Source: Acutalibacteraceae bacterium
GTDB taxonomy: Bacteria > Bacillota > Clostridia > Oscillospirales > Acutalibacteraceae
Direction: 5' to 3'
Assembly: GCA_036309465.1 (NCBI GenBank)
Contig: JAXJTR010000092.1
Span: 3,944-67,943 of the forward strand
DNA: 64,000 nt
The position numbers were made by a program, and so were the translations under genes. The notes under the pieces were generated by a model. It did no database searches. It saw only the letters and a list, made by a program, of their open reading frames with translations, and had not been told where the DNA came from. This document shows positions 1 to 64,000 of the stretch, one piece after another. Each line of letters begins with the position of its first letter. The first letter of the stretch is position 1.

Positions 1-2
1 TT

Positions 3-3000
3 AAGGTAACCATCAAGAAAGATGAAACTACTTATGTAGAGGTAGAGAACCCTGCAAAACCACAGACAGTAAAAATTAAAAAGACTTCTGAAAACGGAGT
101 AGTTGAGGGAGTTGTTTTGGATATAGACTGTGATGAGCTTGGTTACCATAAAACTATAACACTAAACAGCACTGGTGAAATGTTGTTAGAGCTTGTCCCT
201 GCAACCTATACAGTAACAGAAATGTACGTACCATTTATGCTGAATGGTGTTGAAGTAAATGGACTTGAATACATCTACGAACCTCAAGAAGCAAAAACCA
301 TTGTTGTTGAGCCTTATGAGGGTCAGGATAGAAATTACACTGTCCAATTTAATAACACCCTAAGAAAGGGCGATTTGACAATACAGAAGATTGCTGATGA
401 TAACGAGGTAATGGGCGTTAAGTTTAACGTAACAGGTACATCAATGTCTGGCGAAGAAATTGATATAACAGGTATTACTGATACATTATCAGAGGATGGT
501 AAATCAGCAAAAGTAATTATTAAAGATATTCCTATTGGTGTTTATACAATAAAAGAAATAGATGCCCCAGACAGATACATAACAACAGAACAGCAAGAAC
601 TAACAATCGAATGGAATATTGATAAAACAATAGCATTTAACAATAGACTAAGCGGTGTTATTTCTACAACAGCAAAAGATAAAGACACAGGTGTTAATTT
701 TGCTTACGCTAACAGTGAAACAACAATAATTGACACTGTGGCGTATGAGAAGCTAGGTACTAATACCACATACAAAGTGGTAGGTACACTGATGGATAAA
801 TCAACAGGTGACGTTCTATTAATAGACGGCAAACCTGTAACTGCTGAAAAAGAATTTAATACAGGTAACAGCAATACAGGAACTGTTGATGTTGAGTTTA
901 TACTTAATTCATCAGCCCTTATTGGTAAATCGGTTGTTGTATTTGAAAAGGTATTCTATAAGGATATACTTGTAACAACTCACGAAGATATTAATGATGA
1001 AGGTCAAACAGTAACTTTTGCAGACCCAGCAATCGGAACAACATTAACTGATACAATTATTGATGGTCACGATAGTTTTGTTAGAGAAGAAACTACTCTA
1101 ATTGATAAGGTAGAATATACAAATCTTCTTGCTGGTTATGAGTACACTGTAAAAGGCTTATTAGTTGATAAGTCAACAGGCAAAGCTATTTATTCAGATG
1201 GAAAAATGGTTGAAAGCCAAACAACCTTTACAGCAAATGACACCAATGGAACTGTTGATGTTGAGTTCAACTTTAATAGTTTAGACTTAAAGGGTAAGTC
1301 AGTTGTTTGTTATGAAGTGTTATTGTTCGGTAGCAATGTAATAGCTGAGCATAGAGATATTAATGATGAAGGTCAGACTATTAAATTCAAAGAACCAGAT
1401 GCAGAAACAACAGCCGTTGATGCTGATACAAAGGGTCACAAAGCTTATGTAAATGATACAACAACAATAATTGACACAGTATCGTATACAAACCTTGTGG
1501 TTGGAAAACAGTATACTGTAAAAGGTACACTGATGAATAAGGAAACTGGCGAACCACTTATGATAGATGGTTCAGTTGTTGAAGCAAGCAAGGTATTTAT
1601 AGCAGATGCCAAGAATGGCAATGTAAATCTTGAGTTCACATTTAACTCTAAGGCACTTATTGGTAAAGAAATAGTTGTATTTGAAAATGTTTATTATAAA
1701 GACATTAAAGTTGCAACACATACTGACATTAATGATGATAACCAAACAGTTAAATTTGTTGAGCCAAGCATATTAACAACAGCAAAAGATAATGATACAC
1801 AATTAAATATTGCCCACGAACAAGCTAAGACCACTTTGATTGATACGGTGGAATATAAAAATTTAGTAGTTGGAAAAGAGTATACTTTAGATGGCTACTT
1901 AATGGATAAAGAAACAGGGGACTATTTATTTGTTAATGGTAAAAAAGTAACAGGAACAACTACATTTGTTGCTGAAACAGAAAACGGTAAAGTTGATGTT
2001 GAGTTTATTTTCAATTCAAGTGCGTTAAAAGGTAAGTCAGTTGTATGTTATGAAATCCTATATTTCAAGGGAAAAGAAATTGCCAGTCACGCTGATATTA
2101 CAGACGAAGGACAAACCGTGACATTTACAGATACCAATATTAAAACAACAGCTAAAGATAGTAAGACCGAAGAACATTTTGCTTATGTAAATGAAAAAAC
2201 TACTATTATTGATGCAGTTGTTTATTCAAATCTAATCGTTGGTAAAGAGTACACAGTAAAAGGAACATTGATGGTTAAATCAACAGGAGAGCCATTAATG
2301 GATGGTGGTAAGCCTGTAACTGCTGAAAAGACATTTATTGCCGAAACAGCAAATGGAACTGTTGATATTGAGTTTACATTTAATTCACTTGCACTAAGAG
2401 GTGAGAGTGTAGTAGCTTTTGAAGATGTATACTTTGATGAGCTAAAAGTTGCAAGTCATACAGACCTTACAGATGATGAACAGACTGTTAAGTTTAAAGA
2501 CCCATCTATCAAAACAACAGCTACAGATAAATCGACTGGCAAAAAGGAAGTTGAGAGTAATAAAGAAGTAACAATAGTTGATATTGTAGAATACAAAAAC
2601 TTGATAGCTGGAAAAGAATATACAATCAAAGGTACATTAATGTTTAAAGAAACAAATCAACCATTAATAGAAAATGGAAAATATGTAACCTCTGAAAAAA
2701 CTTTTGTAGCAATGAGCGAAAATGGAACGGTTGATATTGAATTTACATTTAATAGTGCTTCATTGGGGGGCAAATCAGTTGTTGTATTTGAGAAAATGTA
2801 TTTTGGCGAATTGGAAGTAGCTTCACACGAGGACATCAACGATAAGGGACAGACTGTATACATAAAATCAAGCGGTTCAGGTGATTTTGATGGAGGAGAT
2901 ACCCCATTAACAGATACAGATATATCAATAGAAACAGATGAAGATGTAACAGGTAATGGAACACCAAATGGTTCAGATACCCCTAATACTTCTAATGAAC

Positions 3001-3119
3001 CAAATACGCCAACAAAAACAGGTGATATTACCACAGTCAAAACAATGTTTATGGTTGCAATAATGTTGATTTCAGCATTGATTGTAGTTGCTACTTATCG
3101 CAAAAAGAAACATTCATAA
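3..3119 (+). CDS. Surface-anchored adhesin, 5' end cut by window edge; Cna-B/SpaA-like part plus six Thr-Gln ester-bond (VaFE-type) repeat domains and a C-terminal sorting signal
   Basis: Frame is open from nt 3, with no stop before the listed TTG at 117. Six repeats end in HxDxxDxxQ (HEDINDEGQTV, HRDINDEGQTI, HTDINDDNQTV, HADITDEGQTV, HTDLTDDEQTV, HEDINDKGQTV) and carry VVFE/VCYE. C-terminus is PTKTGD + hydrophobic helix + RKKKHS. Confidence 0.8.
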   Translation, partial: KVTIKKDETTYVEVENPAKPQTVKIKKTSENGVVEGVVLDIDCDELGYHKTITLNSTGEMLLELVPATYTVTEMYVPFMLNGVEVNGLEYIYEPQEAKTIVVEPYEGQDRNYTVQFNNTLRKGDLTIQKIADDNEVMGVKFNVTGTSMSGEEIDITGITDTLSEDGKSAKVIIKDIPIGVYTIKEIDAPDRYITTEQQELTIEWNIDKTIAFNNRLSGVISTTAKDKDTGVNFAYANSETTIIDTVAYEKLGTNTTYKVVGTLMDKSTGDVLLIDGKPVTAEKEFNTGNSNTGTVDVEFILNSSALIGKSVVVFEKVFYKDILVTTHEDINDEGQTVTFADPAIGTTLTDTIIDGHDSFVREETTLIDKVEYTNLLAGYEYTVKGLLVDKSTGKAIYSDGKMVESQTTFTANDTNGTVDVEFNFNSLDLKGKSVVCYEVLLFGSNVIAEHRDINDEGQTIKFKEPDAETTAVDADTKGHKAYVNDTTTIIDTVSYTNLVVGKQYTVKGTLMNKETGEPLMIDGSVVEASKVFIADAKNGNVNLEFTFNSKALIGKEIVVFENVYYKDIKVATHTDINDDNQTVKFVEPSILTTAKDNDTQLNIAHEQAKTTLIDTVEYKNLVVGKEYTLDGYLMDKETGDYLFVNGKKVTGTTTFVAETENGKVDVEFIFNSSALKGKSVVCYEILYFKGKEIASHADITDEGQTVTFTDTNIKTTAKDSKTEEHFAYVNEKTTIIDAVVYSNLIVGKEYTVKGTLMVKSTGEPLMDGGKPVTAEKTFIAETANGTVDIEFTFNSLALRGESVVAFEDVYFDELKVASHTDLTDDEQTVKFKDPSIKTTATDKSTGKKEVESNKEVTIVDIVEYKNLIAGKEYTIKGTLMFKETNQPLIENGKYVTSEKTFVAMSENGTVDIEFTFNSASLGGKSVVVFEKMYFGELEVASHEDINDKGQTVYIKSSGSGDFDGGDTPLTDTDISIETDEDVTGNGTPNGSDTPNTSNEPNTPTKTGDITTVKTMFMVAIMLISALIVVATYRKKKHS
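660..2870 (+). repeat. Six tandem coding repeats of about 125 codons (ester-bond domain array) inside the adhesin gene
   Basis: Units begin at TTAKD/TTLTD/TTAVD/TTAKD/TTAKD/TTATD and end at GQTV(T/K/Y)(F/I). Periodicity is visible in the translated ORF. Confidence 0.85.
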
Positions 3120-3287
3120 ATGGCATTTATTTGGCGATAGAGCAATGAAAACTTTCAACTGATAAGAGAAGGTGTCACAAGTGTTTACGCTTGTGACACC
3201 TGTAAAACGGAATAATAGAGTTGTAAACAGAAATAGATGTCATATAAATGATGTTTATTTGTGTTTATAAAGAAAGAAGGGAAAAAT

Positions 3288-3509
3288 ATGAATGAAAGTA
3301 TGAATGTAACAGGAGAAAGATTGAAAGAGTTAAGACAAGCATTAGGATTGAGTAAGACTCAAGTTGCGGAACAACTAGGTTTAATGATGTCCTCGTATTA
3401 TACGTATGAAAAGCAAGGCAGAGCATTACCATATTCAATAGCAATGCAAATAGCTAGATACTATGATGTTGATGTGGCTTATATACTTGGCGAAACTGAT
3501 GAAAAATAA
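3288..3509 (+). CDS. XRE-family helix-turn-helix transcriptional regulator
   Basis: Sequence GERLKELRQALGLSKTQVAEQLGLMMSSYYTYEKQGR is a typical Cro/C1 HTH. ATG 3288 follows AAGAAGGGA; the listed start at 3261 lacks an RBS. Confidence 0.75.
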   Translation: MNESMNVTGERLKELRQALGLSKTQVAEQLGLMMSSYYTYEKQGRALPYSIAMQIARYYDVDVAYILGETDEK

Positions 3510-3522
3510 GGGGAAATAAATA

Positions 3523-4722
3523 GTGAAAAGGATAACAACTTTTATAATGCTACTTGGTTTAATATTTTCAACACCCTTGACTGTGGAAAGTATTAGTATG
3601 AATGAATTTTCATATAAGAAAATAGACGAGAATAAGGTGCTATCTTCTTATAATTACAGTGATGGTGCAAATGAACCGAAATTTGATTATCAGATAGAGT
3701 ACGAAGGTAATACATATAATCTGGTTGATAATAGTGTTACCTCGCAACGAAATGAAAACGGTAGCCAAGATTTTCATAAGACAATAAAAAGAACGGTTGC
3801 TGATATGCTTTATAATCAAAGCGAATTTACTTTAGAAGATGCAGAAAAAGAAATAACTGTTACTGATGGGGATAAACAGTATAAAGCAAAAGCAGAAAGT
3901 ATTGAATATGAAAATAGTCTTATAATAAACAGAAAAACAAATGCCACATATACAAAAAAATATATTGGGGAAGAACAACGACCTGAGATACCACAAAAAA
4001 TGTCCTTTAATGTTAAGGATAAAAATACTGGGAATAATGTTACCGTTACAGCTCCTCTTAAAGATGTAAATAAGGGTAATGATTACTGGAAAGATATAAC
4101 CAATCCTTTTACATTTAAGGCAAATAATTATAATGCTGATACTATAACGATTACGGTTAATGGTAAGGTTATAACAATTAACAAGGATAGCAATTCACCG
4201 ATTGACAGCAAATATTATGATGATTTATTGCTTGCAAGAGGTATGAATACAAAATATTATCGTTTAAATTCCCTAACTTGGGATGGTGAAGCTTACGAAG
4301 AAAATGGTGTATGGTATAGAAATGCTAAAGGTGTTTGTCAGCACAAAGTAGCAGATTATATTGCTGAATATGGTGGAGAAGTTCTCTTACCTGATTACAA
4401 CGGTTATAAAGCTGTTGTTGTATATGGTTATGATACAAATGAAATAGAATACATAAATACAATGACAGCCGAATATATACGTGCATCAGAACCGACAACT
4501 GAAATAGTTACGGAAGCAATAACAGAGAGGCAAACTGAAACACATACAGAAAGTATAACGGAAAAGAAAACAGAGGTACAATCAGAAGCACCAACGGAAG
4601 CACAGGTTGAGACGGAAAATAATACACCGTTAATCATTTTATCAATTAGTGTAGGTATTGTTATTATTGCATTAGCAGTAGTAATAATCTTATATATTAT
4701 TCAGCGTAAAAAAGTGACTTAA
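3523..4722 (+). CDS. Secreted, C-terminally membrane-anchored protein of unknown function
   Basis: N-terminal signal-like helix (ITTFIMLLGLIFSTPL). T/E-rich low-complexity stalk (TEAITERQTETHTESITEKKTE). C-terminal TM followed by QRKKVT. GTG start after AAGGGGA. Confidence 0.6.
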   Translation: MKRITTFIMLLGLIFSTPLTVESISMNEFSYKKIDENKVLSSYNYSDGANEPKFDYQIEYEGNTYNLVDNSVTSQRNENGSQDFHKTIKRTVADMLYNQSEFTLEDAEKEITVTDGDKQYKAKAESIEYENSLIINRKTNATYTKKYIGEEQRPEIPQKMSFNVKDKNTGNNVTVTAPLKDVNKGNDYWKDITNPFTFKANNYNADTITITVNGKVITINKDSNSPIDSKYYDDLLLARGMNTKYYRLNSLTWDGEAYEENGVWYRNAKGVCQHKVADYIAEYGGEVLLPDYNGYKAVVVYGYDTNEIEYINTMTAEYIRASEPTTEIVTEAITERQTETHTESITEKKTEVQSEAPTEAQVETENNTPLIILSISVGIVIIALAVVIILYIIQRKKVT

Positions 4723-4757
4723 TGCGTTGAAAATCTAAAAGAAAGGAAGATGTAAAA

Positions 4758-5069
4758 ATGGGAATTGTCACAACATTACAGACAGTATCATCACAACTGG
4801 AAATACAACTAATGTCACCAAAGGTTACCACGACAAAAAGTATTATCGAAGAAATTGCTTCTAAGGTGTATACTTTTCTAGATGATATGAAGCTTATAGT
4901 CCCAGTTATTATGGCGGCGATTGTTCTTATTTGTGGTTTCATATTAATGCTAATGGGTGATAAAGCAACAGAGAAAGTAAAAGGAATATTTATTAAAATA
5001 ATAATAGGATGTATATTAGTTGCTTTTGCAGTTCCAATAAGTAGTGCCGTATGTGGAATATTTATGTAG
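4758..5069 (+). CDS. Small two-TM membrane protein, VirB2/TrbC-like by size, topology and position
   Basis: 103 aa with two hydrophobic helices in the C-terminal half. Lies immediately upstream of the VirB6-like gene. RBS AAAGGAAG. The call rests on topology only. Confidence 0.45.
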   Translation: MGIVTTLQTVSSQLEIQLMSPKVTTTKSIIEEIASKVYTFLDDMKLIVPVIMAAIVLICGFILMLMGDKATEKVKGIFIKIIIGCILVAFAVPISSAVCGIFM

Positions 5070-5215
5070 CATAAAACGACGATTATAAGTTGTATGAACA
5101 CTGTAGTTAATGCTGTAAAAGTATTAGCTACAGTGTAAATTCTAATGAAGATGAAATTTACACGTAGAGGCTTATGTGGATTTTTATATATAGCATAATG
5201 AAAGGAGATGTGAGA

Positions 5216-8161
5216 ATGTCATACACGACATTTCTTGAACATTTGATGGGAAGTACAGAGTATTCAACACTCTTTGGAGCATCAGATATGTTTCGTATGA
5301 TATTGGTGGGAGTAGCTTGTATTTTAAGAAGTATTTGTGATGCGGTCGAATATCTGTATTCTTCAAGTTACAAGATATTCGGCTTTTTGTATTCTGATGA
5401 GTTTATAAATGTTATCGCACCATATAAACCATTTATTCTGGCTGGAATAGCCGTATCCATTTTTTTATTAGGTATGAATTTAATAATTAAAGGGGATGAG
5501 GTGATACGCAAGGGTTCTCACAAAAAAGCTATTCAGAATGTATTGTTACTTATAATTTTGCTGGTAGGAGTACCTTTATTATTGACAGGTACATCACCTT
5601 ATACACAATACAAGGGTACTATAAGCGGAATTAATTTGAAAAATCATTTTGTTTCTGATACAGCAGATAGTATGTATAATATTACGGCTGGAAACGTTGA
5701 TGGCTATGGACGTAATTTTACACAAGCAGATTTGTGTGCAGCCGAAGCTATGACGGATATTGAGTACATTATTTTTAATAATAATTACTGGAATTATTCA
5801 ATGGATAACTCACAGTTTAACTCTATTAAAAATCCTTATGTAAGAGATGGTTATGATTTTGTTCCTATATACGATAATTGTAAAGGAGCTTTTGACTATT
5901 TAGTGGCAAATTCAATAGATTACATATCGTGCGAAGAAATAGACAGAATGACAGATGGTGGAGAAGCTTTTAATCGAAAAAAACCTTATAATATGCAAGC
6001 AATCGGAGCTTCTGGATTACCAGAAGAAAATAACAATGACCCATTTTGGAAAGTTTATTTATACCATCATTGGAGCGTTATCAGAGATGGTAATAAAAAA
6101 ATATACATAGGTGATTATTATGAGCCACTGCCATTAAATGGTATGGCAAGAGGAGATTTACCTTATCAAATAACAGTAGATTGGCTGAATTTTTTCATAT
6201 CATTATTAATTGTAACAATAATGATGATAGCTACAGCGTATAAAATCATAAAACTTATATTTGATTTAGCATTTAATTATCTATTTTCAGCGGTAATAGC
6301 ACCTTTTGACCTCACAGGGGGGCAAAAGATAAAGGAAATAATAATGTCAAGCGTTGGTATTGTTGTTTGCTTATGGTTTTCTGGAGTAGTATTTCAAATA
6401 TTTTGTGCTGGCAGACAATTCTTAAATTCACAAGACTGGTTATCAGGTCAGCCAATAGCAAAAAATATAATCCTTATATTTATAGCATTAGCGTGTATAC
6501 AAGGACCTGAACTGCTAAAGAAAATTTTAGGTGTAGATGGTGGACTTGCAAAATCTATGGCAACGGTTGCAGGAGCTGGTATGGTTGCAGGGGCAATAGC
6601 AAAAGCACCAGCAAAAGCGATTGGTGGTGCATCAAGACATATAGCACAGTTTTATGGAAGCTCTGCTAATGCGTATCATAGTGGTATTGCTAGAGCAACA
6701 GAAAAATTTGTTAGAGAGGGTGTTCCACGTTCTGAAACACAGTCTGGAAAATCTAATTCCAGATTAAAGAACGAATATGGAGAGCAAATGGCAATTAATA
6801 GACAACAACGTGTTGATGATGCTATAGCAGGGCGATTTAATACACGAGGTTATCAAGAACGAACAAAGCAGAGGCAAGATAGACTTGATAATATTAAGGC
6901 TAAACGAGAGATGCAAAATGAAACTCAAGCAAATCAAGCAACTGCAAGAATGTATGATGATGTGAAATCAGGTGCATCACAAAACTTGGTTGCTTCACGA
7001 TATGCTATGGAAAATGCCGAGGCAAGAGCAAATGTAAATTATCGTGATACTGACGAAGGAAGAACTGCTACCGAAGAAAACGTATTAACTGGTATTGAGG
7101 CAAATACACAATTTGCAAATGCAGAGGCTCAAGCTAGAGAAAATAATCCTGATATAGCACATAAAAATGCAGTTGCAAATGCCGAAAGAGAAGTTACTAT
7201 TAGTAGTCAGACGGCTGAGGTAATGGAGAATAATCCAAGTTTAGCTCAAAGACAAGCAAATACTAATATGAGAATGGAAACAGTATCTAATAATGCCATT
7301 GCAACAGCCTTTAATAATAATTCTCAACAGTCAGAAAATTTAATGATGTCGAGGGCAAACGCTGAGATTGCAAGTAATAATGCAAGCATTAATTATAAGA
7401 ATACTGAACAGGGCAAGCTTGCAGAACAAACTATTGCACAACAAGAAATGCAACAACAAATTTCTTCTTACAATGCTAATACTAATGCAAGACAAGCTTT
7501 GCAAGGTCAACAGTTAGAAGGTGCTTCACTAGGGGAACAGTTAGAAGGTGCAAGGTTAAATAATAAGACATCACAGATGGAAGATAAGGCAAATTACTTA
7601 CACGCTAATGTCCAAAGTGGCGTTAATGAAAAGTTGGCTTCATCTAATTTAGAAAGAGCAGAGAACCGAGTTGAAGCAACTTATTCTGAAAATTATGCTG
7701 GTGATGTTGAAAGCACACAAGCAAGCTTATTACAGGCAAAGGCTACAACATATAACGCAGAAACATCAGCGTGGGAAAATAATAAACCTTATACTGGTGA
7801 CTATATAGAAGCAAAAAACACATACGAAGCTACTGTTCAACAAGGTATAAATAGTAGAGGTGAAACTATAATAGAAAAAAGTCCACATACCAAAACCTCA
7901 CAAAGTAGTGAAAATGGAATGGCTAGTAGTTCAAAAGATAACCACAGGTCTGTTTCAAATGGAGATAACTTGAATTATGCAACACAAAGAAACATATCAC
8001 CAACGGTAGAAAATAGAAGAAGTGATAATACAGTTGCAGTAAATGGTAAATCTAAACCTAAAAATAGTTATCAAGAAGCTCTTGAACACGAAGTAAATCT
8101 TACTGAGGTTTTAAGGATGAGAAATAGGCGTAATAACAAAACAGGTGGATTTAAGAGATGA
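5216..8161 (+). CDS. Polytopic membrane protein (VirB6/TcpH-like role) with a long Q/N/A/E-rich C-terminal extension
   Basis: ATG 5216 follows AAAGGAGATG. Several hydrophobic helices lie in the first ~470 aa. The C-terminal half is low-complexity (NAEARAN, NAEAQAREN, ANAEREV). Position is upstream of PrgI/VirB4. Confidence 0.6.
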   Translation: MSYTTFLEHLMGSTEYSTLFGASDMFRMILVGVACILRSICDAVEYLYSSSYKIFGFLYSDEFINVIAPYKPFILAGIAVSIFLLGMNLIIKGDEVIRKGSHKKAIQNVLLLIILLVGVPLLLTGTSPYTQYKGTISGINLKNHFVSDTADSMYNITAGNVDGYGRNFTQADLCAAEAMTDIEYIIFNNNYWNYSMDNSQFNSIKNPYVRDGYDFVPIYDNCKGAFDYLVANSIDYISCEEIDRMTDGGEAFNRKKPYNMQAIGASGLPEENNNDPFWKVYLYHHWSVIRDGNKKIYIGDYYEPLPLNGMARGDLPYQITVDWLNFFISLLIVTIMMIATAYKIIKLIFDLAFNYLFSAVIAPFDLTGGQKIKEIIMSSVGIVVCLWFSGVVFQIFCAGRQFLNSQDWLSGQPIAKNIILIFIALACIQGPELLKKILGVDGGLAKSMATVAGAGMVAGAIAKAPAKAIGGASRHIAQFYGSSANAYHSGIARATEKFVREGVPRSETQSGKSNSRLKNEYGEQMAINRQQRVDDAIAGRFNTRGYQERTKQRQDRLDNIKAKREMQNETQANQATARMYDDVKSGASQNLVASRYAMENAEARANVNYRDTDEGRTATEENVLTGIEANTQFANAEAQARENNPDIAHKNAVANAEREVTISSQTAEVMENNPSLAQRQANTNMRMETVSNNAIATAFNNNSQQSENLMMSRANAEIASNNASINYKNTEQGKLAEQTIAQQEMQQQISSYNANTNARQALQGQQLEGASLGEQLEGARLNNKTSQMEDKANYLHANVQSGVNEKLASSNLERAENRVEATYSENYAGDVESTQASLLQAKATTYNAETSAWENNKPYTGDYIEAKNTYEATVQQGINSRGETIIEKSPHTKTSQSSENGMASSSKDNHRSVSNGDNLNYATQRNISPTVENRRSDNTVAVNGKSKPKNSYQEALEHEVNLTEVLRMRNRRNNKTGGFKR

Positions 8162-8224
8162 TTTATATGCTAGGGATAGTGAAAGAACAATTCTTCACTA
8201 TCCCTGCAAAAAGGAGAGTTAATA

Positions 8225-8446
8225 ATGAGTAGTAATAGTAACAATGATGGTTTAACACCTTATCAGGAAGCTCTTGAACACGAAGTAAATCTTACTGAGG
8301 TTTTAAGGATGAGAAGTAAAAGATTGAAAGAACAAGGTTTGTATACAACTCAAGATGTTCCATTGGGGACGGAAGTAAACCTATCTCAACGGATGCAAGA
8401 AGCTTATAAAAAACATCAGCAAATGATTAAGAATAATAAGGAGTGA
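8225..8446 (+). CDS. Small hypothetical protein sharing an 18-aa segment with the C-terminus of the upstream protein
   Basis: RBS is AAAGGAGAG. YQEALEHEVNLTEVLRMR is identical to the tail of the 5216-8161 product. Confidence 0.55.
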   Translation: MSSNSNNDGLTPYQEALEHEVNLTEVLRMRSKRLKEQGLYTTQDVPLGTEVNLSQRMQEAYKKHQQMIKNNKE

Positions 8447-8452
8447 TAAGCG

Positions 8453-8830
8453 GTGGCAGAATATCCTATCGTTAAAGAATTAAAATCCGAAATACGTATT
8501 TTTAGCAAAATAACTTTTTCGGATTTAGTAATAGTTCTATTATTTTTGTTATTGGGTCTTGGAACACAAGAAATGGTTTCTCCTCAGTTAAGCGGAATTT
8601 ATGTTTTTTTTAATGTGATAGTTGGTGTGTTTTGTGTTTTAAGAAGTCCTACAAATAAGGACAAAAAAGTGATTGTTTCAATGTTACTAGCACTAATACG
8701 AAATAAAAACAAATATTATGGGTTTGAAATGCCAAAAGTTAAGGAAGTTAAGGCAACAAAAGAAGCTATTGAAACTGAGAATATGCTGTTAGAATATGTA
8801 AGGAGTGAGAGTGGTAATGCGAGAGAATAA
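8453..8830 (+). CDS. PrgI/VirB3-like small membrane protein
   Basis: 125 aa with two TM helices. It directly precedes and overlaps the VirB4-like ATPase gene, the usual Gram-positive T4SS arrangement. Confidence 0.55.
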   Translation: MAEYPIVKELKSEIRIFSKITFSDLVIVLLFLLLGLGTQEMVSPQLSGIYVFFNVIVGVFCVLRSPTNKDKKVIVSMLLALIRNKNKYYGFEMPKVKEVKATKEAIETENMLLEYVRSESGNARE

Positions 8831-11342
8831 AGAGTTAACCAAAGCCGAAAAAAAATATCAAAAGCAAATCCAAAAAAATGAAAAGGCTATGAGGGATTTA
8901 GCAAAAGCGAGAAGAACTACCGAGCGAATATTGCCATTCAAAAGGATATATCGAAATGTTATAGAGTGTAAAAATCATATGTTTTTAGATATATTGAAAT
9001 TTAGAACTAAGGACTTGACCAACATTTCTGAAATGGACATAACTGGTGATAATGCTCAGATACAGAAGTTCCTAAAAATGTATTCAGATGATTGTAAAAT
9101 TGTAGGGATTAATTTTCCTACAAATACTAAAGGACAACAAGCTTATTACCATCACAAAATTAATATTGAAAAAAACCCTTTATACAAAGAAGTTTTGCAA
9201 GAAAAACTTGAGCAGTTAGAACAGGTTGAAAAAGAAAGTACCGATAGGGAATATTTTCTTTTTGTTTATGGAAAAACATTTGAAGATGTAACTAATAACA
9301 AAAACATTGCATTAAGCACTCTCGGTAATCCAACACAACTCATAAGTGAAATACCACTGTATGAAAAATTACAGTGTATTTTCAAAATGACAAATAAATG
9401 CACATCAATGTTTAATGATGAGCAGTTACCACAAAGAATAATAAGAGATGATAGTGAGGAACAAATTCGTAAAAAAGGTTATGATGCGTATTTATTAGAA
9501 ATTTTACAGCCTAGAGGTGGTATTAGTTTTAATTTTTCTGATTGTGTACAAACAGGTGATGGTTTTGAAACCTGTCTGTATATTTATGATTATCCAACAT
9601 CTGTAGATAGACATTGGCTCACATATATAATGAATATAACAGGAGCAATAACAACTATTGACATAAAGACATTAAATAAAGATGAGGTAAGGAAAAACCT
9701 TAACCGTTCTGTAGGCGAACAGCGAAGCAGATATAATATGGCAAAGAACATAGAAGAAACTATGGATGCTGAGAAACGTTGGCAAGAACTTGTTGACTTG
9801 TACAACGAACTAGCTACAATGGGTGAAGTTGTTAAAAGTATAGTTGCAAGAGTATATTTGTCGGCAAAAACAAGAGTAGATTTAGAAAATATAAAAAAGG
9901 ATATTAAAAATTATCTTGATGGTAATGAGTACAAGTGTTGTGTTAATCTTAACGAGCAAGAATATGAATGGAGAAGTATGTTTTTACCTAAATCATCACA
10001 GGATGATGGATTTATACTTAATAAACGTGAAGGACAGTCTATAACTTCACAGGTTATAGCGGTTGGCAATCCGTTTCATTTTTCTTCTTTAAATGATAAA
10101 TATGGTTCGTTGTTGGGAAAAACATCAAGTACCGATATTGCTGGTAACGTTATTTTTGATTGTTTTAATGTCAGCAACGTAAGAACTTCTTATAACGCTG
10201 TTGTTACTGGTCTTATGGGTATGGGTAAATCTACTATCCTTAAAAAAACCATAAGAGATAGAGTTGTAAGAGGTGATTATGTAAGAGTAGCTGATGTGGT
10301 TGGTGATTTTATTGAGGAAGCTAAGATGATGGGAGGAACTGTTATCAAATTAGATGGTAGCAGTGGTATTATTAATTTGCTTCAAATAATGGCTACACGA
10401 GAAAACGAAGAACAGTCTTATGCTATGCACATTAATAAGATAAAAAATATGTATAATTTCTTATCACCAAACTGTTCAGATACAGAAAAAATGTGTTTTG
10501 AAAGTTTAGTTACAGACCTTTATGTAAAAAAAGGGTTAATACCGCAAAATAAGACGGTTACTGGTATTCAAGTTACAGGACTTCCTAATGATGTGTACCC
10601 AACACTAAGCGACTTGTTGAGTTTTGCAAAAGAAAAGTTTGAAAAAGAAAATCAACAAGATACAAAAATACTTTATAGAAATATAGTATTTGTATTAGAA
10701 AAAATGTGTACTACATATTCGGCTATTTTTGATGGACATACTTCCGTTGCTGATGTTCTTAATGAACAATTTGTTGTTTATGATTTATCAAGTCTTGCTA
10801 ACCTTGATACAGGTGTTTTTGATGCTCAACTGTTCAATGTATTAACATTGTGCTGGGCTAATGCTGTCAAAATAGGCACAAATGAAAAAAGCAAATATGA
10901 AGATGGTGAGATAAATCTGGCTGAAGTAAAACATTTCTTATTGTTGTTAGACGAAAGCCATAAGACCATTAATGCAAATAAGCCTTATGCTGTGGAACAG
11001 GTATCAGTTTATGCTAGAGAAGGAAGAAAGTTTTTCGCTGGAATATGGCTTGCATCACAGTCTATGAATGACTATTATCCAGACAGTACAGTTGATGCAA
11101 AAAGTGTAGAGCTAATAAAGACACTATTCGCACTTGCTCAATATAAGATTATATTTAAACAAGATGTATCAATGCTAAATAAGTTGACACAAACCCTTGG
11201 TGGTAATTTAACTGCAACCGAAATTGAAAGCATACCGACTCTTGAACGAGGAGAATGTGTTATGTCTACAGGAGAAGAAACATTAAGATATAAAGTTATT
11301 TGTACCCCAGATGAGCTTGCTATGTTCAAGGGTGGCGTATAA
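8817..11342 (+). CDS. virB4: VirB4/TrsE-family conjugation ATPase
   Basis: Walker A is GLMGMGKST and Walker B is FLLLLDESH. Size is ~840 aa. ATG 8817 lies 11 nt after AGGAG; the listed GTG 8805 is less likely. Confidence 0.85.
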   Translation: MRENKELTKAEKKYQKQIQKNEKAMRDLAKARRTTERILPFKRIYRNVIECKNHMFLDILKFRTKDLTNISEMDITGDNAQIQKFLKMYSDDCKIVGINFPTNTKGQQAYYHHKINIEKNPLYKEVLQEKLEQLEQVEKESTDREYFLFVYGKTFEDVTNNKNIALSTLGNPTQLISEIPLYEKLQCIFKMTNKCTSMFNDEQLPQRIIRDDSEEQIRKKGYDAYLLEILQPRGGISFNFSDCVQTGDGFETCLYIYDYPTSVDRHWLTYIMNITGAITTIDIKTLNKDEVRKNLNRSVGEQRSRYNMAKNIEETMDAEKRWQELVDLYNELATMGEVVKSIVARVYLSAKTRVDLENIKKDIKNYLDGNEYKCCVNLNEQEYEWRSMFLPKSSQDDGFILNKREGQSITSQVIAVGNPFHFSSLNDKYGSLLGKTSSTDIAGNVIFDCFNVSNVRTSYNAVVTGLMGMGKSTILKKTIRDRVVRGDYVRVADVVGDFIEEAKMMGGTVIKLDGSSGIINLLQIMATRENEEQSYAMHINKIKNMYNFLSPNCSDTEKMCFESLVTDLYVKKGLIPQNKTVTGIQVTGLPNDVYPTLSDLLSFAKEKFEKENQQDTKILYRNIVFVLEKMCTTYSAIFDGHTSVADVLNEQFVVYDLSSLANLDTGVFDAQLFNVLTLCWANAVKIGTNEKSKYEDGEINLAEVKHFLLLLDESHKTINANKPYAVEQVSVYAREGRKFFAGIWLASQSMNDYYPDSTVDAKSVELIKTLFALAQYKIIFKQDVSMLNKLTQTLGGNLTATEIESIPTLERGECVMSTGEETLRYKVICTPDELAMFKGGV

Positions 11343-11401
11343 TTAAAAGTACACCATAGTCATAAAAGTGGCTATGGTGTTTATTGAAAGAAGGGCATTT
11401 T

Positions 11402-12631
11402 GTGAACAATGAAGAATATGAGCAATTAATTAATGCTACAAGGACTACAGGGAAAGCAATAGGTGCTACAGTTGATACTGCAAGAAAAACAGGAAAAACT
11501 GCCGTGGGTGTAATGAAATGGTTAAAAAGAATTGTCATTACTATTATGTCTTTTATTATTTCAACTTTTGGAATTGCAATTATCGTGGCTATTGCAACAG
11601 TAGGACTTATATTAAATATATTAGTTGGTTATGTGTCTACTGAGGAAGATACATCCATTGTTGAAAATGAAATTCCAATTTTAGCATCAATGTCAAATGA
11701 AATCTTAAAAACACCCAACACGACCTTAGAAATGATGATACCATCAATTAATTTTAAGTTGTATCCAAATGTATCACCACAGACAAGAGTACCGAATGAT
11801 TGGTCTACACTATATGTTGGAACATTAATGTTAGCGTGTGATACTGACTTGGAAAACGTTAGATGGGATATTAATTGTAGGAATTGGTATGTTAGTCTAT
11901 GGAACAATGCCGAGATAACTATAATTGATGGTAATGTTCATCCAAATGTAGGGGATATTCTTTTTTATGAAGATAACGGAAAAAAAGTAGGAATAGTATT
12001 GGAAGTAAAAAATAATTATAAGAACTACATATACGAGGTTGCTACTGTATTGTCCAATAACAGAGGGGATATGGTTGTAACGAAAACTACTGTGTATTCT
12101 GATTATGCTCAGCGTGGTAAGGGTGGTTTTTATGAATTTAACCGTACTGATGAAAGCATATTTAATGTGCGAAAGGAAGCTCCAAAGTATAGTAATACAA
12201 GATATTCTACAGGTAATTATTTTAATGATAATGAAGCACAACGAATGTTTGACGATAATAAAAATTTAATTGGTGGTAATTCTGCTTATGTATGGGGACG
12301 TTGCTATGAAGTTTATGGTAATTTTTTTATTACACACACAGGATTGCCTGTAAGAAAGCCATCTGGTCAATGGTATGATTATTCAACAAAAGATAAGGGT
12401 AGTCTTGCACGTGCTGGTTCTGTAGGAGTGTGGAGAAAAGGTAATACTGGTGGTTTTGTAGCATTTGTAGAGAATGTCAAGAATAACGGTGACATAATGA
12501 TTTCTTATTCTATACGTTCTAATGATGAGAAAAAGCAATTTGTATACAAGAAACTTGAAAAGAAAAATGGCACATATCCTGTAGATGGATATGAATTTGA
12601 AGGCTTTATTTATATAGGGGGAAAAGAATAG
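11402..12631 (+). CDS. Membrane-anchored cell-wall hydrolase-like protein (NlpC/P60-like + CHAP-like regions)
   Basis: N-terminal TM present. GDILFYEDNGKKVGIVLEV resembles the NlpC/P60 core. WGRCYEVYG...GGFVAFVENV resembles CHAP Cys...GHVAxVE. The start is uncertain (GTG 11402 after AAGAAGGG, or TTG 11384). Confidence 0.5.
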   Translation: MNNEEYEQLINATRTTGKAIGATVDTARKTGKTAVGVMKWLKRIVITIMSFIISTFGIAIIVAIATVGLILNILVGYVSTEEDTSIVENEIPILASMSNEILKTPNTTLEMMIPSINFKLYPNVSPQTRVPNDWSTLYVGTLMLACDTDLENVRWDINCRNWYVSLWNNAEITIIDGNVHPNVGDILFYEDNGKKVGIVLEVKNNYKNYIYEVATVLSNNRGDMVVTKTTVYSDYAQRGKGGFYEFNRTDESIFNVRKEAPKYSNTRYSTGNYFNDNEAQRMFDDNKNLIGGNSAYVWGRCYEVYGNFFITHTGLPVRKPSGQWYDYSTKDKGSLARAGSVGVWRKGNTGGFVAFVENVKNNGDIMISYSIRSNDEKKQFVYKKLEKKNGTYPVDGYEFEGFIYIGGKE

Positions 12632-13182
12632 TGAATGAACTTATAAAGCAATATATAAAAAAACACAGATTAACTATCGCTATTTATATATTCTTAATTG
12701 TGATATGCTTTTCGCTCTGTTTTAAGTATCAAGAACAACTGAATATTAATAGACAACTATCTGATGAACTATCGGCAAAAAATCAAAAAAATTCAAGTGA
12801 TGTTGTAAACGATAATGATTATAATGCGAAACTTGAAATTGAGGTGCTAATAAGAAATTATGCTGATGTATATTATGAGTGTGATAATAACACTAAGTTA
12901 AAGTATAAAGAAAATCAATATAAGCAACTTGTAACAGAAAACTGGTTTGAACTTAGTAGAAGTGAGTTTGATTTAATGTTTTTTATTCCAGAAAAAACAG
13001 TTATTTCTATTGATAATATTGATGTTTATTGTGGAAAAATTTATTCCACAAAGGCTACAGCAGTAAGTGTTATAGAGGTCAAAACAGAAAATCGTTCTGG
13101 TTATACTAAAACTAAGATTTATGAAAAATATCAGTTGGTTAAAGAAAAAGGCGAATGGCTTATTGATAAAGTAGAAACATAA
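12631..13182 (+). CDS. N-terminally anchored hypothetical T4SS-associated protein
   Basis: One TM (LTIAIYIFLIVICFSLCF) followed by a soluble domain. Translationally coupled to the upstream gene. Confidence 0.55.
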   Translation: MNELIKQYIKKHRLTIAIYIFLIVICFSLCFKYQEQLNINRQLSDELSAKNQKNSSDVVNDNDYNAKLEIEVLIRNYADVYYECDNNTKLKYKENQYKQLVTENWFELSRSEFDLMFFIPEKTVISIDNIDVYCGKIYSTKATAVSVIEVKTENRSGYTKTKIYEKYQLVKEKGEWLIDKVET

Positions 13183-13265
13183 GTGTGAAAAAATCGACAA
13201 TTATATTATAAAAAAATATTGTATAATATTAAAAAGAGCTTGTCCTAAGAGAGGATTAATGTGAT

Positions 13266-13430
13266 ATGATGCAAAAAAACAATGATACTATTGTAAAAAA
13301 AGTAATACACTATCGACGATTACGAAAGTTAGGGATATGTCTAATGATATTATCACCAATTATATTTGTCTTGGTGTTTGTGTTGTTAGGTATGTATTAC
13401 TGTTTTATTACAGGTGCTAATTTTATTTAA
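13266..13430 (+). CDS. Small membrane protein (54 aa), absent from the ORF track
   Basis: ATG follows AGAGAGGA. Translation is MMQKNNDTIVKKVIHYRRLRKLGICLMILSPIIFVLVFVLLGMYYCFITGANFI, read by hand. Confidence 0.4.
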   Translation: MMQKNNDTIVKKVIHYRRLRKLGICLMILSPIIFVLVFVLLGMYYCFITGANFI

Positions 13431-13448
13431 TAGAAGGGAGAGAATATC

Positions 13449-14465
13449 TTGCTAAATTTACTAAAAGGAAATAAATCAAGTGAAGTAGACGTAAATAATA
13501 AAGATGATGTTGTTATATCGCAAAGCACGAGCTTTTACAGCAGTGGAGATAAAATAACCACAATTTATGTAATTATTGCTCTTGCAATAATAACTGGGTA
13601 CATAATTTTTTTTACTTCACCATATTGGTTGGGTGGAGTTGATAAAGAGAATGTAGCAATTACACAAATAGGTGAACCAGTTGAAGATATGTTAGGAAAA
13701 AAGTTTACAGTTGAAAACTGGGAATATTGTGAAGCCAGCCAAGAGATGATATTAGAAGTGTCTATAGAAAATTTAGTTTTTGATGGCATTAACGAATATC
13801 AATATTATGGTGATGCTAAAATAACATCTGGAGAAGTAAAAGAATGTACATCTGAAATTGTATATAAAGAAAATGGCTTTAATGTTATAAAAATAAGTGA
13901 TATACCAAAGGAAATGCAAGTAATGACAGTAACTGTTGCTTATGAAAGTAATGTTGATGTAGAGGGGAATGAATTAGAGACCCCTGCATTATATGGTGCT
14001 TATCTTTGTACTAGTAAAGAGGCTGTGACGAAAAAGGACAAAATAAAGATATTAGATAAGAAAGGATATAAAATATCTTCATTAGAAAGAATAATTAAAA
14101 ATAATGAAATGGAGATAAATGAACTAAACGCTGAAATATCTAAACAGGAAAAGTCACAGAAAGAAATACTTAACACGATTGAAATATATTGTACATCCAA
14201 GGAAAACACGATACAAGATGAACAATCTAAAATTGATAAGAAGATACAAGAATGTGAAACACATTATGAAAGTATAAGTTCACTTATATTGGATTGTAAA
14301 GCGAGAATAAGTGAACTTGAAGAAAGCATAGAACAAGCTAAGTCAAATATAGACATATTGCAGGGTAAAGAAAAAGCAACCGAAAAAGTAAATCGTATTG
14401 AAGATGAAAATATTTCAGATGAAGATACAGAAAAATATACAGAACAATATGAAAGTAAATCTTGA
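13449..14465 (+). CDS. Membrane-anchored coiled-coil protein, unknown function
   Basis: TM is VIIALAIITGYIIFF. C-terminal third is E/K/I-rich and heptad-like. TTG start after GAAGGGAGAG. Confidence 0.55.
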   Translation: MLNLLKGNKSSEVDVNNKDDVVISQSTSFYSSGDKITTIYVIIALAIITGYIIFFTSPYWLGGVDKENVAITQIGEPVEDMLGKKFTVENWEYCEASQEMILEVSIENLVFDGINEYQYYGDAKITSGEVKECTSEIVYKENGFNVIKISDIPKEMQVMTVTVAYESNVDVEGNELETPALYGAYLCTSKEAVTKKDKIKILDKKGYKISSLERIIKNNEMEINELNAEISKQEKSQKEILNTIEIYCTSKENTIQDEQSKIDKKIQECETHYESISSLILDCKARISELEESIEQAKSNIDILQGKEKATEKVNRIEDENISDEDTEKYTEQYESKS

Positions 14466-14481
14466 TTATGGGGTGATTAAA

Positions 14482-15771
14482 ATGTTTAAGAAAATAATTA
14501 CAGGAATATTAGCGTTTAGTTTTCTATTGACAATAGGTTGTAAAAATGATGAAATAGAACAGGAGAATTTAGAATTAAATCCTACGGAGATAGCAACAAG
14601 TGGTGTTTTTGTCCCAAAGCGAGAAATAGAAGATGTAAAACAAATGCCAACAGATTATGATGGGGAAAGTGCCTACTATAATTACTTCGGATACTTATTT
14701 CCATTTACAAGATTATCACTAAGGACTGTTGAAATGAATGACGTAGGTTATGTGTATCAGTGTTATAATAACGCTTATTGCTACGCTATTTCCTCACCAG
14801 CAACATTTGGTGACAATCAAACGCTCAAAACATTAGATGGTATAGTAGATAAATGTTATAATGCGACATTTGATTGTATAACTAGTGGAGAATTTGTAAA
14901 TTATCCGATTTCTAATGACAAAAATGACACGAAAATAACTTTTGAGAGTGAAGAAAAGTTAACAATAGGAGAAATAGAATGTGTAAAGGCTAGAGGTACG
15001 GTTGTTGATAATTACAATCAAACCTATCTGTTTATTACAGGATACTACTTTCTAACAGAAGTTTACGAAGAAAGTTATCCAATGTTTGTTGTATGTGCAG
15101 AAAGATATACGGATGCAAACGCTAGTAAGGGAACATCCACAGTAGAATGGTTTACAGAACAAATGTTGCAGAATACAAAGAAACATTCGTATAACAAGGC
15201 TAAGATATATGAAAAAGACGAATTTAATACTACATCAGAATTAAAAGATATAATAACAAATGACAGATTGCTAACAGTTAAATACCCAAGTTCATTTGCA
15301 AATATAAAAAATAGAATAACAAGTTTTGGGAGATTATTTATGACGGATGGTAGTATACTTATTTCATCTAGTCCAACATCTAGTGTAGTTGATGAAAATA
15401 ACATCTCAAATAAACAACTTGAAGAAGAAATGAACAGAACTAATTTACCAGCAAATGATATGTTAGCGTTTCCTTCAAAAATAGTAGATATTGATACAGC
15501 AGAAAAAGTAAGAGTAGGAAATAAAGAGTGCATTAAGATAACAGGGGTATTGTCGGTACACGATGGTGGAGATACAAGTCTTATAATAGGAAGTTTTGAT
15601 TTTATAGGTTATTATCACGAAAAACAAAATGAAGAATACAAAGCTTTTACTTATGGTGTGTCATATAGTGAAGAAGGACACGAGCCACCTGTTATAAAAA
15701 AACAACAAATAGATATGCGATATGTGGATGATTGTATAAAAAAGTTGATTGAACAAACTGAGGCTAATTGA
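14482..15771 (+). CDS. Lipoprotein, unknown function
   Basis: MFKKIITGILAFSFLLTIGCKND carries a lipobox (LTIGC). ATG 14482 follows GGGGTGA; the listed upstream extension overlaps the preceding gene. Confidence 0.65.
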   Translation: MFKKIITGILAFSFLLTIGCKNDEIEQENLELNPTEIATSGVFVPKREIEDVKQMPTDYDGESAYYNYFGYLFPFTRLSLRTVEMNDVGYVYQCYNNAYCYAISSPATFGDNQTLKTLDGIVDKCYNATFDCITSGEFVNYPISNDKNDTKITFESEEKLTIGEIECVKARGTVVDNYNQTYLFITGYYFLTEVYEESYPMFVVCAERYTDANASKGTSTVEWFTEQMLQNTKKHSYNKAKIYEKDEFNTTSELKDIITNDRLLTVKYPSSFANIKNRITSFGRLFMTDGSILISSSPTSSVVDENNISNKQLEEEMNRTNLPANDMLAFPSKIVDIDTAEKVRVGNKECIKITGVLSVHDGGDTSLIIGSFDFIGYYHEKQNEEYKAFTYGVSYSEEGHEPPVIKKQQIDMRYVDDCIKKLIEQTEAN

Positions 15772-15784
15772 GAGGATAAATAAT

Positions 15785-16897
15785 ATGAAACGAGTGATTT
15801 ATTTCGGAAGAAAAGAAGATGGGTATTTTGTTGAAGAAACAGCCCATCAATATGGTTGTGAAGTTATGTGCAGTGGTTATGTAGCTTCTGGAAACACAAT
15901 ACTTGAAAGAACGCTTAGTGATAATTATGAATATGTAGTAATTGATGTTAAAGACACATTAATATCTCCAGCAGAAATGTACGAGATAATACGTCAAATA
16001 AAAATAGCCTGTCCTGACATTAAGATAGCTATGATAGGTGCTGGGATGTCAATGACAATGGCTATTATTCAAGCTTCTATCGAAGCTGGTGTTGATAATC
16101 TCATTCTTTCTACATATCCAACTCAGATAATGAGCGACTGTGCAACTTTTTTAGAAGGAAAATCAAATATAGATGAAAAGAAAACTGAATTAAATCAACC
16201 TACTCATACTATAAAGACACAACCATTTGTAAAAATAAACATAGAAAGAAAAACCATAGGAGTGGCAGGGGGATTAGGAAGAACAGGAACAACAACGCAA
16301 GCAATGCAATTATGCAAATATCTCCAGCTTAAAGGTAAAAAAGTGTGTTATGTGGAGATGAATAATAATGGTTTTGTTGATATGGTAAGGACAATATTTA
16401 GTGAAGGAGTGGAAGAAAATAATATACAAGGATATATAACCTATGGTGGAGTAGATATGTATGCTAAAGGTGATAATATTGATGAAATTCTTAATTATAA
16501 TTACGAATACTATGTGTGTGATTATGGTGCATACAACTCATCTGATTTTCTAAAAACATCATATTTTGAAAAAAATATTAAAATAATGGTTTTAGATGTT
16601 TCACCATTAGCACTAACTATATTTCCATCTTTTTTGGATGACTTATATCCTAAAAAAATAAATTACATATTTAACCTCGTACCAGATAAGAATATAGATG
16701 ATGTTTATGAAATGATGGAAGATAGGGCGAAAGATACATATATTGCAGGCGTATCTGCTGATATGTGGAATTTGAACGTTAACAAAGATATTTACGAGAA
16801 AATAATACCAATAACTGATGAAAGCACACAATTAGAAACACCAACAAAGAAGGGTACTATCTTTGATAAAATTAGAATAATGAGGGGTAAAAAATAA
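15785..16897 (+). CDS. ParA/MinD-superfamily-like protein with a degenerate P-loop (TadZ/CpaE-like architecture?)
   Basis: IGVAGGLGRTGTTTQAM sits where a Walker A is expected but has no GK[ST]. About 175 aa of N-terminal domain precede it. Confidence 0.4.
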   Translation: MKRVIYFGRKEDGYFVEETAHQYGCEVMCSGYVASGNTILERTLSDNYEYVVIDVKDTLISPAEMYEIIRQIKIACPDIKIAMIGAGMSMTMAIIQASIEAGVDNLILSTYPTQIMSDCATFLEGKSNIDEKKTELNQPTHTIKTQPFVKINIERKTIGVAGGLGRTGTTTQAMQLCKYLQLKGKKVCYVEMNNNGFVDMVRTIFSEGVEENNIQGYITYGGVDMYAKGDNIDEILNYNYEYYVCDYGAYNSSDFLKTSYFEKNIKIMVLDVSPLALTIFPSFLDDLYPKKINYIFNLVPDKNIDDVYEMMEDRAKDTYIAGVSADMWNLNVNKDIYEKIIPITDESTQLETPTKKGTIFDKIRIMRGKK

Positions 16898-17187
16898 TGG
16901 CATTTAACTCTGGCGTTTCTAAATATCTTGAAACAAAACAAAAAGAAGAAGAACAAAAAAAATTAAGAACAAAATATGAAACAGACGAAAATGTATTGGT
17001 AGTTGAGAAAAGCAATACTTTGAAATTCATATTGAAGCTAGTGATAAATGGAACACAATTAGTAGCAACAGTTCTATTGATATTACTAGCAACAATAGGA
17101 TTGCTTGGATTGATTTATCCAGAAACAAGACAAGCCTATACAAACATACTCAGTCAAATATTAAATCAACTACAAGATTTTATTTAG
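16897..17187 (+). CDS. Small membrane protein
   Basis: K/E-rich N-terminus followed by one long TM (LVATVLLILLATIGLLGLIY). ATG overlaps the upstream stop. Confidence 0.5.
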   Translation: MAFNSGVSKYLETKQKEEEQKKLRTKYETDENVLVVEKSNTLKFILKLVINGTQLVATVLLILLATIGLLGLIYPETRQAYTNILSQILNQLQDFI

Positions 17188-17317
17188 AATAAGGAGAGTT
17201 TTGCTTACTCAATATAAAGAACGCTTTTACACAACTATTTAGTAAACTGCAAGATAAAGATTTATGAAGCCGACTTATTATCAATGATACATTAAGTCAA
17301 GATAAAGGAGTGAGTAG

Positions 17318-17749
17318 ATGGAATATATGGAGATACATCATAAATTGTATGAGCTTAATTATAATAATAGAAATTGCTCATTTCCATTGCTGGTAACCCT
17401 TAACGGAGAATTAAGGCTGTTATGGTTTTATACCGACACTCAAGATGCTGAAAAAGGATATGCAAACATAACCATAAAAGAAATAGTAGTTATATCTGAG
17501 AATATGACTTATACAAAGATAGAAACCAATGATACTGTTAAGGTAGAAAAATTCATTAACGGAGTTATGGATATATCTGGATATGACTATATTAATCTGT
17601 TACTGACAATGTGGGAAAGAAAAACTGACGATAATTATGACTTAGATAAAGAACTACAAAACTTGTATAAACGAGTAATACTTAAAGTTATGAAACCTGT
17701 ATACGAAAAAGCATTGGAAGTAGCAAAGAATAATAAGCTGATAGATTAA
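17318..17749 (+). CDS. Hypothetical protein
   Basis: RBS is AAAGGAGTGAG. Followed by an intrinsic terminator. Confidence 0.55.
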   Translation: MEYMEIHHKLYELNYNNRNCSFPLLVTLNGELRLLWFYTDTQDAEKGYANITIKEIVVISENMTYTKIETNDTVKVEKFINGVMDISGYDYINLLLTMWERKTDDNYDLDKELQNLYKRVILKVMKPVYEKALEVAKNNKLID

Positions 17750-17779
17750 AGAACCACAAATGCCATTATTTTGAAAAAA

Positions 17780-17813
17780 GCAACAAGCAGATTTTCTCTG
17801 CCTGTTGCTTTTT
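17780..17813 (+). terminator. Intrinsic terminator after the 17318-17749 gene
   Basis: GCAACAAGCAG / CTGCCTGTTGC stem with one A-C mismatch, followed by TTTTT. Confidence 0.65.
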
Positions 17814-17838
17814 ATAAATTGAGATAAGTTTAATAAGC

Positions 17839-17870
17839 TTTTTGCCATAAGGCAAAAAAACGTGAAAAAA
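17839..17870 (-). promoter_or_regulatory. Palindromic box TTTTTGCC-ATAA-GGCAAAAA with adjacent CGTGAAAAAA (copy 1 of 4)
   Basis: Same composite motif occurs at 31758-31789 and, inverted, at 55525-55557 and 55622-55654. Confidence 0.6.
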
Positions 17871-17919
17871 ACGATAACATATTTTATACAGTTATGTTAT
17901 TATATTTAAGGGTGAAAAT

Positions 17920-18060
17920 ATGGAATTATATTATATAGGGGATATATTAATTGTTACAATAATAATATGTGCGTGTCTTTTTATTTGCGGTATTGTTATT
18001 ACATTAATTTCAATTTTTAATTTAATAAAACTAAGAAGAACTATAAAACAACAAAAATAA
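17920..18060 (+). CDS. Small hydrophobic peptide (46 aa) upstream of topB
   Basis: Translation is MELYYIGDILIVTIIICACLFICGIVITLISIFNLIKLRRTIKQQK. RBS is AAGGGTG. Not in the ORF track because it is under 60 aa. Confidence 0.35.
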   Translation: MELYYIGDILIVTIIICACLFICGIVITLISIFNLIKLRRTIKQQK

Positions 18061-18086
18061 TTCAGGAATGAGGCAAATTACATATT

Positions 18087-20210
18087 ATGGTTGTTATCTA
18101 TGCAGAAAAGTTTTCTCTAGCAAAAAATATAGCAAGAGCATTAGGAGCAGGGCAAAGAATACCTCATAAAAAAGACGGAAAACTTGGAATATGGAAGTTC
18201 AAGTTCAAAGGAGAAGATGCCATACTAACTTATGGTGCTGGTCATTTAATAGATTTATCTCCAATTATTGCCTATGGTGATAAGTACCGAAAGTGGGATT
18301 TAAACATATACCCACTAATTCCACCATCTGAACCTTTAATGGAGATAAGTAAAGGAAAAGAATTATGTTATTCGTCAGTTAAGCAATTATTTAATAAAGC
18401 AGACTGGATAATTAATGCAACAGATATAGACCGAGAAGGGGAGTTAATATTTTATAGGATATATAAATTTATGGGGTGTAAAAAACCGTGGAAACGAGCT
18501 ATATGGCGAGATGAAACAGCCTCAAGCATAAAAGAAGCTTTTGACCACCTTATAGATGGAAGTCAACGTATTTATGTGCAACAGTCAGGAATTGCACGTA
18601 GTATCGCTGACTACCAAATAGGTCTTAATCTTACGGTTGCAACAACACAAAAAAGTAAGGAAAACGGAGAATTTTCCAAAGAAGTTTTTTCAGTAGGTAG
18701 AGTTCAGACGGCTGTGCTTAACCTTGTTGTTGCAAGAGAAAGAGAAATAACAGGGTTTAACAAAAAGTCATATTGGCAATTACTACTTGACTGTTATAAA
18801 AATAATACTAACTTTGTAGCCTCACACATTAATAATAACTTTGAAAGCCAAAGTGAAGCTATAAATACTAAATCAAACTGTAAAAATATAGCAATAGTTA
18901 CAGATGTAGATGTAACTATTAACAAGAAATATGCTCCAAAACTATTTAATTCTACTCAATTAAAAATAGCCTGTAATCGTAAATACGGCTGGACGATAGG
19001 ACATACTGACAAAGTAATGCAACAACTTTATGAAAACCGCAAAATGACATATCCAAGAACATCTACGGAATACTTGCCATCTTCAATGATACCAGAAGTA
19101 ACAGCGACCATAAAAAAGTTAATGGAAATACCTGTGTATTCAAAATATAAAATAGATGAAAGCAAATGGTTGCCGTTTACCAAAAAACATTTTGATGATG
19201 ATAAAATCGGTAGTCATACAGCAATTATTCCAACAAATGAAGTGTGTGAATTAAATAAGTTATCTTTAGATGAACAAAAACTCTATGATATTATAGCAAG
19301 AAGTTTAATAAGTTTGGTAGTACCACCAATGATAGAGGAACATACTGCTGTGACATTAGATTGTAATGGGGAAATCTTTAGAGCAAAGGGTAAGAAAACG
19401 CTTCGTAAAGGTTGGGGGATTGTATTAGGAAGTATAACAGATGATAAAATAATTCCTTTACTAGATAAAGGAGAAGTTTTAGATGTGTCGAGTAGGATAG
19501 CAGAAATTGAAACTAAGCCTAAAGAAAGATATTCAGAAGCTACTTTAATTAAAGCAATGGAAACAGCAGGTAGAACAATTAATGATGAAAATACAAGAGC
19601 ATTAATGCTGAAAAACAATATGGGACTAGGCACTGAGGCAACAAGAACAGCAATCATAAATAAACTGTATGAACATCACTATCTTCTAAAAAAAGGTAAT
19701 GTAATTCATCCCACCAGCAAAGGCAAATATCTAATTGATAATTTACCTATAAATGACCTTAAATCAGCCGAAATGACAGGACAATGGGAAAAAACACTAA
19801 ATGATATAGCTTTAGGAGAATATAGTTATAATCAATATAGAAAAGATATGGATAGAAAAACATTGCGGTGGTATCAACAAATTTGCAATGCCCCAATGAA
19901 GCCATATATAGTATCAAGTGATGTTGAAAATAAAGAATTAATATGTCCTTGTTGTGGTAACAAAATTCTTCTTAATAAAGAAAAAAGCAGATATAACTGT
20001 AGCGGATATAAACAGGGCTGTAGATATGGATTTAATCTTGAAATTTGTGGTAAAAGATTAAATCAAAATAACATAATCAAACTTGTATCCACAGGCAAAA
20101 CAAATTTAATTAAGGGTTTTATAAACAATAAGGGAAAAACTTTTGATGCTTATTTTTGTTACAATGAGAAGGAACAAAAATTTGAGTTTCAAATACCAAA
20201 AAAAAATTAG
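18087..20210 (+). CDS. topB: DNA topoisomerase III (type IA) with C-terminal zinc ribbons
   Basis: Toprim motif NATDIDREGELIF. Active-site region MTYPRTSTEYL. C-terminal CPCCGN...CSGYKQGC. Confidence 0.85.
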   Translation: MVVIYAEKFSLAKNIARALGAGQRIPHKKDGKLGIWKFKFKGEDAILTYGAGHLIDLSPIIAYGDKYRKWDLNIYPLIPPSEPLMEISKGKELCYSSVKQLFNKADWIINATDIDREGELIFYRIYKFMGCKKPWKRAIWRDETASSIKEAFDHLIDGSQRIYVQQSGIARSIADYQIGLNLTVATTQKSKENGEFSKEVFSVGRVQTAVLNLVVAREREITGFNKKSYWQLLLDCYKNNTNFVASHINNNFESQSEAINTKSNCKNIAIVTDVDVTINKKYAPKLFNSTQLKIACNRKYGWTIGHTDKVMQQLYENRKMTYPRTSTEYLPSSMIPEVTATIKKLMEIPVYSKYKIDESKWLPFTKKHFDDDKIGSHTAIIPTNEVCELNKLSLDEQKLYDIIARSLISLVVPPMIEEHTAVTLDCNGEIFRAKGKKTLRKGWGIVLGSITDDKIIPLLDKGEVLDVSSRIAEIETKPKERYSEATLIKAMETAGRTINDENTRALMLKNNMGLGTEATRTAIINKLYEHHYLLKKGNVIHPTSKGKYLIDNLPINDLKSAEMTGQWEKTLNDIALGEYSYNQYRKDMDRKTLRWYQQICNAPMKPYIVSSDVENKELICPCCGNKILLNKEKSRYNCSGYKQGCRYGFNLEICGKRLNQNNIIKLVSTGKTNLIKGFINNKGKTFDAYFCYNEKEQKFEFQIPKKN

Positions 20211-20226
20211 AATAGGGGACATTAAT

Positions 20227-20565
20227 ATGTACGAATGTAGTCTTTATGAAGAAATATATAGGGGGACTTATAAAGAAAAAGAATATTCTATATATAATAT
20301 AGAAAAAGATGAAGAACAAATTCTTGTTTATTTATATGTTGTTGTTAGTGATGAAACGCTAGTTCATCTTGGTGAAGCATCTCAATATCAAACAGAAGAA
20401 GAATATGCAAAATCAGAAATGGATTTAATTGATAAAGCTATTGATGTAAGAAAGTTATCTAAATATAATAATAATATGTGGCTGATTGGAAACAAAGATA
20501 GAGATAGTATCGTAATTCCTTTGATAAAAGAAGCGGTTGAAAATGGAGAGATAGTACCGATATAG
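20227..20565 (+). CDS. Hypothetical acidic protein
   Basis: ATG 20227 follows AGGGGA. The listed upstream part overlaps the topB 3' end. Confidence 0.5.
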   Translation: MYECSLYEEIYRGTYKEKEYSIYNIEKDEEQILVYLYVVVSDETLVHLGEASQYQTEEEYAKSEMDLIDKAIDVRKLSKYNNNMWLIGNKDRDSIVIPLIKEAVENGEIVPI

Positions 20566-20650
20566 TCATATAGGTATTACGAACAAAGCGATTATTTTTA
20601 TTAAGCTTGCTAATTTACAAACACACATTTTTGACTGTGAGGAATAGTAT

Positions 20651-21040
20651 ATGAGAAACTTTGGAGAGTTAGGAGAAACTTGCCTTATTACAGAAGATGA
20701 AAGCAAAATGGCGGATGCACCTATATGCAATAAGGATACACAACAAGAACAAGTTCATACAAATAAAAACAATGAACTGGGATTGTTGTTATCAAATATT
20801 TGTAATGGAACAAAAATATATGCTATAAAGCTTAAATCTTGTGAGAACGAGAAAGCAATATTGTTTGAAAATTGTTTTTTGTATAGAAACATTTTACGTA
20901 AACAAATAAAATCTTGTCGAACAAGTAAGGAATTAACTAATACAACAAACCTTTATTCTCTAGTCGAAGAAACTCTACAAGAATACAATCTTTATGATGA
21001 ATACGAAAAATACGAAAAGAAGCGAAAGCAAGGGGAATAA
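20651..21040 (+). CDS. Hypothetical protein
   Basis: RBS is GAGGAA. The 3' end lies inside a bidirectional terminator hairpin. Confidence 0.5.
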   Translation: MRNFGELGETCLITEDESKMADAPICNKDTQQEQVHTNKNNELGLLLSNICNGTKIYAIKLKSCENEKAILFENCFLYRNILRKQIKSCRTSKELTNTTNLYSLVEETLQEYNLYDEYEKYEKKRKQGE

Positions 21041-21069
21041 CCTTGCTTTCGCTTCTTTTCATAAATAAA
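21023..21069. terminator. Bidirectional terminator between convergent genes
   Basis: Perfect 20-bp arms GAAAAGAAGCGAAAGCAAGG / CCTTGCTTTCGCTTCTTTTC with a 7-nt loop. Confidence 0.7.
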
Positions 21070-21084
21070 AAAGATTATTTAACA

Positions 21085-21618
21085 TTATCTAAAACGGCAA
21101 TAATTCTTGCTCATTGTCGCTAATTGTTTGGAGTTATATGTCCTAAATATCCTATCAATACTACTATCGTAACGCTTTCTATCAAAAGGTTTAGTATATA
21201 GCCTCTCAACGGCTTTATTAAATTCAACAGTAAACTTATTTGATAACCCCAATAATCTTATATTCATAAGTATTCCACTTGAAGCATCTACCAACATAAT
21301 TAATAAGGAAAGCCCTCTATCTGAACTTTCTGGGGATATAATATTTGTAAAATCCTTTGACAGGTGAGGAGTAAAAGGTGCATCAGCCCAAGGGAGATTT
21401 CCTATCTTTGAAGTAAAAATAATTGTTTCTTCAAACTCAATAAAACGAAATTCTGAGGTATTACTCTCAAATTCCATAATTTCATCAGGAGTAGGATTGT
21501 TATATGTGAAAACCATCACTAACCCACAAAAAGAAGAATATTCAAGAACAACACCGTCCTCCACACCTTTAAATCTTTCAATAGTTTTTCCTTTTTCGTA
21601 ATATGTATATTCAGCCAT
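21085..21618 (-). CDS. Hypothetical protein (177 aa)
   Basis: Long ORF with RBS; last gene of the minus-strand cluster. Confidence 0.55.
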   Translation of the reverse strand: MAEYTYYEKGKTIERFKGVEDGVVLEYSSFCGLVMVFTYNNPTPDEIMEFESNTSEFRFIEFEETIIFTSKIGNLPWADAPFTPHLSKDFTNIISPESSDRGLSLLIMLVDASSGILMNIRLLGLSNKFTVEFNKAVERLYTKPFDRKRYDSSIDRIFRTYNSKQLATMSKNYCRFR

Positions 21619-21681
21619 TATAAATCACCATCTTTGTCTAACAAATCAATAGTTTCTTTGTTTCGTATTTCGTTTGTGAAA

Positions 21682-21978
21682 TTAAGAATATTTGTTTAAT
21701 ATCTCTTTAGCTGACAAATCATCAAACAAATGTTGAAGCTCCTTCATCACCTTGTTCTCTGACATCTCATCAAGTTCTGCACTCTTTATAGCCTTTGTTA
21801 AAAAAGCTCTTATAATATCGTTAAACGCAGAACTGTCAACCATTTGGCAAAAATCATCTTTATCGCAACCAGCCAAAATCTCGTAAATCTTAATACTTCT
21901 TCGTGCTTGTTCTTCTGTAATTTTGCCTTGTTCAACCAGTTGCTTGTAACTGTCAGCCATCCTTTTAAATCCATTCAT
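21682..21978 (-). CDS. Hypothetical helical protein; a truncated paralog remnant lies at 23572-23673
   Basis: RBS is TAGGAGAAGG. The C-terminal 33 codons recur, degenerated, at 23.57 kb. Confidence 0.55.
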   Translation of the reverse strand: MNGFKRMADSYKQLVEQGKITEEQARRSIKIYEILAGCDKDDFCQMVDSSAFNDIIRAFLTKAIKSAELDEMSENKVMKELQHLFDDLSAKEILNKYS

Positions 21979-22001
21979 AAAGTAAACCTTCTCCTAATTT
22001 A

Positions 22002-22196
22002 TTATTTAATCCATCCTGTTGCTTTAGCTATATCATCAGTTACATCTTCGTTAGTTACTTTTCGTTCTCTAGCTATCTGCTTTAGGTTAAAAAGCGGACA
22101 ATCTTCAATTTTTTCGTGCTTGTCTGCTTCAGCACAATACCAACAACTTTGCTTGTTGCATTTGTCGTTAACGTAATTCGCAATATAATTTTTCAT
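22002..22196 (-). CDS. Small Cys-containing protein
   Basis: RBS is AGAGGAGAAG. Contains CNKQSCWYC...C. Confidence 0.45.
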   Translation of the reverse strand: MKNYIANYVNDKCNKQSCWYCAEADKHEKIEDCPLFNLKQIARERKVTNEDVTDDIAKATGWIK

Positions 22197-22214
22197 AGCT
22201 TCTCCTCTAAAAAC

Positions 22215-22379
22215 TTAATTACTCGGTGCTTTACCATATTTTTTCTCTAGTCTTTCCAAAGTAGCATCTATTTCCTTGTTAAGTAGACAACTCTTACATT
22301 TTTTGCTTTTGCAATAATTAGGAAACATCATACTATTAAATCCGCAAGGGTATTTTGTTTTTTTACCATTAATTATCAC
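22215..22379 (-). CDS. Possible small Cys-rich protein (54 aa, GTG start), absent from the ORF track
   Basis: Hand translation VIINGKKTKYPCGFNSMMFPNYCKSKKCKSCLLNKEIDATLERLEKKYGKAPSN. AAGGTAGGTG lies upstream. Confidence 0.25.
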   Translation of the reverse strand: MIINGKKTKYPCGFNSMMFPNYCKSKKCKSCLLNKEIDATLERLEKKYGKAPSN

Positions 22380-22401
22380 CTACTTGTTGCACCTACCTTG
22401 T

Positions 22402-22740
22402 TTAATTTTCTATATTGTTTTCTTTGTTTCGATTACTTAACCATTTATCATAAGTTACAAGTGTTCCGTCAGCATTATACAATGGAGCAGTAACTTCCGT
22501 ATCACTGCCAAAATACACTACATTTGTATCTTTATCATAGTAATAATAAATCCAGTTATAACTCTCATCTATTCTATCAAAATACCCTGTGTAAGTAATA
22601 TTGTTAGCATAAGATTTGTAGTCAAAAGCATTAAAACAATCTTTAAAAGCTGGAAGCAAGTAAGCTAAGGAAGTTAAAGCAAGAATTGACATTACTATGC
22701 ACATAAATATGTTAGTAAACGCTACATTATTTTTCTTCAT
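22402..22740 (-). CDS. N-terminally anchored small protein
   Basis: TM is FTNIFMCIVMSILALTSLAYLL. RBS is GAAAGGA. Confidence 0.5.
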   Translation of the reverse strand: MKKNNVAFTNIFMCIVMSILALTSLAYLLPAFKDCFNAFDYKSYANNITYTGYFDRIDESYNWIYYYYDKDTNVVYFGSDTEVTAPLYNADGTLVTYDKWLSNRNKENNIEN

Positions 22741-22763
22741 TGTTAAATTAAATCCTTTCTAAA

Positions 22764-23126
22764 TTAAGTTGTAAGGTAACGAAGCTTTATGGCTTCCAAA
22801 AAATACTTATCCCAACTAGAGTAACCGAAGATATTATAAACACTGTTAAGCTCCTGTTTTTCTTCGGTGGGAAATCCATTCCATAAAACAAATGCAAGTC
22901 TGATTGCTCTAGCAGAACTGCTTGTTTGCCAAGGCTGTTCAAAGTTATCTGCCTTGATACACATTTCTTTAAAATTAAACATCTGCTCTGCTCTGTCTAT
23001 ATTACAAGTAAGTGCAAGAAGATACATAACAGGTTTTGTTTCTGCATCAGCACGGTTGCATTTTTTTAGCAATGTAAAGTACATATTTTTGTGTTCATTA
23101 TCTTTAAATATAATCTTGCTATTCAT
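22764..23126 (-). CDS. Hypothetical protein
   Basis: 120-aa ORF in the operon. No motif I can name with confidence. Confidence 0.5.
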   Translation of the reverse strand: MNSKIIFKDNEHKNMYFTLLKKCNRADAETKPVMYLLALTCNIDRAEQMFNFKEMCIKADNFEQPWQTSSSARAIRLAFVLWNGFPTEEKQELNSVYNIFGYSSWDKYFLEAIKLRYLTT

Positions 23127-23147
23127 ATTAACTGTTCTTTCTTTTGT

Positions 23148-23507
23148 TTAAAAAATAATCTGTGGCATATACTCTTGTGTCACAGGGTCATAATGCATTA
23201 ATGTTAAGTGTACACCGTTGTGCATACAAATCTTTATTACAGAAGCAGTACAGGCTGTAAGACCTGTAACATAAACTACAAGTCTTTTTTTACTAACATA
23301 ATAAAGGTGGTCACTACCTCCCTCTGAAACGCTGTTAATGGCAAACCCTGAAGCTGTTTCTATTTCTATATTTTTTTCAATGAAATTAGCAACAATTTTA
23401 TCTAACTCCCTATAATCTAATGGGAAGTTTAGTTCATTACTAAAAATATACTCGCTTACGGGTAGTTCGTGCCTACCCTTTATCAACCCTACTTTAAATT
23501 CTTTCAT
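23148..23507 (-). CDS. Hypothetical protein
   Basis: RBS is GAAAGGA; 119 aa. Confidence 0.5.
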   Translation of the reverse strand: MKEFKVGLIKGRHELPVSEYIFSNELNFPLDYRELDKIVANFIEKNIEIETASGFAINSVSEGGSDHLYYVSKKRLVVYVTGLTACTASVIKICMHNGVHLTLMHYDPVTQEYMPQIIF

Positions 23508-23571
23508 AATATAATCAATCCTTTCGAAAATCGGAACTAGGTCTGTTTTTCATTACCAACAGAAGAAAAAA

Positions 23572-23673
23572 TTAAGAATATTTACTCAACACCTCTTTCG
23601 CAGATACATCATCAAACAAACATCGAAGTTCATTCATCACACGTTCCTTGGACTTCTCGTCAAGTTCTGCACC
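23572..23673 (-). pseudogene. 5'-truncated remnant of a paralog of the 21682-21978 gene
   Basis: Minus-strand translation GAELDEKSKERVMNELRCLFDDVSAKEVLSKYS* parallels SAELDEMSENKVMKELQHLFDDLSAKEILNKYS*. No start codon or N-terminal part. Confidence 0.65.
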
Positions 23674-23692
23674 CTATTATTTTTCATTATTA

Positions 23693-24031
23693 TTATGCTA
23701 TAAGTTGTATAATACAACCCATCTCACCAGCACGGTATATGTTAATTTCACTCGCTTCAACCCTATAGGTTAAACCGTAGTCGTCATAAATCCTTAACCA
23801 CTGTGTAAAGGTATCAACCTTGATATAGTGATTTCCGATTTCTGCGTGTTCATCAACAATGTACGCTTTGTAAGAAGCATCTTTACCGAAGTGAAGTTGT
23901 GATAATTTTAACTTATTGTTTTTATCACAGCCTGATAGGATTAGGGTAGCAATGTCGCTATCACCTATTAGGCGTGTTTCGTAATTCTTATAGCTGACTT
24001 TGTTTTGATTGTTTTGATTTATGTTTTGCAT
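23693..24031 (-). CDS. Hypothetical protein
   Basis: RBS is AAAGGAAAGGAA; 112 aa. Confidence 0.5.
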   Translation of the reverse strand: MQNINQNNQNKVSYKNYETRLIGDSDIATLILSGCDKNNKLKLSQLHFGKDASYKAYIVDEHAEIGNHYIKVDTFTQWLRIYDDYGLTYRVEASEINIYRAGEMGCIIQLIA

Positions 24032-24058
24032 TTTTTATATTCCTTTCCTTTGTTAAGT

Positions 24059-24610
24059 TTAATTTTTCTTTATGAATATAACATAACCGTTTTCAGTACC
24101 ACAATAATTGTAGATATAATATGTTCCATTTAATTTTCTTACAGGCAAAACATCTTTATTACAATCATAAACATAAAATGTTCCGTTTATAGAAATTCGT
24201 AAAGATGTCACCATATACTCATTAAATATTGCTCCATTATCTAATATAGCTATAACAGTATTACCACTGCCGAAACCATTAGGCACAGTCACATTAAAAT
24301 CACTATTACCTATTAAAATATTACCATCAACCGTGTGTATTGTTATATTATTGTTTCCTATGAGTTTTCTAATTCTATATTCGTGTTGAGTTGTGGTTTT
24401 AGAAACTAAGGCGTAACAACTATATTTAACTAACGATTGATTTGATAGTAGTAATTGACAAAATTCCTCATCTGTATTAGCAATTCTCCAATATTGATGA
24501 ATTGTTGTAATATTGTCATTCAGTTCTGTTGCATCAGTTAATGCGTTAATAATGTCAGCGTTATCATTTTCATTTTCAACCAGTTTTAACTTTGTTATTG
24601 CGTAATCCAT
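24059..24610 (-). CDS. Hypothetical protein, first gene of the minus-strand cluster
   Basis: ATG 24610 lies 7 nt after AAGGAG; the listed ATG 24616 is too close to the RBS. Confidence 0.5.
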   Translation of the reverse strand: MDYAITKLKLVENENDNADIINALTDATELNDNITTIHQYWRIANTDEEFCQLLLSNQSLVKYSCYALVSKTTTQHEYRIRKLIGNNNITIHTVDGNILIGNSDFNVTVPNGFGSGNTVIAILDNGAIFNEYMVTSLRISINGTFYVYDCNKDVLPVRKLNGTYYIYNYCGTENGYVIFIKKN

Positions 24611-24630
24611 ATACATTCTCCTTTATATAG

Positions 24631-24672
24631 ATTGTACCATATATGGAACTAAAAATCAATAAAAATCGTGAA
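24631..24672 (-). promoter_or_regulatory. Promoter TTGATT-17-TACAAT with CCATATATGG palindrome in the spacer and an upstream TTTCACG box (copy 1 of 3)
   Basis: The -10 is 24631-24636, the palindrome 24637-24646 and the -35 24654-24659 (minus strand). A stretch of about 40 nt (24631-24670, minus strand) is identical to 46165-46204. Confidence 0.7.
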
Positions 24673-24695
24673 ATAAATGAAAAAAATTATGACAG

Positions 24696-24970
24696 TTGAT
24701 TTTGTTTATTGCCTGTGTTATAATATATTTGTTAATTATTGTGGTTTTATTTCATTAATAAGACTTTTACTTTGTTCTTAAAAGAAGGACATTTTATGTG
24801 TAAAATTTGTCACAGTGACAAAAACACATTAAAAAACTCTACTGTATAGGTAGAGAGCATCCAGTTTATTGTGTGCTAAGTGCTATTGTACTAATTTAAT
24901 AAATACTTATTGAAAACTACACCTATTTGTGTGAAGCCATTTGGTATCAACATAAATGGGTGTTTTTTTA
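24696..24970 (+). ncRNA. Structured RNA leader module, copy A (divergent): own promoter, multi-hairpin RNA, intrinsic terminator
   Basis: TTGATT (24696-24701), 17 nt, TGtTATAAT (24719-24724). Hairpins homologous to copies B-D. Terminator ACACCTATTTGTGT...ACATAAATGGGTGT + T7, with two G-U pairs on the plus strand. Confidence 0.65.
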
Positions 24971-24981
24971 TTATAAACAAA

Positions 24982-25491
24982 ATGAAAGGAAGTGAAACAA
25001 ACTTGAAAAAATTATGCTATGTGCAAACATTAGCGAAAACTACCTTGTATCATCTTGAATTTAATTGTGACAAGATTGAAGCACAGGAAAATTATTCTAA
25101 TAAGGATTGTGATGATTTTTTATTAGGAAACAAAGAATTATTTTTTGTGGCAATATCAGGCGATACTAAAACTATCATACGAATGGTTGTTGAAAACGAA
25201 ATCATAATGGTTTATGACACAAAAAACACCTTAGAATATGATGGAGAAGATTATAGAAAGGTAGCAGAAGATATATTACTTTCTATTTTTCAGTCCCTCA
25301 GTGAAATAGCTGATGAAGATGTTATTGAGGCGAAGTATGACCTAATAACTGGAGATGTGAGCTATGAAAATCAAATCATTGGAAACTTTGGTAAGTTTAC
25401 CGTTTCGGGAAAAACAATAGCCGAGATATGCGGTGAAAACAACTGTGACGTCAAGATTGACGAACAGCATTACACCTTTATTTTTGGGTAA
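24982..25491 (+). CDS. Hypothetical protein downstream of leader copy A
   Basis: In-frame starts are ATG 24982 or TTG 25003 (after AAAGGAAGTG). The listed 24910 start lies inside the terminator. Confidence 0.5.
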   Translation: MKGSETNLKKLCYVQTLAKTTLYHLEFNCDKIEAQENYSNKDCDDFLLGNKELFFVAISGDTKTIIRMVVENEIIMVYDTKNTLEYDGEDYRKVAEDILLSIFQSLSEIADEDVIEAKYDLITGDVSYENQIIGNFGKFTVSGKTIAEICGENNCDVKIDEQHYTFIFG

Positions 25492-25537
25492 AGGAAAAAT
25501 TAATCTATATGTAAAAATTAAAATTGAGGTAATAATT

Positions 25538-27328
25538 ATGGCAAACAAATTAATATTAAAGGGTAAAACTTATACCCCAGCAGAAATCATAACTAATACA
25601 TTAACTTCATTGACTGTTATCAATAATGATGGAACTAAAGCTAATTGGTTTAGTTCCATCAATTCTTCAAAAGTATCACAATCAGTTGTAGCACCTATAA
25701 TGGAAGCTATACTATTGCTGGCGAAGGAAAATACAGGTTATGGTACTGGTAGTTGTATGAATGATAAATTAATAGTCGCTGAATACAAAAATGGAGAAGA
25801 ACGATATGATGTGTGTGTGTTCAATGTTGATAAAAAGCAAATTGAAAGTGTTACAATCAAAGTGTTATCAGAAAAGAAAACTAAGGCATATATTCTTGAC
25901 AACAGTACTAATAGTGGAGTTGTTATATGGCTTGCAATAATTCAATTTTTATTAATCAATAACGAAGATTTAGAAAAAAGCTTTGTTCTTTTGAAAGATG
26001 AGATTAACAAAAATCCTATTGATACAGATGAAATAACAAGGTTAGCTTTTGTGGTACACGATTATATTTGCTGTTTAACTGGAGTTACAGGAAAGGCTTC
26101 TGTTGTAATTGACAATGGTATTACGGCAAATACATTTGCAAGACTAAAGCAAGAAGATTTAAACAACAAAGTGTATGCACCACAGACAGTCTTTAATGGA
26201 GATTTTTTTCTATTAGATAACTCAAAGCAAACTTCTACAACTATTAATGTGCTTAGTATGGAAGATTTGCAAAAAAAATACTCTCTAAACATTGACAACC
26301 AAGAAAATGTACCATCACTCAGTCATTATGTTACACCAGATTGGCTTGAAAAAGTAGTTAAAAAAATACACCGTTGTGCTGGAAGTAAAACCCCTGCTTA
26401 TAACGTTTGTCTTATTGGCACATCTGGTAGTGGTAAGACCACTGGAGCTATGGCGATAGCACAAATACTAGGTGTTCCTTACGGTGTTATTGAGTTTGAT
26501 AGAACTACTGATTTTTTCAAGGTAAGTAGTGAGATTATGCCCAAAGTATCAGAAACAACATCATTTACTGATGAAGATATTGAATTTGATACAGAGAGTG
26601 TATATGAAACTATAACAGGCTTATCAGCACCAGAAGGATTAACACCGAATGATGTCAGAACCTTAATCAACAATATGCAAGGTAACGGCAACGGTGTTAG
26701 CTATACAGAATTGGTATCAGTGTTAGCAAAGAATTTTGAAAACCCTTGTGTAATTGAGTTTAAGGAATGTCTAACTGCTCAAAACTTGACTTTCTTAAAT
26801 GGACTGCTTGAAGCTAACGGAGAAATAACATTGGCAAGTGGAATAACGCTAAAAAGACATCCATTTTGTGTCATTGTAGCTACTTCAAATGCTACATATT
26901 CTGATGTATTAGAACCAGATGCTAGTTTCAGAGCAAGATTTATGAGAAATACGCATATCATAAACACTCCAACTGAGAAAGAATTAGCTGACCGTTTAAG
27001 TAAAAATCTATCCACATCATTCCCAGAAGTATCAAACAATCGCCCTTTGATTGAAGCTATAGTTAAAATTAACACTGAACTCGAAAAATTTGAAAGAGAA
27101 AATCAAATGAGAAATACAGTGTTTGGGTATCTGTTTTGTGAAGCAGTTGCCATAGAATACGCAACTCTGTACGAGGAAAATGATGATATTACATTGCAAA
27201 GTGCAATTACTAATATTCTTCCAAATGCAGTAAGCTTAACCAATGATGCAAAGGTCGAAGAAATACAAGAATTTCTCAATTCCATCAATCTTGCAAACAG
27301 AAACTTTATCATTTCAAAGGGGGAATAA
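25538..27328 (+). CDS. AAA+ ATPase (MoxR/AAA_5-like) with a large N-terminal domain
   Basis: Walker A is LIGTSGSGKTTGA. Sensor-like FCVIVATSNA. Also has FRARF. ATG 25538 follows TGAGGTAA. Confidence 0.7.
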   Translation: MANKLILKGKTYTPAEIITNTLTSLTVINNDGTKANWFSSINSSKVSQSVVAPIMEAILLLAKENTGYGTGSCMNDKLIVAEYKNGEERYDVCVFNVDKKQIESVTIKVLSEKKTKAYILDNSTNSGVVIWLAIIQFLLINNEDLEKSFVLLKDEINKNPIDTDEITRLAFVVHDYICCLTGVTGKASVVIDNGITANTFARLKQEDLNNKVYAPQTVFNGDFFLLDNSKQTSTTINVLSMEDLQKKYSLNIDNQENVPSLSHYVTPDWLEKVVKKIHRCAGSKTPAYNVCLIGTSGSGKTTGAMAIAQILGVPYGVIEFDRTTDFFKVSSEIMPKVSETTSFTDEDIEFDTESVYETITGLSAPEGLTPNDVRTLINNMQGNGNGVSYTELVSVLAKNFENPCVIEFKECLTAQNLTFLNGLLEANGEITLASGITLKRHPFCVIVATSNATYSDVLEPDASFRARFMRNTHIINTPTEKELADRLSKNLSTSFPEVSNNRPLIEAIVKINTELEKFERENQMRNTVFGYLFCEAVAIEYATLYEENDDITLQSAITNILPNAVSLTNDAKVEEIQEFLNSINLANRNFIISKGE

Positions 27329-27331
27329 TAA

Positions 27332-29245
27332 ATGGCACGAATAAGTGATACAAAAGACACAGCAGAAATTTCTGCTGTGTTTACTAATTTAGGATTTCAA
27401 GCTGGACTTTCAAGATGGTACGGCGAAGAAATATCTTTTGTATGCGAAGGAGACTCTATTGCCTATAGAACTAAGAACAAGACACATCTTAATTTATTTA
27501 ATGAAATCACAAATTCGTATACATACCTCTCAACTAGAAAATTATCATTATATGGTTTTTTAGGACACGAAGATGGACACAAATTGTATACCGATTATGA
27601 CTTGTCTATAAAAAACTGTGAGAAAATGCAAAATGAGAACGAATTTGCATTTGATACTAGCAATCTATTAAGCGAAGAAAATTTCAACGAGATGAAAGCA
27701 AATTGCAACAGAAAATCATTTTTAGAAATATTTCACAATATAATAAATATTATCGAAGATATTTACGTTGAATTTAGGATATTAATAGATGAAAACACGA
27801 GAAATAAATATGGTGTCGGTTTGGTTATGAATAATAATCGAATGAGTTTATTAAGACGTTATTCTGTTGAACAAGAATTGTCCTTTTTGACGGAAAATAA
27901 AAAACCAGTTCTTTACGCTATTCTTAATGCACTGATTGAATACAAATGTAGCGAACAAATTGATTGGGGCAATAAAGAAAATATTTCCAATGAAATAATT
28001 TCAGCAATATATGGCTGTATTGATATACTTGAGGACTGTTGTTATAATTATTCCTTTGCTAAAAGATTAGAAGGAGCTACCAAAATATGTTGTTTACTTT
28101 GGGATTATATAAATGAAGCACTACCTGAGCAAGAAGATGATGATGATGAAAACACCAATCCATCATTAGGTTTTGGTGAAGGCAATATAACCTCTAGTTC
28201 AGCAAACATTCCTTGTGAATTGACAAAAGAAGAAGCAAAGAGGTTATTAGAACAATCTAAAAAAAGTATAGAAGAAAATATAAATAACAATTCATCATCA
28301 ACCCTTGCTAAACAACTAGAAAGTTGTGGAACAGGTGGTAAGAGTTTAACTGAACAATCTGAAAATGCTCAATTAAAGCACAAAGAAGAACAAAAACATA
28401 AAATTGATGCAGAGCTTATTGGAACACAGCGATTAAATTTGAATAACGCAAATCTTCATTCAGGTGTTGATGTTATTGTAGAATACCCACGTTCTGACAA
28501 AACAGCGTATGAAATTATGAAATTACAACTAAACAGTACAATCAGAAAAATGGCTAACGCATTGAATAACATACAGGATAAAAAGTGCAAACAAAAAAAT
28601 TACCATTACACAGGCAAAAAATTTGTTGCACGTAGGGCATATAAAACAGACTTGAAAGTATTTTCTCAAGACCAAATTCCAGAAAAAAGCAATCACTTTC
28701 ATTTAGAACTGTTAATTGATAACAGTGGTTCTATGAGTGGAAAGAATATTGAAATCTCAAAACAGACAGCTTGCTTATTTTATGAAGCAACAAAATCAAT
28801 TAATGGTTGTTCTATAACCGTGTCTGCTCACACAACAAAAGACAATAGTTGTGTAATATCAAGACTAGTGGTTAATGATGATACCCCATATAGAATATCA
28901 TCATTATTTGGTGAAAACAGTAACCGTGATGGTCTAGCTTTAGATGTTATTTACAAAACAATGATGTCTAAACTTCCTCAAGACACTACAAAACTATTCA
29001 TCTACATAAACGACGGTCAACCAGCTCACAGTAACTATAGTGGTTATGATGAAGCGGTCAAAAATGAATTAAATGGTTTTGCAAAACAATGCGAGAGAGA
29101 GAATGTTATTTTCTTAGTTGCTGGAATAGATGGTGACAAAGAAAGGCTCGAAGAATTATATGGAGCGAAACATTTTCTGAACATCAATGATTTAGAGAAA
29201 CTTCCACAAATATTAAGTAGAGTACTTCTTAATGTGATGGAGTAA
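27332..29245 (+). CDS. HExxH metallopeptidase-like N-domain fused to a von Willebrand factor A (VWA) domain
   Basis: HEDGH lies in LYGFLGHEDGHKLY. MIDAS DxSxS lies in LLIDNSGSMSG. Downstream SAHTT and INDGQP. Coupled to the AAA+ gene by a 3-nt gap. Confidence 0.7.
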   Translation: MARISDTKDTAEISAVFTNLGFQAGLSRWYGEEISFVCEGDSIAYRTKNKTHLNLFNEITNSYTYLSTRKLSLYGFLGHEDGHKLYTDYDLSIKNCEKMQNENEFAFDTSNLLSEENFNEMKANCNRKSFLEIFHNIINIIEDIYVEFRILIDENTRNKYGVGLVMNNNRMSLLRRYSVEQELSFLTENKKPVLYAILNALIEYKCSEQIDWGNKENISNEIISAIYGCIDILEDCCYNYSFAKRLEGATKICCLLWDYINEALPEQEDDDDENTNPSLGFGEGNITSSSANIPCELTKEEAKRLLEQSKKSIEENINNNSSSTLAKQLESCGTGGKSLTEQSENAQLKHKEEQKHKIDAELIGTQRLNLNNANLHSGVDVIVEYPRSDKTAYEIMKLQLNSTIRKMANALNNIQDKKCKQKNYHYTGKKFVARRAYKTDLKVFSQDQIPEKSNHFHLELLIDNSGSMSGKNIEISKQTACLFYEATKSINGCSITVSAHTTKDNSCVISRLVVNDDTPYRISSLFGENSNRDGLALDVIYKTMMSKLPQDTTKLFIYINDGQPAHSNYSGYDEAVKNELNGFAKQCERENVIFLVAGIDGDKERLEELYGAKHFLNINDLEKLPQILSRVLLNVME

Positions 29246-29280
29246 TTTTTTAGAACAAAAGCAAAATACTCTTTGCTAAA

Positions 29281-29320
29281 GGCACTATATGTATCACTAA
29301 GATAACATATAGTGCCTTAT
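29281..29320 (+). terminator. Intrinsic terminator after the AAA+/VWA operon
   Basis: GGCACTATATGT / ACATATAGTGCC stem followed by TTATTTTATT. Confidence 0.7.
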
Positions 29321-29343
29321 TTTATTATGAAAGGATTATTAAA

Positions 29344-31179
29344 ATGATAACAATACTAATTAGTAAAAATAATAATTACGAAACTATTTATAACCTGTAT
29401 TTTAATGGATATGAGATAGGTTATATATCTAAGAGTATCCATAGAGACTACTATATTTTATACAAGAAAACATCCAATAATCACTACGCATACATCACTT
29501 CTGCAAACTGCATAATGGAGTGCAAAGAAAAAATGATTGAACATATAAGAGAATATGGCTTTTTTAAGGACACAAATCAATCTAAGGATATTCCATTTCA
29601 TTTAACCAGCAAAGAAGAACAGTTTTATCCGACACCTACTAAAATGGTAGGACTGATGTATAGTTTTATAGACTGGAACACTGTTGACACAATACTTGAA
29701 CCATCAGCAGGCTCTGGTAATCTCATTGAAAATATACCAGCAATTAAGAAATCAAAAACTCGACACTCAAACAATTGTGATATTGATTGTATCGAGATTA
29801 ATGAAAATCTACGATATATACTCAAAGGTAAAGGACATAGGGTTGTTTTTGATGATTTTACAAAATTTCATTCTGATAAGCATTATGATTTAATAATTGC
29901 AAATCCACCATTTGCAAATGGTGATAGCCATTTATTAAAAGCTATAAATATTCAAGAAGTATATGGAGGACAAATTTGTTTTTTACTTAATGCTAAAACA
30001 TTGAAAAATCCTTATTCAAATACACGTAAAGAATTAATGCGAAAACTAAACATATACAATGCAAAGATTAAATATGTAACAAACGGTTTTTCAAATGCTA
30101 TGAGAAAAACTGATGTAGAAATCGCTATAATATACTTAAATATCCCTGCTCCTAAAACCTATCATAGTAATATATATGACGGATTAAAACGAGCATCTGA
30201 GATTGAGAATAATGAATTTATCCCCAATGAGCTTGCTATAACAGACTATATAGCTGACCTTATAACCAAATATAATTTAGAAGTTAAGTACACTATTGCA
30301 GTATCAAAAGAACTCGATAACTTGAATAGGTATGCTCTTAATTCAATCAGTGTTATAAATCTATCGTCTAATAATTCTGATTTTTCAATTAATAAGGCTC
30401 TTAAACACATACGTTATAAGTATTGGCATTACTTGTTTAAACAAACAAAGTTTACTTCACATCTTACAAACAACCTACAAGAACATTATTTTAATATAGT
30501 CAATGAAATGGAAAATTATGAATTTAATATGTTCAATATTAAGCAAGTGCTTGTAGAAATGAACTCTCAACTGAAAGAAGCTCTAAACGATACTATTATG
30601 AGCTTATTCAATAAAATGACTGCTGAGCATACTTATTATGAAGCTTGCCAAAACAACATACATTACTACAATGGTTGGAAAAGTAACAAAGCTCATAAAA
30701 TAGGGAAAAAGGTTATAATACCTTTTAACGCTTACAACTTCTGGGGTGATTGTTTGTCTGAATATGAATGTCTAAACTTTTTGAAAGATATTGAAAAAGT
30801 ATTAGATTATATCAATCCAAATTCAGAAGATTATACTTCGATTGAACACATATTAAAAACAGCAAATAAACTTAATAAGACAAGAAACATTAACTTCAAA
30901 TATTTTATGTGTAGTTTTTATAAGAAAGGGACTGTTCATATTACATTTACCAATCAACTAGTAATAGATATGCTCAACATCTATGCTGGACGAAAAAACG
31001 GTTGGCTACCACCTTCTTATGGAAAAAAAGCCTATACCAATTTATCCAATGATGAAAAGAATGTAATAGATAGTTTTCAGTCACGAGAAGAATATGAAAC
31101 AGTCTGTACTGAAAATGGTAAATACCTATATGAAATACATAATACCGTAGTACCACTACTTACAGAAAATATTTGTTAA
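29344..31179 (+). CDS. Orphan N6-adenine DNA methyltransferase with a long C-terminal domain
   Basis: Motif I is ILEPSAGSGNL and motif IV is IIANPPFAN. No endonuclease or specificity gene lies adjacent. Confidence 0.75.
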   Translation: MITILISKNNNYETIYNLYFNGYEIGYISKSIHRDYYILYKKTSNNHYAYITSANCIMECKEKMIEHIREYGFFKDTNQSKDIPFHLTSKEEQFYPTPTKMVGLMYSFIDWNTVDTILEPSAGSGNLIENIPAIKKSKTRHSNNCDIDCIEINENLRYILKGKGHRVVFDDFTKFHSDKHYDLIIANPPFANGDSHLLKAINIQEVYGGQICFLLNAKTLKNPYSNTRKELMRKLNIYNAKIKYVTNGFSNAMRKTDVEIAIIYLNIPAPKTYHSNIYDGLKRASEIENNEFIPNELAITDYIADLITKYNLEVKYTIAVSKELDNLNRYALNSISVINLSSNNSDFSINKALKHIRYKYWHYLFKQTKFTSHLTNNLQEHYFNIVNEMENYEFNMFNIKQVLVEMNSQLKEALNDTIMSLFNKMTAEHTYYEACQNNIHYYNGWKSNKAHKIGKKVIIPFNAYNFWGDCLSEYECLNFLKDIEKVLDYINPNSEDYTSIEHILKTANKLNKTRNINFKYFMCSFYKKGTVHITFTNQLVIDMLNIYAGRKNGWLPPSYGKKAYTNLSNDEKNVIDSFQSREEYETVCTENGKYLYEIHNTVVPLLTENIC

Positions 31180-31195
31180 AGGAGAAATTTAATAT

Positions 31196-31411
31196 ATGAA
31201 AATTATATTTTGGTTACTAATGTACTATTTATTAAAGCTAAGAGAACATTTTTGTTATGTAGCTATTTCCGTAACAATTATTCTTATGAACATTGGATTT
31301 TGTTTATTATTTTTTAACGACAAACAACCCAATATATTGCCACAGTCAAGTTTAATCAGTTTCTGTCTTATGGCAATCGCATATTTATTAAGAAAGAAGG
31401 ATGTAAAGTGA
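31196..31411 (+). CDS. Small membrane protein
   Basis: RBS is AAAGGAGAA. Three hydrophobic segments. Confidence 0.5.
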   Translation: MKIIFWLLMYYLLKLREHFCYVAISVTIILMNIGFCLLFFNDKQPNILPQSSLISFCLMAIAYLLRKKDVK

Positions 31412-31713
31412 TGACTAAATCAACCAAATTAACTCAAAATGTGTTAAACAAAATTGAAAATGAATTAGAATGTTATATTGAGAAAATGTTAGAACAATCC
31501 AAAGAAAATATCCTAAATAATGCAGAAGATATTTTCCTAAGACAATCAATCGTTAACATAGTTAATAACATTACATTTTCAGACACCGTATTAAAATTCC
31601 TTTCCAAGCAAGTTAATACACTAGAATACCTAGTAAATCGTATAGAAAAGCTTGAGCTATATGAAGATACTTTTAATACAATTTATTATGACATATCAAA
31701 TATTATGATATAA
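31408..31713 (+). CDS. Hypothetical helical protein
   Basis: Start overlaps the upstream stop (GTGATG). A terminator follows. Confidence 0.5.
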   Translation: MMTKSTKLTQNVLNKIENELECYIEKMLEQSKENILNNAEDIFLRQSIVNIVNNITFSDTVLKFLSKQVNTLEYLVNRIEKLELYEDTFNTIYYDISNIMI

Positions 31714-31723
31714 TGATGATAAG

Positions 31724-31762
31724 CAAAGCCTCACCATTTTTAGTGAGGCTTTGTCTGTTTTT
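31724..31762 (+). terminator. Intrinsic terminator
   Basis: CAAAGCCTCAC / GTGAGGCTTTG stem followed by TCTGTTTTT. Confidence 0.7.
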
Positions 31763-31789
31763 GCCATACGGCAAAAAACTGTGAAAAAA
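31758..31789 (-). promoter_or_regulatory. Palindromic box TTTTTGCC-ATAC-GGCAAAAA with adjacent TGTGAAAAAA (copy 2 of 4)
   Basis: Same composite motif as at 17839, 55525 and 55622. Confidence 0.6.
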
Positions 31790-31885
31790 CTGAATTTGAA
31801 AAAATTTAATTGGATAATCAATTATTGTTGTATAATATCTGCGTACGGCAACTCATCAACACAGCAATAGTTAAGGAGTATAATA

Positions 31886-32590
31886 ATGAGATTTAGAAAA
31901 AATACAGATATAAATAAAGTTAAATCTATTGCACTTAGTTTTTTATATTTAGATATTAAAAACACTGAATTTTCACCATTTTTCGTTGAACACCCTTTTT
32001 TTCAGAGTGCATATATCAATGTTAAACGACAAGGTAATTTTATCACAGCAAATATTTTAGAGGACACACTTGCAAAAAAAGAAGTTATTAGTCAATATTC
32101 TAGACGAATAACTAACTGCAATAACGTTTATGACATTGTTGAACTAATACTAACCAAATATCGTCTTACTTTTTTTAGTTATATATTTACTTATCTTAAT
32201 AAATACGATTACAGCAAATTGTTAGGTGATATATGGGTATTCTCTGAAAATCCTAATCAGGATGCAAATGTGCCAACTAAAAAAGCTATTAAATGGTTTC
32301 AAATGGCTGATAAACAATACTTAATGAATGAAGATGAATACGGCTATTATAACGATTTATCACAAACAATAACTGTATACCGTGGAGTAGCAGTGCAAAG
32401 AAACCCGCACGGATTATCTTGGACTTGTAACGAAAATAAAGCCCACTGGTTTGCTAATCGTTTTAATACGGAAACAAAACAGGGATATGTACAAAAAGCC
32501 ATTATTAATAAATCAGATGTATTAGCATATTTCAATAGAAGAAATGAAGATGAAATTGTTGTTAATACAACGAATATATCAATTCTATAA
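31886..32590 (+). CDS. Protein with a C-terminal ADP-ribosyltransferase-like (R-S-E) signature
   Basis: Last ~70 aa read TVYRGV...GLSWTCNENKAHWFA...NEDEIVV, which resembles YRG / SxT + A..FA / ExE + hydrophobic. Read by eye only. Confidence 0.35.
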   Translation: MRFRKNTDINKVKSIALSFLYLDIKNTEFSPFFVEHPFFQSAYINVKRQGNFITANILEDTLAKKEVISQYSRRITNCNNVYDIVELILTKYRLTFFSYIFTYLNKYDYSKLLGDIWVFSENPNQDANVPTKKAIKWFQMADKQYLMNEDEYGYYNDLSQTITVYRGVAVQRNPHGLSWTCNENKAHWFANRFNTETKQGYVQKAIINKSDVLAYFNRRNEDEIVVNTTNISIL

Positions 32591-32596
32591 TCTAAG

Positions 32597-32633
32597 ACAC
32601 TTCTGGCATATTTTATGTCAGAAGTGTTTTTTT
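32597..32633 (+). terminator. Intrinsic terminator
   Basis: ACACTTCTG / CAGAAGTGT stem followed by T7. Confidence 0.7.
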
Positions 32634-32650
32634 GACTGTGTGAATAAGGG

Positions 32651-32985
32651 TTGAAAAAGTTTTAACTGTATGATATAATGAACCTATTAATCATTGTGGT
32701 TTTATTTATTGATAAAACTTTTGTTCTGTTCTCTGCTAAGAACAGTTTATGTGTAAAATTTATCATTTTGATAAAAACACATTTAGAAACTCTACTGTAC
32801 AAGTAGAGAGCATTAAACTTATGTTTAACGCTAAGTGCTATGCACTAATTTATAATCTTTGGAATAAACACATACTTTTGTAATTGCCATCAATACTGGC
32901 TTTTTCAAAGTATGTGTTTTTTTATATTTTTTAGAAAGGCAACGCTACCTAGGTCAGTAGCAAAACAACAACAAAAATTAATTTT
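32651..32985 (+). ncRNA. Structured RNA leader module, copy B, with conserved post-terminator tail
   Basis: TTGAAA (32651-32656), 17 nt, TGaTATAAT (32674-32679). Six hairpins precede the terminator AAACACATACTTT...AAAGTATGTGTTT + T7 (ends ~32923). Then the GCTAC-CTAGGTCA-GTAGC hairpin and a CAACAACAAAAATT tract. Confidence 0.7.
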
Positions 32986-33004
32986 AGAGAAAGAAGGCAA
33001 AATT

Positions 33005-33820
33005 ATGAATGTCTACACTACAGAAAAATTAAAGCAATGTTTAATTGAAAAAACTAACGAAAATGGTGAGGTTATCCGTTTAGAGTTACCACCAAGAGTA
33101 CGTCTGGCGTGGTTTAATGAAGCTGAACCTAATGCCACTATAAAAACAAAAATTACTGAGAATAATCAACGCTATTGTATTGCAAAAGCCGAAGTTATCA
33201 CTCCTCAAAAGTCATCAGTAGCATTTGCTGAGGCTGTAATAGGTGATAATTTTACTTCTATTTTGTCTGCCTCTCAGACATTTGCTATTGACAAATGTTT
33301 GAGATATATAGGTTATGTATTACCAGAAGAAATATGTGCAGATATTCCTCGCAATCCAACAGTAGATGAATTAGTTGATGATGAAATTCATCACGAAACA
33401 CAAACTAAAAATAACAAACAAGCAGAAGAAGCTAAAAAGGCTGTACTTAATGCTCTTTCACCAAAATCAAATACGACTAAAGAGCAAGAACAATCATCAT
33501 CTATTAACAGTGAAGCCCTACCTTTTGCTGGCAATGATAAAAAAGAAGTATCTGAAAAACAACTTATAATTTCTGATGAAAAGGCAAACAAGTTGAATGA
33601 AATGCTTAAAAATCAGTTATCAGTTATTAATAAAGATGAATTAATACAAAAATGTAAAGAAACAAAAATAACCACAGGCACTCATAAAGGAAAAACGTTT
33701 GGTGAAATGCTTGTAAATAGAAAAGACATAGAATATCTTATGTGGCTAGTCGCAAATAGAGCCACAACAGACAAAGGAAAGAAAGCCTTTATGTTGCTAA
33801 AACTTGAAAAGAAAATATAA
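33005..33820 (+). CDS. Possible Rad52/Sak-like single-strand annealing protein with a DUF3820-like C-terminal motif
   Basis: RVRLAWFNEAEPNATIKTKI and SASQTFAIDKCLRYIGY resemble the Rad52-family core. C-terminal HKGKTFGEMLVNRKDIEYLMWL. ATG 33005 follows AGAAAGAAGG. The match is weak. Confidence 0.3.
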   Translation: MNVYTTEKLKQCLIEKTNENGEVIRLELPPRVRLAWFNEAEPNATIKTKITENNQRYCIAKAEVITPQKSSVAFAEAVIGDNFTSILSASQTFAIDKCLRYIGYVLPEEICADIPRNPTVDELVDDEIHHETQTKNNKQAEEAKKAVLNALSPKSNTTKEQEQSSSINSEALPFAGNDKKEVSEKQLIISDEKANKLNEMLKNQLSVINKDELIQKCKETKITTGTHKGKTFGEMLVNRKDIEYLMWLVANRATTDKGKKAFMLLKLEKKI

Positions 33821-33849
33821 AAATTATAAATTACAAAGGAGTGTTTTTT

Positions 33850-34452
33850 ATGACAGAACGAGCAGAAACAACTAAACAGCAATTTATAGAAGTTGCAAAA
33901 GCACACATTCAAAGAAAAGGTATTGATAATCTCTTAAAATACCTAGAAAAAACTGATTTTTTTACTGCACCAGCCAGTACAAAATATCACTCTGCCTATG
34001 AAGGTGGATTAGCAGAACATTCATTAAAGGTATTTGACAATCTTTGTACACTGGTTAGTTGGAAACTAAACAATGGCGAAGATATAACTCCAGAAACCAC
34101 AGAAACTTGTGCTATCATTGCTTTGTTTCACGACCTTTCTAAAATAGGTCAATATGAAATAACTATGAAAAATGTAAAGGATGCTAATGGAAAATGGACA
34201 AAAGAAGAACAGTACATTGTAAAGAAAGATAGAAAACTATTGTTAGGTCACGCCGAAACAAGCATTTATATCATTCAAAGATTTATAACTCTAACAGTTG
34301 AGGAGGTTCACGCAATTCGTTGGCATATGGGAGCTTACGACTCATCTGCCAAAGGTGGAGATTATGATATAGGACAAGCACTTTCTAAATATCCTATAGC
34401 ATTATTAACACATATTGCAGACAATTTAGCAACTAATATAGACGAGGAATAA
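33850..34452 (+). CDS. HD-domain phosphohydrolase (YhaM-like HD region)
   Basis: PASTKYHSAYEGGLAEHSLKV, ALFHDLSKI, GHAETS and THIADNLATNI. ATG lies 8 nt after AAGGAG. Confidence 0.65.
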   Translation: MTERAETTKQQFIEVAKAHIQRKGIDNLLKYLEKTDFFTAPASTKYHSAYEGGLAEHSLKVFDNLCTLVSWKLNNGEDITPETTETCAIIALFHDLSKIGQYEITMKNVKDANGKWTKEEQYIVKKDRKLLLGHAETSIYIIQRFITLTVEEVHAIRWHMGAYDSSAKGGDYDIGQALSKYPIALLTHIADNLATNIDEE

Positions 34453-34456
34453 GATA

Positions 34457-35623
34457 ATGGCTAGACCCTCTGTTACAATGTTAGATGTAGTTAATGAGTT
34501 GCATCTAAAATTATATAATACTAAAGGAAATAATAGTGATTATTACTGTCCTTTTTGTGAAGCAAACGGTAAAAAACATCATCATAGTTTAAATGTAAAT
34601 TTTTCTAATGGAACATTTAACTGCTTTAAATGTGGAAGTAAAGGTGGATATTTCAAACTGTACTCTATGTATCAAGCATTAATTAACCATAATGAAAATT
34701 ACTATGGAGATGGAACTTCTGATGAGTGTCAAAAACAGGCATCAAAGGATATGGTTAGAATTTTATCTGGTTATTCGTATGAAAAGCAAGAAATCAGAAA
34801 AAATCGAAACAAACAACAGCAACAGCAACTAAAAAATATTGCTAAGATGGCATCTTCTTTTAATTTGAAAAAATCACAAATAGTATACGAAGCATTACTA
34901 AAACACTGTACTTTAACAAAAGTACATCGTCAAAATTTGAAAAATAGAGGAATGTCTGATTTTTATATTGATAAATATAGAATTAAATCCGTCCCAACAG
35001 TATTCCCATCAGCCGTTATACAAAGAATAACTACTGAAACTGGAATACAAGATTTTTCAGGAGTTGCTGGATTTTACTATGATGAAGAAAGCCTGAGTTG
35101 GCAAATGGTTATTGGTAAGCATCACAAAGGAATGTTTATTCCTTACTATGATGTCAACAATAAGATTTGCGGTTTGCAAATCAGATTAGATACCCCTACT
35201 GTTCACGGAGACAGATATATATGGTTTTCATCTGTTAATCGTAACAGAGGTACTAGTGTGCCAGCAGTCCCTTGTTACTTAAAAGGTACTAAAAGAAATA
35301 ATAACCTATATATTACCGAAGGGGCATTGAAAGCTATGGTAAGCCAATCATTAACAGGATGGAGTTTTCTTGCTGTTGCTGGAGTAAACAGTCAACAGGG
35401 TATTGAAGAAGCTATGACCAAATTCAACGGTTCTGTTGTATATGACTGTTTTGATATGGATTATGTTAATAATCCAAATGTTTCCAAAGCAAAAGAAAAT
35501 TTGGCTAACAAAATTATATCAGCAGGCAAAGAACTCAAAAGACAAGACTGGGATAGTAATTATAAAGGTATTGACGATTATCTCCTTCATTTGATAACAA
35601 TGAATAACAAAAAAAGTCAATAA
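34457..35623 (+). CDS. DNA primase-like protein (CHC2-type zinc finger + Toprim-like domain)
   Basis: Zinc finger CPFCEANGKKHHHSLNVNFSNGTFNCFKCGSKG. Toprim-like YITEGALKAM and CFDMDY (E ... DxD). Confidence 0.7.
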   Translation: MARPSVTMLDVVNELHLKLYNTKGNNSDYYCPFCEANGKKHHHSLNVNFSNGTFNCFKCGSKGGYFKLYSMYQALINHNENYYGDGTSDECQKQASKDMVRILSGYSYEKQEIRKNRNKQQQQQLKNIAKMASSFNLKKSQIVYEALLKHCTLTKVHRQNLKNRGMSDFYIDKYRIKSVPTVFPSAVIQRITTETGIQDFSGVAGFYYDEESLSWQMVIGKHHKGMFIPYYDVNNKICGLQIRLDTPTVHGDRYIWFSSVNRNRGTSVPAVPCYLKGTKRNNNLYITEGALKAMVSQSLTGWSFLAVAGVNSQQGIEEAMTKFNGSVVYDCFDMDYVNNPNVSKAKENLANKIISAGKELKRQDWDSNYKGIDDYLLHLITMNNKKSQ

Positions 35624-35664
35624 AAATCCTTTCAAAAAAATATTACAAGCAAAAATAATTATAA

Positions 35665-35715
35665 AAAACCTGTGTTACAGTTGATACTTATTATTCATAC
35701 TGTGACACAGGTTTT
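35665..35715 (+). terminator. Intrinsic terminator after the primase gene
   Basis: 16-bp stem AAAACCTGTGTTACAG / CTGTGACACAGGTTTT with one G-U pair. Confidence 0.7.
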
Positions 35716-35748
35716 AATTTTCAATTTAGAAACAAGGAGTAAATAATA

Positions 35749-36813
35749 ATGAATTTCAAAAACACACCCTTAACTAAGGCTTCTCTGTCAGAAGCTAACT
35801 ATCAAACAAATATTATAGGCACAAACATATTTATAATTAATAAAGCTGGATTTAATGCCAGTATTAATATTTCTGAGGCTATATCAAATCCAAGTGATGA
35901 AAATATAATGCTTTCACCTGAACTGATGAAACGTCTTACTATGTGCGAAAAGCCAGCTCAGGTAATTATAGATGAAAAAAAAATAACAGTAAAAGAAGGA
36001 AAATCTAAATCTTCTCTCTGTAAATTACAAGCTCAACAACCTTTGGAAATAGAATTATCCCCCAATAACAGTGATACAATCGTTGTTAGTATCTCTGAGT
36101 TTGTTGATGCTTGTAAAACGGTGATGTTTGCAAATTCCGCACATTCGCCCCAAACAAACTATTTTTCGCTGATTGTTAACAACAACTCATTAGATATTAG
36201 TTGTTGTAATGGTTTTCAATTAGCGTGTTTTTCTATACCTTGCACTGCATCAAACACCGAGGAAGAATTTTCTATTGAAGGAACGGCACTTATAAAATTG
36301 CTACCTATTCTTAATGCTGAATGTGATAACAACGCTAATTCTAATCTAACAATTTATTTAACTAAGGGTAAAAGTAAAATTGTCTTAGCTACAGAAAATA
36401 TAATTGCAGAAATTAATTATATAAACACAGTAAAAATGAAATTAGCAAACATAATGACTGATGGAAATAGGGAATATATTGAAATTAATAAAAATGAATT
36501 ATCAAACGCAATAAAACGAATACTTCCCTTCACTGACAAAATTCAAAGCTATATCACATTAACATTATGTAATGGCGATATGATGCTCAACAACAATACT
36601 TCTATTTCTCAAAATCAAGAAACAATCACATATACAGGCAAATCAAGTTTTGAAGATACTATAAGAATAAATATTAAATTGATGCAGGACTTTGCTACTT
36701 GTATAAAGCAAGATACTATGAAAATAAGTATTGCAAATAGTATTAGTCCCATATATATTTGTTCAGAAAATAATAAATTCAAAGGTGTTTTAATGCCAGT
36801 AAGAAAAAAGTAG
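35749..36813 (+). CDS. Possible DNA polymerase III beta sliding-clamp-like protein
   Basis: 354 aa, which is clamp-sized. C-terminal GVLMPVRKK resembles the DnaN ...MPMRL end. Sits in a replication-gene neighbourhood. No strong motif seen. Confidence 0.4.
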   Translation: MNFKNTPLTKASLSEANYQTNIIGTNIFIINKAGFNASINISEAISNPSDENIMLSPELMKRLTMCEKPAQVIIDEKKITVKEGKSKSSLCKLQAQQPLEIELSPNNSDTIVVSISEFVDACKTVMFANSAHSPQTNYFSLIVNNNSLDISCCNGFQLACFSIPCTASNTEEEFSIEGTALIKLLPILNAECDNNANSNLTIYLTKGKSKIVLATENIIAEINYINTVKMKLANIMTDGNREYIEINKNELSNAIKRILPFTDKIQSYITLTLCNGDMMLNNNTSISQNQETITYTGKSSFEDTIRINIKLMQDFATCIKQDTMKISIANSISPIYICSENNKFKGVLMPVRKK

Positions 36814-36823
36814 AGGTGATATT

Positions 36824-37222
36824 ATGAAAATGTACACACAAGGAGATATTGTTCATATTCCTTCGCAACAAAATGAAAATGCAAATCTTATACATAGAGG
36901 TAGACCAGCTATCATTATAAGTAGAAACTGTGTTTCAAAATATGCAAATTTTGTATCTGTAGTATATCTCACTACGAAAAACAAAAACTCTATGGGCAGT
37001 CATATTAAATTAAAAACTGGTGGCAAAAATGCAATCGCACTTTGCGAACAAATCACTTCTTTACCAAAAGAAGAAGTAGGTGCAGTAATGGGACATATAT
37101 CTCAATCTGATATGTTAAAAGTTTCTGTTGGCATAATATGGGCTAATGTTTCAGAAGCATTATGTCAGGCTATCTATGTTACAATCTTACCCATACTACA
37201 CATTTTCAAAAAACAGGAGTGA
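36824..37222 (+). CDS. PemK/MazF-family endoribonuclease toxin-like protein
   Basis: GDIVHIPSQ...GRPAIIISRN...VSVVYLTTKN...ALCEQITSLPKE matches the PemK/MazF pattern. Confidence 0.65.
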   Translation: MKMYTQGDIVHIPSQQNENANLIHRGRPAIIISRNCVSKYANFVSVVYLTTKNKNSMGSHIKLKTGGKNAIALCEQITSLPKEEVGAVMGHISQSDMLKVSVGIIWANVSEALCQAIYVTILPILHIFKKQE

Positions 37223-37230
37223 ATAAGCTA

Positions 37231-37668
37231 ATGCTTTATTTAGTAAAAAACACAAAAAATAACGCTGATGAACAAATAATTATTGCTAATTCTGAGGATG
37301 ATGCAATAAGCATAATAAAACAACTAAAACACAAAACAGATAGTGATTTTACAGCAATCCAAATTAACAGTGATACTCCCATCTGTATTTACAGGTGCAA
37401 TCGTTGCAACAATATAGTTGTTCCAATTAGCGATAACAATAGCAACTACTCTTACGAATGTTTCTCTCACTATGAAAGCTTATATTCGATAGAAGTTTAC
37501 AAAGACAATATTCCTTATATTAAGGCATTTAATGAAATAATGCCAATTATCCATCACTTACGACAACAGGAAGTTTCTGCTCATTTGGATAATAATACTG
37601 AATTAATTGATGCTATTAACAATTTCAAGCAAGGCTTATTAAACATACTGGGGGTTTATGTAAAATAA
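37231..37668 (+). CDS. Hypothetical protein with a CxxC pair, downstream of the MazF-like gene
   Basis: ATG 37231 follows AACAGGAG. Contains CIYRCNRCNN. Confidence 0.5.
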   Translation: MLYLVKNTKNNADEQIIIANSEDDAISIIKQLKHKTDSDFTAIQINSDTPICIYRCNRCNNIVVPISDNNSNYSYECFSHYESLYSIEVYKDNIPYIKAFNEIMPIIHHLRQQEVSAHLDNNTELIDAINNFKQGLLNILGVYVK

Positions 37669-37681
37669 CAATTTATTTGTA

Positions 37682-37742
37682 TTGACAATATAAATACACG
37701 GTGTTATGCTAGAGTTACACCATTGTTGAACTCTAGCATAAC
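37682..37742 (+). promoter_or_regulatory. Promoter TTGACA-17-TATGCT overlapped by a 14-bp inverted repeat
   Basis: -35 is 37682-37687 and -10 is 37705-37710. IR GTTATGCTAGAGTT (37703-37716) pairs with AACTCTAGCATAAC (37729-37742). Confidence 0.5.
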
Positions 37743-37762
37743 ATTACATAAAGGAGAATATT

Positions 37763-38008
37763 ATGCGTACAACTAAAGATAACGCTTCTACAAACACTAA
37801 AAAATTAATTAATCTAAGTAATCCTGATAAAGAATGTTACAAACCAATGGATGGACTGAAAGGGCTGGGAACTTTCCTAGCCTTTTTGCTTGACTATTAT
37901 TTATATTATAATTATAATATAGATAAAGAGAGAAAACTTCTTTCTTTTCTCGGAGTGAAGCAATGCTACACTCAATTAATTTTTGTTGTTAGGAACAGTG
38001 TTGTTTAG
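37763..38008 (+). CDS. Small hypothetical protein
   Basis: RBS is AAAGGAGAA. The stop lies inside the terminator hairpin at 37992-38035. Confidence 0.45.
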   Translation: MRTTKDNASTNTKKLINLSNPDKECYKPMDGLKGLGTFLAFLLDYYLYYNYNIDKERKLLSFLGVKQCYTQLIFVVRNSVV

Positions 38009-38035
38009 ACAAAAGACAACACTGTTCCGTTTTTT
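37992..38035 (+). terminator. Intrinsic terminator
   Basis: GGAACAGTGTTGT / ACAACACTGTTCC stem followed by GTTTTTT. Confidence 0.7.
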
Positions 38036-38052
38036 ATAATCCTAATTTATAA

Positions 38053-38385
38053 TTGATTTTCTATTAATTCTATGATATAATGTCTTTGTTAATTATTGTG
38101 GTTTTGCTTTTATGTAAAACTTTTCTTTCTGTTCTGAATGAAGGACAGCACGTGTGTAAAATTTGTCACAGTGACAAAAACACATTTAGAAACTCTACTG
38201 TACAAGTAGAGAGCATTAAACTTATGTTTAACGCTAAGTGCTATGCACTAATTTATAATCTTTGTGATAAACACATACTTTTGTAATTGCCATTAATATT
38301 GGCTTTTTCAGAGTATGTGTTTTTTTATATATTTTTTAGAAAGGAAACGCTACCTAGGTCAGTAGCAAAATAACAACAAAAATTA
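38053..38385 (+). ncRNA. Structured RNA leader module, copy C, immediately upstream of ssb
   Basis: TTGATT (38053-38058), 17 nt, TGaTATAAT (38076-38081). Hairpins P1-P6. Terminator AACACATACTTT...AGAGTATGTGTT + T7 (ends ~38326). Then the GCTAC...GTAGC hairpin and an AACAACAAAAATT tract. Confidence 0.7.
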
Positions 38386-38417
38386 AAATTAAAATTAAAA
38401 TGAAAGAAGGCACAAAT

Positions 38418-38807
38418 ATGCTAAATCTAGGATTAATTATGGGAAGATTAACAACAACACCTGAGTTAAAAACAACAACAGGTGGTAAAACAGTAACTTC
38501 ATTCAACGTCGCAGTTGATAGAGGTAAAGACAAACCAACTGATTTTATTCCTTGTGTTGCTTGGGAAAATACAGCAGAATTTATTGCTAAATATTTTTCT
38601 AAAGGCAATCTGATTTGTTTACGAGGAACTCTGCAAAGCCGACAATACAAAGATAAAAATGGTAGCACTCACAATGTTTTAGAGTTAATAATCAGTGAAG
38701 TTAGCTTCACTGGCGAAAAAACTAATACTGCTCCTAATAATACATCACAAAATAATGATTATGATGACTGTCCTCTCCCTACGGATGATGACCTTCCATT
38801 TAATTAA
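38418..38807 (+). CDS. ssb: Single-stranded DNA-binding protein
   Basis: MLNLGLIMGRLTTTPELKTTTGGKTVTSFNVAVDR forms the OB fold. Acidic tail ends in DDDLPFN. Confidence 0.9.
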   Translation: MLNLGLIMGRLTTTPELKTTTGGKTVTSFNVAVDRGKDKPTDFIPCVAWENTAEFIAKYFSKGNLICLRGTLQSRQYKDKNGSTHNVLELIISEVSFTGEKTNTAPNNTSQNNDYDDCPLPTDDDLPFN

Positions 38808-38814
38808 AAAATTA

Positions 38815-38857
38815 AAAGCCTCTTGTAGTTTTTTCATAAAACACAAGAGGCTTTTTT
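38815..38857 (+). terminator. Intrinsic terminator after ssb
   Basis: AAAAGCCTCTTGT / ACAAGAGGCTTTT stem followed by a T-run. Confidence 0.75.
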
Positions 38858-38903
38858 ATTTGAAAAAATTCTATATGTAAAAATTCTTTTAGAGGTGGAT
38901 TAA

Positions 38904-39926
38904 ATGAACAAATATGATTTCTTTGACAAAATACAACACATAGATAATAGTAGCCAATGGCATATAGTTAATGGAGAAAATATTTATCTGGAAAGTACTA
39001 ATGGTTTATATTCAGCAGAAGAAGGGAGCAAAACCCTGTTTATATCAGCACTCTTAGGAAATACAAAGCTTCCTGTTCATCACTTAGCTTTCTCTGGTTT
39101 ACAAATAAGAGCTGGTTTCAAGCAAGCTGAATTTTTTGATAGTCCTGCTGTTTCAATTATTGACAAAGTTGATGCGTTGAATACTGGATTACACTACTGC
39201 AATCCAGAAAAAGCAGTTACTTGTTTAGAACGTGAAAATTATTACTTAGCATTTCATTCTAGTAAGTATATTCCTGTTAAACAAAGTGATATTTATAATT
39301 TATCAGATGAAATACTAGGCAAACTTGAAGGTGAATTTATCGAAGGCGAATATACACTAGAACAAACTGTTGCTCAATATCAAATAAAAGGTAAATCTAT
39401 CCTAGATACCATTTCAAACAGACTTAATCGTTATGGTGTTAAAAATACTAGCATTGCTTTATCTCTTTTTATAGTAACCTCTGATGTTGCTGTTAGCGGA
39501 ATAAATGCTTACCCAAGGTGTACCGTAAACGGAATGGATTTGCCATTATGCAAAACCGTTAAAGCACCTCATTTAGGAGAAAATCCATTGGATAAAGTAA
39601 TAGAAGGTTTAAATAATCTCGTACCTTCCATTCAGACAAGTATTGAAAAAATGGGAAAGTTACAATCTATAGAACTGGACTATCCTTTAGACGTTGCTAA
39701 TAAATTAGTAAAAAAAATGCAACTCCCTAAAAAAATTCGTAAAGAACTTAATACAGAGTTAATTGCTGAATTTAGTGGAATTACAGCCACAGCATTTGAT
39801 GTCTATTTAACTATTTGCAACATTCTTTCTTGCATTGACAACTTGATAGAAAAGTGCGTAATAGAAAATAAAATTGCAAATGTACTAGATATGTCAATAT
39901 CAGAGTGGAACTCTTTAGATAAGTAA
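38904..39926 (+). CDS. DUF932-like protein (family common in plasmid/ICE leading regions)
   Basis: YLAFHSSKYIPVKQSDIY and LFIVTSDVAVSGINAYPRCTVNGM resemble DUF932 conserved blocks. Recognised from memory only. Confidence 0.45.
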   Translation: MNKYDFFDKIQHIDNSSQWHIVNGENIYLESTNGLYSAEEGSKTLFISALLGNTKLPVHHLAFSGLQIRAGFKQAEFFDSPAVSIIDKVDALNTGLHYCNPEKAVTCLERENYYLAFHSSKYIPVKQSDIYNLSDEILGKLEGEFIEGEYTLEQTVAQYQIKGKSILDTISNRLNRYGVKNTSIALSLFIVTSDVAVSGINAYPRCTVNGMDLPLCKTVKAPHLGENPLDKVIEGLNNLVPSIQTSIEKMGKLQSIELDYPLDVANKLVKKMQLPKKIRKELNTELIAEFSGITATAFDVYLTICNILSCIDNLIEKCVIENKIANVLDMSISEWNSLDK

Positions 39927-39954
39927 AAACTAATACAGAAAGGAATATTTATAA

Positions 39955-41175
39955 ATGAGAACAAAAAAAGAACTAGAGAAAATATTTACATCAGCAAAGG
40001 TTCAATGGGAAAAGGTCGGAAGAATGTACTTAATTGATACAGAGAATATGTCTACTGAAAAATGGGAAACATTTAGAGCATATTTTTGTGGTGGCTCTGA
40101 TGCAGGGGTCATTGTAAACGGTTTAGATAAATATCGAAATACAAGAGATATTGCTGTTAGCAAGAAAACTCTTCTTGGAACATATACAGCACCTGAAAAT
40201 CCAGTATATAAAAAAGAACATTCAACAGTTTCTCTTAAAGCTGGACATTCTCTTGAAGATATGGTTGCAAAAATGTATGCAAAGATAACAGGACTTAATG
40301 TCCGTCCTCTCCACAAAATGGTTGTACGTGAGGACTTACCTTATATTGCAGTAAACTTTGACCGTATCATAATTGACAACGATGGTAAAATGCGATTGCT
40401 TGAAATTAAGACTGCCAATAATCAAAGCGAATATGTAAACTGGGGAACTTCATCCAATCCTAATATTCCAGTAGATTATTGTTCGCAATTATCAACTTAT
40501 CAAATGGTCGGTGAAGATTTATTTGACAACCGTGATGCGACTATTGTTGCCTTTATGAAGGACAGTCAAATTGGTATTTTAGCCGCACATTGTTTACCTT
40601 TGGATAAAGAATATACAGATGCTGAAATTCAAGGACTTATCAATGATGGATTAGCAGAGTCTTTAATATCAAGAACATATAAAAGAAACAAAGCATACGA
40701 AGAAATCATTGCCGAAGATGTAACATTGTTTTACAAGACGTATGTAGAAGGGAATGAACTTCCTGTTCTTAACGGAAAAAACTCCGAAGTGGACAAGGCT
40801 ACTCTAGACGAAAACACAGAAATATCTAATACACACACAATCACCATTAATAATGGTGATGTAGAGATTGCTTGTAAAGCGATACTAGAACTTACAGAGC
40901 AGAAAAAAGCTCTCGAAAAACAATTAGACGCTCTTGCAAACCAAATAGGTAATTACAAGAATGTTATAATTGAAAATCTGAATGGTTGCGAAAATGGTAT
41001 CGCAGTATGTTCTCTAAACAATAACTATTTTAGTTTATCTTACAAAGGACAACACAGAAAAAAAACCGATTATAAGAAACTCGAATTAAAACAACCAGAT
41101 GTTTATAATGAATTTGTGAAGGAATATATGACAGAACCTTCACTTAAAGTAAAATATGTGAGAAATCGTTCTTAA
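39955..41175 (+). CDS. YqaJ/lambda-exonuclease-like PD-(D/E)XK nuclease with a C-terminal coiled-coil extension
   Basis: FCGGSDAGVI, then NFDRII...LLEIKTA (D...ExK). Confidence 0.65.
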   Translation: MRTKKELEKIFTSAKVQWEKVGRMYLIDTENMSTEKWETFRAYFCGGSDAGVIVNGLDKYRNTRDIAVSKKTLLGTYTAPENPVYKKEHSTVSLKAGHSLEDMVAKMYAKITGLNVRPLHKMVVREDLPYIAVNFDRIIIDNDGKMRLLEIKTANNQSEYVNWGTSSNPNIPVDYCSQLSTYQMVGEDLFDNRDATIVAFMKDSQIGILAAHCLPLDKEYTDAEIQGLINDGLAESLISRTYKRNKAYEEIIAEDVTLFYKTYVEGNELPVLNGKNSEVDKATLDENTEISNTHTITINNGDVEIACKAILELTEQKKALEKQLDALANQIGNYKNVIIENLNGCENGIAVCSLNNNYFSLSYKGQHRKKTDYKKLELKQPDVYNEFVKEYMTEPSLKVKYVRNRS

Positions 41176-41177
41176 TC

Positions 41178-43478
41178 GTGAATAACAATACTATAGAGAT
41201 AAGCACATCATATACCAAATATGATGTGCTTTATCACCAAGACAAGTTTGCTATTATTAAAGCAAGAACTACTGATATAGAACTTATTCCTAAAGATGCA
41301 AGAGTTTCTGTAGCAAGAGATAATAAAAGTTGTTCCTTTATAATGAAAGGATACTTAAATCCTAATCCATTGCTTAAATATATAGTAACTGGCTATTTCA
41401 AAAAAGATAAAAGAGGGGTACAATTTCAAGTTCTGTCATTGAAAGAAATCTCTCCCACAGACAAAAAAGGTATTACTGAATACTTGAAAAAATGTGTTGA
41501 CGGTTGTGGTGAAATTACAGCAAACAAAATATATAATACATTTGGAGATAAAACTTTTGATGTATTGGACAATACTCCTGAACGGCTTATTGAGGTTAAG
41601 GGATTGTCAAGAAATAAGATAAAGAAAATCGTAATATCTTATCAAAACAACAAAATGATACAGATATTACAAAGTAATTTACCTAATGGAAACACTAATG
41701 ATTGTCTTAGAATTTATAATAAATATAAAGAGAAATCTTTAGATATTATCAAGAATAATCCATATCAACTTTTTGATATAAAATCATTTTCTTTTTATAA
41801 AGTTGATGAAATTGCAAAATCAAATCCTAATATATCATTAGATGATTACGAAAGGGTACAAGGAGCTATTATTTTTGTTTTAAGACAAGAAAAAACAAAG
41901 GGAAATTTATTTCTTTATCAGAAAAAGGTAATTAGCGAAGCTTACAATCTATTGAATAAGGGTTATAAAAATATAGTTTGCAATTACACTAGAATAGTTG
42001 AAGTTTTTTGCAATATGGCTAAGAACGGACATATTTTAGGGGATAACGGTAACGCCTATTTACCCAGTATCTATGAAGCCGAAACAAAATCTGCTGAAAT
42101 AGTGCTATCAATGCTTATAGCTTCTAAAAAGAACAATCAACACGTAACAAATGAAAAAGTTGCTCAATATATTAATTGGTATTGTAAAGAATATCATTTT
42201 ACTCCATCAGAACAGCAACAACAAGCCGTATATATGTGCGTTAATAATACTTTTGCTATTTTAACAGGTGGAGCTGGCACTGGAAAAACCACTACTCTCA
42301 AACTGTGCTTGAAAACATTACAAGATATTTATAACATCAACAGTAATGAAATTTTAATGTTAGCACCAACAGGTCGAGCTAGTAGAAGAATGGGAGAAAG
42401 TGTTGGTAATGAGTATGAAACAAAAACTATACACTCGGCTTTACGCATAGAGGTAAAGGATGATATTTCATTTGATGAATATTATCAAGGACTGACTGCA
42501 AAAGATATATTAGAAACTAAAAAAATAATTGTAGTTGATGAAGCAAGTATGTTAGGACAAAAGTTATTCTATACTTTAATGAAATCCATACCTTATAATT
42601 GCAGAGTATTATTAGTTGGAGATGAAAACCAGTTACCGTCCGTTGAAGCTGGCAATGTTCTAGCTGAACTCCTAAAATGTTACTGCGTTCCTGTAACCAA
42701 ATTAACTCAGATTTATAGGCAATCAGAAATAAGCCCTATTGTTGAAAATTCACACAGAATATTGGATGGCAATACTAATTTGTTATTTAATGAGGACTTT
42801 CAATTAATAGAAGCACACACTCAAGAACAAGCTAGTAATATAATAAAACAATTATACCTTAACGATAGGAATATTCAAATACTAAGTCCTATCCGAAGGA
42901 AAGGAGAAGCTGGTACAGATAATTTGAATGTCTTAATACAATCAGCAGTTAATCCTCATTCAGCTAATACACCAGAAGTAAAGCGTAATGGAATGACTTT
43001 CAGAGTAGGAGATAAAGTCATTCAAACACAAAATGTAACTATAGTAGATAAAAACACTGGTTATGAATACACTATCTCAAATGGTGATACTGGAATTATC
43101 ACAAAAATATATGACGAAGAAATAACTATATCATTTTGCGAACAAACCGTAACATATTCAATAGTAGATATGGATAACGTTTCACTTGCTTACGCTATTA
43201 CTATCCACAAATCACAAGGAAGTGAATACCCTGTAGTAGTAATCCCTTTCATTGACGACAATTTATTTTCATTTGTCGGTCAAAGACATTTAATATATAC
43301 AGGTATAACACGTGGAAAAGAAAAGGTTATATTAGTCGGAACAAAAAAAGCTATTAATAAAGCTATTAACACAAATAAAACAAATGAAAGAAAAACAATT
43401 TTATCTCAAAGAATACTAACTGGTTATGAGAAAATATATCCACATAATTCAGGGTATGAACAACAAACATTATTTTGA
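41178..43478 (+). CDS. recD2: RecD2-like SF1B DNA helicase
   Basis: LTGGAGTGKTT, IIVVDEASML, LLVGDENQLPSV and AITIHKSQGSEYPVV. Confidence 0.85.
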   Translation: MNNNTIEISTSYTKYDVLYHQDKFAIIKARTTDIELIPKDARVSVARDNKSCSFIMKGYLNPNPLLKYIVTGYFKKDKRGVQFQVLSLKEISPTDKKGITEYLKKCVDGCGEITANKIYNTFGDKTFDVLDNTPERLIEVKGLSRNKIKKIVISYQNNKMIQILQSNLPNGNTNDCLRIYNKYKEKSLDIIKNNPYQLFDIKSFSFYKVDEIAKSNPNISLDDYERVQGAIIFVLRQEKTKGNLFLYQKKVISEAYNLLNKGYKNIVCNYTRIVEVFCNMAKNGHILGDNGNAYLPSIYEAETKSAEIVLSMLIASKKNNQHVTNEKVAQYINWYCKEYHFTPSEQQQQAVYMCVNNTFAILTGGAGTGKTTTLKLCLKTLQDIYNINSNEILMLAPTGRASRRMGESVGNEYETKTIHSALRIEVKDDISFDEYYQGLTAKDILETKKIIVVDEASMLGQKLFYTLMKSIPYNCRVLLVGDENQLPSVEAGNVLAELLKCYCVPVTKLTQIYRQSEISPIVENSHRILDGNTNLLFNEDFQLIEAHTQEQASNIIKQLYLNDRNIQILSPIRRKGEAGTDNLNVLIQSAVNPHSANTPEVKRNGMTFRVGDKVIQTQNVTIVDKNTGYEYTISNGDTGIITKIYDEEITISFCEQTVTYSIVDMDNVSLAYAITIHKSQGSEYPVVVIPFIDDNLFSFVGQRHLIYTGITRGKEKVILVGTKKAINKAINTNKTNERKTILSQRILTGYEKIYPHNSGYEQQTLF

Positions 43479-43482
43479 AATT

Positions 43483-43527
43483 AGAACCTACACAGTACAT
43501 TTTGTATTGTTGTAGGTTCTTTTTTTA
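43483..43527 (+). terminator. Intrinsic terminator after the helicase gene
   Basis: AGAACCTACA / TGTAGGTTCT stem followed by T7. Confidence 0.75.
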
Positions 43528-43642
43528 TATATGTCACGCCTATTGAAATATTGATTATCTGTGCTAAATATGATATAATAATATTATAATATATATTCTT
43601 TTTGACTGGATGGAGTGAATAGGAAAGAGGTGTTATTTAGAA

Positions 43643-44884
43643 ATGCTTTGTGTAAATCGCAGATGTCATAAAGAAATAGGTGATTTTAAGTTTTGCCCAC
43701 ACTGTGGTAAAAATCAGTTTGAAACCAGACGAGATAAAAAAAGAGCTAATGGCACTGGAAGTGTTTATAAAAGAAAAGATAACAAATCAAAACCATATAC
43801 GGCTTCAAGTTCTCTTAGTGGTACTAGAGTATCACTTGGTTCATTTGAAACTAAAGCACAGGCATTAAAAGCCTTAGCTGATTATGAACAAAAATTAGGA
43901 CAGATTAATCTTTCAGATGGTTTAGTGACAGTAGACTATATATTTCAAAACTATGTCTTAGATGACATCAAAACCCTTAGTCCTTCATCACAAAAAAACT
44001 ATATGTTAGCGTGGTATAGACTTGAACCACTTCATCAGAAAAAAATAATTGACATAAAGAAAACTGATATACAGGAAATAGTAGACCATTATTCAAAAGA
44101 CCATCAGTTAATATCAATAGAAGGAAAACCAGTATATTTAGATGCGTTTGGACGAAAAACAACTAATAAAACCGACTATCCTAAAATAGTCAAACCTTTA
44201 GCTAAAGGTACACTTCATCAGATTATAATTTTAATGAAAAAAATATATAAAGTTGCGTTGGAAAATGATTGGACAGTAAAAAACTATTCAGACTTTGTGG
44301 TAACTAATAAAACCCCAACAAAGGAAAGAAATAATATGTCTTGTTTCAATGAAACTGATATATCTTATCTATTTGATAAACTCGAAAACAAAAATATTGA
44401 TGAAACATATATTGATTATATATTATGTCTATGTTATCTTAATTATAGAGTTAATGAATTTCTGTCCCTCACAAAAGAACAATATCATATAACGGCAGAT
44501 GGCATACCTTATTTTATAGCAGGTCAAAAAACAGAAGCTGGTAAAGACCGAATTATCCCAATACACCCCAATATACAAAAATTCGTAAAAGACTGTATAG
44601 AACGTAATGGCGAAACCATCTTTTGTGACAAAAAAACAAAGAAGGCACTTAAATATGGAAAATTCAGATATAAATTTGATTGTACTTTAGCTGAACTTGG
44701 ATTTTCCAGTTTTTACACTCCACATTCTTGCAGACGTACATTTAGTACAAGATTATCAGCAACAGGTGTTAATGATGCTGACCTAACAGCACTAATGGGA
44801 CATACTTCCATCAATGTGGATATAAAGCATTATATAAATCAAGAAGTTCATACTTTATACAATGCAATTACTAAAATGAAATAA
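43643..44884 (+). CDS. int: Tyrosine site-specific recombinase/integrase with an N-terminal zinc ribbon
   Basis: N-terminal CVNRRCHKEIGDFKFCPHCG. Catalytic region YRVNEFLSL, TPHSCRRTF and GHTSINVDIKHYI. Confidence 0.8.
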   Translation: MLCVNRRCHKEIGDFKFCPHCGKNQFETRRDKKRANGTGSVYKRKDNKSKPYTASSSLSGTRVSLGSFETKAQALKALADYEQKLGQINLSDGLVTVDYIFQNYVLDDIKTLSPSSQKNYMLAWYRLEPLHQKKIIDIKKTDIQEIVDHYSKDHQLISIEGKPVYLDAFGRKTTNKTDYPKIVKPLAKGTLHQIIILMKKIYKVALENDWTVKNYSDFVVTNKTPTKERNNMSCFNETDISYLFDKLENKNIDETYIDYILCLCYLNYRVNEFLSLTKEQYHITADGIPYFIAGQKTEAGKDRIIPIHPNIQKFVKDCIERNGETIFCDKKTKKALKYGKFRYKFDCTLAELGFSSFYTPHSCRRTFSTRLSATGVNDADLTALMGHTSINVDIKHYINQEVHTLYNAITKMK

Positions 44885-44902
44885 TTACGGAGATATTTAA
44901 TT

Positions 44903-45448
44903 ATGGATTGTATAGCAAAAAAACACGCAGAAGAAGTTGTTAATAAGCTTTGGAAAGAAATAAGCCCAGAAAATAAAGATAGACTTATGAGTATAATTAA
45001 CAACAACTATAAAAAATGGAATGGAATAGATGGAGTTATAACCTTTGGAGATATGCCTATAGAGATAAATGGCAGATTAGTTTTTGAAAAAGGAGAATAT
45101 CCTGTAGAACCACATTCAAACGCAAAAGTAACATTAACAGGTAATTTAGATGAATATTACTATGAAATATTAAATAATATTTCTATCAATGATTATTGCT
45201 TGGAAGAATATGTTTTTTCTGATATTAAAAAGTTTATAAAATTTCTTGTTGATAATTTAGATGGTGAAACATTAGGAGCTTTATATGATTTAACTACAGA
45301 CCAACTTAAAGAATGGCTTTACAGAGTAATTGACAGTGTAAAGCTAGGCAATACATTAGAGTTTAAATTAACTTGGCTCGACACTTATAATTCAAAAGAT
45401 GCTAGTATTAAGTTAATAGTTCAAAATAATCAGATAACTTTTTGTTAG
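44903..45448 (+). CDS. Hypothetical protein
   Basis: RBS is ACGGAGA; 181 aa. Confidence 0.5.
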   Translation: MDCIAKKHAEEVVNKLWKEISPENKDRLMSIINNNYKKWNGIDGVITFGDMPIEINGRLVFEKGEYPVEPHSNAKVTLTGNLDEYYYEILNNISINDYCLEEYVFSDIKKFIKFLVDNLDGETLGALYDLTTDQLKEWLYRVIDSVKLGNTLEFKLTWLDTYNSKDASIKLIVQNNQITFC

Positions 45449-45462
45449 GAGAAAAATATTTA

Positions 45463-45789
45463 ATGAAGAATGTTTATTGCATTGATGAGTTAATACGAGT
45501 ATTATTAGATATGAAAGAAAATGGATATTCGTATTGTGAAATTGAAGAATGTGAAGGAAATGCAAACGAAGATTTTTTACCAGATAGTGACCATATTTCT
45601 TTCACAGGATTAGAGGCTGGTGGTTGTGGTGGCTGTTTAGATTTCGATAACGTGTGTGCAGTACCAGAAGAAGAAGTTTTTGAATACGCTGATAGGTTTA
45701 TTATTCCACCATCACATAGAAAACCTATTACTATTAAATCTGAATGTGACAATGAAAATAAAAAAATCTTTGTAGTTAAGATTAAATAA
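45463..45789 (+). CDS. Hypothetical acidic/Cys-containing protein
   Basis: ATG 45463 follows TAGGAGAAA. Confidence 0.5.
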   Translation: MKNVYCIDELIRVLLDMKENGYSYCEIEECEGNANEDFLPDSDHISFTGLEAGGCGGCLDFDNVCAVPEEEVFEYADRFIIPPSHRKPITIKSECDNENKKIFVVKIK

Positions 45790-45901
45790 AATTATAATAA
45801 ATTAACTGGATTTTTTTAATTTTTACTCCCCTATTACTTACGTTGCTACATTTTTGCTACGATATTCCTAAAAATGGCTTAAATATCAGAAATTTTACCG
45901 C

Positions 45902-45928
45902 TTCGAGTTTATTATATATAAACTCGAA
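45902..45928. repeat. Inverted repeat TTCGAGTTTA / TAAACTCGAA in a non-coding gap
   Basis: 10-bp arms at 45902-45911 and 45919-45928. Confidence 0.6.
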
Positions 45929-46010
45929 AATTTTTATAGTATTATTCTATCTTTTTACAAGTTTTACTACTCATTATCTTTTTATATATTTTTTATAAAT
46001 TATCCCTCTT

Positions 46011-46070
46011 TAAATAGAAAAAGGATAGTCTATGATACCTCGAAATCGTAGACTATCCTTTTTCTATTTA
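46011..46070. repeat. Large perfect hairpin (22-bp arms, 16-nt loop); candidate oriT, att site or terminator
   Basis: TAAATAGAAAAAGGATAGTCTA (46011-46032) pairs with TAGACTATCCTTTTTCTATTTA (46049-46070). Loop is TGATACCTCGAAATCG. Confidence 0.75.
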
Positions 46071-46162
46071 TTATTATATTTTAATTTTTATATTTCCTAT
46101 TTTAAATCAATATTAAGCCAAAATTGTAACAACTTTTTGTAATAAAATAATTTTCATTTTTT

Positions 46163-46203
46163 TCACGATTTTTATTGATTTTTAGTTCCATATATGGTAC
46201 AAT
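46163..46203 (+). promoter_or_regulatory. Promoter TTGATT-17-TACAAT with CCATATATGG spacer palindrome and TTTCACG box (copy 2 of 3)
   Basis: -35 is 46175-46180, the palindrome 46188-46197 and the -10 46198-46203. Confidence 0.7.
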
Positions 46204-46231
46204 GAAATTAGTAAACAAAGGTGGTGAAATA

Positions 46232-46483
46232 ATGTCCAATGATAAATATGTTACCATTGATAGTGACAAATTATTAAAACTTATAAGTCGTTATATAGAA
46301 ACGACAAATCAGAGTTATACCGTATCTACTGCGTATAAACAGGTTGGAATATCAAAAACTAGCTGGTATAGAAAACTTAATGGAAAATGTGAATTTTCAA
46401 TTAGTGAATTTTACAAAATATGTGACAGCTTCGGACTATTACAATCAGACATTGAAGATATATTGGTATTTAATCGAACTTAG
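46232..46483 (+). CDS. Small HTH DNA-binding protein, candidate repressor of the CCATATATGG promoters
   Basis: SYTVSTAYKQVGISKTSWYRKLNG is HTH-like. ATG 46232 follows AAAGGTGGTGA. First gene behind promoter copy 2. Confidence 0.55.
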   Translation: MSNDKYVTIDSDKLLKLISRYIETTNQSYTVSTAYKQVGISKTSWYRKLNGKCEFSISEFYKICDSFGLLQSDIEDILVFNRT

Positions 46484-46510
46484 TAAAAGACAAAAGGGGG
46501 TTAATTAGTA

Positions 46511-47575
46511 ATGAGTAGAGAAATTTCAGTTGGTATGATAAAAGAAATTGTTTCAAATATTAATAATTTTCAATATTTAAACGAGGATACATCTTTGTCT
46601 GAACTACCTATGGTTTTAACAATAACAAAATTATCACTCGATAAAATCAACTCTCTAACTGTAGGACAGTTAATTTTACATTATCAACTAGCAAAAATTA
46701 ACGTAATAAGACACGCACCAAAACAAAGTAGCAAGAACATTAAAACTTGTTTTATAGATGCTTTAGAACAAGGTTTAAGTGATGAGGCTGTAATCAATTA
46801 TATACAAGAAAGAACTCAACATACCTATCAGTTGAGAAGATACCAAAATGAAAAAAGCAATATATTGAAGGAACTTTCTAAAGAATTATTTATTAATTTA
46901 CAAACAAGAGAACTTCCTTCATTAGAAAAAAACAATACATCTTCCCTGTGTATATCATTCAGTACCTTTGAGTTCATATTAAATAATTTTCGCATATTTA
47001 AGAGTTATTTTTCATACAGAAAACAACCTGATGAAAATACATATTATTATAACACAAATAATATATTAAAAAATCTGTTTTTCTGTTTAGAACGAGCTAT
47101 TTCCATTGTAAAAACTCAACTTGAACCTTGCGAAATACAGTTGCTTGATTGTTCATTAAAAGAACACAATCCATTACATACTCAAGAACAATTAGGTTTC
47201 TCTCAGCCAACAGTCTGTAGAAAATTAAAAGTTATAAGAACGGAGATTTTCTTTAAATGGATAGCAGAAATGGTTGAAATTGGAATACAAAAACCTTATG
47301 TTACAAAACAAAAAATAAATAAAGATGTACTATACGAATTAACAAAAGGTAATATTGACGACATAAAACCTCATCTTGATTTAATACATCAGATTGACAA
47401 ATCATCATACTACATATTAACATCACGAGGCAATATATCATCTGATGCTTCTTTCTATTTTTCTGCACACTATCACCTGACAAGACATAAAGCTATTTCG
47501 TTCAGTTATGAACTACTGTACCTTGTTAAGTGGGTGTCTGATAATTCAAATAAAATAACAACAAAAATTAATTAA
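46511..47575 (+). CDS. Hypothetical protein with a sigma-70 region-4-like HTH
   Basis: HTQEQLGFSQPTVCRKLKVIRTEIF. The rest was not recognised. Confidence 0.4.
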   Translation: MSREISVGMIKEIVSNINNFQYLNEDTSLSELPMVLTITKLSLDKINSLTVGQLILHYQLAKINVIRHAPKQSSKNIKTCFIDALEQGLSDEAVINYIQERTQHTYQLRRYQNEKSNILKELSKELFINLQTRELPSLEKNNTSSLCISFSTFEFILNNFRIFKSYFSYRKQPDENTYYYNTNNILKNLFFCLERAISIVKTQLEPCEIQLLDCSLKEHNPLHTQEQLGFSQPTVCRKLKVIRTEIFFKWIAEMVEIGIQKPYVTKQKINKDVLYELTKGNIDDIKPHLDLIHQIDKSSYYILTSRGNISSDASFYFSAHYHLTRHKAISFSYELLYLVKWVSDNSNKITTKIN

Positions 47576-47589
47576 AAGGAGAAATTATA

Positions 47590-48441
47590 ATGACAAAAAC
47601 AATCGCTGTAACCTACGCAAAAGGTGGCATTGGTAAAACAACAACTACTATCTCACTAGGCTTTGATTTAGCATTAAGAGGATATAAAATCCTACTTATA
47701 GATTTTGATTACAATTCAAGCTTATCTCAATATTTTGCAATAAATACAGATGCCAGTGAAATTTCAGATTATACTCTAAATCAACCAAACACAATATTTG
47801 AAGTTATGACAGGCAAATGCAAACCTCACGAAGCTATAACTAATATAAAATTTCCTAAACGTTCACGCATAGGCTATACACCTGAAAACATAGTTTATGA
47901 TGTTATTCCTTGCAGTCAAGCTTTTATGTTAATTCCAGATATTATAGCCACAAAAACCCTACGAGCAGAATATTTACTTAAAGATGCTATAAAGGAATTA
48001 GTGCAATCTAACTATTATGATTTCATTTTATTTGATTGTCCCCCATCAGGCGGTAGACTAAAAATGAATATACTTGTTGCTTCCGATTATGTCCTATTCC
48101 CTTGTTCCCCATCCATAATGAGCCTTAGAAATTTAGTGGATGCTTGTCAAGAAATCATAGACATAAAAAGCACTTCAAATCCTAGCATCACTGAAATAGG
48201 CATATTCCTAACAGGGATGGCAAATAAAAAAGAGCATAAAAGATGTGAGGAAGAAATTGAAAATCAAGATATGATACCAGTCTTAAATACAAGAATAAGT
48301 AATTGCTCAGCCCCTTTTGCTGAGGCTAGTGATGTACTTGCTCCTGTTGGATATGCAAGGTCTACATCTAAACCAGCTATTCAATATCATCAGTTAGGTG
48401 ATGAAATACTTAATAAATTAGGTTTCAAATTAACCAAATAA
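47590..48441 (+). CDS. parA: ParA partition ATPase
   Basis: Deviant Walker A is YAKGGIGKTTTT. Walker B region is ILFDCPPS. Confidence 0.85.
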   Translation: MTKTIAVTYAKGGIGKTTTTISLGFDLALRGYKILLIDFDYNSSLSQYFAINTDASEISDYTLNQPNTIFEVMTGKCKPHEAITNIKFPKRSRIGYTPENIVYDVIPCSQAFMLIPDIIATKTLRAEYLLKDAIKELVQSNYYDFILFDCPPSGGRLKMNILVASDYVLFPCSPSIMSLRNLVDACQEIIDIKSTSNPSITEIGIFLTGMANKKEHKRCEEEIENQDMIPVLNTRISNCSAPFAEASDVLAPVGYARSTSKPAIQYHQLGDEILNKLGFKLTK

Positions 48442-48457
48442 TAGAAAGGGGATATTT

Positions 48458-49672
48458 ATGGCTTTTAATATAGATAGGAATAGGAAAAGAAATTCTGTAT
48501 TTGGCACTAGAAAGCTAAACACAGAAGGTACAAATTATTTCAACAACATAACCGCTGAACAGGAACATAATGAACAGGAACATAACAACAAAATCCCAGA
48601 TGAGGAACGAATACTAACTATCCCTGTTAATAAAATATCTCTTAACCAATTTAACAAATTTAGAGATTTTGATAGTGACGAGGCAAACGCAATAACCAGT
48701 CTTGCTCAAAGCATTGAAATGTGTGGTCTACTTAACCCACTTCAAGTTTACCTTAATCCAGAAAATGCTGATGAATACATACTTGTTGCTGGAGAACGAA
48801 GGTATCGTGCAATAACCGAAATTCTAGGTTGGGACAACGTTAAATGTATACTTCAACCATATTCAGACGGTACTGATATGGTTATTAATCTTTATGTCGA
48901 AAATCTACAAAAACGACACCTACCTCCATCAGCCTTAATTGAGTGTTACAAAGAAGTCCGTAAATTAGTTACTAAAAAATATCCCAATTTAAGTGAAGCG
49001 GAATATGATAATCATTGTTGTACTATTATGAATTTGTCAGCAAGACAAGTTGCTCGATATAAACAAATAGCAAAAAACTTAAACACTCTTGAAGATTATG
49101 GCGTAGATATTTCAAATGTAGACCTTGAAAATAAGTCGTTAACTGAAATTATTAATGAATTGAATAGTAAAGTTAAATCCTATAAATCTCCTGAAACAGA
49201 TATTAGTGAAGATACATCTACTATTCACGCTGACAACATTTCTCCCTCTGAAAATAGTGATTATACTGAAAAAAACAGTCAAGAATATAATGACGAAAGT
49301 GTATTTGGCAATGACGATTTTTCAGAAGATTACGGTGCATATTCAACTAATAGCGAGGAGTATGATACAGTTACTTACACAGATGAAAATAAGGACACAG
49401 ATAAAGATACAGATACCGACAACTCTTATAACATTGACCAGCTAGACGAAAAAATGTCTGATGTTAAAACTTCTAGTTCTGAACTATTAAGATATACCGT
49501 ATTTGAAGGAAAAAGTCTTAAAACTGGGGATACAGTACGTGGTACAGGTTACAAAATTAAAGGAAGATTTTGTATAATATCATATAATGAAGTTAATAAC
49601 TCATTAGAAATTGATTTTGTTGATAAGAACAGTGTTAATGTTATTGGAAATATAGAATGTTTTGACGATTAA
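48458..49672 (+). CDS. parB: ParB/Srx-domain partition protein with an acidic low-complexity linker
   Basis: LLNPLQV and ILVAGERRYRA are ParB boxes. HTH-like LSARQVARYKQIA. Confidence 0.8.
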   Translation: MAFNIDRNRKRNSVFGTRKLNTEGTNYFNNITAEQEHNEQEHNNKIPDEERILTIPVNKISLNQFNKFRDFDSDEANAITSLAQSIEMCGLLNPLQVYLNPENADEYILVAGERRYRAITEILGWDNVKCILQPYSDGTDMVINLYVENLQKRHLPPSALIECYKEVRKLVTKKYPNLSEAEYDNHCCTIMNLSARQVARYKQIAKNLNTLEDYGVDISNVDLENKSLTEIINELNSKVKSYKSPETDISEDTSTIHADNISPSENSDYTEKNSQEYNDESVFGNDDFSEDYGAYSTNSEEYDTVTYTDENKDTDKDTDTDNSYNIDQLDEKMSDVKTSSSELLRYTVFEGKSLKTGDTVRGTGYKIKGRFCIISYNEVNNSLEIDFVDKNSVNVIGNIECFDD

Positions 49673-49775
49673 TAATCTGTATTCTCATCAATAACAACAT
49701 AACCACAAAATATTAGAAAGGAAGTAGCATACCTCACGTGATAAAGTGGGGTATTGCTACAATTTATCATAGATT

Positions 49776-50429
49776 ATGCAATTACTTCAACGTGATAAAA
49801 ACATAATTGAATTATTAAGAAATTTTTATTGTTTATCTTATGATGAACTAAAAGGGCTTGCCACAGATACACAAATTGGTGATTGCAATACATTTGAAAG
49901 AACTGTTAAGAAGCTTGAGCAAAACAACTATATTGTATATCACAAAAACTTAGGTTACTCACTATCAGGTGTTAATATAAAAGATACAACTATAAATAAG
50001 CAAATACCTGTATTTAGGTGTTATGCAAAAATTATTAATTTTCTTAAATACAACAACACAAAACCTAAACACATAGATACAACCCTAACTAGCTTTGAAC
50101 CATCATTATTTATGCTCTCAGAAGCTGGAAATCGTTTATGTTTTAGTTATCTTCCTTTAAATAAAACATACGGTTTAACATTAGATGCTGAAATTTATAA
50201 CAAGTTTGCTTTTCGCAGTTTTCTCCTTACTTGTTGCAAAGATGAAAAATTAATACTTCTCTTAGATGATATAAAGGAATTTCCAGAAGCATACAAACAA
50301 GCAGATAATTTAGGATTTAAGGATGCACTACATTCAGTGTTCATTAAACCCATTACCCCTGATGATTATGATAACCCATTTATAACCAAAAGATACAGAG
50401 TAAGAGGTGGTGAGCTGGTTGCAAACTAA
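49776..50429 (+). CDS. Winged-helix protein resembling the Replication-relaxation (Replic_Relax) family
   Basis: N-terminus is LLQRDKNIIELLRNFYCLSYDELKGLA. No RBS precedes the ATG, and a TACAAT lies about 13 nt upstream (possibly leaderless). Confidence 0.35.
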   Translation: MQLLQRDKNIIELLRNFYCLSYDELKGLATDTQIGDCNTFERTVKKLEQNNYIVYHKNLGYSLSGVNIKDTTINKQIPVFRCYAKIINFLKYNNTKPKHIDTTLTSFEPSLFMLSEAGNRLCFSYLPLNKTYGLTLDAEIYNKFAFRSFLLTCCKDEKLILLLDDIKEFPEAYKQADNLGFKDALHSVFIKPITPDDYDNPFITKRYRVRGGELVAN

Positions 50430-51222
50430 TTCCGTATTTGACTTGTATAATGATAACTCTTGTGACACCTTTTCAAAAAGTTCAAATACTTCTTTACTAT
50501 CAAACAACACACACATTAATATAGCTCCTTTATTAACTCTCTCGAAAGAAACTGAACAAATAATTCAAATACTATCAGAGCAACTAACTGATGATGGTGT
50601 TAATATGAATAATATTAACGAATTAGTAAATGGTATCAACAAAAAAGTAAGAGCTATTAACCTAGCTTTAAACCGTAGCCAGTATGAGTTCTATCACAAT
50701 TCATATCATAATAATAGTATTGATACATTGCCATTGTCTGTTGATTATAAAGAAATAAATAAATACTCATTAAACATTATCAATGAGTATGTTTACCAAT
50801 TATTTCTTCCTTCTATCCCCTACCGTTCTGCTTCTATGTTAGATGCTCCACAACTTGAACATAAACAATTAATAAAGGAAGTTATTAATCACCTTATAAA
50901 CATAAACAAAAACAGAATTAGACAATTTAGTAAAGCTGACATCCTAATACAGTATGTTTGTTATAACAAAAGCAACTACGCAGACCACGACCACCGATTT
51001 CCTCATTACCTAATAAATAATCTAGTGCCTTCTTTTATACCAGATGATAGTCCTGCTTACATCAACCTTCATCACTACTTAGGTATTCCTCAACTACTCA
51101 CAGCCAAAGGAATAAATTTAATTGATACTACTCCATCTGACTGCACGATACTTTATATCATTGATAATTCAGATAATTCAAACAAAAATTTAGCAGATTT
51201 CTTAAAATTAAACCTAATTTAA
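50407..51222 (+). CDS. Hypothetical protein
   Basis: Long ORF overlapping the upstream stop. Start is uncertain (GTG 50407/50410 or TTG 50419). Confidence 0.45.
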   Translation: MVSWLQTNSVFDLYNDNSCDTFSKSSNTSLLSNNTHINIAPLLTLSKETEQIIQILSEQLTDDGVNMNNINELVNGINKKVRAINLALNRSQYEFYHNSYHNNSIDTLPLSVDYKEINKYSLNIINEYVYQLFLPSIPYRSASMLDAPQLEHKQLIKEVINHLININKNRIRQFSKADILIQYVCYNKSNYADHDHRFPHYLINNLVPSFIPDDSPAYINLHHYLGIPQLLTAKGINLIDTTPSDCTILYIIDNSDNSNKNLADFLKLNLI

Positions 51223-51264
51223 TTATTGATAAATACTATTATAAATGCTAATATATATGTAACA

Positions 51265-51305
51265 AAAGCACCGTAAATTTCATATTGTTTTACGGTGCTT
51301 TTTTA
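51265..51305 (+). terminator. Intrinsic terminator
   Basis: AAAGCACCGTAAA / TTTACGGTGCTTT stem followed by a T-run. Confidence 0.75.
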
Positions 51306-51322
51306 TCGTTTTTCGGTAATAT

Positions 51323-51370
51323 TTTTTGTTCAAAAATCCACTTTTTTGCAAAAAATTTTTTGAACAAAAA
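51323..51370. repeat. Nested palindrome upstream of the wHTH/T4CP genes; candidate oriT or operator
   Basis: Perfect 14-bp arms TTTTTGTTCAAAAA (51323-51336) and TTTTTGAACAAAAA (51357-51370) enclose the palindrome TTTTTTGCAAAAAA (51342-51355). Confidence 0.65.
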
Positions 51371-51493
51371 TACATATTTGATTTTTCGCTTATTATTGGG
51401 ATTTATTATAATTTTTAACACTCAAAAAGGTGCAAACCTATGGGAAAAGCTATACACCAATCCACTAACTTTATTTATTGGGAGAATAAAACT

Positions 51494-52708
51494 ATGGAAA
51501 AACACCTAACAGCCAAAAAAAGTCAAACCACTGTAATTGACGAGAACCTACTAAATTTTAATTCTTTACCCCTTTCCAAATACATCATACTTCTTATAGG
51601 AATATCACAAGAACTCTTTTATTCCACAATTAAAGATACTCTTTCTCAATATTATCCATTAAGCACATTAAGCACTACACTTTATAGACTACGAACTAAT
51701 AAGGACATCATTGTCCATAATAGCCACGGAATTAAAAGTTATACTCTTACATCACAAGGAATGGAAAAATTAAAAACTATCTCACCTCTGTTATATGAAC
51801 AAAACAAAGATTATAAATTTCGTAATATTGAAAACAACCGAAAAAAGAAACAGGGACTTGCTGATTTAATAATCCATATTCATTCTTGCAACACTCTTAT
51901 TTCTTCTAATACAAAGCCTATGTTAAGTGAGCTAACTGAAAAGGACTTTGAGGCAAAAAATATATTTTACACAAAAAAAGAAATCTTAGATGAGTATTGC
52001 GGAAAAGAAATGGTACAAATCCAAAGCAGTATATTCAAAGGTCTATTTTTCGCTTTAGATACAATGTACATCACATACGTTATTAACGATACAACTAAAC
52101 TTTATAAATCAAATGAAGAAAAAATGTTTAGCACATTACAGAATATGTGCTATTACTATTGGGGCAAAAACACAAAAGTCAAAATATTAGTATATTATCA
52201 TAATAATTCATTTCAAAAATGGACTAATCAAAGCAAAGAAAATACAAACTCTAACTACATTAACAATTTAAGATTATTCTTAACTGACAAAATAAAACAC
52301 AGTTCAGATATAATCCAAGTATTTGATAATACTTCTCTTGAAGTATTCAAAAGGATAATTCGAGAACCTACTTTTACATCTACAATAACTTCAATCTTTC
52401 AAAATAAAACTCGCCCTGTAACCAGTGCAGATACTAACTGCATACTGTGCAATGCTGACAGAATTCTAAATAATAACCCTTTTTTCTTAAATCTTTCTAG
52501 TGCAACTCATACTATAACCAAAGCCGTTAAAGAAATAAAAGCAATAAACAAATTAGGATTAACTAATCTCAAAATGTATATAGGTACTTACCAGCATTTA
52601 GTCCCCTTAATGGAGCAAATATTAAAGAAACATAAACTTGATAACGCACAGATTTACACTGTAGATTTTAATACTAACATAGAACAATATGAGGAACTAT
52701 TAAGATAA
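51494..52708 (+). CDS. Large wHTH protein (MarR/Replic_Relax-like N-terminus) directly upstream of the coupling protein
   Basis: YPLSTLSTTLYRLRTNKDIIVHNSHGIKSYTLTSQG is wing-like. ATG 51494 follows GGGAGAA. Confidence 0.4.
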   Translation: MEKHLTAKKSQTTVIDENLLNFNSLPLSKYIILLIGISQELFYSTIKDTLSQYYPLSTLSTTLYRLRTNKDIIVHNSHGIKSYTLTSQGMEKLKTISPLLYEQNKDYKFRNIENNRKKKQGLADLIIHIHSCNTLISSNTKPMLSELTEKDFEAKNIFYTKKEILDEYCGKEMVQIQSSIFKGLFFALDTMYITYVINDTTKLYKSNEEKMFSTLQNMCYYYWGKNTKVKILVYYHNNSFQKWTNQSKENTNSNYINNLRLFLTDKIKHSSDIIQVFDNTSLEVFKRIIREPTFTSTITSIFQNKTRPVTSADTNCILCNADRILNNNPFFLNLSSATHTITKAVKEIKAINKLGLTNLKMYIGTYQHLVPLMEQILKKHKLDNAQIYTVDFNTNIEQYEELLR

Positions 52709-52790
52709 GTGTGAAAAATATGAAAATAAACAAAGGAATTTTATGATAAAATAACTTCATTAAATTATAAATAAAAGAGGTTAAATACTT

Positions 52791-55460
52791 ATGATTGATT
52801 TGGAAAATATCAAAGGAAATAGTAAAGAAAAAATAAATGAAATAAAAAATGAAACATTTAGACAAGGACAACATTTAGATAAAACTAAAATGAAAAAATC
52901 TAAAAAAATCTTTGCATTTGTCGGAATACTATTAACAACTGCGTATCTAATTGGATTAATAACGCAAGGAATATTACTGATACAAGAACAATTAAAGATT
53001 GAAGATATTAACTACGATATTTTTAATTGTCTTTTCTATGCGTTCAACCTAGAACATAGTAAATATTTATGGATTGTATCCATATTTATTGTTGTTATCA
53101 TCTCTCTAAAAATGATAGAATTAGGGGAAGCGAATAAAGGCTTTTCAAAAAAAGGCACATCAGACGATAGAGGTTTTTTTTATTCCGAAAAAGGAGATTT
53201 TGGCACAAACAGAATAATGTCTATTCCTGAAATGGAGAGAGTTTTTCATTTAACCGAAACAAATAACATTCCAAGTATAGAAGAATTAGCTTCATACAAT
53301 TATAAAGACGAAAATAACAATAGTGTTATTTCCACAGTGATAAAAAATTTACTTCCATCCAATAAAGCCCCCATAAACATCAGGCATCAAATGACACCCC
53401 AAGAATTAAACGAACAACAAGAATGGTATAACTCATTAAATACAAACTACCATCTTCTTGAAATATGGAACAAAGACCCTAACAACAAAAACAATGAGTT
53501 ACCAAACGGAATTTCAATATCAGAAGGTTGTATGAAAAATGATAAGGAAGCTCTAGCGAAAGTTTATAAAGAAAGTAAAAAACATATTCTGAACAGGTCA
53601 CAAAGAACTAATAAAGAAAACATTCCCATTAATGTATATGGAAATCAAACTATATTAGGACAAGAAATAACTCCATCAGGAGAACGAGGTAGACTTATAA
53701 CTTGGGCTAAAGATAGCTATTACAATCCAAATATATTTGTTATCGGCTCGCCAGGAACAATGAAAACAAGATGTCTTGCTAATACTTATGTTTTACAATG
53801 CCTAAGAAGAAAAGAAAGTATTGTTTGCATTGATACCAAAGGTTCTTTGTATTCGCAATATTCAGAAATGGCTAGAAGTATAGGTTATTCTGTATACATT
53901 CTTAATTTTTGTGATTTATCAAACTCGGACGGTTGGAACCCACTTGCTAATTGTAATTCAATAGAAAAAACACAACAGATATGTGATATTATCATAAAAA
54001 ACACTACCGATGGAAAAGGAGAAAAATTTTATGATGATGGTGAACAATTACTATTAACAGCACTTATTCAATATGTTTGTCTTAATGACAATATTCCTGA
54101 TGAAAACAAAACACTTCCATACATATACAATCTATTAATATCATATAACCTATCACAATTAGACAAACTATTCAGTGAACTCGAAATTGGTTCTCCTGCA
54201 AAATTAGCGTGGTTCAGTTTCTACAAAGGAGAAGCGAGTAAGAAAAACTGCTCAAACTTCTTACAAGGATTATTAATCCGTCTACAACTTCTTCAATCAA
54301 AGGAATTACAAGGAATACTATCGACTAATACAATATCAACTACTGATTTGGGATTAACTCCAACTATAATCTTTCTTCGTTTTCCAGACCAATCACTTAC
54401 ATATAAAGTTTACACTTCTCTTTTTATGACATTACTGCATATTGATTTAGTAGCGTTAGCAGATGCAACAGATGAATTGGTACTTCCAGTTAAAGTTAGC
54501 GTATTAGGAGATGAATTTTGTAACTCAGGAGAAATTCCAGATTATACTAACAAAATCTCTACAATTCGTTCAAGAGGTATATGTTCAATTATTATAATTC
54601 AAGATATTCCGCAATTCGCTAATCGTTATGATGACGATAGACACATAGAAATTGCAAGTGCTTGTGATGTCCTTGTATTTCTAGGTGCAAATGATACAGT
54701 AACAGCAAAATATGTTTCTGATTTAACAGGTGAGGCAACCATATCTCAACAAGGCGATAGCAAAATGTCAGCACTTAATCAAGTACGTATTGGGGAAAGC
54801 TACTCCACTGGAAAGAGAATGGTTTATACTGTAGGCGAAATTCTATCTCTCCCAATAGATATGCAACTAATACGAGTAAGAGGAAATCAAGTCCTTAAAT
54901 GTTATAAATATGACAGTGTTAATCATCCTGATAGCAAATACAGCAAACCTATTAACGCAAAAAAACATATCCCTGTTAGAACATACAATGGGCTTGAGCT
55001 ATTAACAGATATAAAAATAAACGAAAATACACCTACTTCAAATTCTACACAAAATTCATCCGCTTGTGCTGATAATAATAGTCAAACAAGAAGAATTGAA
55101 AAACGAGCTATTGAACGAGAAGCCAAACAATCACTGGACAATCAACCTCATCCATCAGAACAGCAAATCAATACTGCTCTTGAAACAAAAATTAAGAACA
55201 AATTAAGCATAACAAACGATACTCCTACTATCCCATTTCCCCCTGCCTCACAACAAGAACACTCACAAACGAAAATTTTAGAGGAAGAAATAAGAAATAA
55301 ATTAGGTATTCCTGTACCTAAAAAAAAGCGAACTGACAATTCAACCTTGCCCACAAAAACAACAACCAATCCCAACTCAACAGCCTGCGAATATTCGAGT
55401 AACATTGCAAGCTTATACTCAGAAAAACAACCTGATATAAATAATGATTGGGAATTGTAA
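52791..55460 (+). CDS. virD4: Type IV coupling protein (TraG/VirD4 family)
   Basis: Two N-terminal TM helices. P-loop is VIGSPGTMKTR. VSVLGDEFCNSGEIP is a Walker B/T4CP signature. Also IIIQDIPQFANRY. Confidence 0.8.
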   Translation: MIDLENIKGNSKEKINEIKNETFRQGQHLDKTKMKKSKKIFAFVGILLTTAYLIGLITQGILLIQEQLKIEDINYDIFNCLFYAFNLEHSKYLWIVSIFIVVIISLKMIELGEANKGFSKKGTSDDRGFFYSEKGDFGTNRIMSIPEMERVFHLTETNNIPSIEELASYNYKDENNNSVISTVIKNLLPSNKAPINIRHQMTPQELNEQQEWYNSLNTNYHLLEIWNKDPNNKNNELPNGISISEGCMKNDKEALAKVYKESKKHILNRSQRTNKENIPINVYGNQTILGQEITPSGERGRLITWAKDSYYNPNIFVIGSPGTMKTRCLANTYVLQCLRRKESIVCIDTKGSLYSQYSEMARSIGYSVYILNFCDLSNSDGWNPLANCNSIEKTQQICDIIIKNTTDGKGEKFYDDGEQLLLTALIQYVCLNDNIPDENKTLPYIYNLLISYNLSQLDKLFSELEIGSPAKLAWFSFYKGEASKKNCSNFLQGLLIRLQLLQSKELQGILSTNTISTTDLGLTPTIIFLRFPDQSLTYKVYTSLFMTLLHIDLVALADATDELVLPVKVSVLGDEFCNSGEIPDYTNKISTIRSRGICSIIIIQDIPQFANRYDDDRHIEIASACDVLVFLGANDTVTAKYVSDLTGEATISQQGDSKMSALNQVRIGESYSTGKRMVYTVGEILSLPIDMQLIRVRGNQVLKCYKYDSVNHPDSKYSKPINAKKHIPVRTYNGLELLTDIKINENTPTSNSTQNSSACADNNSQTRRIEKRAIEREAKQSLDNQPHPSEQQINTALETKIKNKLSITNDTPTIPFPPASQQEHSQTKILEEEIRNKLGIPVPKKKRTDNSTLPTKTTTNPNSTACEYSSNIASLYSEKQPDINNDWEL

Positions 55461-55517
55461 AAAACATTTCAAATAGCCGTTATTAATACATCTGATAACG
55501 GCTATTATTAAATAAAA

Positions 55518-55557
55518 ATTCATCTTTTTCACATTTTTTTGCCGTATGGCAAAAAAA
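55518..55557 (+). promoter_or_regulatory. TTTTTCAC + TTTTTTTGCC-GTAT-GGCAAAAAAA box (copy 3 of 4)
   Basis: ATTCATCTTTTTCACATTTTTTTGCCGTATGGCAAAAAAA. A direct repeat of it lies ~97 nt downstream. Confidence 0.6.
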
Positions 55558-55613
55558 TAATAATCATTCTTATTTTTGGCATATTTTTCAACTTTAAACA
55601 CGCTCATAAAAAA

Positions 55614-55654
55614 TATTCATCTTTTTCACGCTTTTTTGCCTTATGGCAAAAAAA
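55614..55654 (+). promoter_or_regulatory. TTTTTCACG + TTTTTTGCC-TTAT-GGCAAAAAAA box (copy 4 of 4)
   Basis: ATTCATCTTTTTCACGCTTTTTTGCCTTATGGCAAAAAAA. Ends 8 nt before the -35 of leader copy D. Confidence 0.6.
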
Positions 55655-55661
55655 TTAACTA

Positions 55662-55997
55662 TTGCTAATATAAGTAGTTTATGTTATAATCTTGTTATTA
55701 GTTATTGTGGTTTTATTAAAATATAAAACTTATTATCTGTTCTCAACGAAGAACAGCACGTGTGTGAAGCTTATCATTTTTGATAAAAACACATTTGGAA
55801 ACTCTACTGTACAAGTAGAGAGCATTAAACTTATGTTTAACGCTAAGTGCTATGCACTAATTTATAACCTTTGGGATAAACACATACTTTTGTAATTGCC
55901 ATTAATATTGGCTTTTTCAGAGTATGTGTTTTTTTATATTTTAAAGAAAGGATAATAGCTACATTAGGTCAGTAGCAAAACAACAACAGAAATTAAT
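55662..55997 (+). ncRNA. Structured RNA leader module, copy D
   Basis: TTGCTA (55662-55667), 17 nt, TGtTATAAT (55685-55690). Same hairpins and terminator as copy C (T-run ends ~55935). Then the GCTAC-ATTAGGTCA-GTAGC hairpin and a CAACAACAGAAATT tract. Confidence 0.7.
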
Positions 55998-56026
55998 TTA
56001 GAGAAAGATTAAAGAGGTGATATAAT

Positions 56027-56137
56027 ATGTTCATTGAAATGGTCATTATCGGATTTATTATTTATACTCTAATTGCCCTACTAACATATATGATTGCAAT
56101 AAAAGCATCATTAATTATAGAGAAAAAATTCTCTTAA
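56027..56137 (+). CDS. Tiny hydrophobic peptide (36 aa) downstream of leader copy D
   Basis: Translation is MFIEMVIIGFIIYTLIALLTYMIAIKASLIIEKKFS. RBS is AAAGAGGTGA. Confidence 0.4.
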   Translation: MFIEMVIIGFIIYTLIALLTYMIAIKASLIIEKKFS

Positions 56138-56246
56138 ATAAAATGTATAAATTCAATGCTTTATAAACTTACTAAAAAAACTTATTACAAAACAAATAAG
56201 ATATTATATGAGCTTGAAATTATAAAATAAAAGGAGGCAAAATAAA

Positions 56247-56486
56247 TTGCAAGAACCAAAAATTATCTCTCCCTATTTAGTCGGAGTTAATAGCTACGGT
56301 ACACCTTTTTACAAAGACGAAGAAGGTGAATATAACTATGTTATATACAAAAGAGATAACAAGGGTAATTATGAATATCATACCGATAAAAATGATAACA
56401 TATATACTTTTGCAGATGAACAAGAAGCACAAATATTTTGCAATCAATTAAACCACCAATATTTGACTGTGAGGAATGTGCTATGA
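56247..56486 (+). CDS. Hypothetical small protein
   Basis: TTG start 9 nt after AGGAGG. Confidence 0.5.
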   Translation: MQEPKIISPYLVGVNSYGTPFYKDEEGEYNYVIYKRDNKGNYEYHTDKNDNIYTFADEQEAQIFCNQLNHQYLTVRNVL

Positions 56487-56698
56487 TTGATAAATCATTA
56501 GATGAATTTGAAAACGACCGAAACACTGCACTTTTCAGTTTTAACAAGGAGAAAATACTCGCCTATATGGACAAGTATAATATAACTCCAGCGACAAACG
56601 AAAAAGCGTTTTGGGATGGTGTCTGTATAGCAGTCTTGCAAATATCAACAGCACCAGCAAATATTAAAGAAAAAGCTAAAGAGATGCTTAAAAAATAA
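56483..56698 (+). CDS. Hypothetical small protein
   Basis: ATGA overlap with the upstream stop. RBS is GAGGAA. Confidence 0.5.
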   Translation: MIDKSLDEFENDRNTALFSFNKEKILAYMDKYNITPATNEKAFWDGVCIAVLQISTAPANIKEKAKEMLKK

Positions 56699-56814
56699 AC
56701 TAAACGCAAAAATTATATTATTATCAATATTTTTAGAAATCCCACTTATTTCCTTAGTATTTATAAAAGCGAAATAGGTGTTTTTTATTTGTAATCAAGA
56801 AAGAAGGAATTTTA

Positions 56815-57366
56815 TTGAATGATAAAATAAAAAGTGTTATTATGGAAGGGACACTTGTTCGACTTATAGCTATGGACGATAAACAAGCCCCACCATCTGG
56901 AACATACGGTATCATTAATCACATTGATGACATAGGAACAATACATACACAATGGCAAAACGGTTCATCTTTAGGGATTATATATGACTTAGATAATATA
57001 GAATACATTAAAACAGTTATATATAATCTTCCTTCAAACAAGTGTATTGAGGTTATAACACCTTTACGTTCCCAAACAACTCCAACAGATACTAAAATTC
57101 AAGAGGTAGCTATAAAACATATCAAATATGACAAAATATTATCTTTAGATGAAACATTAACACCATCTGAAATAATAAAAGCATTTATACAAATGCTTTA
57201 TACATCTGCTACAATAATAACGAACAAAGCACTTGTCTTTGCAGAAGCAGTAAAAAAATATCAATCTGCACAACACGATTGGGATATATGTTCTTTAAAT
57301 AACAAACATAATTTCAACTATGAAAGAACTTATAATGAAATCAAAAATATGATTAATCAAAACTAA
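56815..57366 (+). CDS. Protein with an N-terminal DUF4314-like domain
   Basis: LVRLIAMDDKQAPPSGTYGIINHIDDIGTIHTQWQNGSSLGIIYDLD matches the DUF4314 pattern as I remember it. Confidence 0.5.
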   Translation: MNDKIKSVIMEGTLVRLIAMDDKQAPPSGTYGIINHIDDIGTIHTQWQNGSSLGIIYDLDNIEYIKTVIYNLPSNKCIEVITPLRSQTTPTDTKIQEVAIKHIKYDKILSLDETLTPSEIIKAFIQMLYTSATIITNKALVFAEAVKKYQSAQHDWDICSLNNKHNFNYERTYNEIKNMINQN

Positions 57367-57381
57367 GAAAGAGGTTTGAAT

Positions 57382-57906
57382 ATGAACGAAAACAAAAGCT
57401 GGATAACAAGAATAGCTAAGTTACAGAATTGGACACAACAACAAATTAATGTTTTCTTAGAAACTGCAACTGATACAAGCGACAACAACGAAATCTGGGT
57501 AAATGCTTTAAATAAATTGTATTCTACTGAGAGTGTTAAATTAAAACTCGTTAAAAATGCCGAAGGATTTACTTCTAACGATGCACTTTTTGAAGTGCAG
57601 ACAAAAAATTTCGGTACAATTACCACCTATGCTAATGTACCTGAGAGTGCTTGCTTTTGGGCAATCACATCAAACATTGCAGAACATTTTGCTTCCATCC
57701 AAGAAATCGTTGACAAAATCAACACCTTCTCAGTATTATCTCTTGATTTTTACTGTGGACGTCCACTAATTAAAGAATTTTCAAATATTCAATTAGATAA
57801 CAACTCATCATCTGCCGTTTATTTGCGACATATTGAGAATGAGCTAATTGAAACAAACAATTTGTTATCAAATAAAGATTATTTCAATCTACTTTCTGAA
57901 TACTAA
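57382..57906 (+). CDS. Hypothetical protein
   Basis: ATG 57382 lies 9 nt after AAGAGG. A terminator follows at about 57930-57968. Confidence 0.5.
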   Translation: MNENKSWITRIAKLQNWTQQQINVFLETATDTSDNNEIWVNALNKLYSTESVKLKLVKNAEGFTSNDALFEVQTKNFGTITTYANVPESACFWAITSNIAEHFASIQEIVDKINTFSVLSLDFYCGRPLIKEFSNIQLDNNSSSAVYLRHIENELIETNNLLSNKDYFNLLSEY

Positions 57907-57997
57907 TTTGCTATTTTATAGCTATACCAAAAACATCATTTATCTTAAAAGGTAAATGATGTTTTTTCTATTGTTAATTAGGAAAGAATGGTGAATA

Positions 57998-58492
57998 ATG
58001 CCTGTTCAAAAAATCACTAGTGCTATAGATAAGATGAAAATAGCAGAAATTGATTGTACTCAATATGCTAAATTAATTAATCAACTATATAAGCCTATTA
58101 TTGAAAACAAAGACATTAGCCAACGTATGCTTAATGAAATAATATCAGTAGAACGCCAAAGAATTAGATTGAATGGCAATAAAACTATGTGTTACGAATA
58201 TCTAGCTATAGCTTATGAGCTAACTAATATATCTTACATTATGAGCGTTATTAGCTACTTCCGTAACAAGGAATTTATAATAGCAGACTTATTACTTGAT
58301 TATTTTAATTTTTTAATATCAGAGATTAAAAACAATAAAAAAACTAAATATTTAGTAGGCACATACTCTCATTTATTCAGTGAGGCTATAACCGAATTAA
58401 ACTTCTCTGCTAGAAAAAACATTTTACTAAGTAGCAGACTAAAAAATAATATTGCAACAACAAAAATTAATAAAAAGGAAGAAACATTATGA
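57998..58492 (+). CDS. Hypothetical protein
   Basis: RBS is GGAAAGAATGGTGA; 164 aa. Confidence 0.5.
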   Translation: MPVQKITSAIDKMKIAEIDCTQYAKLINQLYKPIIENKDISQRMLNEIISVERQRIRLNGNKTMCYEYLAIAYELTNISYIMSVISYFRNKEFIIADLLLDYFNFLISEIKNNKKTKYLVGTYSHLFSEAITELNFSARKNILLSSRLKNNIATTKINKKEETL

Positions 58493-58782
58493 ATGGTAAA
58501 AAGAAAACACCTTGTTATGTACTTAATCACCTTGTAAACGGTACATCTGTTTATAGTCAACCATATACTAACCTTGGAAGAGCAATTAAAGATATGAAAG
58601 ACCAGTACGACGAGCTGGTTAACGAATATAAAAATAAAATCGTCGAAAACAACATAGATACCCAGAAAAAACAGGCTTGGTTATCAATCAGTGATAACGA
58701 CTATAGTTGGTATATCAACAAAGTCAGTAAAAAAAGTTACTGGTCAAGAGTTAGTATAGACAGCAGATTTATCTTTTCGTAA
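58489..58782 (+). CDS. Hypothetical protein
   Basis: Start overlaps the upstream stop. RBS is AAGGAAGAA. Confidence 0.5.
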   Translation: MNGKKKTPCYVLNHLVNGTSVYSQPYTNLGRAIKDMKDQYDELVNEYKNKIVENNIDTQKKQAWLSISDNDYSWYINKVSKKSYWSRVSIDSRFIFS

Positions 58783-58797
58783 TCAAGGAGAAACAGT

Positions 58798-59514
58798 ATG
58801 AATGATATTTTTAAGAATAAAAGAGTTCCAGCAAATACAAATAAAACTAATCCAGCACCGACTGCACCAGTCCCTGTTGCATCTAACGCCACAGGAACTA
58901 AACAGAACAATGCTTCCACACAGTCAAAATCAAATAATGGATTTGAAGTACGTGGAGATGAAAACGAAATAATGTCAATTCATACCAATAAAAACTTTGT
59001 TAAAGTAAAAAGTGATACTTTAAGCATAAAGAGATTTCATCTTTCTTTCGTTGAACACGATAATAGCTATAAGCTATTAGACAACATTGAGATGTATTTA
59101 GATTTCAAATCAGCCTCATTATTGGTAAGTGAATTTAACCGAAATGTTTTTGACCAAAAAATAGTAGCCTCATTAAATGAAGCTAAAGCAAATAACAGTA
59201 ACTTCCCTAAACCTGTATTCAAAAGCAATATGGGTGGAGTAAACGAAGCAAAGGCTAATCGTTCTGATGGAAAAGCAATATCCAGATACTTCGACATTAG
59301 TGCTGGTAACAAATATCCATTTGTTATATGTGCCTACGAATTTAAGGCACATACTGACAATAAATCTGGCATCATTATTCCTGAAGGAAAACCTGAGAAA
59401 ACAATAAGAATACCTGTATCCTATGACGATTTTAATTATTTCGTAAAGGAATTAGAAAACTATATGATAGCTTACGCTACCGTCCGTACTCAATATATAA
59501 TTAATAAAAAGTAA
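58798..59514 (+). CDS. Hypothetical protein with a disordered N-terminus
   Basis: RBS is CAAGGAGAA; 238 aa. Confidence 0.55.
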   Translation: MNDIFKNKRVPANTNKTNPAPTAPVPVASNATGTKQNNASTQSKSNNGFEVRGDENEIMSIHTNKNFVKVKSDTLSIKRFHLSFVEHDNSYKLLDNIEMYLDFKSASLLVSEFNRNVFDQKIVASLNEAKANNSNFPKPVFKSNMGGVNEAKANRSDGKAISRYFDISAGNKYPFVICAYEFKAHTDNKSGIIIPEGKPEKTIRIPVSYDDFNYFVKELENYMIAYATVRTQYIINKK

Positions 59515-59515
59515 C

Positions 59516-59560
59516 AAAAAAGCTGTCGCAATTCTTAGAATTTGCGACAGCTTCTTTTTA
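59516..59560. terminator. Bidirectional terminator between convergent genes
   Basis: AGCTGTCGCAA / TTGCGACAGCT stem flanked by A-run and T-run. Confidence 0.7.
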
Positions 59561-59577
59561 TTAAAAAAATAAAGCTA

Positions 59578-60003
59578 TTATTTTTTTGTCTTTTCATAAA
59601 ATGCTCTGAACTCTTTTGCAAGCTCTATAGTATGTATGTTAAAAAATATACCAGCATATTCTAGTTTTCCTACTAGCAACATCATAAATTTTTCAGTTGT
59701 AAAATTTTCGCAAAAACGCAAATATTCCTCTCTTATGTATTCCTTATTATCACAAGATTTTTCAATACGTTCTTTTGTTTCGTCAAGTATTTTATTTGCT
59801 AAATCAATAACATTTTGTCTTGGCACATAAACTACTATTGTTTTCTTTTCAGCGTTGTATGAATTAGGCTTTTTTGTGAAGAAGTTATAGGAGCGAGTTA
59901 AGAAAACTATATCTTTCGATTTATAATCTTTATAAAGAATTTCTTTTTCTTCAAAATAAAGATTTAATTGCTCCTTTGTAATTTCCTCTCCGAATACCTT
60001 CAT
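59578..60003 (-). CDS. Hypothetical protein
   Basis: RBS is AGAAAGGA; 141 aa. Confidence 0.5.
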   Translation of the reverse strand: MKVFGEEITKEQLNLYFEEKEILYKDYKSKDIVFLTRSYNFFTKKPNSYNAEKKTIVVYVPRQNVIDLANKILDETKERIEKSCDNKEYIREEYLRFCENFTTEKFMMLLVGKLEYAGIFFNIHTIELAKEFRAFYEKTKK

Positions 60004-60048
60004 AGCAATATCCTTTCTGTGGCTTTCAAAAATATATTACAAATTTGA

Positions 60049-60070
60049 TGCAAATAAATGTAGTCAATTA
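60049..60070 (-). promoter_or_regulatory. 22-bp box TAATTGACTACATTTATTTGCA (minus-strand reading), copy 1 of 4
   Basis: Identical box at 60499-60520. Near-identical boxes in plus orientation at 63687-63708 and 63719-63740. Confidence 0.6.
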
Positions 60071-60100
60071 AATTAATCTCTTTCAAAATAAATAATATTT

Positions 60101-60427
60101 CTAAATCATCTTGGATAAATACTTATTAAAGTTCTCATTCAGTTCGCTTATAACTTCATTAAAAAACTCGTCTGTTGTACCACAAACCAATATGTTTACG
60201 AAATTTTTATCATCTTCGTTACCATCTATCAAAAAATATTCCTTAGTGGTGGATGAAGATACCATTTGACATATATAGCATACTCCACTGTCAGCTCGTA
60301 ATATCACAATTTTTTTATCAGCCAACATATAATATCTTAAAGATGAAAAATATCCTTTTTCTAATGTTCCATTATACATTTCATACAATGTAATTTTAGT
60401 CTTTAATATTTCTTTATCGGTCGTCAT
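60101..60427 (-). CDS. Hypothetical protein
   Basis: RBS is ATAGGAG; 108 aa. Confidence 0.5.
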   Translation of the reverse strand: MTTDKEILKTKITLYEMYNGTLEKGYFSSLRYYMLADKKIVILRADSGVCYICQMVSSSTTKEYFLIDGNEDDKNFVNILVCGTTDEFFNEVISELNENFNKYLSKMI

Positions 60428-60498
60428 ATTAAACTCCTATTCAAATAATAATTTAATTGCACATCTGTTATAAATAGTAAACCCTTTGACAAACTTAA

Positions 60499-60520
60499 TG
60501 CAAATAAATGTAGTCAATTA
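60499..60520 (-). promoter_or_regulatory. 22-bp box, copy 2 of 4
   Basis: Lies between the 60522-60950 and 60101-60427 genes. The flanking ~33 nt are also shared with copy 1. Confidence 0.6.
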
Positions 60521-60521
60521 A

Positions 60522-60950
60522 TTAAAAGCTATCTGAGATAAATGGATTACGGTTAAAAACACATCCAAAATCTTTATCCAAATCTTCTTGGTATTCTTTT
60601 TTTAGCATTTCTTTTATAACAATAATATCATCATCTGTTAAACTCTCTACTTCATAATCCCACAGTTCATCAGCCCCATTAATTGGCTTAGTTCGCACGA
60701 ACACGGCAGTACCAACTATTTTTTGAATAGAAAACGGAGAATTAACAACATTAAGATAAAAATTATGTTCTAAATTCTTACATAATCCTTCTTCATCAAC
60801 AGCCATATATATGTCTGAACTAATTCTTACAAACTCTAAATAATTCCCCTTACCTATGTATTTCTCACACAATTCTGAACGATATTGTTCTGATGCAACG
60901 TCTACGACTTCTAAAGGTTTCCCTACATATTTTACTGCTATTCTACTCAT
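60522..60950 (-). CDS. DUF3846-like protein
   Basis: Pattern KPLEVVDV...YLEFVRISSDIYMAVDEEGLCKNLEHNF...IVGTAVFV resembles DUF3846. Recalled from memory, not verified. Confidence 0.4.
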   Translation of the reverse strand: MSRIAVKYVGKPLEVVDVASEQYRSELCEKYIGKGNYLEFVRISSDIYMAVDEEGLCKNLEHNFYLNVVNSPFSIQKIVGTAVFVRTKPINGADELWDYEVESLTDDDIIVIKEMLKKEYQEDLDKDFGCVFNRNPFISDSF

Positions 60951-61006
60951 AAATAATCTCCTTTACACTTGACACGGTGGCAAATTTTTATTTTTATTGT
61001 TGGATA

Positions 61007-61171
61007 TTAATACTTCAAATAAATACAAGCTTTTACTCCAATATTGTTTTTATAGTATCTACAAAATTCTGTTTCTTCGATTAAAAGATAACTTTCCTTT
61101 TCTAATCTGTTTTCAATATTTTTCATTTCTTTACACGAATAAGCTGTGTATTCTTGAGATACAAACATCAT
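61007..61171 (-). CDS. Possible small protein (54 aa), first ORF behind promoter copy 3; absent from the ORF track
   Basis: Hand translation MMFVSQEYTAYSCKEMKNIENRLEKESYLLIEETEFCRYYKNNIGVKACIYLKY. AGGGGGG lies upstream. Confidence 0.3.
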   Translation of the reverse strand: MMFVSQEYTAYSCKEMKNIENRLEKESYLLIEETEFCRYYKNNIGVKACIYLKY

Positions 61172-61189
61172 ATCCCCCCTATGTTACAA

Positions 61190-61232
61190 ATTGTACCATA
61201 TTCGGAACTAAAAAGCAATATAAACTGTGAAA
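61190..61232 (-). promoter_or_regulatory. Promoter TTGCTT-17-TACAAT with CCGAATATGG spacer element and TTTTCACAG box (copy 3 of 3)
   Basis: -10 is 61190-61195, the imperfect palindrome 61196-61205 and the -35 61213-61218 (minus strand). Confidence 0.6.
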
Positions 61233-61268
61233 ATCAAGAAATATTTTTTTGATACGCAGAATTTAATA

Positions 61269-61380
61269 TTTACAACCTTTCATTTTTTTGGTATAATATG
61301 CTTATACTAAAAATGCTTACAAGTACAATTTTTACATATAGATGGAAAAACAAACAGTGATTATTTGCTGTTTGTTTTTT
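61269..61380 (+). promoter_or_regulatory. Promoter TTTACA-17-TGgTATAAT, then a ~50-nt leader and an intrinsic terminator just before the 61399 gene (attenuator-like)
   Basis: -35 is 61269-61274 and -10 is 61292-61297. Stem AAACAAACAG (61348-61357) pairs with CTGTTTGTTT (61368-61377), followed by TTTCTTT. ATG is at 61399. Confidence 0.5.
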
Positions 61381-61398
61381 CTTTAAAAAGAGGTACAA

Positions 61399-62289
61399 AT
61401 GGAAAACAATATATCAATAAAAAACGCACTAAAAAAAACAAATATTGAAATAGATAGTAATTTTCTTAATAAAATTTGGAGTAAAATGATTAACGAAACT
61501 AACGGAAAATTAGTTCCACCATTATTTGGTGAATTTATTATTTCCGTAAAAATACACAACAAAATATATAATGATATGAAAGCTTGTCTTATTGAAGAAG
61601 GCATTATTTTTCCTAACACTGATAAAGAAAAAGCAGATGCTCACATAAACAAAGCAATACAGAATATGATTGGAGAAGTACGACACGATTTTGTTGAAAT
61701 ATATTATGTTAAATACTTATCAGCCACAAGATTAACGTTGATATATTTTGATGGTATACAATATAAAAAGAGAATTAATGTCGAGCTAGAATATAAGTGC
61801 GAAAATTCTGCTTATGATATAAAAATTGTTTCTTTTAGTGAAAACTATTTTAAAGATAATTTTGATAAATCCTTGTCTACCGAAGAAAATACAGAAAAAA
61901 TCGTGAATGATATGTTTTATTTAGTGAGAGTAGTATCTCATTATATGTTAACATATAATCCAGATGTTGAATATAAGGAAGCAACAGCATCCGAACTTAA
62001 ACGTTCAACAGACAAATCTGGCAACTATAAAAAAAATCATAATAAAGGGTACTCTCAAACTATTAAATTGATTTCAAAGAAAACTAAATATACTATTAAT
62101 GACGAAACAAACAAACGAAACCAACAAATATTAAAAAAATACCATTATCACAAAAAAAGTTGGTTCGTAAGAGGTTATTACCAAAGATTTGGTAAAGACA
62201 AGGTTATTAAATTTGTTCCACCTAGAATTAACTACCGTAATGATGATAAAATTAGTCCTTCCCCTGCAAAATATATAATAAAAGAATAA
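61399..62289 (+). CDS. Hypothetical basic protein
   Basis: RBS is AAAAGAGG. 296 aa with a K/R-rich C-terminal part. Confidence 0.55.
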   Translation: MENNISIKNALKKTNIEIDSNFLNKIWSKMINETNGKLVPPLFGEFIISVKIHNKIYNDMKACLIEEGIIFPNTDKEKADAHINKAIQNMIGEVRHDFVEIYYVKYLSATRLTLIYFDGIQYKKRINVELEYKCENSAYDIKIVSFSENYFKDNFDKSLSTEENTEKIVNDMFYLVRVVSHYMLTYNPDVEYKEATASELKRSTDKSGNYKKNHNKGYSQTIKLISKKTKYTINDETNKRNQQILKKYHYHKKSWFVRGYYQRFGKDKVIKFVPPRINYRNDDKISPSPAKYIIKE

Positions 62290-62292
62290 TAT

Positions 62293-63441
62293 TTAATCGA
62301 AAATATCATATCTATCAAATGCAGTTATATCATAGCTTGTCCCTGTCCCTGCTGATAATTGACAACAAGGTATACTTACCCCTTGTGTGTATAAACAAGT
62401 GATTATATATTGTCTTAAATTAATAATTTTTTTGTGATTTACTGTATTGATAATCTTCTCTATATGCTCTGAACGAAGCTGGTTCAGAGCTTTTTTTACT
62501 TCAACAAATGGTATTTTTATTCCCTGAATGTATATATCTTTTTTATTATGATTTATATAGAAATTAGCAAGTAGTAAAACAATAAAATTTAACAGCCTGT
62601 TATTATTTCTGCTCTCTAGATATTTATAATTAATTTGTTTTTTCACTTCGGAAATAGAGATAGTTAACTCAGTATTATTTATCTCAGTCTTAGTATTAGT
62701 ATAGGTGGTGTCAAAATCAAATATCTTAGATGGTTCATTTTTCGTAGTATAGGTGGTGTCAAAATTAAACATCTCTTTGTTACTTGAATGTTTTTCTTCG
62801 TCCTTTTTTTCATTTGAGTTTGTGCTATTATCATTAATAAAATATATTCTTGATGGTTTGCCGTTTCCATATCTAACTGTTCTTATAAATTTATTGCTTA
62901 CTAATGATTTAAACATCTGAATAACCTTTTTCTTGCCGATATTAAAAATCTCGGCAATTTTTATTTGCTTAAAAGAAACATATACTTCATTGTTATTATC
63001 TACCCAGTTATTTGAAATTGATTTTTCAAGTCTGTTTTTCAATAAGTATAACAATAGCATTTCCCCTATTGTTAACTTTGTTTCTTTTTCCGAAAATTGT
63101 TTTGGAATTTTTACAAATGAACATTTTGCCATAGTGTCATTAATATAAATGCGAGCTGGTTGTCCATATCCTTGTCTTTTTCTAGTTATTAGATTACTCT
63201 TTTCTAGTTCTTTAAATAAAGATATTGCCTTGTTATCTCCAATTTTTAATATCTTTGTTACTTCACTTTGAGAACAAATAAGAAATATATTTTTATCCTT
63301 ATCCATCATTTTTTTAGTTTTTGATAAACAGTATCTATCTAATAAGAAAGCGAATAAATAACGAGCTTCTATTGAAAGATAACAGTAATCATAAAACAAT
63401 CGAACAGGGAATTTAATAAACTTTGCATCCAGTACCGCCAT
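62293..63441 (-). CDS. repA: RepA_N-type plasmid replication initiator
   Basis: N-terminus is FIKFPVRLFYDYCYLSIEARYLFAFLLDRYCLS, the Firmicutes RepA_N pattern, followed by tandem wHTH-like segments. Internal 21-bp direct repeats and flanking iterons. Confidence 0.7.
   Translation of the reverse strand: MAVLDAKFIKFPVRLFYDYCYLSIEARYLFAFLLDRYCLSKTKKMMDKDKNIFLICSQSEVTKILKIGDNKAISLFKELEKSNLITRKRQGYGQPARIYINDTMAKCSFVKIPKQFSEKETKLTIGEMLLLYLLKNRLEKSISNNWVDNNNEVYVSFKQIKIAEIFNIGKKKVIQMFKSLVSNKFIRTVRYGNGKPSRIYFINDNSTNSNEKKDEEKHSSNKEMFNFDTTYTTKNEPSKIFDFDTTYTNTKTEINNTELTISISEVKKQINYKYLESRNNNRLLNFIVLLLANFYINHNKKDIYIQGIKIPFVEVKKALNQLRSEHIEKIINTVNHKKIINLRQYIITCLYTQGVSIPCCQLSAGTGTSYDITAFDRYDIFD
62697..62765. 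repeat. Two perfect 21-bp direct repeats inside repA
   Basis: TAGTATAGGTGGTGTCAAAAT at 62697-62717 and 62745-62765, a 48-bp period. Confidence 0.8.
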
Positions 63442-63489
63442 AAGTATAACCTCTTTCTTTTATATTACATAACGTCTAAAAATGGTTGC

Positions 63490-63638
63490 ACAAAACCAAG
63501 CCATCACACTTGTATTTTTTTCAAAATACAAGTATCGTGTAGCTCATAGATAATTGATTATTGCTTAATTTTCCTACAAAAAGGGTAAACAAAACCAAGC
63601 CATTATCAAAATTAATTTTTTAGTATGAATTTTGATAA
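63490..63638. promoter_or_regulatory. repA upstream control region: two ACAAAACCAAGCCAT direct repeats, each followed by an 11-bp-arm inverted repeat
   Basis: Direct repeats at 63490-63504 and 63589-63603. IR ACTTGTATTTT/AAAATACAAGT at 63508-63533. IR TTATCAAAATT/AATTTTGATAA at 63604-63638. Confidence 0.55.
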
Positions 63639-63686
63639 TAACTTTTTTGATATTTAATGATTATAATTACACTACAAATTTTTTTC

Positions 63687-63740
63687 TAATTGACTACATT
63701 CATTTGCAATGAAGTATTTAATTGACTACATTCATTTGCA
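63687..63740 (+). promoter_or_regulatory. Two direct 22-bp boxes TAATTGACTACATTCATTTGCA (copies 3 and 4), 32 bp apart, just upstream of a strong promoter
   Basis: Boxes at 63687-63708 and 63719-63740. Confidence 0.65.
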
Positions 63741-63748
63741 AATATTCA

Positions 63749-63777
63749 TTGACAACAAAGTATAGTTGTAGTATAAT
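63749..63777 (+). promoter_or_regulatory. Consensus promoter TTGACA-17-TATAAT reading toward the iteron array
   Basis: -35 is 63749-63754 and -10 is 63772-63777. No ORF lies downstream within the window. Confidence 0.6.
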
Positions 63778-63892
63778 TATAGTTAACAAATGGGATACAC
63801 AAGCCAATCTGCTTGGGTGTTTCCAATAATAAACAAACTAAAACCATTGTAAGTTATTGAATATTGAATATTGGATTTTTAATTTTTGATTT

Positions 63893-64000
63893 GTAAACTA
63901 AATTATTTTGTCAATAATTTAATTTTCAAACAAACTAAATTATTGCAAGCTAAATTATTGCAAGCTAAATTATTACAAGCTAAATTATTGCAAGCTAAAT
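63893..64000. repeat. Iteron-like tandem 15-bp repeats (CAAGCTAAATTATTG) running off the window end
   Basis: Contiguous units at 63931, 63946, 63961, 63976 and 63991 (last one partial). A degenerate copy GTAAACTAAATTATT lies at 63893. Confidence 0.8.

Follow-up and report, generated by a model that had tools for sequence, protein, structure and literature searches.

A structured leader RNA ending in an intrinsic terminator heads four operons on a conjugative plasmid of uncultured gut Clostridia and may act as a shared gate

In phage lambda, several early promoters share one RNA site, nut, with a terminator beyond each copy, and one element-encoded factor, N, opens all of them. The put RNAs of phage HK022 and EAR of B. 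subtilis are cis-acting antiterminators, structured and orientation-specific RNAs that lie close to the promoter and upstream of terminators; put occurs in two copies, downstream of two promoters. Among plasmids, the CUP repeats of IncN plasmids are a repeated upstream element that co-regulates operons, and the STAB-SD of B. thuringiensis cry3A is an mRNA stabiliser with a sequence resembling a Shine-Dalgarno (SD) motif.

In Gram-positive conjugative plasmids, the conjugation operon leader of pLS20 contains cATT, a zipper-type transcription attenuator whose antiterminator overlaps the terminator, has a similar free energy and forms by default (PMC13401043). The conAn system joins the ConAn1 protein and the conAn2 RNA in processive antitermination of Gram-positive conjugation operons (PMC8191782), and terminator stems of at least 14 bp resist antitermination of this type in pLS20 (PMC10325885). 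canT of Tn916 is a cis-acting RNA antiterminator with an insulating terminator, T1, behind it (PMC11658703), Reg576 of p576 controls four promoters (PMC6294495), and the repeated ~300-nt structured Frpo/ssi elements lie before ssb and neighbouring early genes (PMC11541004).

On a conjugative plasmid of an uncultured gut Clostridia bacterium, we found four operons that each lie behind one copy of a leader RNA. In the 64-kb stretch of DNA analysed (the window), alignment places the modules, A to D, at starts 24696, 32651, 38053 and 55662, all on the plus strand. The first-pass annotation had reported the same four copies, and the alignment, a 27-nt core that occurs 4 times in the window against 0 expected, and a covariance model of hairpins P1–P6 (R1) that finds exactly four copies there (150–192 bits) all agree with it. 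The extended −10 promoter it had assigned to each copy is likewise found at all four (TTG-N17-TGnTATAAT); the pattern TTG-N17-TGNTATAAT occurs six times in the window against 0.25 expected, and four of the six head modules. Counted from the predicted +1 through the U-run, every copy spans 238–239 nt, and every leader ends in a long-stem intrinsic terminator followed by U7.

24696..24724, plus strand: promoter of module A (TTGATT, 17-nt spacer ending TGt, TATAAT)
24731..24969, plus strand: leader RNA copy A, 239 nt, with P1–P4 and P6 as in B–D and a divergent P5
24919-24963, plus strand: terminator of copy A, of its own sequence, then U7
32651..32679, plus strand: promoter of module B (TTGAAA, 17-nt spacer ending TGa, TATAAT)
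32686..32923, plus strand: leader RNA copy B, 238 nt, including the long-stem terminator 32862-32923
38053..38081, plus strand: promoter of module C (TTGATT, 17-nt spacer ending TGa, TATAAT)
38088..38326, plus strand: leader RNA copy C, 239 nt
38100-38121, plus strand: hairpin P1 of copy C
38129-38148, plus strand: hairpin P2 of copy C
38152-38185, plus strand: hairpin P3 of copy C (inner hairpin 38162-38178)
38193-38211, plus strand: hairpin P4 of copy C
38212-38235, plus strand: hairpin P5 of copy C
38237-38249, plus strand: hairpin P6 of copy C
38269-38322, plus strand: terminator of copy C, then U7 to 38326
55662..55690, plus strand: promoter of module D (TTGCTA, 17-nt spacer ending TGt, TATAAT)
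55697..55935, plus strand: leader RNA copy D, 239 nt, including the terminator 55874-55935

Each module is placed after a terminator or a divergent gene. The promoter of module B lies directly 3′ of the preceding gene's terminator (~32598-32636), that of module C directly 3′ of the 15-bp-stem terminator of operon B (37992-38028), and that of module D downstream of the T4CP gene (end 55460). No promoter was found between terminator and RBS in any module, which bears out the original description of a promoter-to-terminator unit heading each operon. As the operons have no promoter of their own, they can be expressed only by read-through of the leader terminator. Their genes are arranged as follows.

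25003, plus strand: probable first start (TTG) of operon A, with RBS GAAAGGAAGTG; AAA+/VWA/DUF4942-methylase
33002, plus strand: ATG of operon B; gene for a 271-aa protein, then HD, DUF3854 primase, beta-clamp-like and MazF genes
38418, plus strand: ATG of operon C; ssb
56027, plus strand: ATG of operon D; a 36-aa hydrophobic ORF, then small genes including DUF4314 (56815-57366)
57929..57972, plus strand: internal terminator of operon D, 17-bp stem

The ssb, HD/primase, AAA+/VWA and small-gene assignments of the first reading stand, but its "Rad52-like" label finds no support: the 271-aa protein encoded after copy B has no match in Pfam, PHROGs or NCBIfam, and PHROGs and NCBIfam searches of the unannotated proteins added nothing, neither a relaxase nor a "Rad52-like" identity. 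Stems of operon-end terminators are very long, with 15 bp at 37992, 20 bp at 46017 and 17 bp at 57929, and operons A–C contain few internal terminators. In operon D, the internal terminator is separated by less than 30 nt from the RBS of the gene that comes next (57998), which leaves no room for a promoter, so that the distal genes of this operon need read-through.

P1–P6 and the terminator were recovered by both single-sequence and alignment folding. The fold of copy C has a z-score of −5.8 against dinucleotide shuffles, all four copies reach −6.3 to −7.0 against mononucleotide shuffles, and the GC content of the leaders is 27–32%. Standard pairs occupy 95.9% of pair cells across the copies, compared with 36–50% when the partners are slid, and compensatory changes occur in six pairs (0–2 in slid controls, mean 2.1 in shuffles), on a base of only 4–5 distinct sequences, among which gene conversion has also swapped segments, too few for statistics of R-scape grade. 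The RNA fold first drawn is thus upheld, and P1–P4, P6 and the terminator do recur throughout; the claim of an identical hairpin series fails for copy A, which is ~75% identical to B–D and differs in P5 and in terminator sequence, with the terminator pairing kept through compensatory changes. Hairpin loops vary freely among the copies, both loops and junctions also differ from lineage to lineage as well as from copy to copy, and the leaders hold no conserved tertiary motif. The unit is non-coding, since small ORFs that overlap the leader (e.g., 38080-38286) lack counterparts in the other copies; no conserved antisense promoter was found across the copies, nor any tRNA or tmRNA gene in the window.

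In the alignment of the four copies, promoter spacers and upstream DNA differ and conservation begins at about +1, which indicates a transcript rather than an operator. A DNA-level cassette, in which the repeats would be operator/promoter DNA for a plasmid repressor and the RNA fold incidental, has parallels in Gram-positive plasmids, where establishment regulons with one repressor and four promoters exist (PMC6294495). The hairpins, being palindromes, are possible operators, two ORFs (3261-3509 and 46232-46483) code for HTH proteins, and related plasmids carry iteron arrays upstream of promoters. However, besides the onset of conservation at +1, the compensatory and G·U-type stem substitutions keep RNA pairing and not a DNA motif, orthologous leaders share architecture but not sequence, and every unit retains its U-run terminator; we consider this explanation improbable. 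Reg576 and CUP resemble the present arrangement in that several establishment-type operons of one plasmid are co-regulated via a repeated upstream element, but those elements are DNA operators acting with a repressor at initiation, whereas here the transcript and terminator are conserved.

Because G·U cells outnumber A·C cells (21 vs. 3 across the copies), the sense-strand RNA is the folding strand. RNA minimum free energies for the plus and minus strands are −67.7 and −41.9 kcal/mol for copy A, −69.6 and −55.3 for copy C, and −76.9 and −53.8 for L020, the leader of a related plasmid. This strand asymmetry weighs against the idea that the module works as single-stranded DNA on the transferred strand, either as an Frpo-type promoter or as an sso/ssi priming site used upon recipient entry. 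Repeated ~300-nt structured units before ssb and anti-defence genes are the Frpo/ssi hallmark of Gram-negative leading regions (PMC11541004), and SSB and primase are encoded on this plasmid. However, the sense strand cannot be the template of these operons, and ssDNA centroid folds of both strands leave the −35/−10 hexamers unpaired, outside the structured part, whereas in Frpo these hexamers pair inside a long imperfect hairpin of the template (transferred) strand. TAGCGT, the CS-6 element of ssoA, occurs twice per copy, on the poorer-folding minus strand alone and in stems; ssoA-type origins have CS-6 in a terminal loop, plus RS-B, on the folding strand. By blastn, the module shows no similarity to Frpo/ssi or to any other record among 72,556 plasmid records, which we assume to include F-like plasmids. 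Moreover, an ssDNA element leaves the ordinary dsDNA promoter, the U7 terminator and the conserved path to the RBS unexplained. The Frpo-type promoter reading is largely refuted by strand and anatomy, and an ssDNA element of either type appears highly improbable.

No Rfam 15 family matched anywhere in the window, and permissive scans of copies C and A returned noise (best E = 0.077, RybB, 20 bits vs. a gathering score of 40), in keeping with the initial remark that the sequence fits no known RNA family. It looks like an uncatalogued structured RNA family or gate type. The leader terminators consist of 13 uninterrupted pairs plus extensions and are worth −20.5 to −23.0 kcal/mol in the copies. 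When the 3′ arm is blocked, other pairing of the 5′ arm is worth only −2.8 to −5.8 kcal/mol, with partners that differ in every copy, and no alternative (antiterminator) helix competing with the terminator was found in the leaders. With no competitor for the terminator in the leader, termination is the predicted default.

A zipper-type attenuator was therefore rejected, as no copy has a mutually exclusive antiterminator of terminator-like energy; that of cATT arises when complementarity between an upstream stem-loop and the terminator's 5′ strand lengthens a long central stem. Shared with cATT are a Gram-positive conjugative plasmid, a strong promoter, a long structured leader, an intrinsic terminator just upstream of the first gene's SD, and a proposed role as a checkpoint after initiation. 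However, the leaders described here lack a competing structure (−3 to −6 vs. −20 to −23 kcal/mol), and cATT is single-copy and precedes conAn1, whereas the present leader has four copies and conAn1 was not found among the ORFs scanned. A riboswitch, T-box or classical attenuator is unlikely, given no Rfam match, alternative helix or conserved leader peptide. The conditional termination first proposed is accordingly unlikely in its ligand or classical-attenuator versions; the absence of an alternative fold leaves only a trans factor or a leader that modifies RNA polymerase.

Between terminator and gene, copies B–D have a further conserved segment.

32924..33001, plus strand: post-terminator segment B, with SD-like AGAAAGG without a start codon, CAA-rich tract and RBS
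32943-32962, plus strand: post-terminator hairpin B (GCTAC..GTAGC)
38327..38417, plus strand: post-terminator segment C, with AGAAAGG (38338-38344) and a CAA/A-rich tract
38349-38366, plus strand: post-terminator hairpin C (GCTAC..GTAGC)
38403-38410, plus strand: RBS of ssb in copy C (AAAGAAGG)
55936..56026, plus strand: post-terminator segment D, with AGAAAGG (55945-55951), hairpin (55958-55976), CAA tract and RBS

As noted from the start, copies B–D all have the hairpin and the CAACAACAAAAATT tract; copy A has no such module because its RBS is directly 3′ of its terminator. The likeness to STAB-SD is an SD-like motif (AGAAAGG / AGAGAGG) that serves no start codon, within a long 5′ UTR; it is confined to this segment, and a role in processing or stabilisation is putative.

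We propose, at a probability of about 0.5, that the four operons share a default-off attenuation gate, opened via the leader by a trans factor or by leader-modified RNA polymerase. The strong extended −10 promoter would drive the ~239-nt non-coding leader, which would fold co-transcriptionally into six local hairpins and then the long-stem terminator. Termination would be the default and would yield a structured ~239-nt RNA, probably stable as judged from its predicted fold, so that the operon would be read only by read-through. The gate could be opened either by a plasmid- or host-encoded factor recognising the leader/terminator RNA, or by leader RNA making RNA polymerase terminator-resistant, like canT, put, EAR and conAn2. 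The read-through mRNA would carry the AGAAAGG and hairpin, likely a 5′ stabiliser, and an unstructured CAA-rich tract before the RBS. One leader common to four operons implies co-regulation, as suggested at the outset; that read-through is regulated, and by which opener, we infer. The internal long-stem terminator of operon D, with no promoter of its own behind it, fits a need for antitermination. Two observations limit the gate model: leader terminators of 13 pairs plus extensions argue against easy conAn-type read-through, and with few internal terminators in operons A–C there is no obvious need for a processive system in them.

As in conAn systems, a large, poorly conserved structured RNA starts long Firmicutes plasmid operons that end in long-stem terminators. 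However, the RNA described here directly follows the promoter, whereas conAn2 immediately follows the conAn1 gene at the operon start, and a separate terminator closes each of its four copies; conAn2 has a GC-rich box and SL1, and no such 16-nt box (75% GC) was seen in the leaders. Among about 70 ORFs, many of which belong to no family, we found no RNA-binding antiterminator candidate, NusG paralog or ConAn1 homolog (PF17362, pXO2-34 domain; E <= 1 for small and leader-adjacent ORFs, E <= 0.001-0.01 for others), and ConAn1 proteins are so divergent (13–33% identity) that a distant homolog could escape the PF17362 scan. Lambda N/nut shares the placement of one RNA site behind several promoters with terminators, but no N-like protein or boxA/boxB-like motif was identified here, and a nut site is far smaller than this leader.

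A sub-case of the gate that needs no plasmid factor is a self-sufficient cis-acting antiterminator RNA of the canT/put/EAR type. The nascent leader would bind its own RNA polymerase and render it resistant to its own and later terminators, and the leader terminator would filter out unmodified polymerases. The RNA is indeed promoter-proximal, structured and sense-strand-specific with a terminator next, like canT-T1 of Tn916 and put of HK022; no protein partner was found among the scanned ORFs; the operon D terminator lacks a promoter behind it; and operon-end stems of 15, 20 and 17 bp are the feature that stops antiterminated polymerase in pLS20. By the same pLS20 rule, however, the leader's own terminator, long-stemmed and immediately adjacent, should resist, and polymerase arriving from upstream would transcribe the leader too, so that the terminator filters little. 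The leader is a row of six independent hairpins with loops that vary between copies and no conserved tertiary motif, it has no sequence or Rfam similarity to these RNAs, EAR included, and its antitermination activity is putative. We rate this version as unlikely, though worth serious consideration.

The same terminated ~239-nt RNA could instead be a stand-alone or 5′-UTR-derived sRNA that acts in trans as a base-pairing regulator or protein sponge, with the downstream operons fed by constitutive leak through the terminator. A strong promoter, a strong terminator, a highly structured RNA, a high dose from four gene copies and no switch structure in the leader are consistent with this, as is a 16-nt perfect complement between 38250-38265 and 51804-51819 (within an ORF). 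However, that complement is not kept in copies A and D; the partner search in the window found two 16-nt complements only, neither conserved across copies; and no single-stranded seed is conserved between lineages. Furthermore, all seven units compared (the four window copies and the relatives' L010, L020 and L021) are followed within ~30–100 nt by a co-directional RBS and gene without a promoter, a leader-like arrangement, and all but copy A, which has only an RBS there, carry a conserved post-terminator segment between unit and gene (six of seven). An sRNA as the functional product is doubtful, without being far-fetched.

Related Acutalibacteraceae-type plasmids carry a single leader before homologous genes, at the position of copy D, which is the positional ortholog of their leaders, lying after the coupling-protein gene and before the DUF4314-containing operon. 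Copy D is therefore ancestral, and copies A–C arose within this lineage by spread to three more operons (AAA/VWA/methylase, primase and ssb). The first-pass annotation had tied the module to establishment genes and taken the ssb copy as exemplar; copies do lie at such genes, but this association is secondary to the ancestral site at the DUF4314 operon, and the ssb copy is a lineage-specific duplicate. The relatives' leaders, located by eye and by an architecture scan, have the same build (TTGNNN-17-TGnTATAAT, 5–7 hairpins, long terminator, SD-like AGAAAG(G/A), small hairpin, RBS) in sequence unrecognisable against the window copies, and L010 and L020 show 9 compensatory pairs between them. Terminator arms are the best-conserved part across lineages, a pattern that suggests sequence-specific recognition.

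The covariance-model search for homologs that had been advised gave no significant match when R1 was run on 59 related loci (~730 kb total). Across lineages the only shared short motif is GAAAGG, and shared k-mers are no commoner than in shuffles. Further candidates of the architecture scan, in the L045 group and in L040, were rejected, the former for containing a small coding gene and the latter as unconvincing. Exact-core scans (CTCTAC-N7-GTAGAGAGC…GCTAAGTGC) of viral, genome and metagenome collections gave 0 matches, and blastn of the module and of 24 kb of context found none in plasmid and phage collections. SSB is a poor anchor, its next-best homologs being ~54% identical and one of them (P0003) lying in a prophage, and the closest plasmids from cultured hosts reach only ~37% T4CP identity. 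A MITE-like cassette, which should have terminal inverted repeats and target-site duplications at its boundaries, was rejected, as such repeats are absent from A, B and D; a 16-nt inverted repeat flanks copy C only, with one arm 77 nt outside the repeat unit.

A more far-reaching and rather unlikely form of the gate would be a new class of RNA gate that provides a Gram-positive plasmid with an early regulon at the RNA level, in which one recognition event on the shared leader and its sequence-conserved long-stem terminator switches four operons on (methylase/AAA-VWA, primase, ssb-recombination and DUF4314). The recogniser could be a plasmid or host factor, or an RNA acting on RNA polymerase itself, and entry into a new host is a plausible trigger. 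If true, the gate would match Frpo-driven zygotic induction in function and would work by antitermination, at terminators of a type that the pLS20 work suggests are antitermination-resistant.

Post-initiation control by attenuators and RNA antiterminators is emerging as a general layer in Gram-positive conjugative elements, to our knowledge so far from single conjugation-operon leaders in cultured Bacilli and Enterococci. Here, a leader-plus-terminator module has been copied onto four operons, including those for ssb, primase and methylase, which would make plasmid-wide co-regulation at the elongation step directly testable, with ancestral copy D and derived copies A–C as a natural experiment. 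Given the long stems and no built-in antiterminator, the mechanism, if read-through is regulated, would be unlike a zipper attenuator and possibly unlike conAn. The leaders would also add an uncatalogued structured RNA family to Rfam-type resources.

The window belongs to a Gram-positive conjugative plasmid. Its plus strand encodes a T-Q-ester adhesin, a T4SS pilin-like protein, a VirB4-like ATPase, a CHAP hydrolase, a topoisomerase, ParA/ParB and a VirD4-type coupling protein (T4CP), and its minus strand a RepA_N initiator; the nearest genome-resolved relatives of the coupling protein are in Acutalibacteraceae MAGs (41–50% identity), and a few ENA/Logan metagenome assemblies contain the element in near-identical form. 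Alignment of four regions bore out the claim of the first-pass annotation that one unit is repeated four times: modules B, C and D are near-identical to one another, and A is ~75% identical to them. Each module is preceded by the terminator of the previous unit or by a divergent gene, and is followed by these genes:

24696 (start), plus strand: module A, before an AAA+ protein, a VWA protein and a DUF4942 methyltransferase
32651 (start), plus strand: module B, before a 271-aa protein without assigned function, an HD protein, a DUF3854/zinc-ribbon primase, a beta-clamp-like protein and MazF
38053 (start), plus strand: module C, before SSB, a 340-aa protein without assigned function, a YqaJ exonuclease and RecD2
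55662 (start), plus strand: module D, before a 36-aa hydrophobic peptide and small genes including DUF4314

A 27-nt core had four matches, on the plus strand, and none in 100 shuffles, and a covariance model of the P1–P6 hairpin core (R1) recovered these four copies and no others in the 64-kb window (150–192 bits). The promoter proposed for each copy was found by a pattern scan of the window (TTGNNN, a 17-nt spacer with TGN at its end, TATAAT); the exact pattern occurs six times vs 0.25 expected, namely at the four module heads, before an integrase operon (43551) and once within a gene. Counted from the predicted +1 (a purine 7 nt past the -10) through the end of the U-run, the units measure 239, 238, 239 and 239 nt, so that length is conserved even in the divergent copy A, and the small ORFs overlapping the unit are not conserved between copies, so it is non-coding. 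Extended -10 promoters of the same type at 43551-43579 and 46175-46203 head the integrase and HTH-ParA-ParB-T4CP operons with short leaders devoid of structured RNA; the structured leader is thus not general to this plasmid's promoters. A MITE-like cassette was rejected, as terminal inverted repeats are lacking.

Folding of the alignment recovered hairpins P1–P6 and the terminator as first annotated. The single-sequence fold of copy C reaches -69.6 kcal/mol (z = -5.8), and all four copies score z = -6.3 to -7.0 against mononucleotide shuffles. Standard pairs fill 95.9% of cells in the alignment structure vs 36–50% in slid controls (3′ partners shifted by 1–3 columns), and six pairs are changed on both sides (slid controls, 0–2; shuffles, 2.1 on average); as it is drawn from four to five distinct, segment-exchanging sequences, this support for the fold is real, yet below R-scape grade. 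In copy A the terminator has diverged in sequence (ACACCTATTTG…AAATGGGTGT) and nonetheless pairs completely. There are 21 G·U cells but 3 A·C cells, and the sense strand folds much better in the more diverged members (A, -67.7 vs -41.9 kcal/mol; C, -69.6 vs -55.3 kcal/mol), which together identify the sense strand as the constrained one, and this fits an RNA. A single-stranded DNA promoter of the Frpo type does not fit, because the -35 and -10 hexamers are unpaired and outside the structured part in ssDNA folds of both strands, and the folding strand, being the sense strand, could not template these operons. A DNA-operator cassette resembling Reg576 or CUP is likewise disfavoured: conservation starts at +1, promoter spacers vary between copies, and substitutions keep RNA pairing rather than a DNA motif.

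Segments have been exchanged between copies. The inner part of P3 is common to A and C vs B and D, and its flank to A and B vs C and D. On L001, a near-identical metagenome contig, the primase-operon leader (6214-6486) joins the promoter of window copy B (compared over 32651-32923) to P1–P3 like those of window copy D (55662-55935), a mosaic that gives direct evidence for gene conversion between copies.

Exact-core scans of three collections and blastn against plasmid and phage collections returned zero matches, and R1 had no significant match over 59 related loci; the leader sequence itself is thus rare. Plasmids with a 41–50% identical coupling protein nevertheless carry an architecture-equivalent unit downstream of the coupling-protein gene, directly after it in L010 and L020 and beyond a short gene cluster in L021:

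L010, 12222-12665: leader of a related plasmid
L020, 6950-7375: leader of a related plasmid
L021, 14821-15160: leader of a related plasmid

Their promoters read TTGAAG/TTGAAA-17-TGnTATAAT, the RNA begins GU(U/A)AUUUAUU…, and five to seven hairpins precede a long-stem terminator with a U-run. Beyond the terminator come an SD-like AGAAAG(G/A) that has no start codon, then a small hairpin, an A-rich stretch and an RBS. Nine compensatory pairs separate L010 from L020. Across lineages the joint alignment is limited to the 5′ end and the terminator arms, the arms being best conserved (e.g., ACACATACTTTTG/…AGTATGTGT vs ACACTTACTTTGA/…AGTAGGTGT). By local tblastn, genes behind these leaders are homologous to operon D: DUF4314 (56815-57366) is 49% identical to the first gene after the L021 leader, and gene 58798-59514 is 31–45% identical to genes after all three. 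Upstream, the relatives share the gene order ParA-ParB-271 aa-422 aa-T4CP. This makes copy D the positional ortholog of the relatives' leaders, and A–C, including the ssb copy, are lineage-specific spreads onto further operons. The ancestral place of the module is thus at the operon behind the coupling-protein gene.

Several other features accompany these loci. The two genes upstream of T4CP (50407-51222 and 51440-52708) are kept in all relatives at 30–36% identity and have no significant family match, the sole hit at E <= 0.001 being a far sub-threshold one of 50407-51222 to Sau3AI; by position, the 422-aa product of 51440-52708 may be an unrecognised relaxase. Within this ORF, 51804-51819 is a perfect 16-nt complement of a single-stranded junction of leader C (38250-38265, AATTTATAATCTTTGT), matched 15/16 in B, mismatched in D and absent from A, and is probably a chance occurrence. 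A perfect 16-nt inverted repeat (37976-37991/38371-38386, TTAATTTTTGTTGTTA/TAACAACAAAAATTAA) encloses module C and the preceding terminator, with no equivalent at A, B or D; in an operon-B read-through transcript it could pair the operon end with the pre-ssb CAA tract. An A/T-flanked hairpin, TTTTTTGCC(G/T)TATGGCAAAAAAA, recurs twice in a ~95-bp direct repeat upstream of D (~55535-55560, ~55630-55655) and once just past the 31723 terminator (31757-31778), and could serve as a terminator in both directions or as a site for a protein. The peptide encoded directly behind module D (56027-56137, MFIEMVIIGFIIYTLIALLTYMIAIKASLIIEKKFS) is hydrophobic with a charged tail and has the look of a type I toxin or a small membrane protein. 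In related Acutalibacteraceae plasmids, ~45-bp iterons with the palindrome GGAACCGGTTCC form arrays upstream of several promoters, beside an RHH gene on the opposite strand; these are probably operator or centromere-like sites, and the window has no equivalent:

L021, 2760-2930, 12760-12920 and 14610-14800: iteron arrays
L016, 4420-4570: iteron array
L022, ~9690-9910: iteron array

In L010, coding repeats of 18 nt and 39 nt form long tandem arrays (5920-6258, 12989-13278, 14309-15720) in genes behind its leader and in its ParB-like gene, suggesting repeat-rich surface or DNA-binding proteins.

No promoter was found between leader terminator and RBS at any module, so the operons depend on read-through. 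The terminated 239-nt RNA would be expected to be abundant, which makes a stand-alone sRNA possible; however, a co-directional, promoter-less gene invariably follows each unit, and the post-terminator segment is conserved in six of seven leaders examined (copy A has the RBS alone there), both of which favour a leader. An alternative structure is needed by riboswitches, T-boxes and classical attenuators, and by the pLS20 zipper attenuator as well. When the terminator 3′ arm was blocked, the 5′ arm gained merely -2.8 to -5.8 kcal/mol, with different partners in every copy, vs a terminator contribution of -20.5 to -23.0 kcal/mol; the relatives' leaders gave -3 to -8 vs -21 to -31. The default is hence to terminate, with no switch built into the leader. 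Versions of the first-proposed conditional termination that rely on a ligand riboswitch or a classical attenuator are thus unlikely. In cATT, the pLS20 zipper-type attenuator, terminator and antiterminator are similar in energy and the antiterminator forms by default (PMC13401043), unlike the window leaders.

Four operons would thus share one default-off attenuation gate, opened by a trans-acting factor or by a polymerase-modifying activity of the leader itself. Searches of ~70 ORFs, many of which have no family, detected neither ConAn1 (PF17362) nor a NusG paralog, and no known antiterminator domain that binds RNA. Evidence for an RNA-only antiterminator, in which the leader itself modifies polymerase, is mixed. 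Inside operon D lies a terminator that is followed by the next RBS within 30 nt and by no promoter, so that distal genes 57998-59514 need read-through:

57929-57972, operon D: internal terminator, 17-bp stem

Against this, every terminator here, the leader's own among them, has a long stem, and stems of at least 14 bp withstand processive antitermination by conAn, the ConAn1 protein with conAn2 RNA, in pLS20 (PMC10325885). The operon-end terminators at 37992-38028, 46017-46064 and 21014-21060 (minus strand) have unusually long perfect stems of 15–20 bp. We regard the shared default-off gate as the best-supported reading, with a probability of about one half.

The first-pass finding is real, and the RNA, which the first pass could place in no family, matches none in Rfam; membership in conAn, cATT or Frpo was rejected on testable criteria as well. 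The module is a structured leader RNA not catalogued before; it evolves fast, closes with a conserved terminator of long stem and has been copied onto three more operons in this plasmid. The leader would work in the manner of the post-initiation controls of pLS20, Tn916 and HK022.
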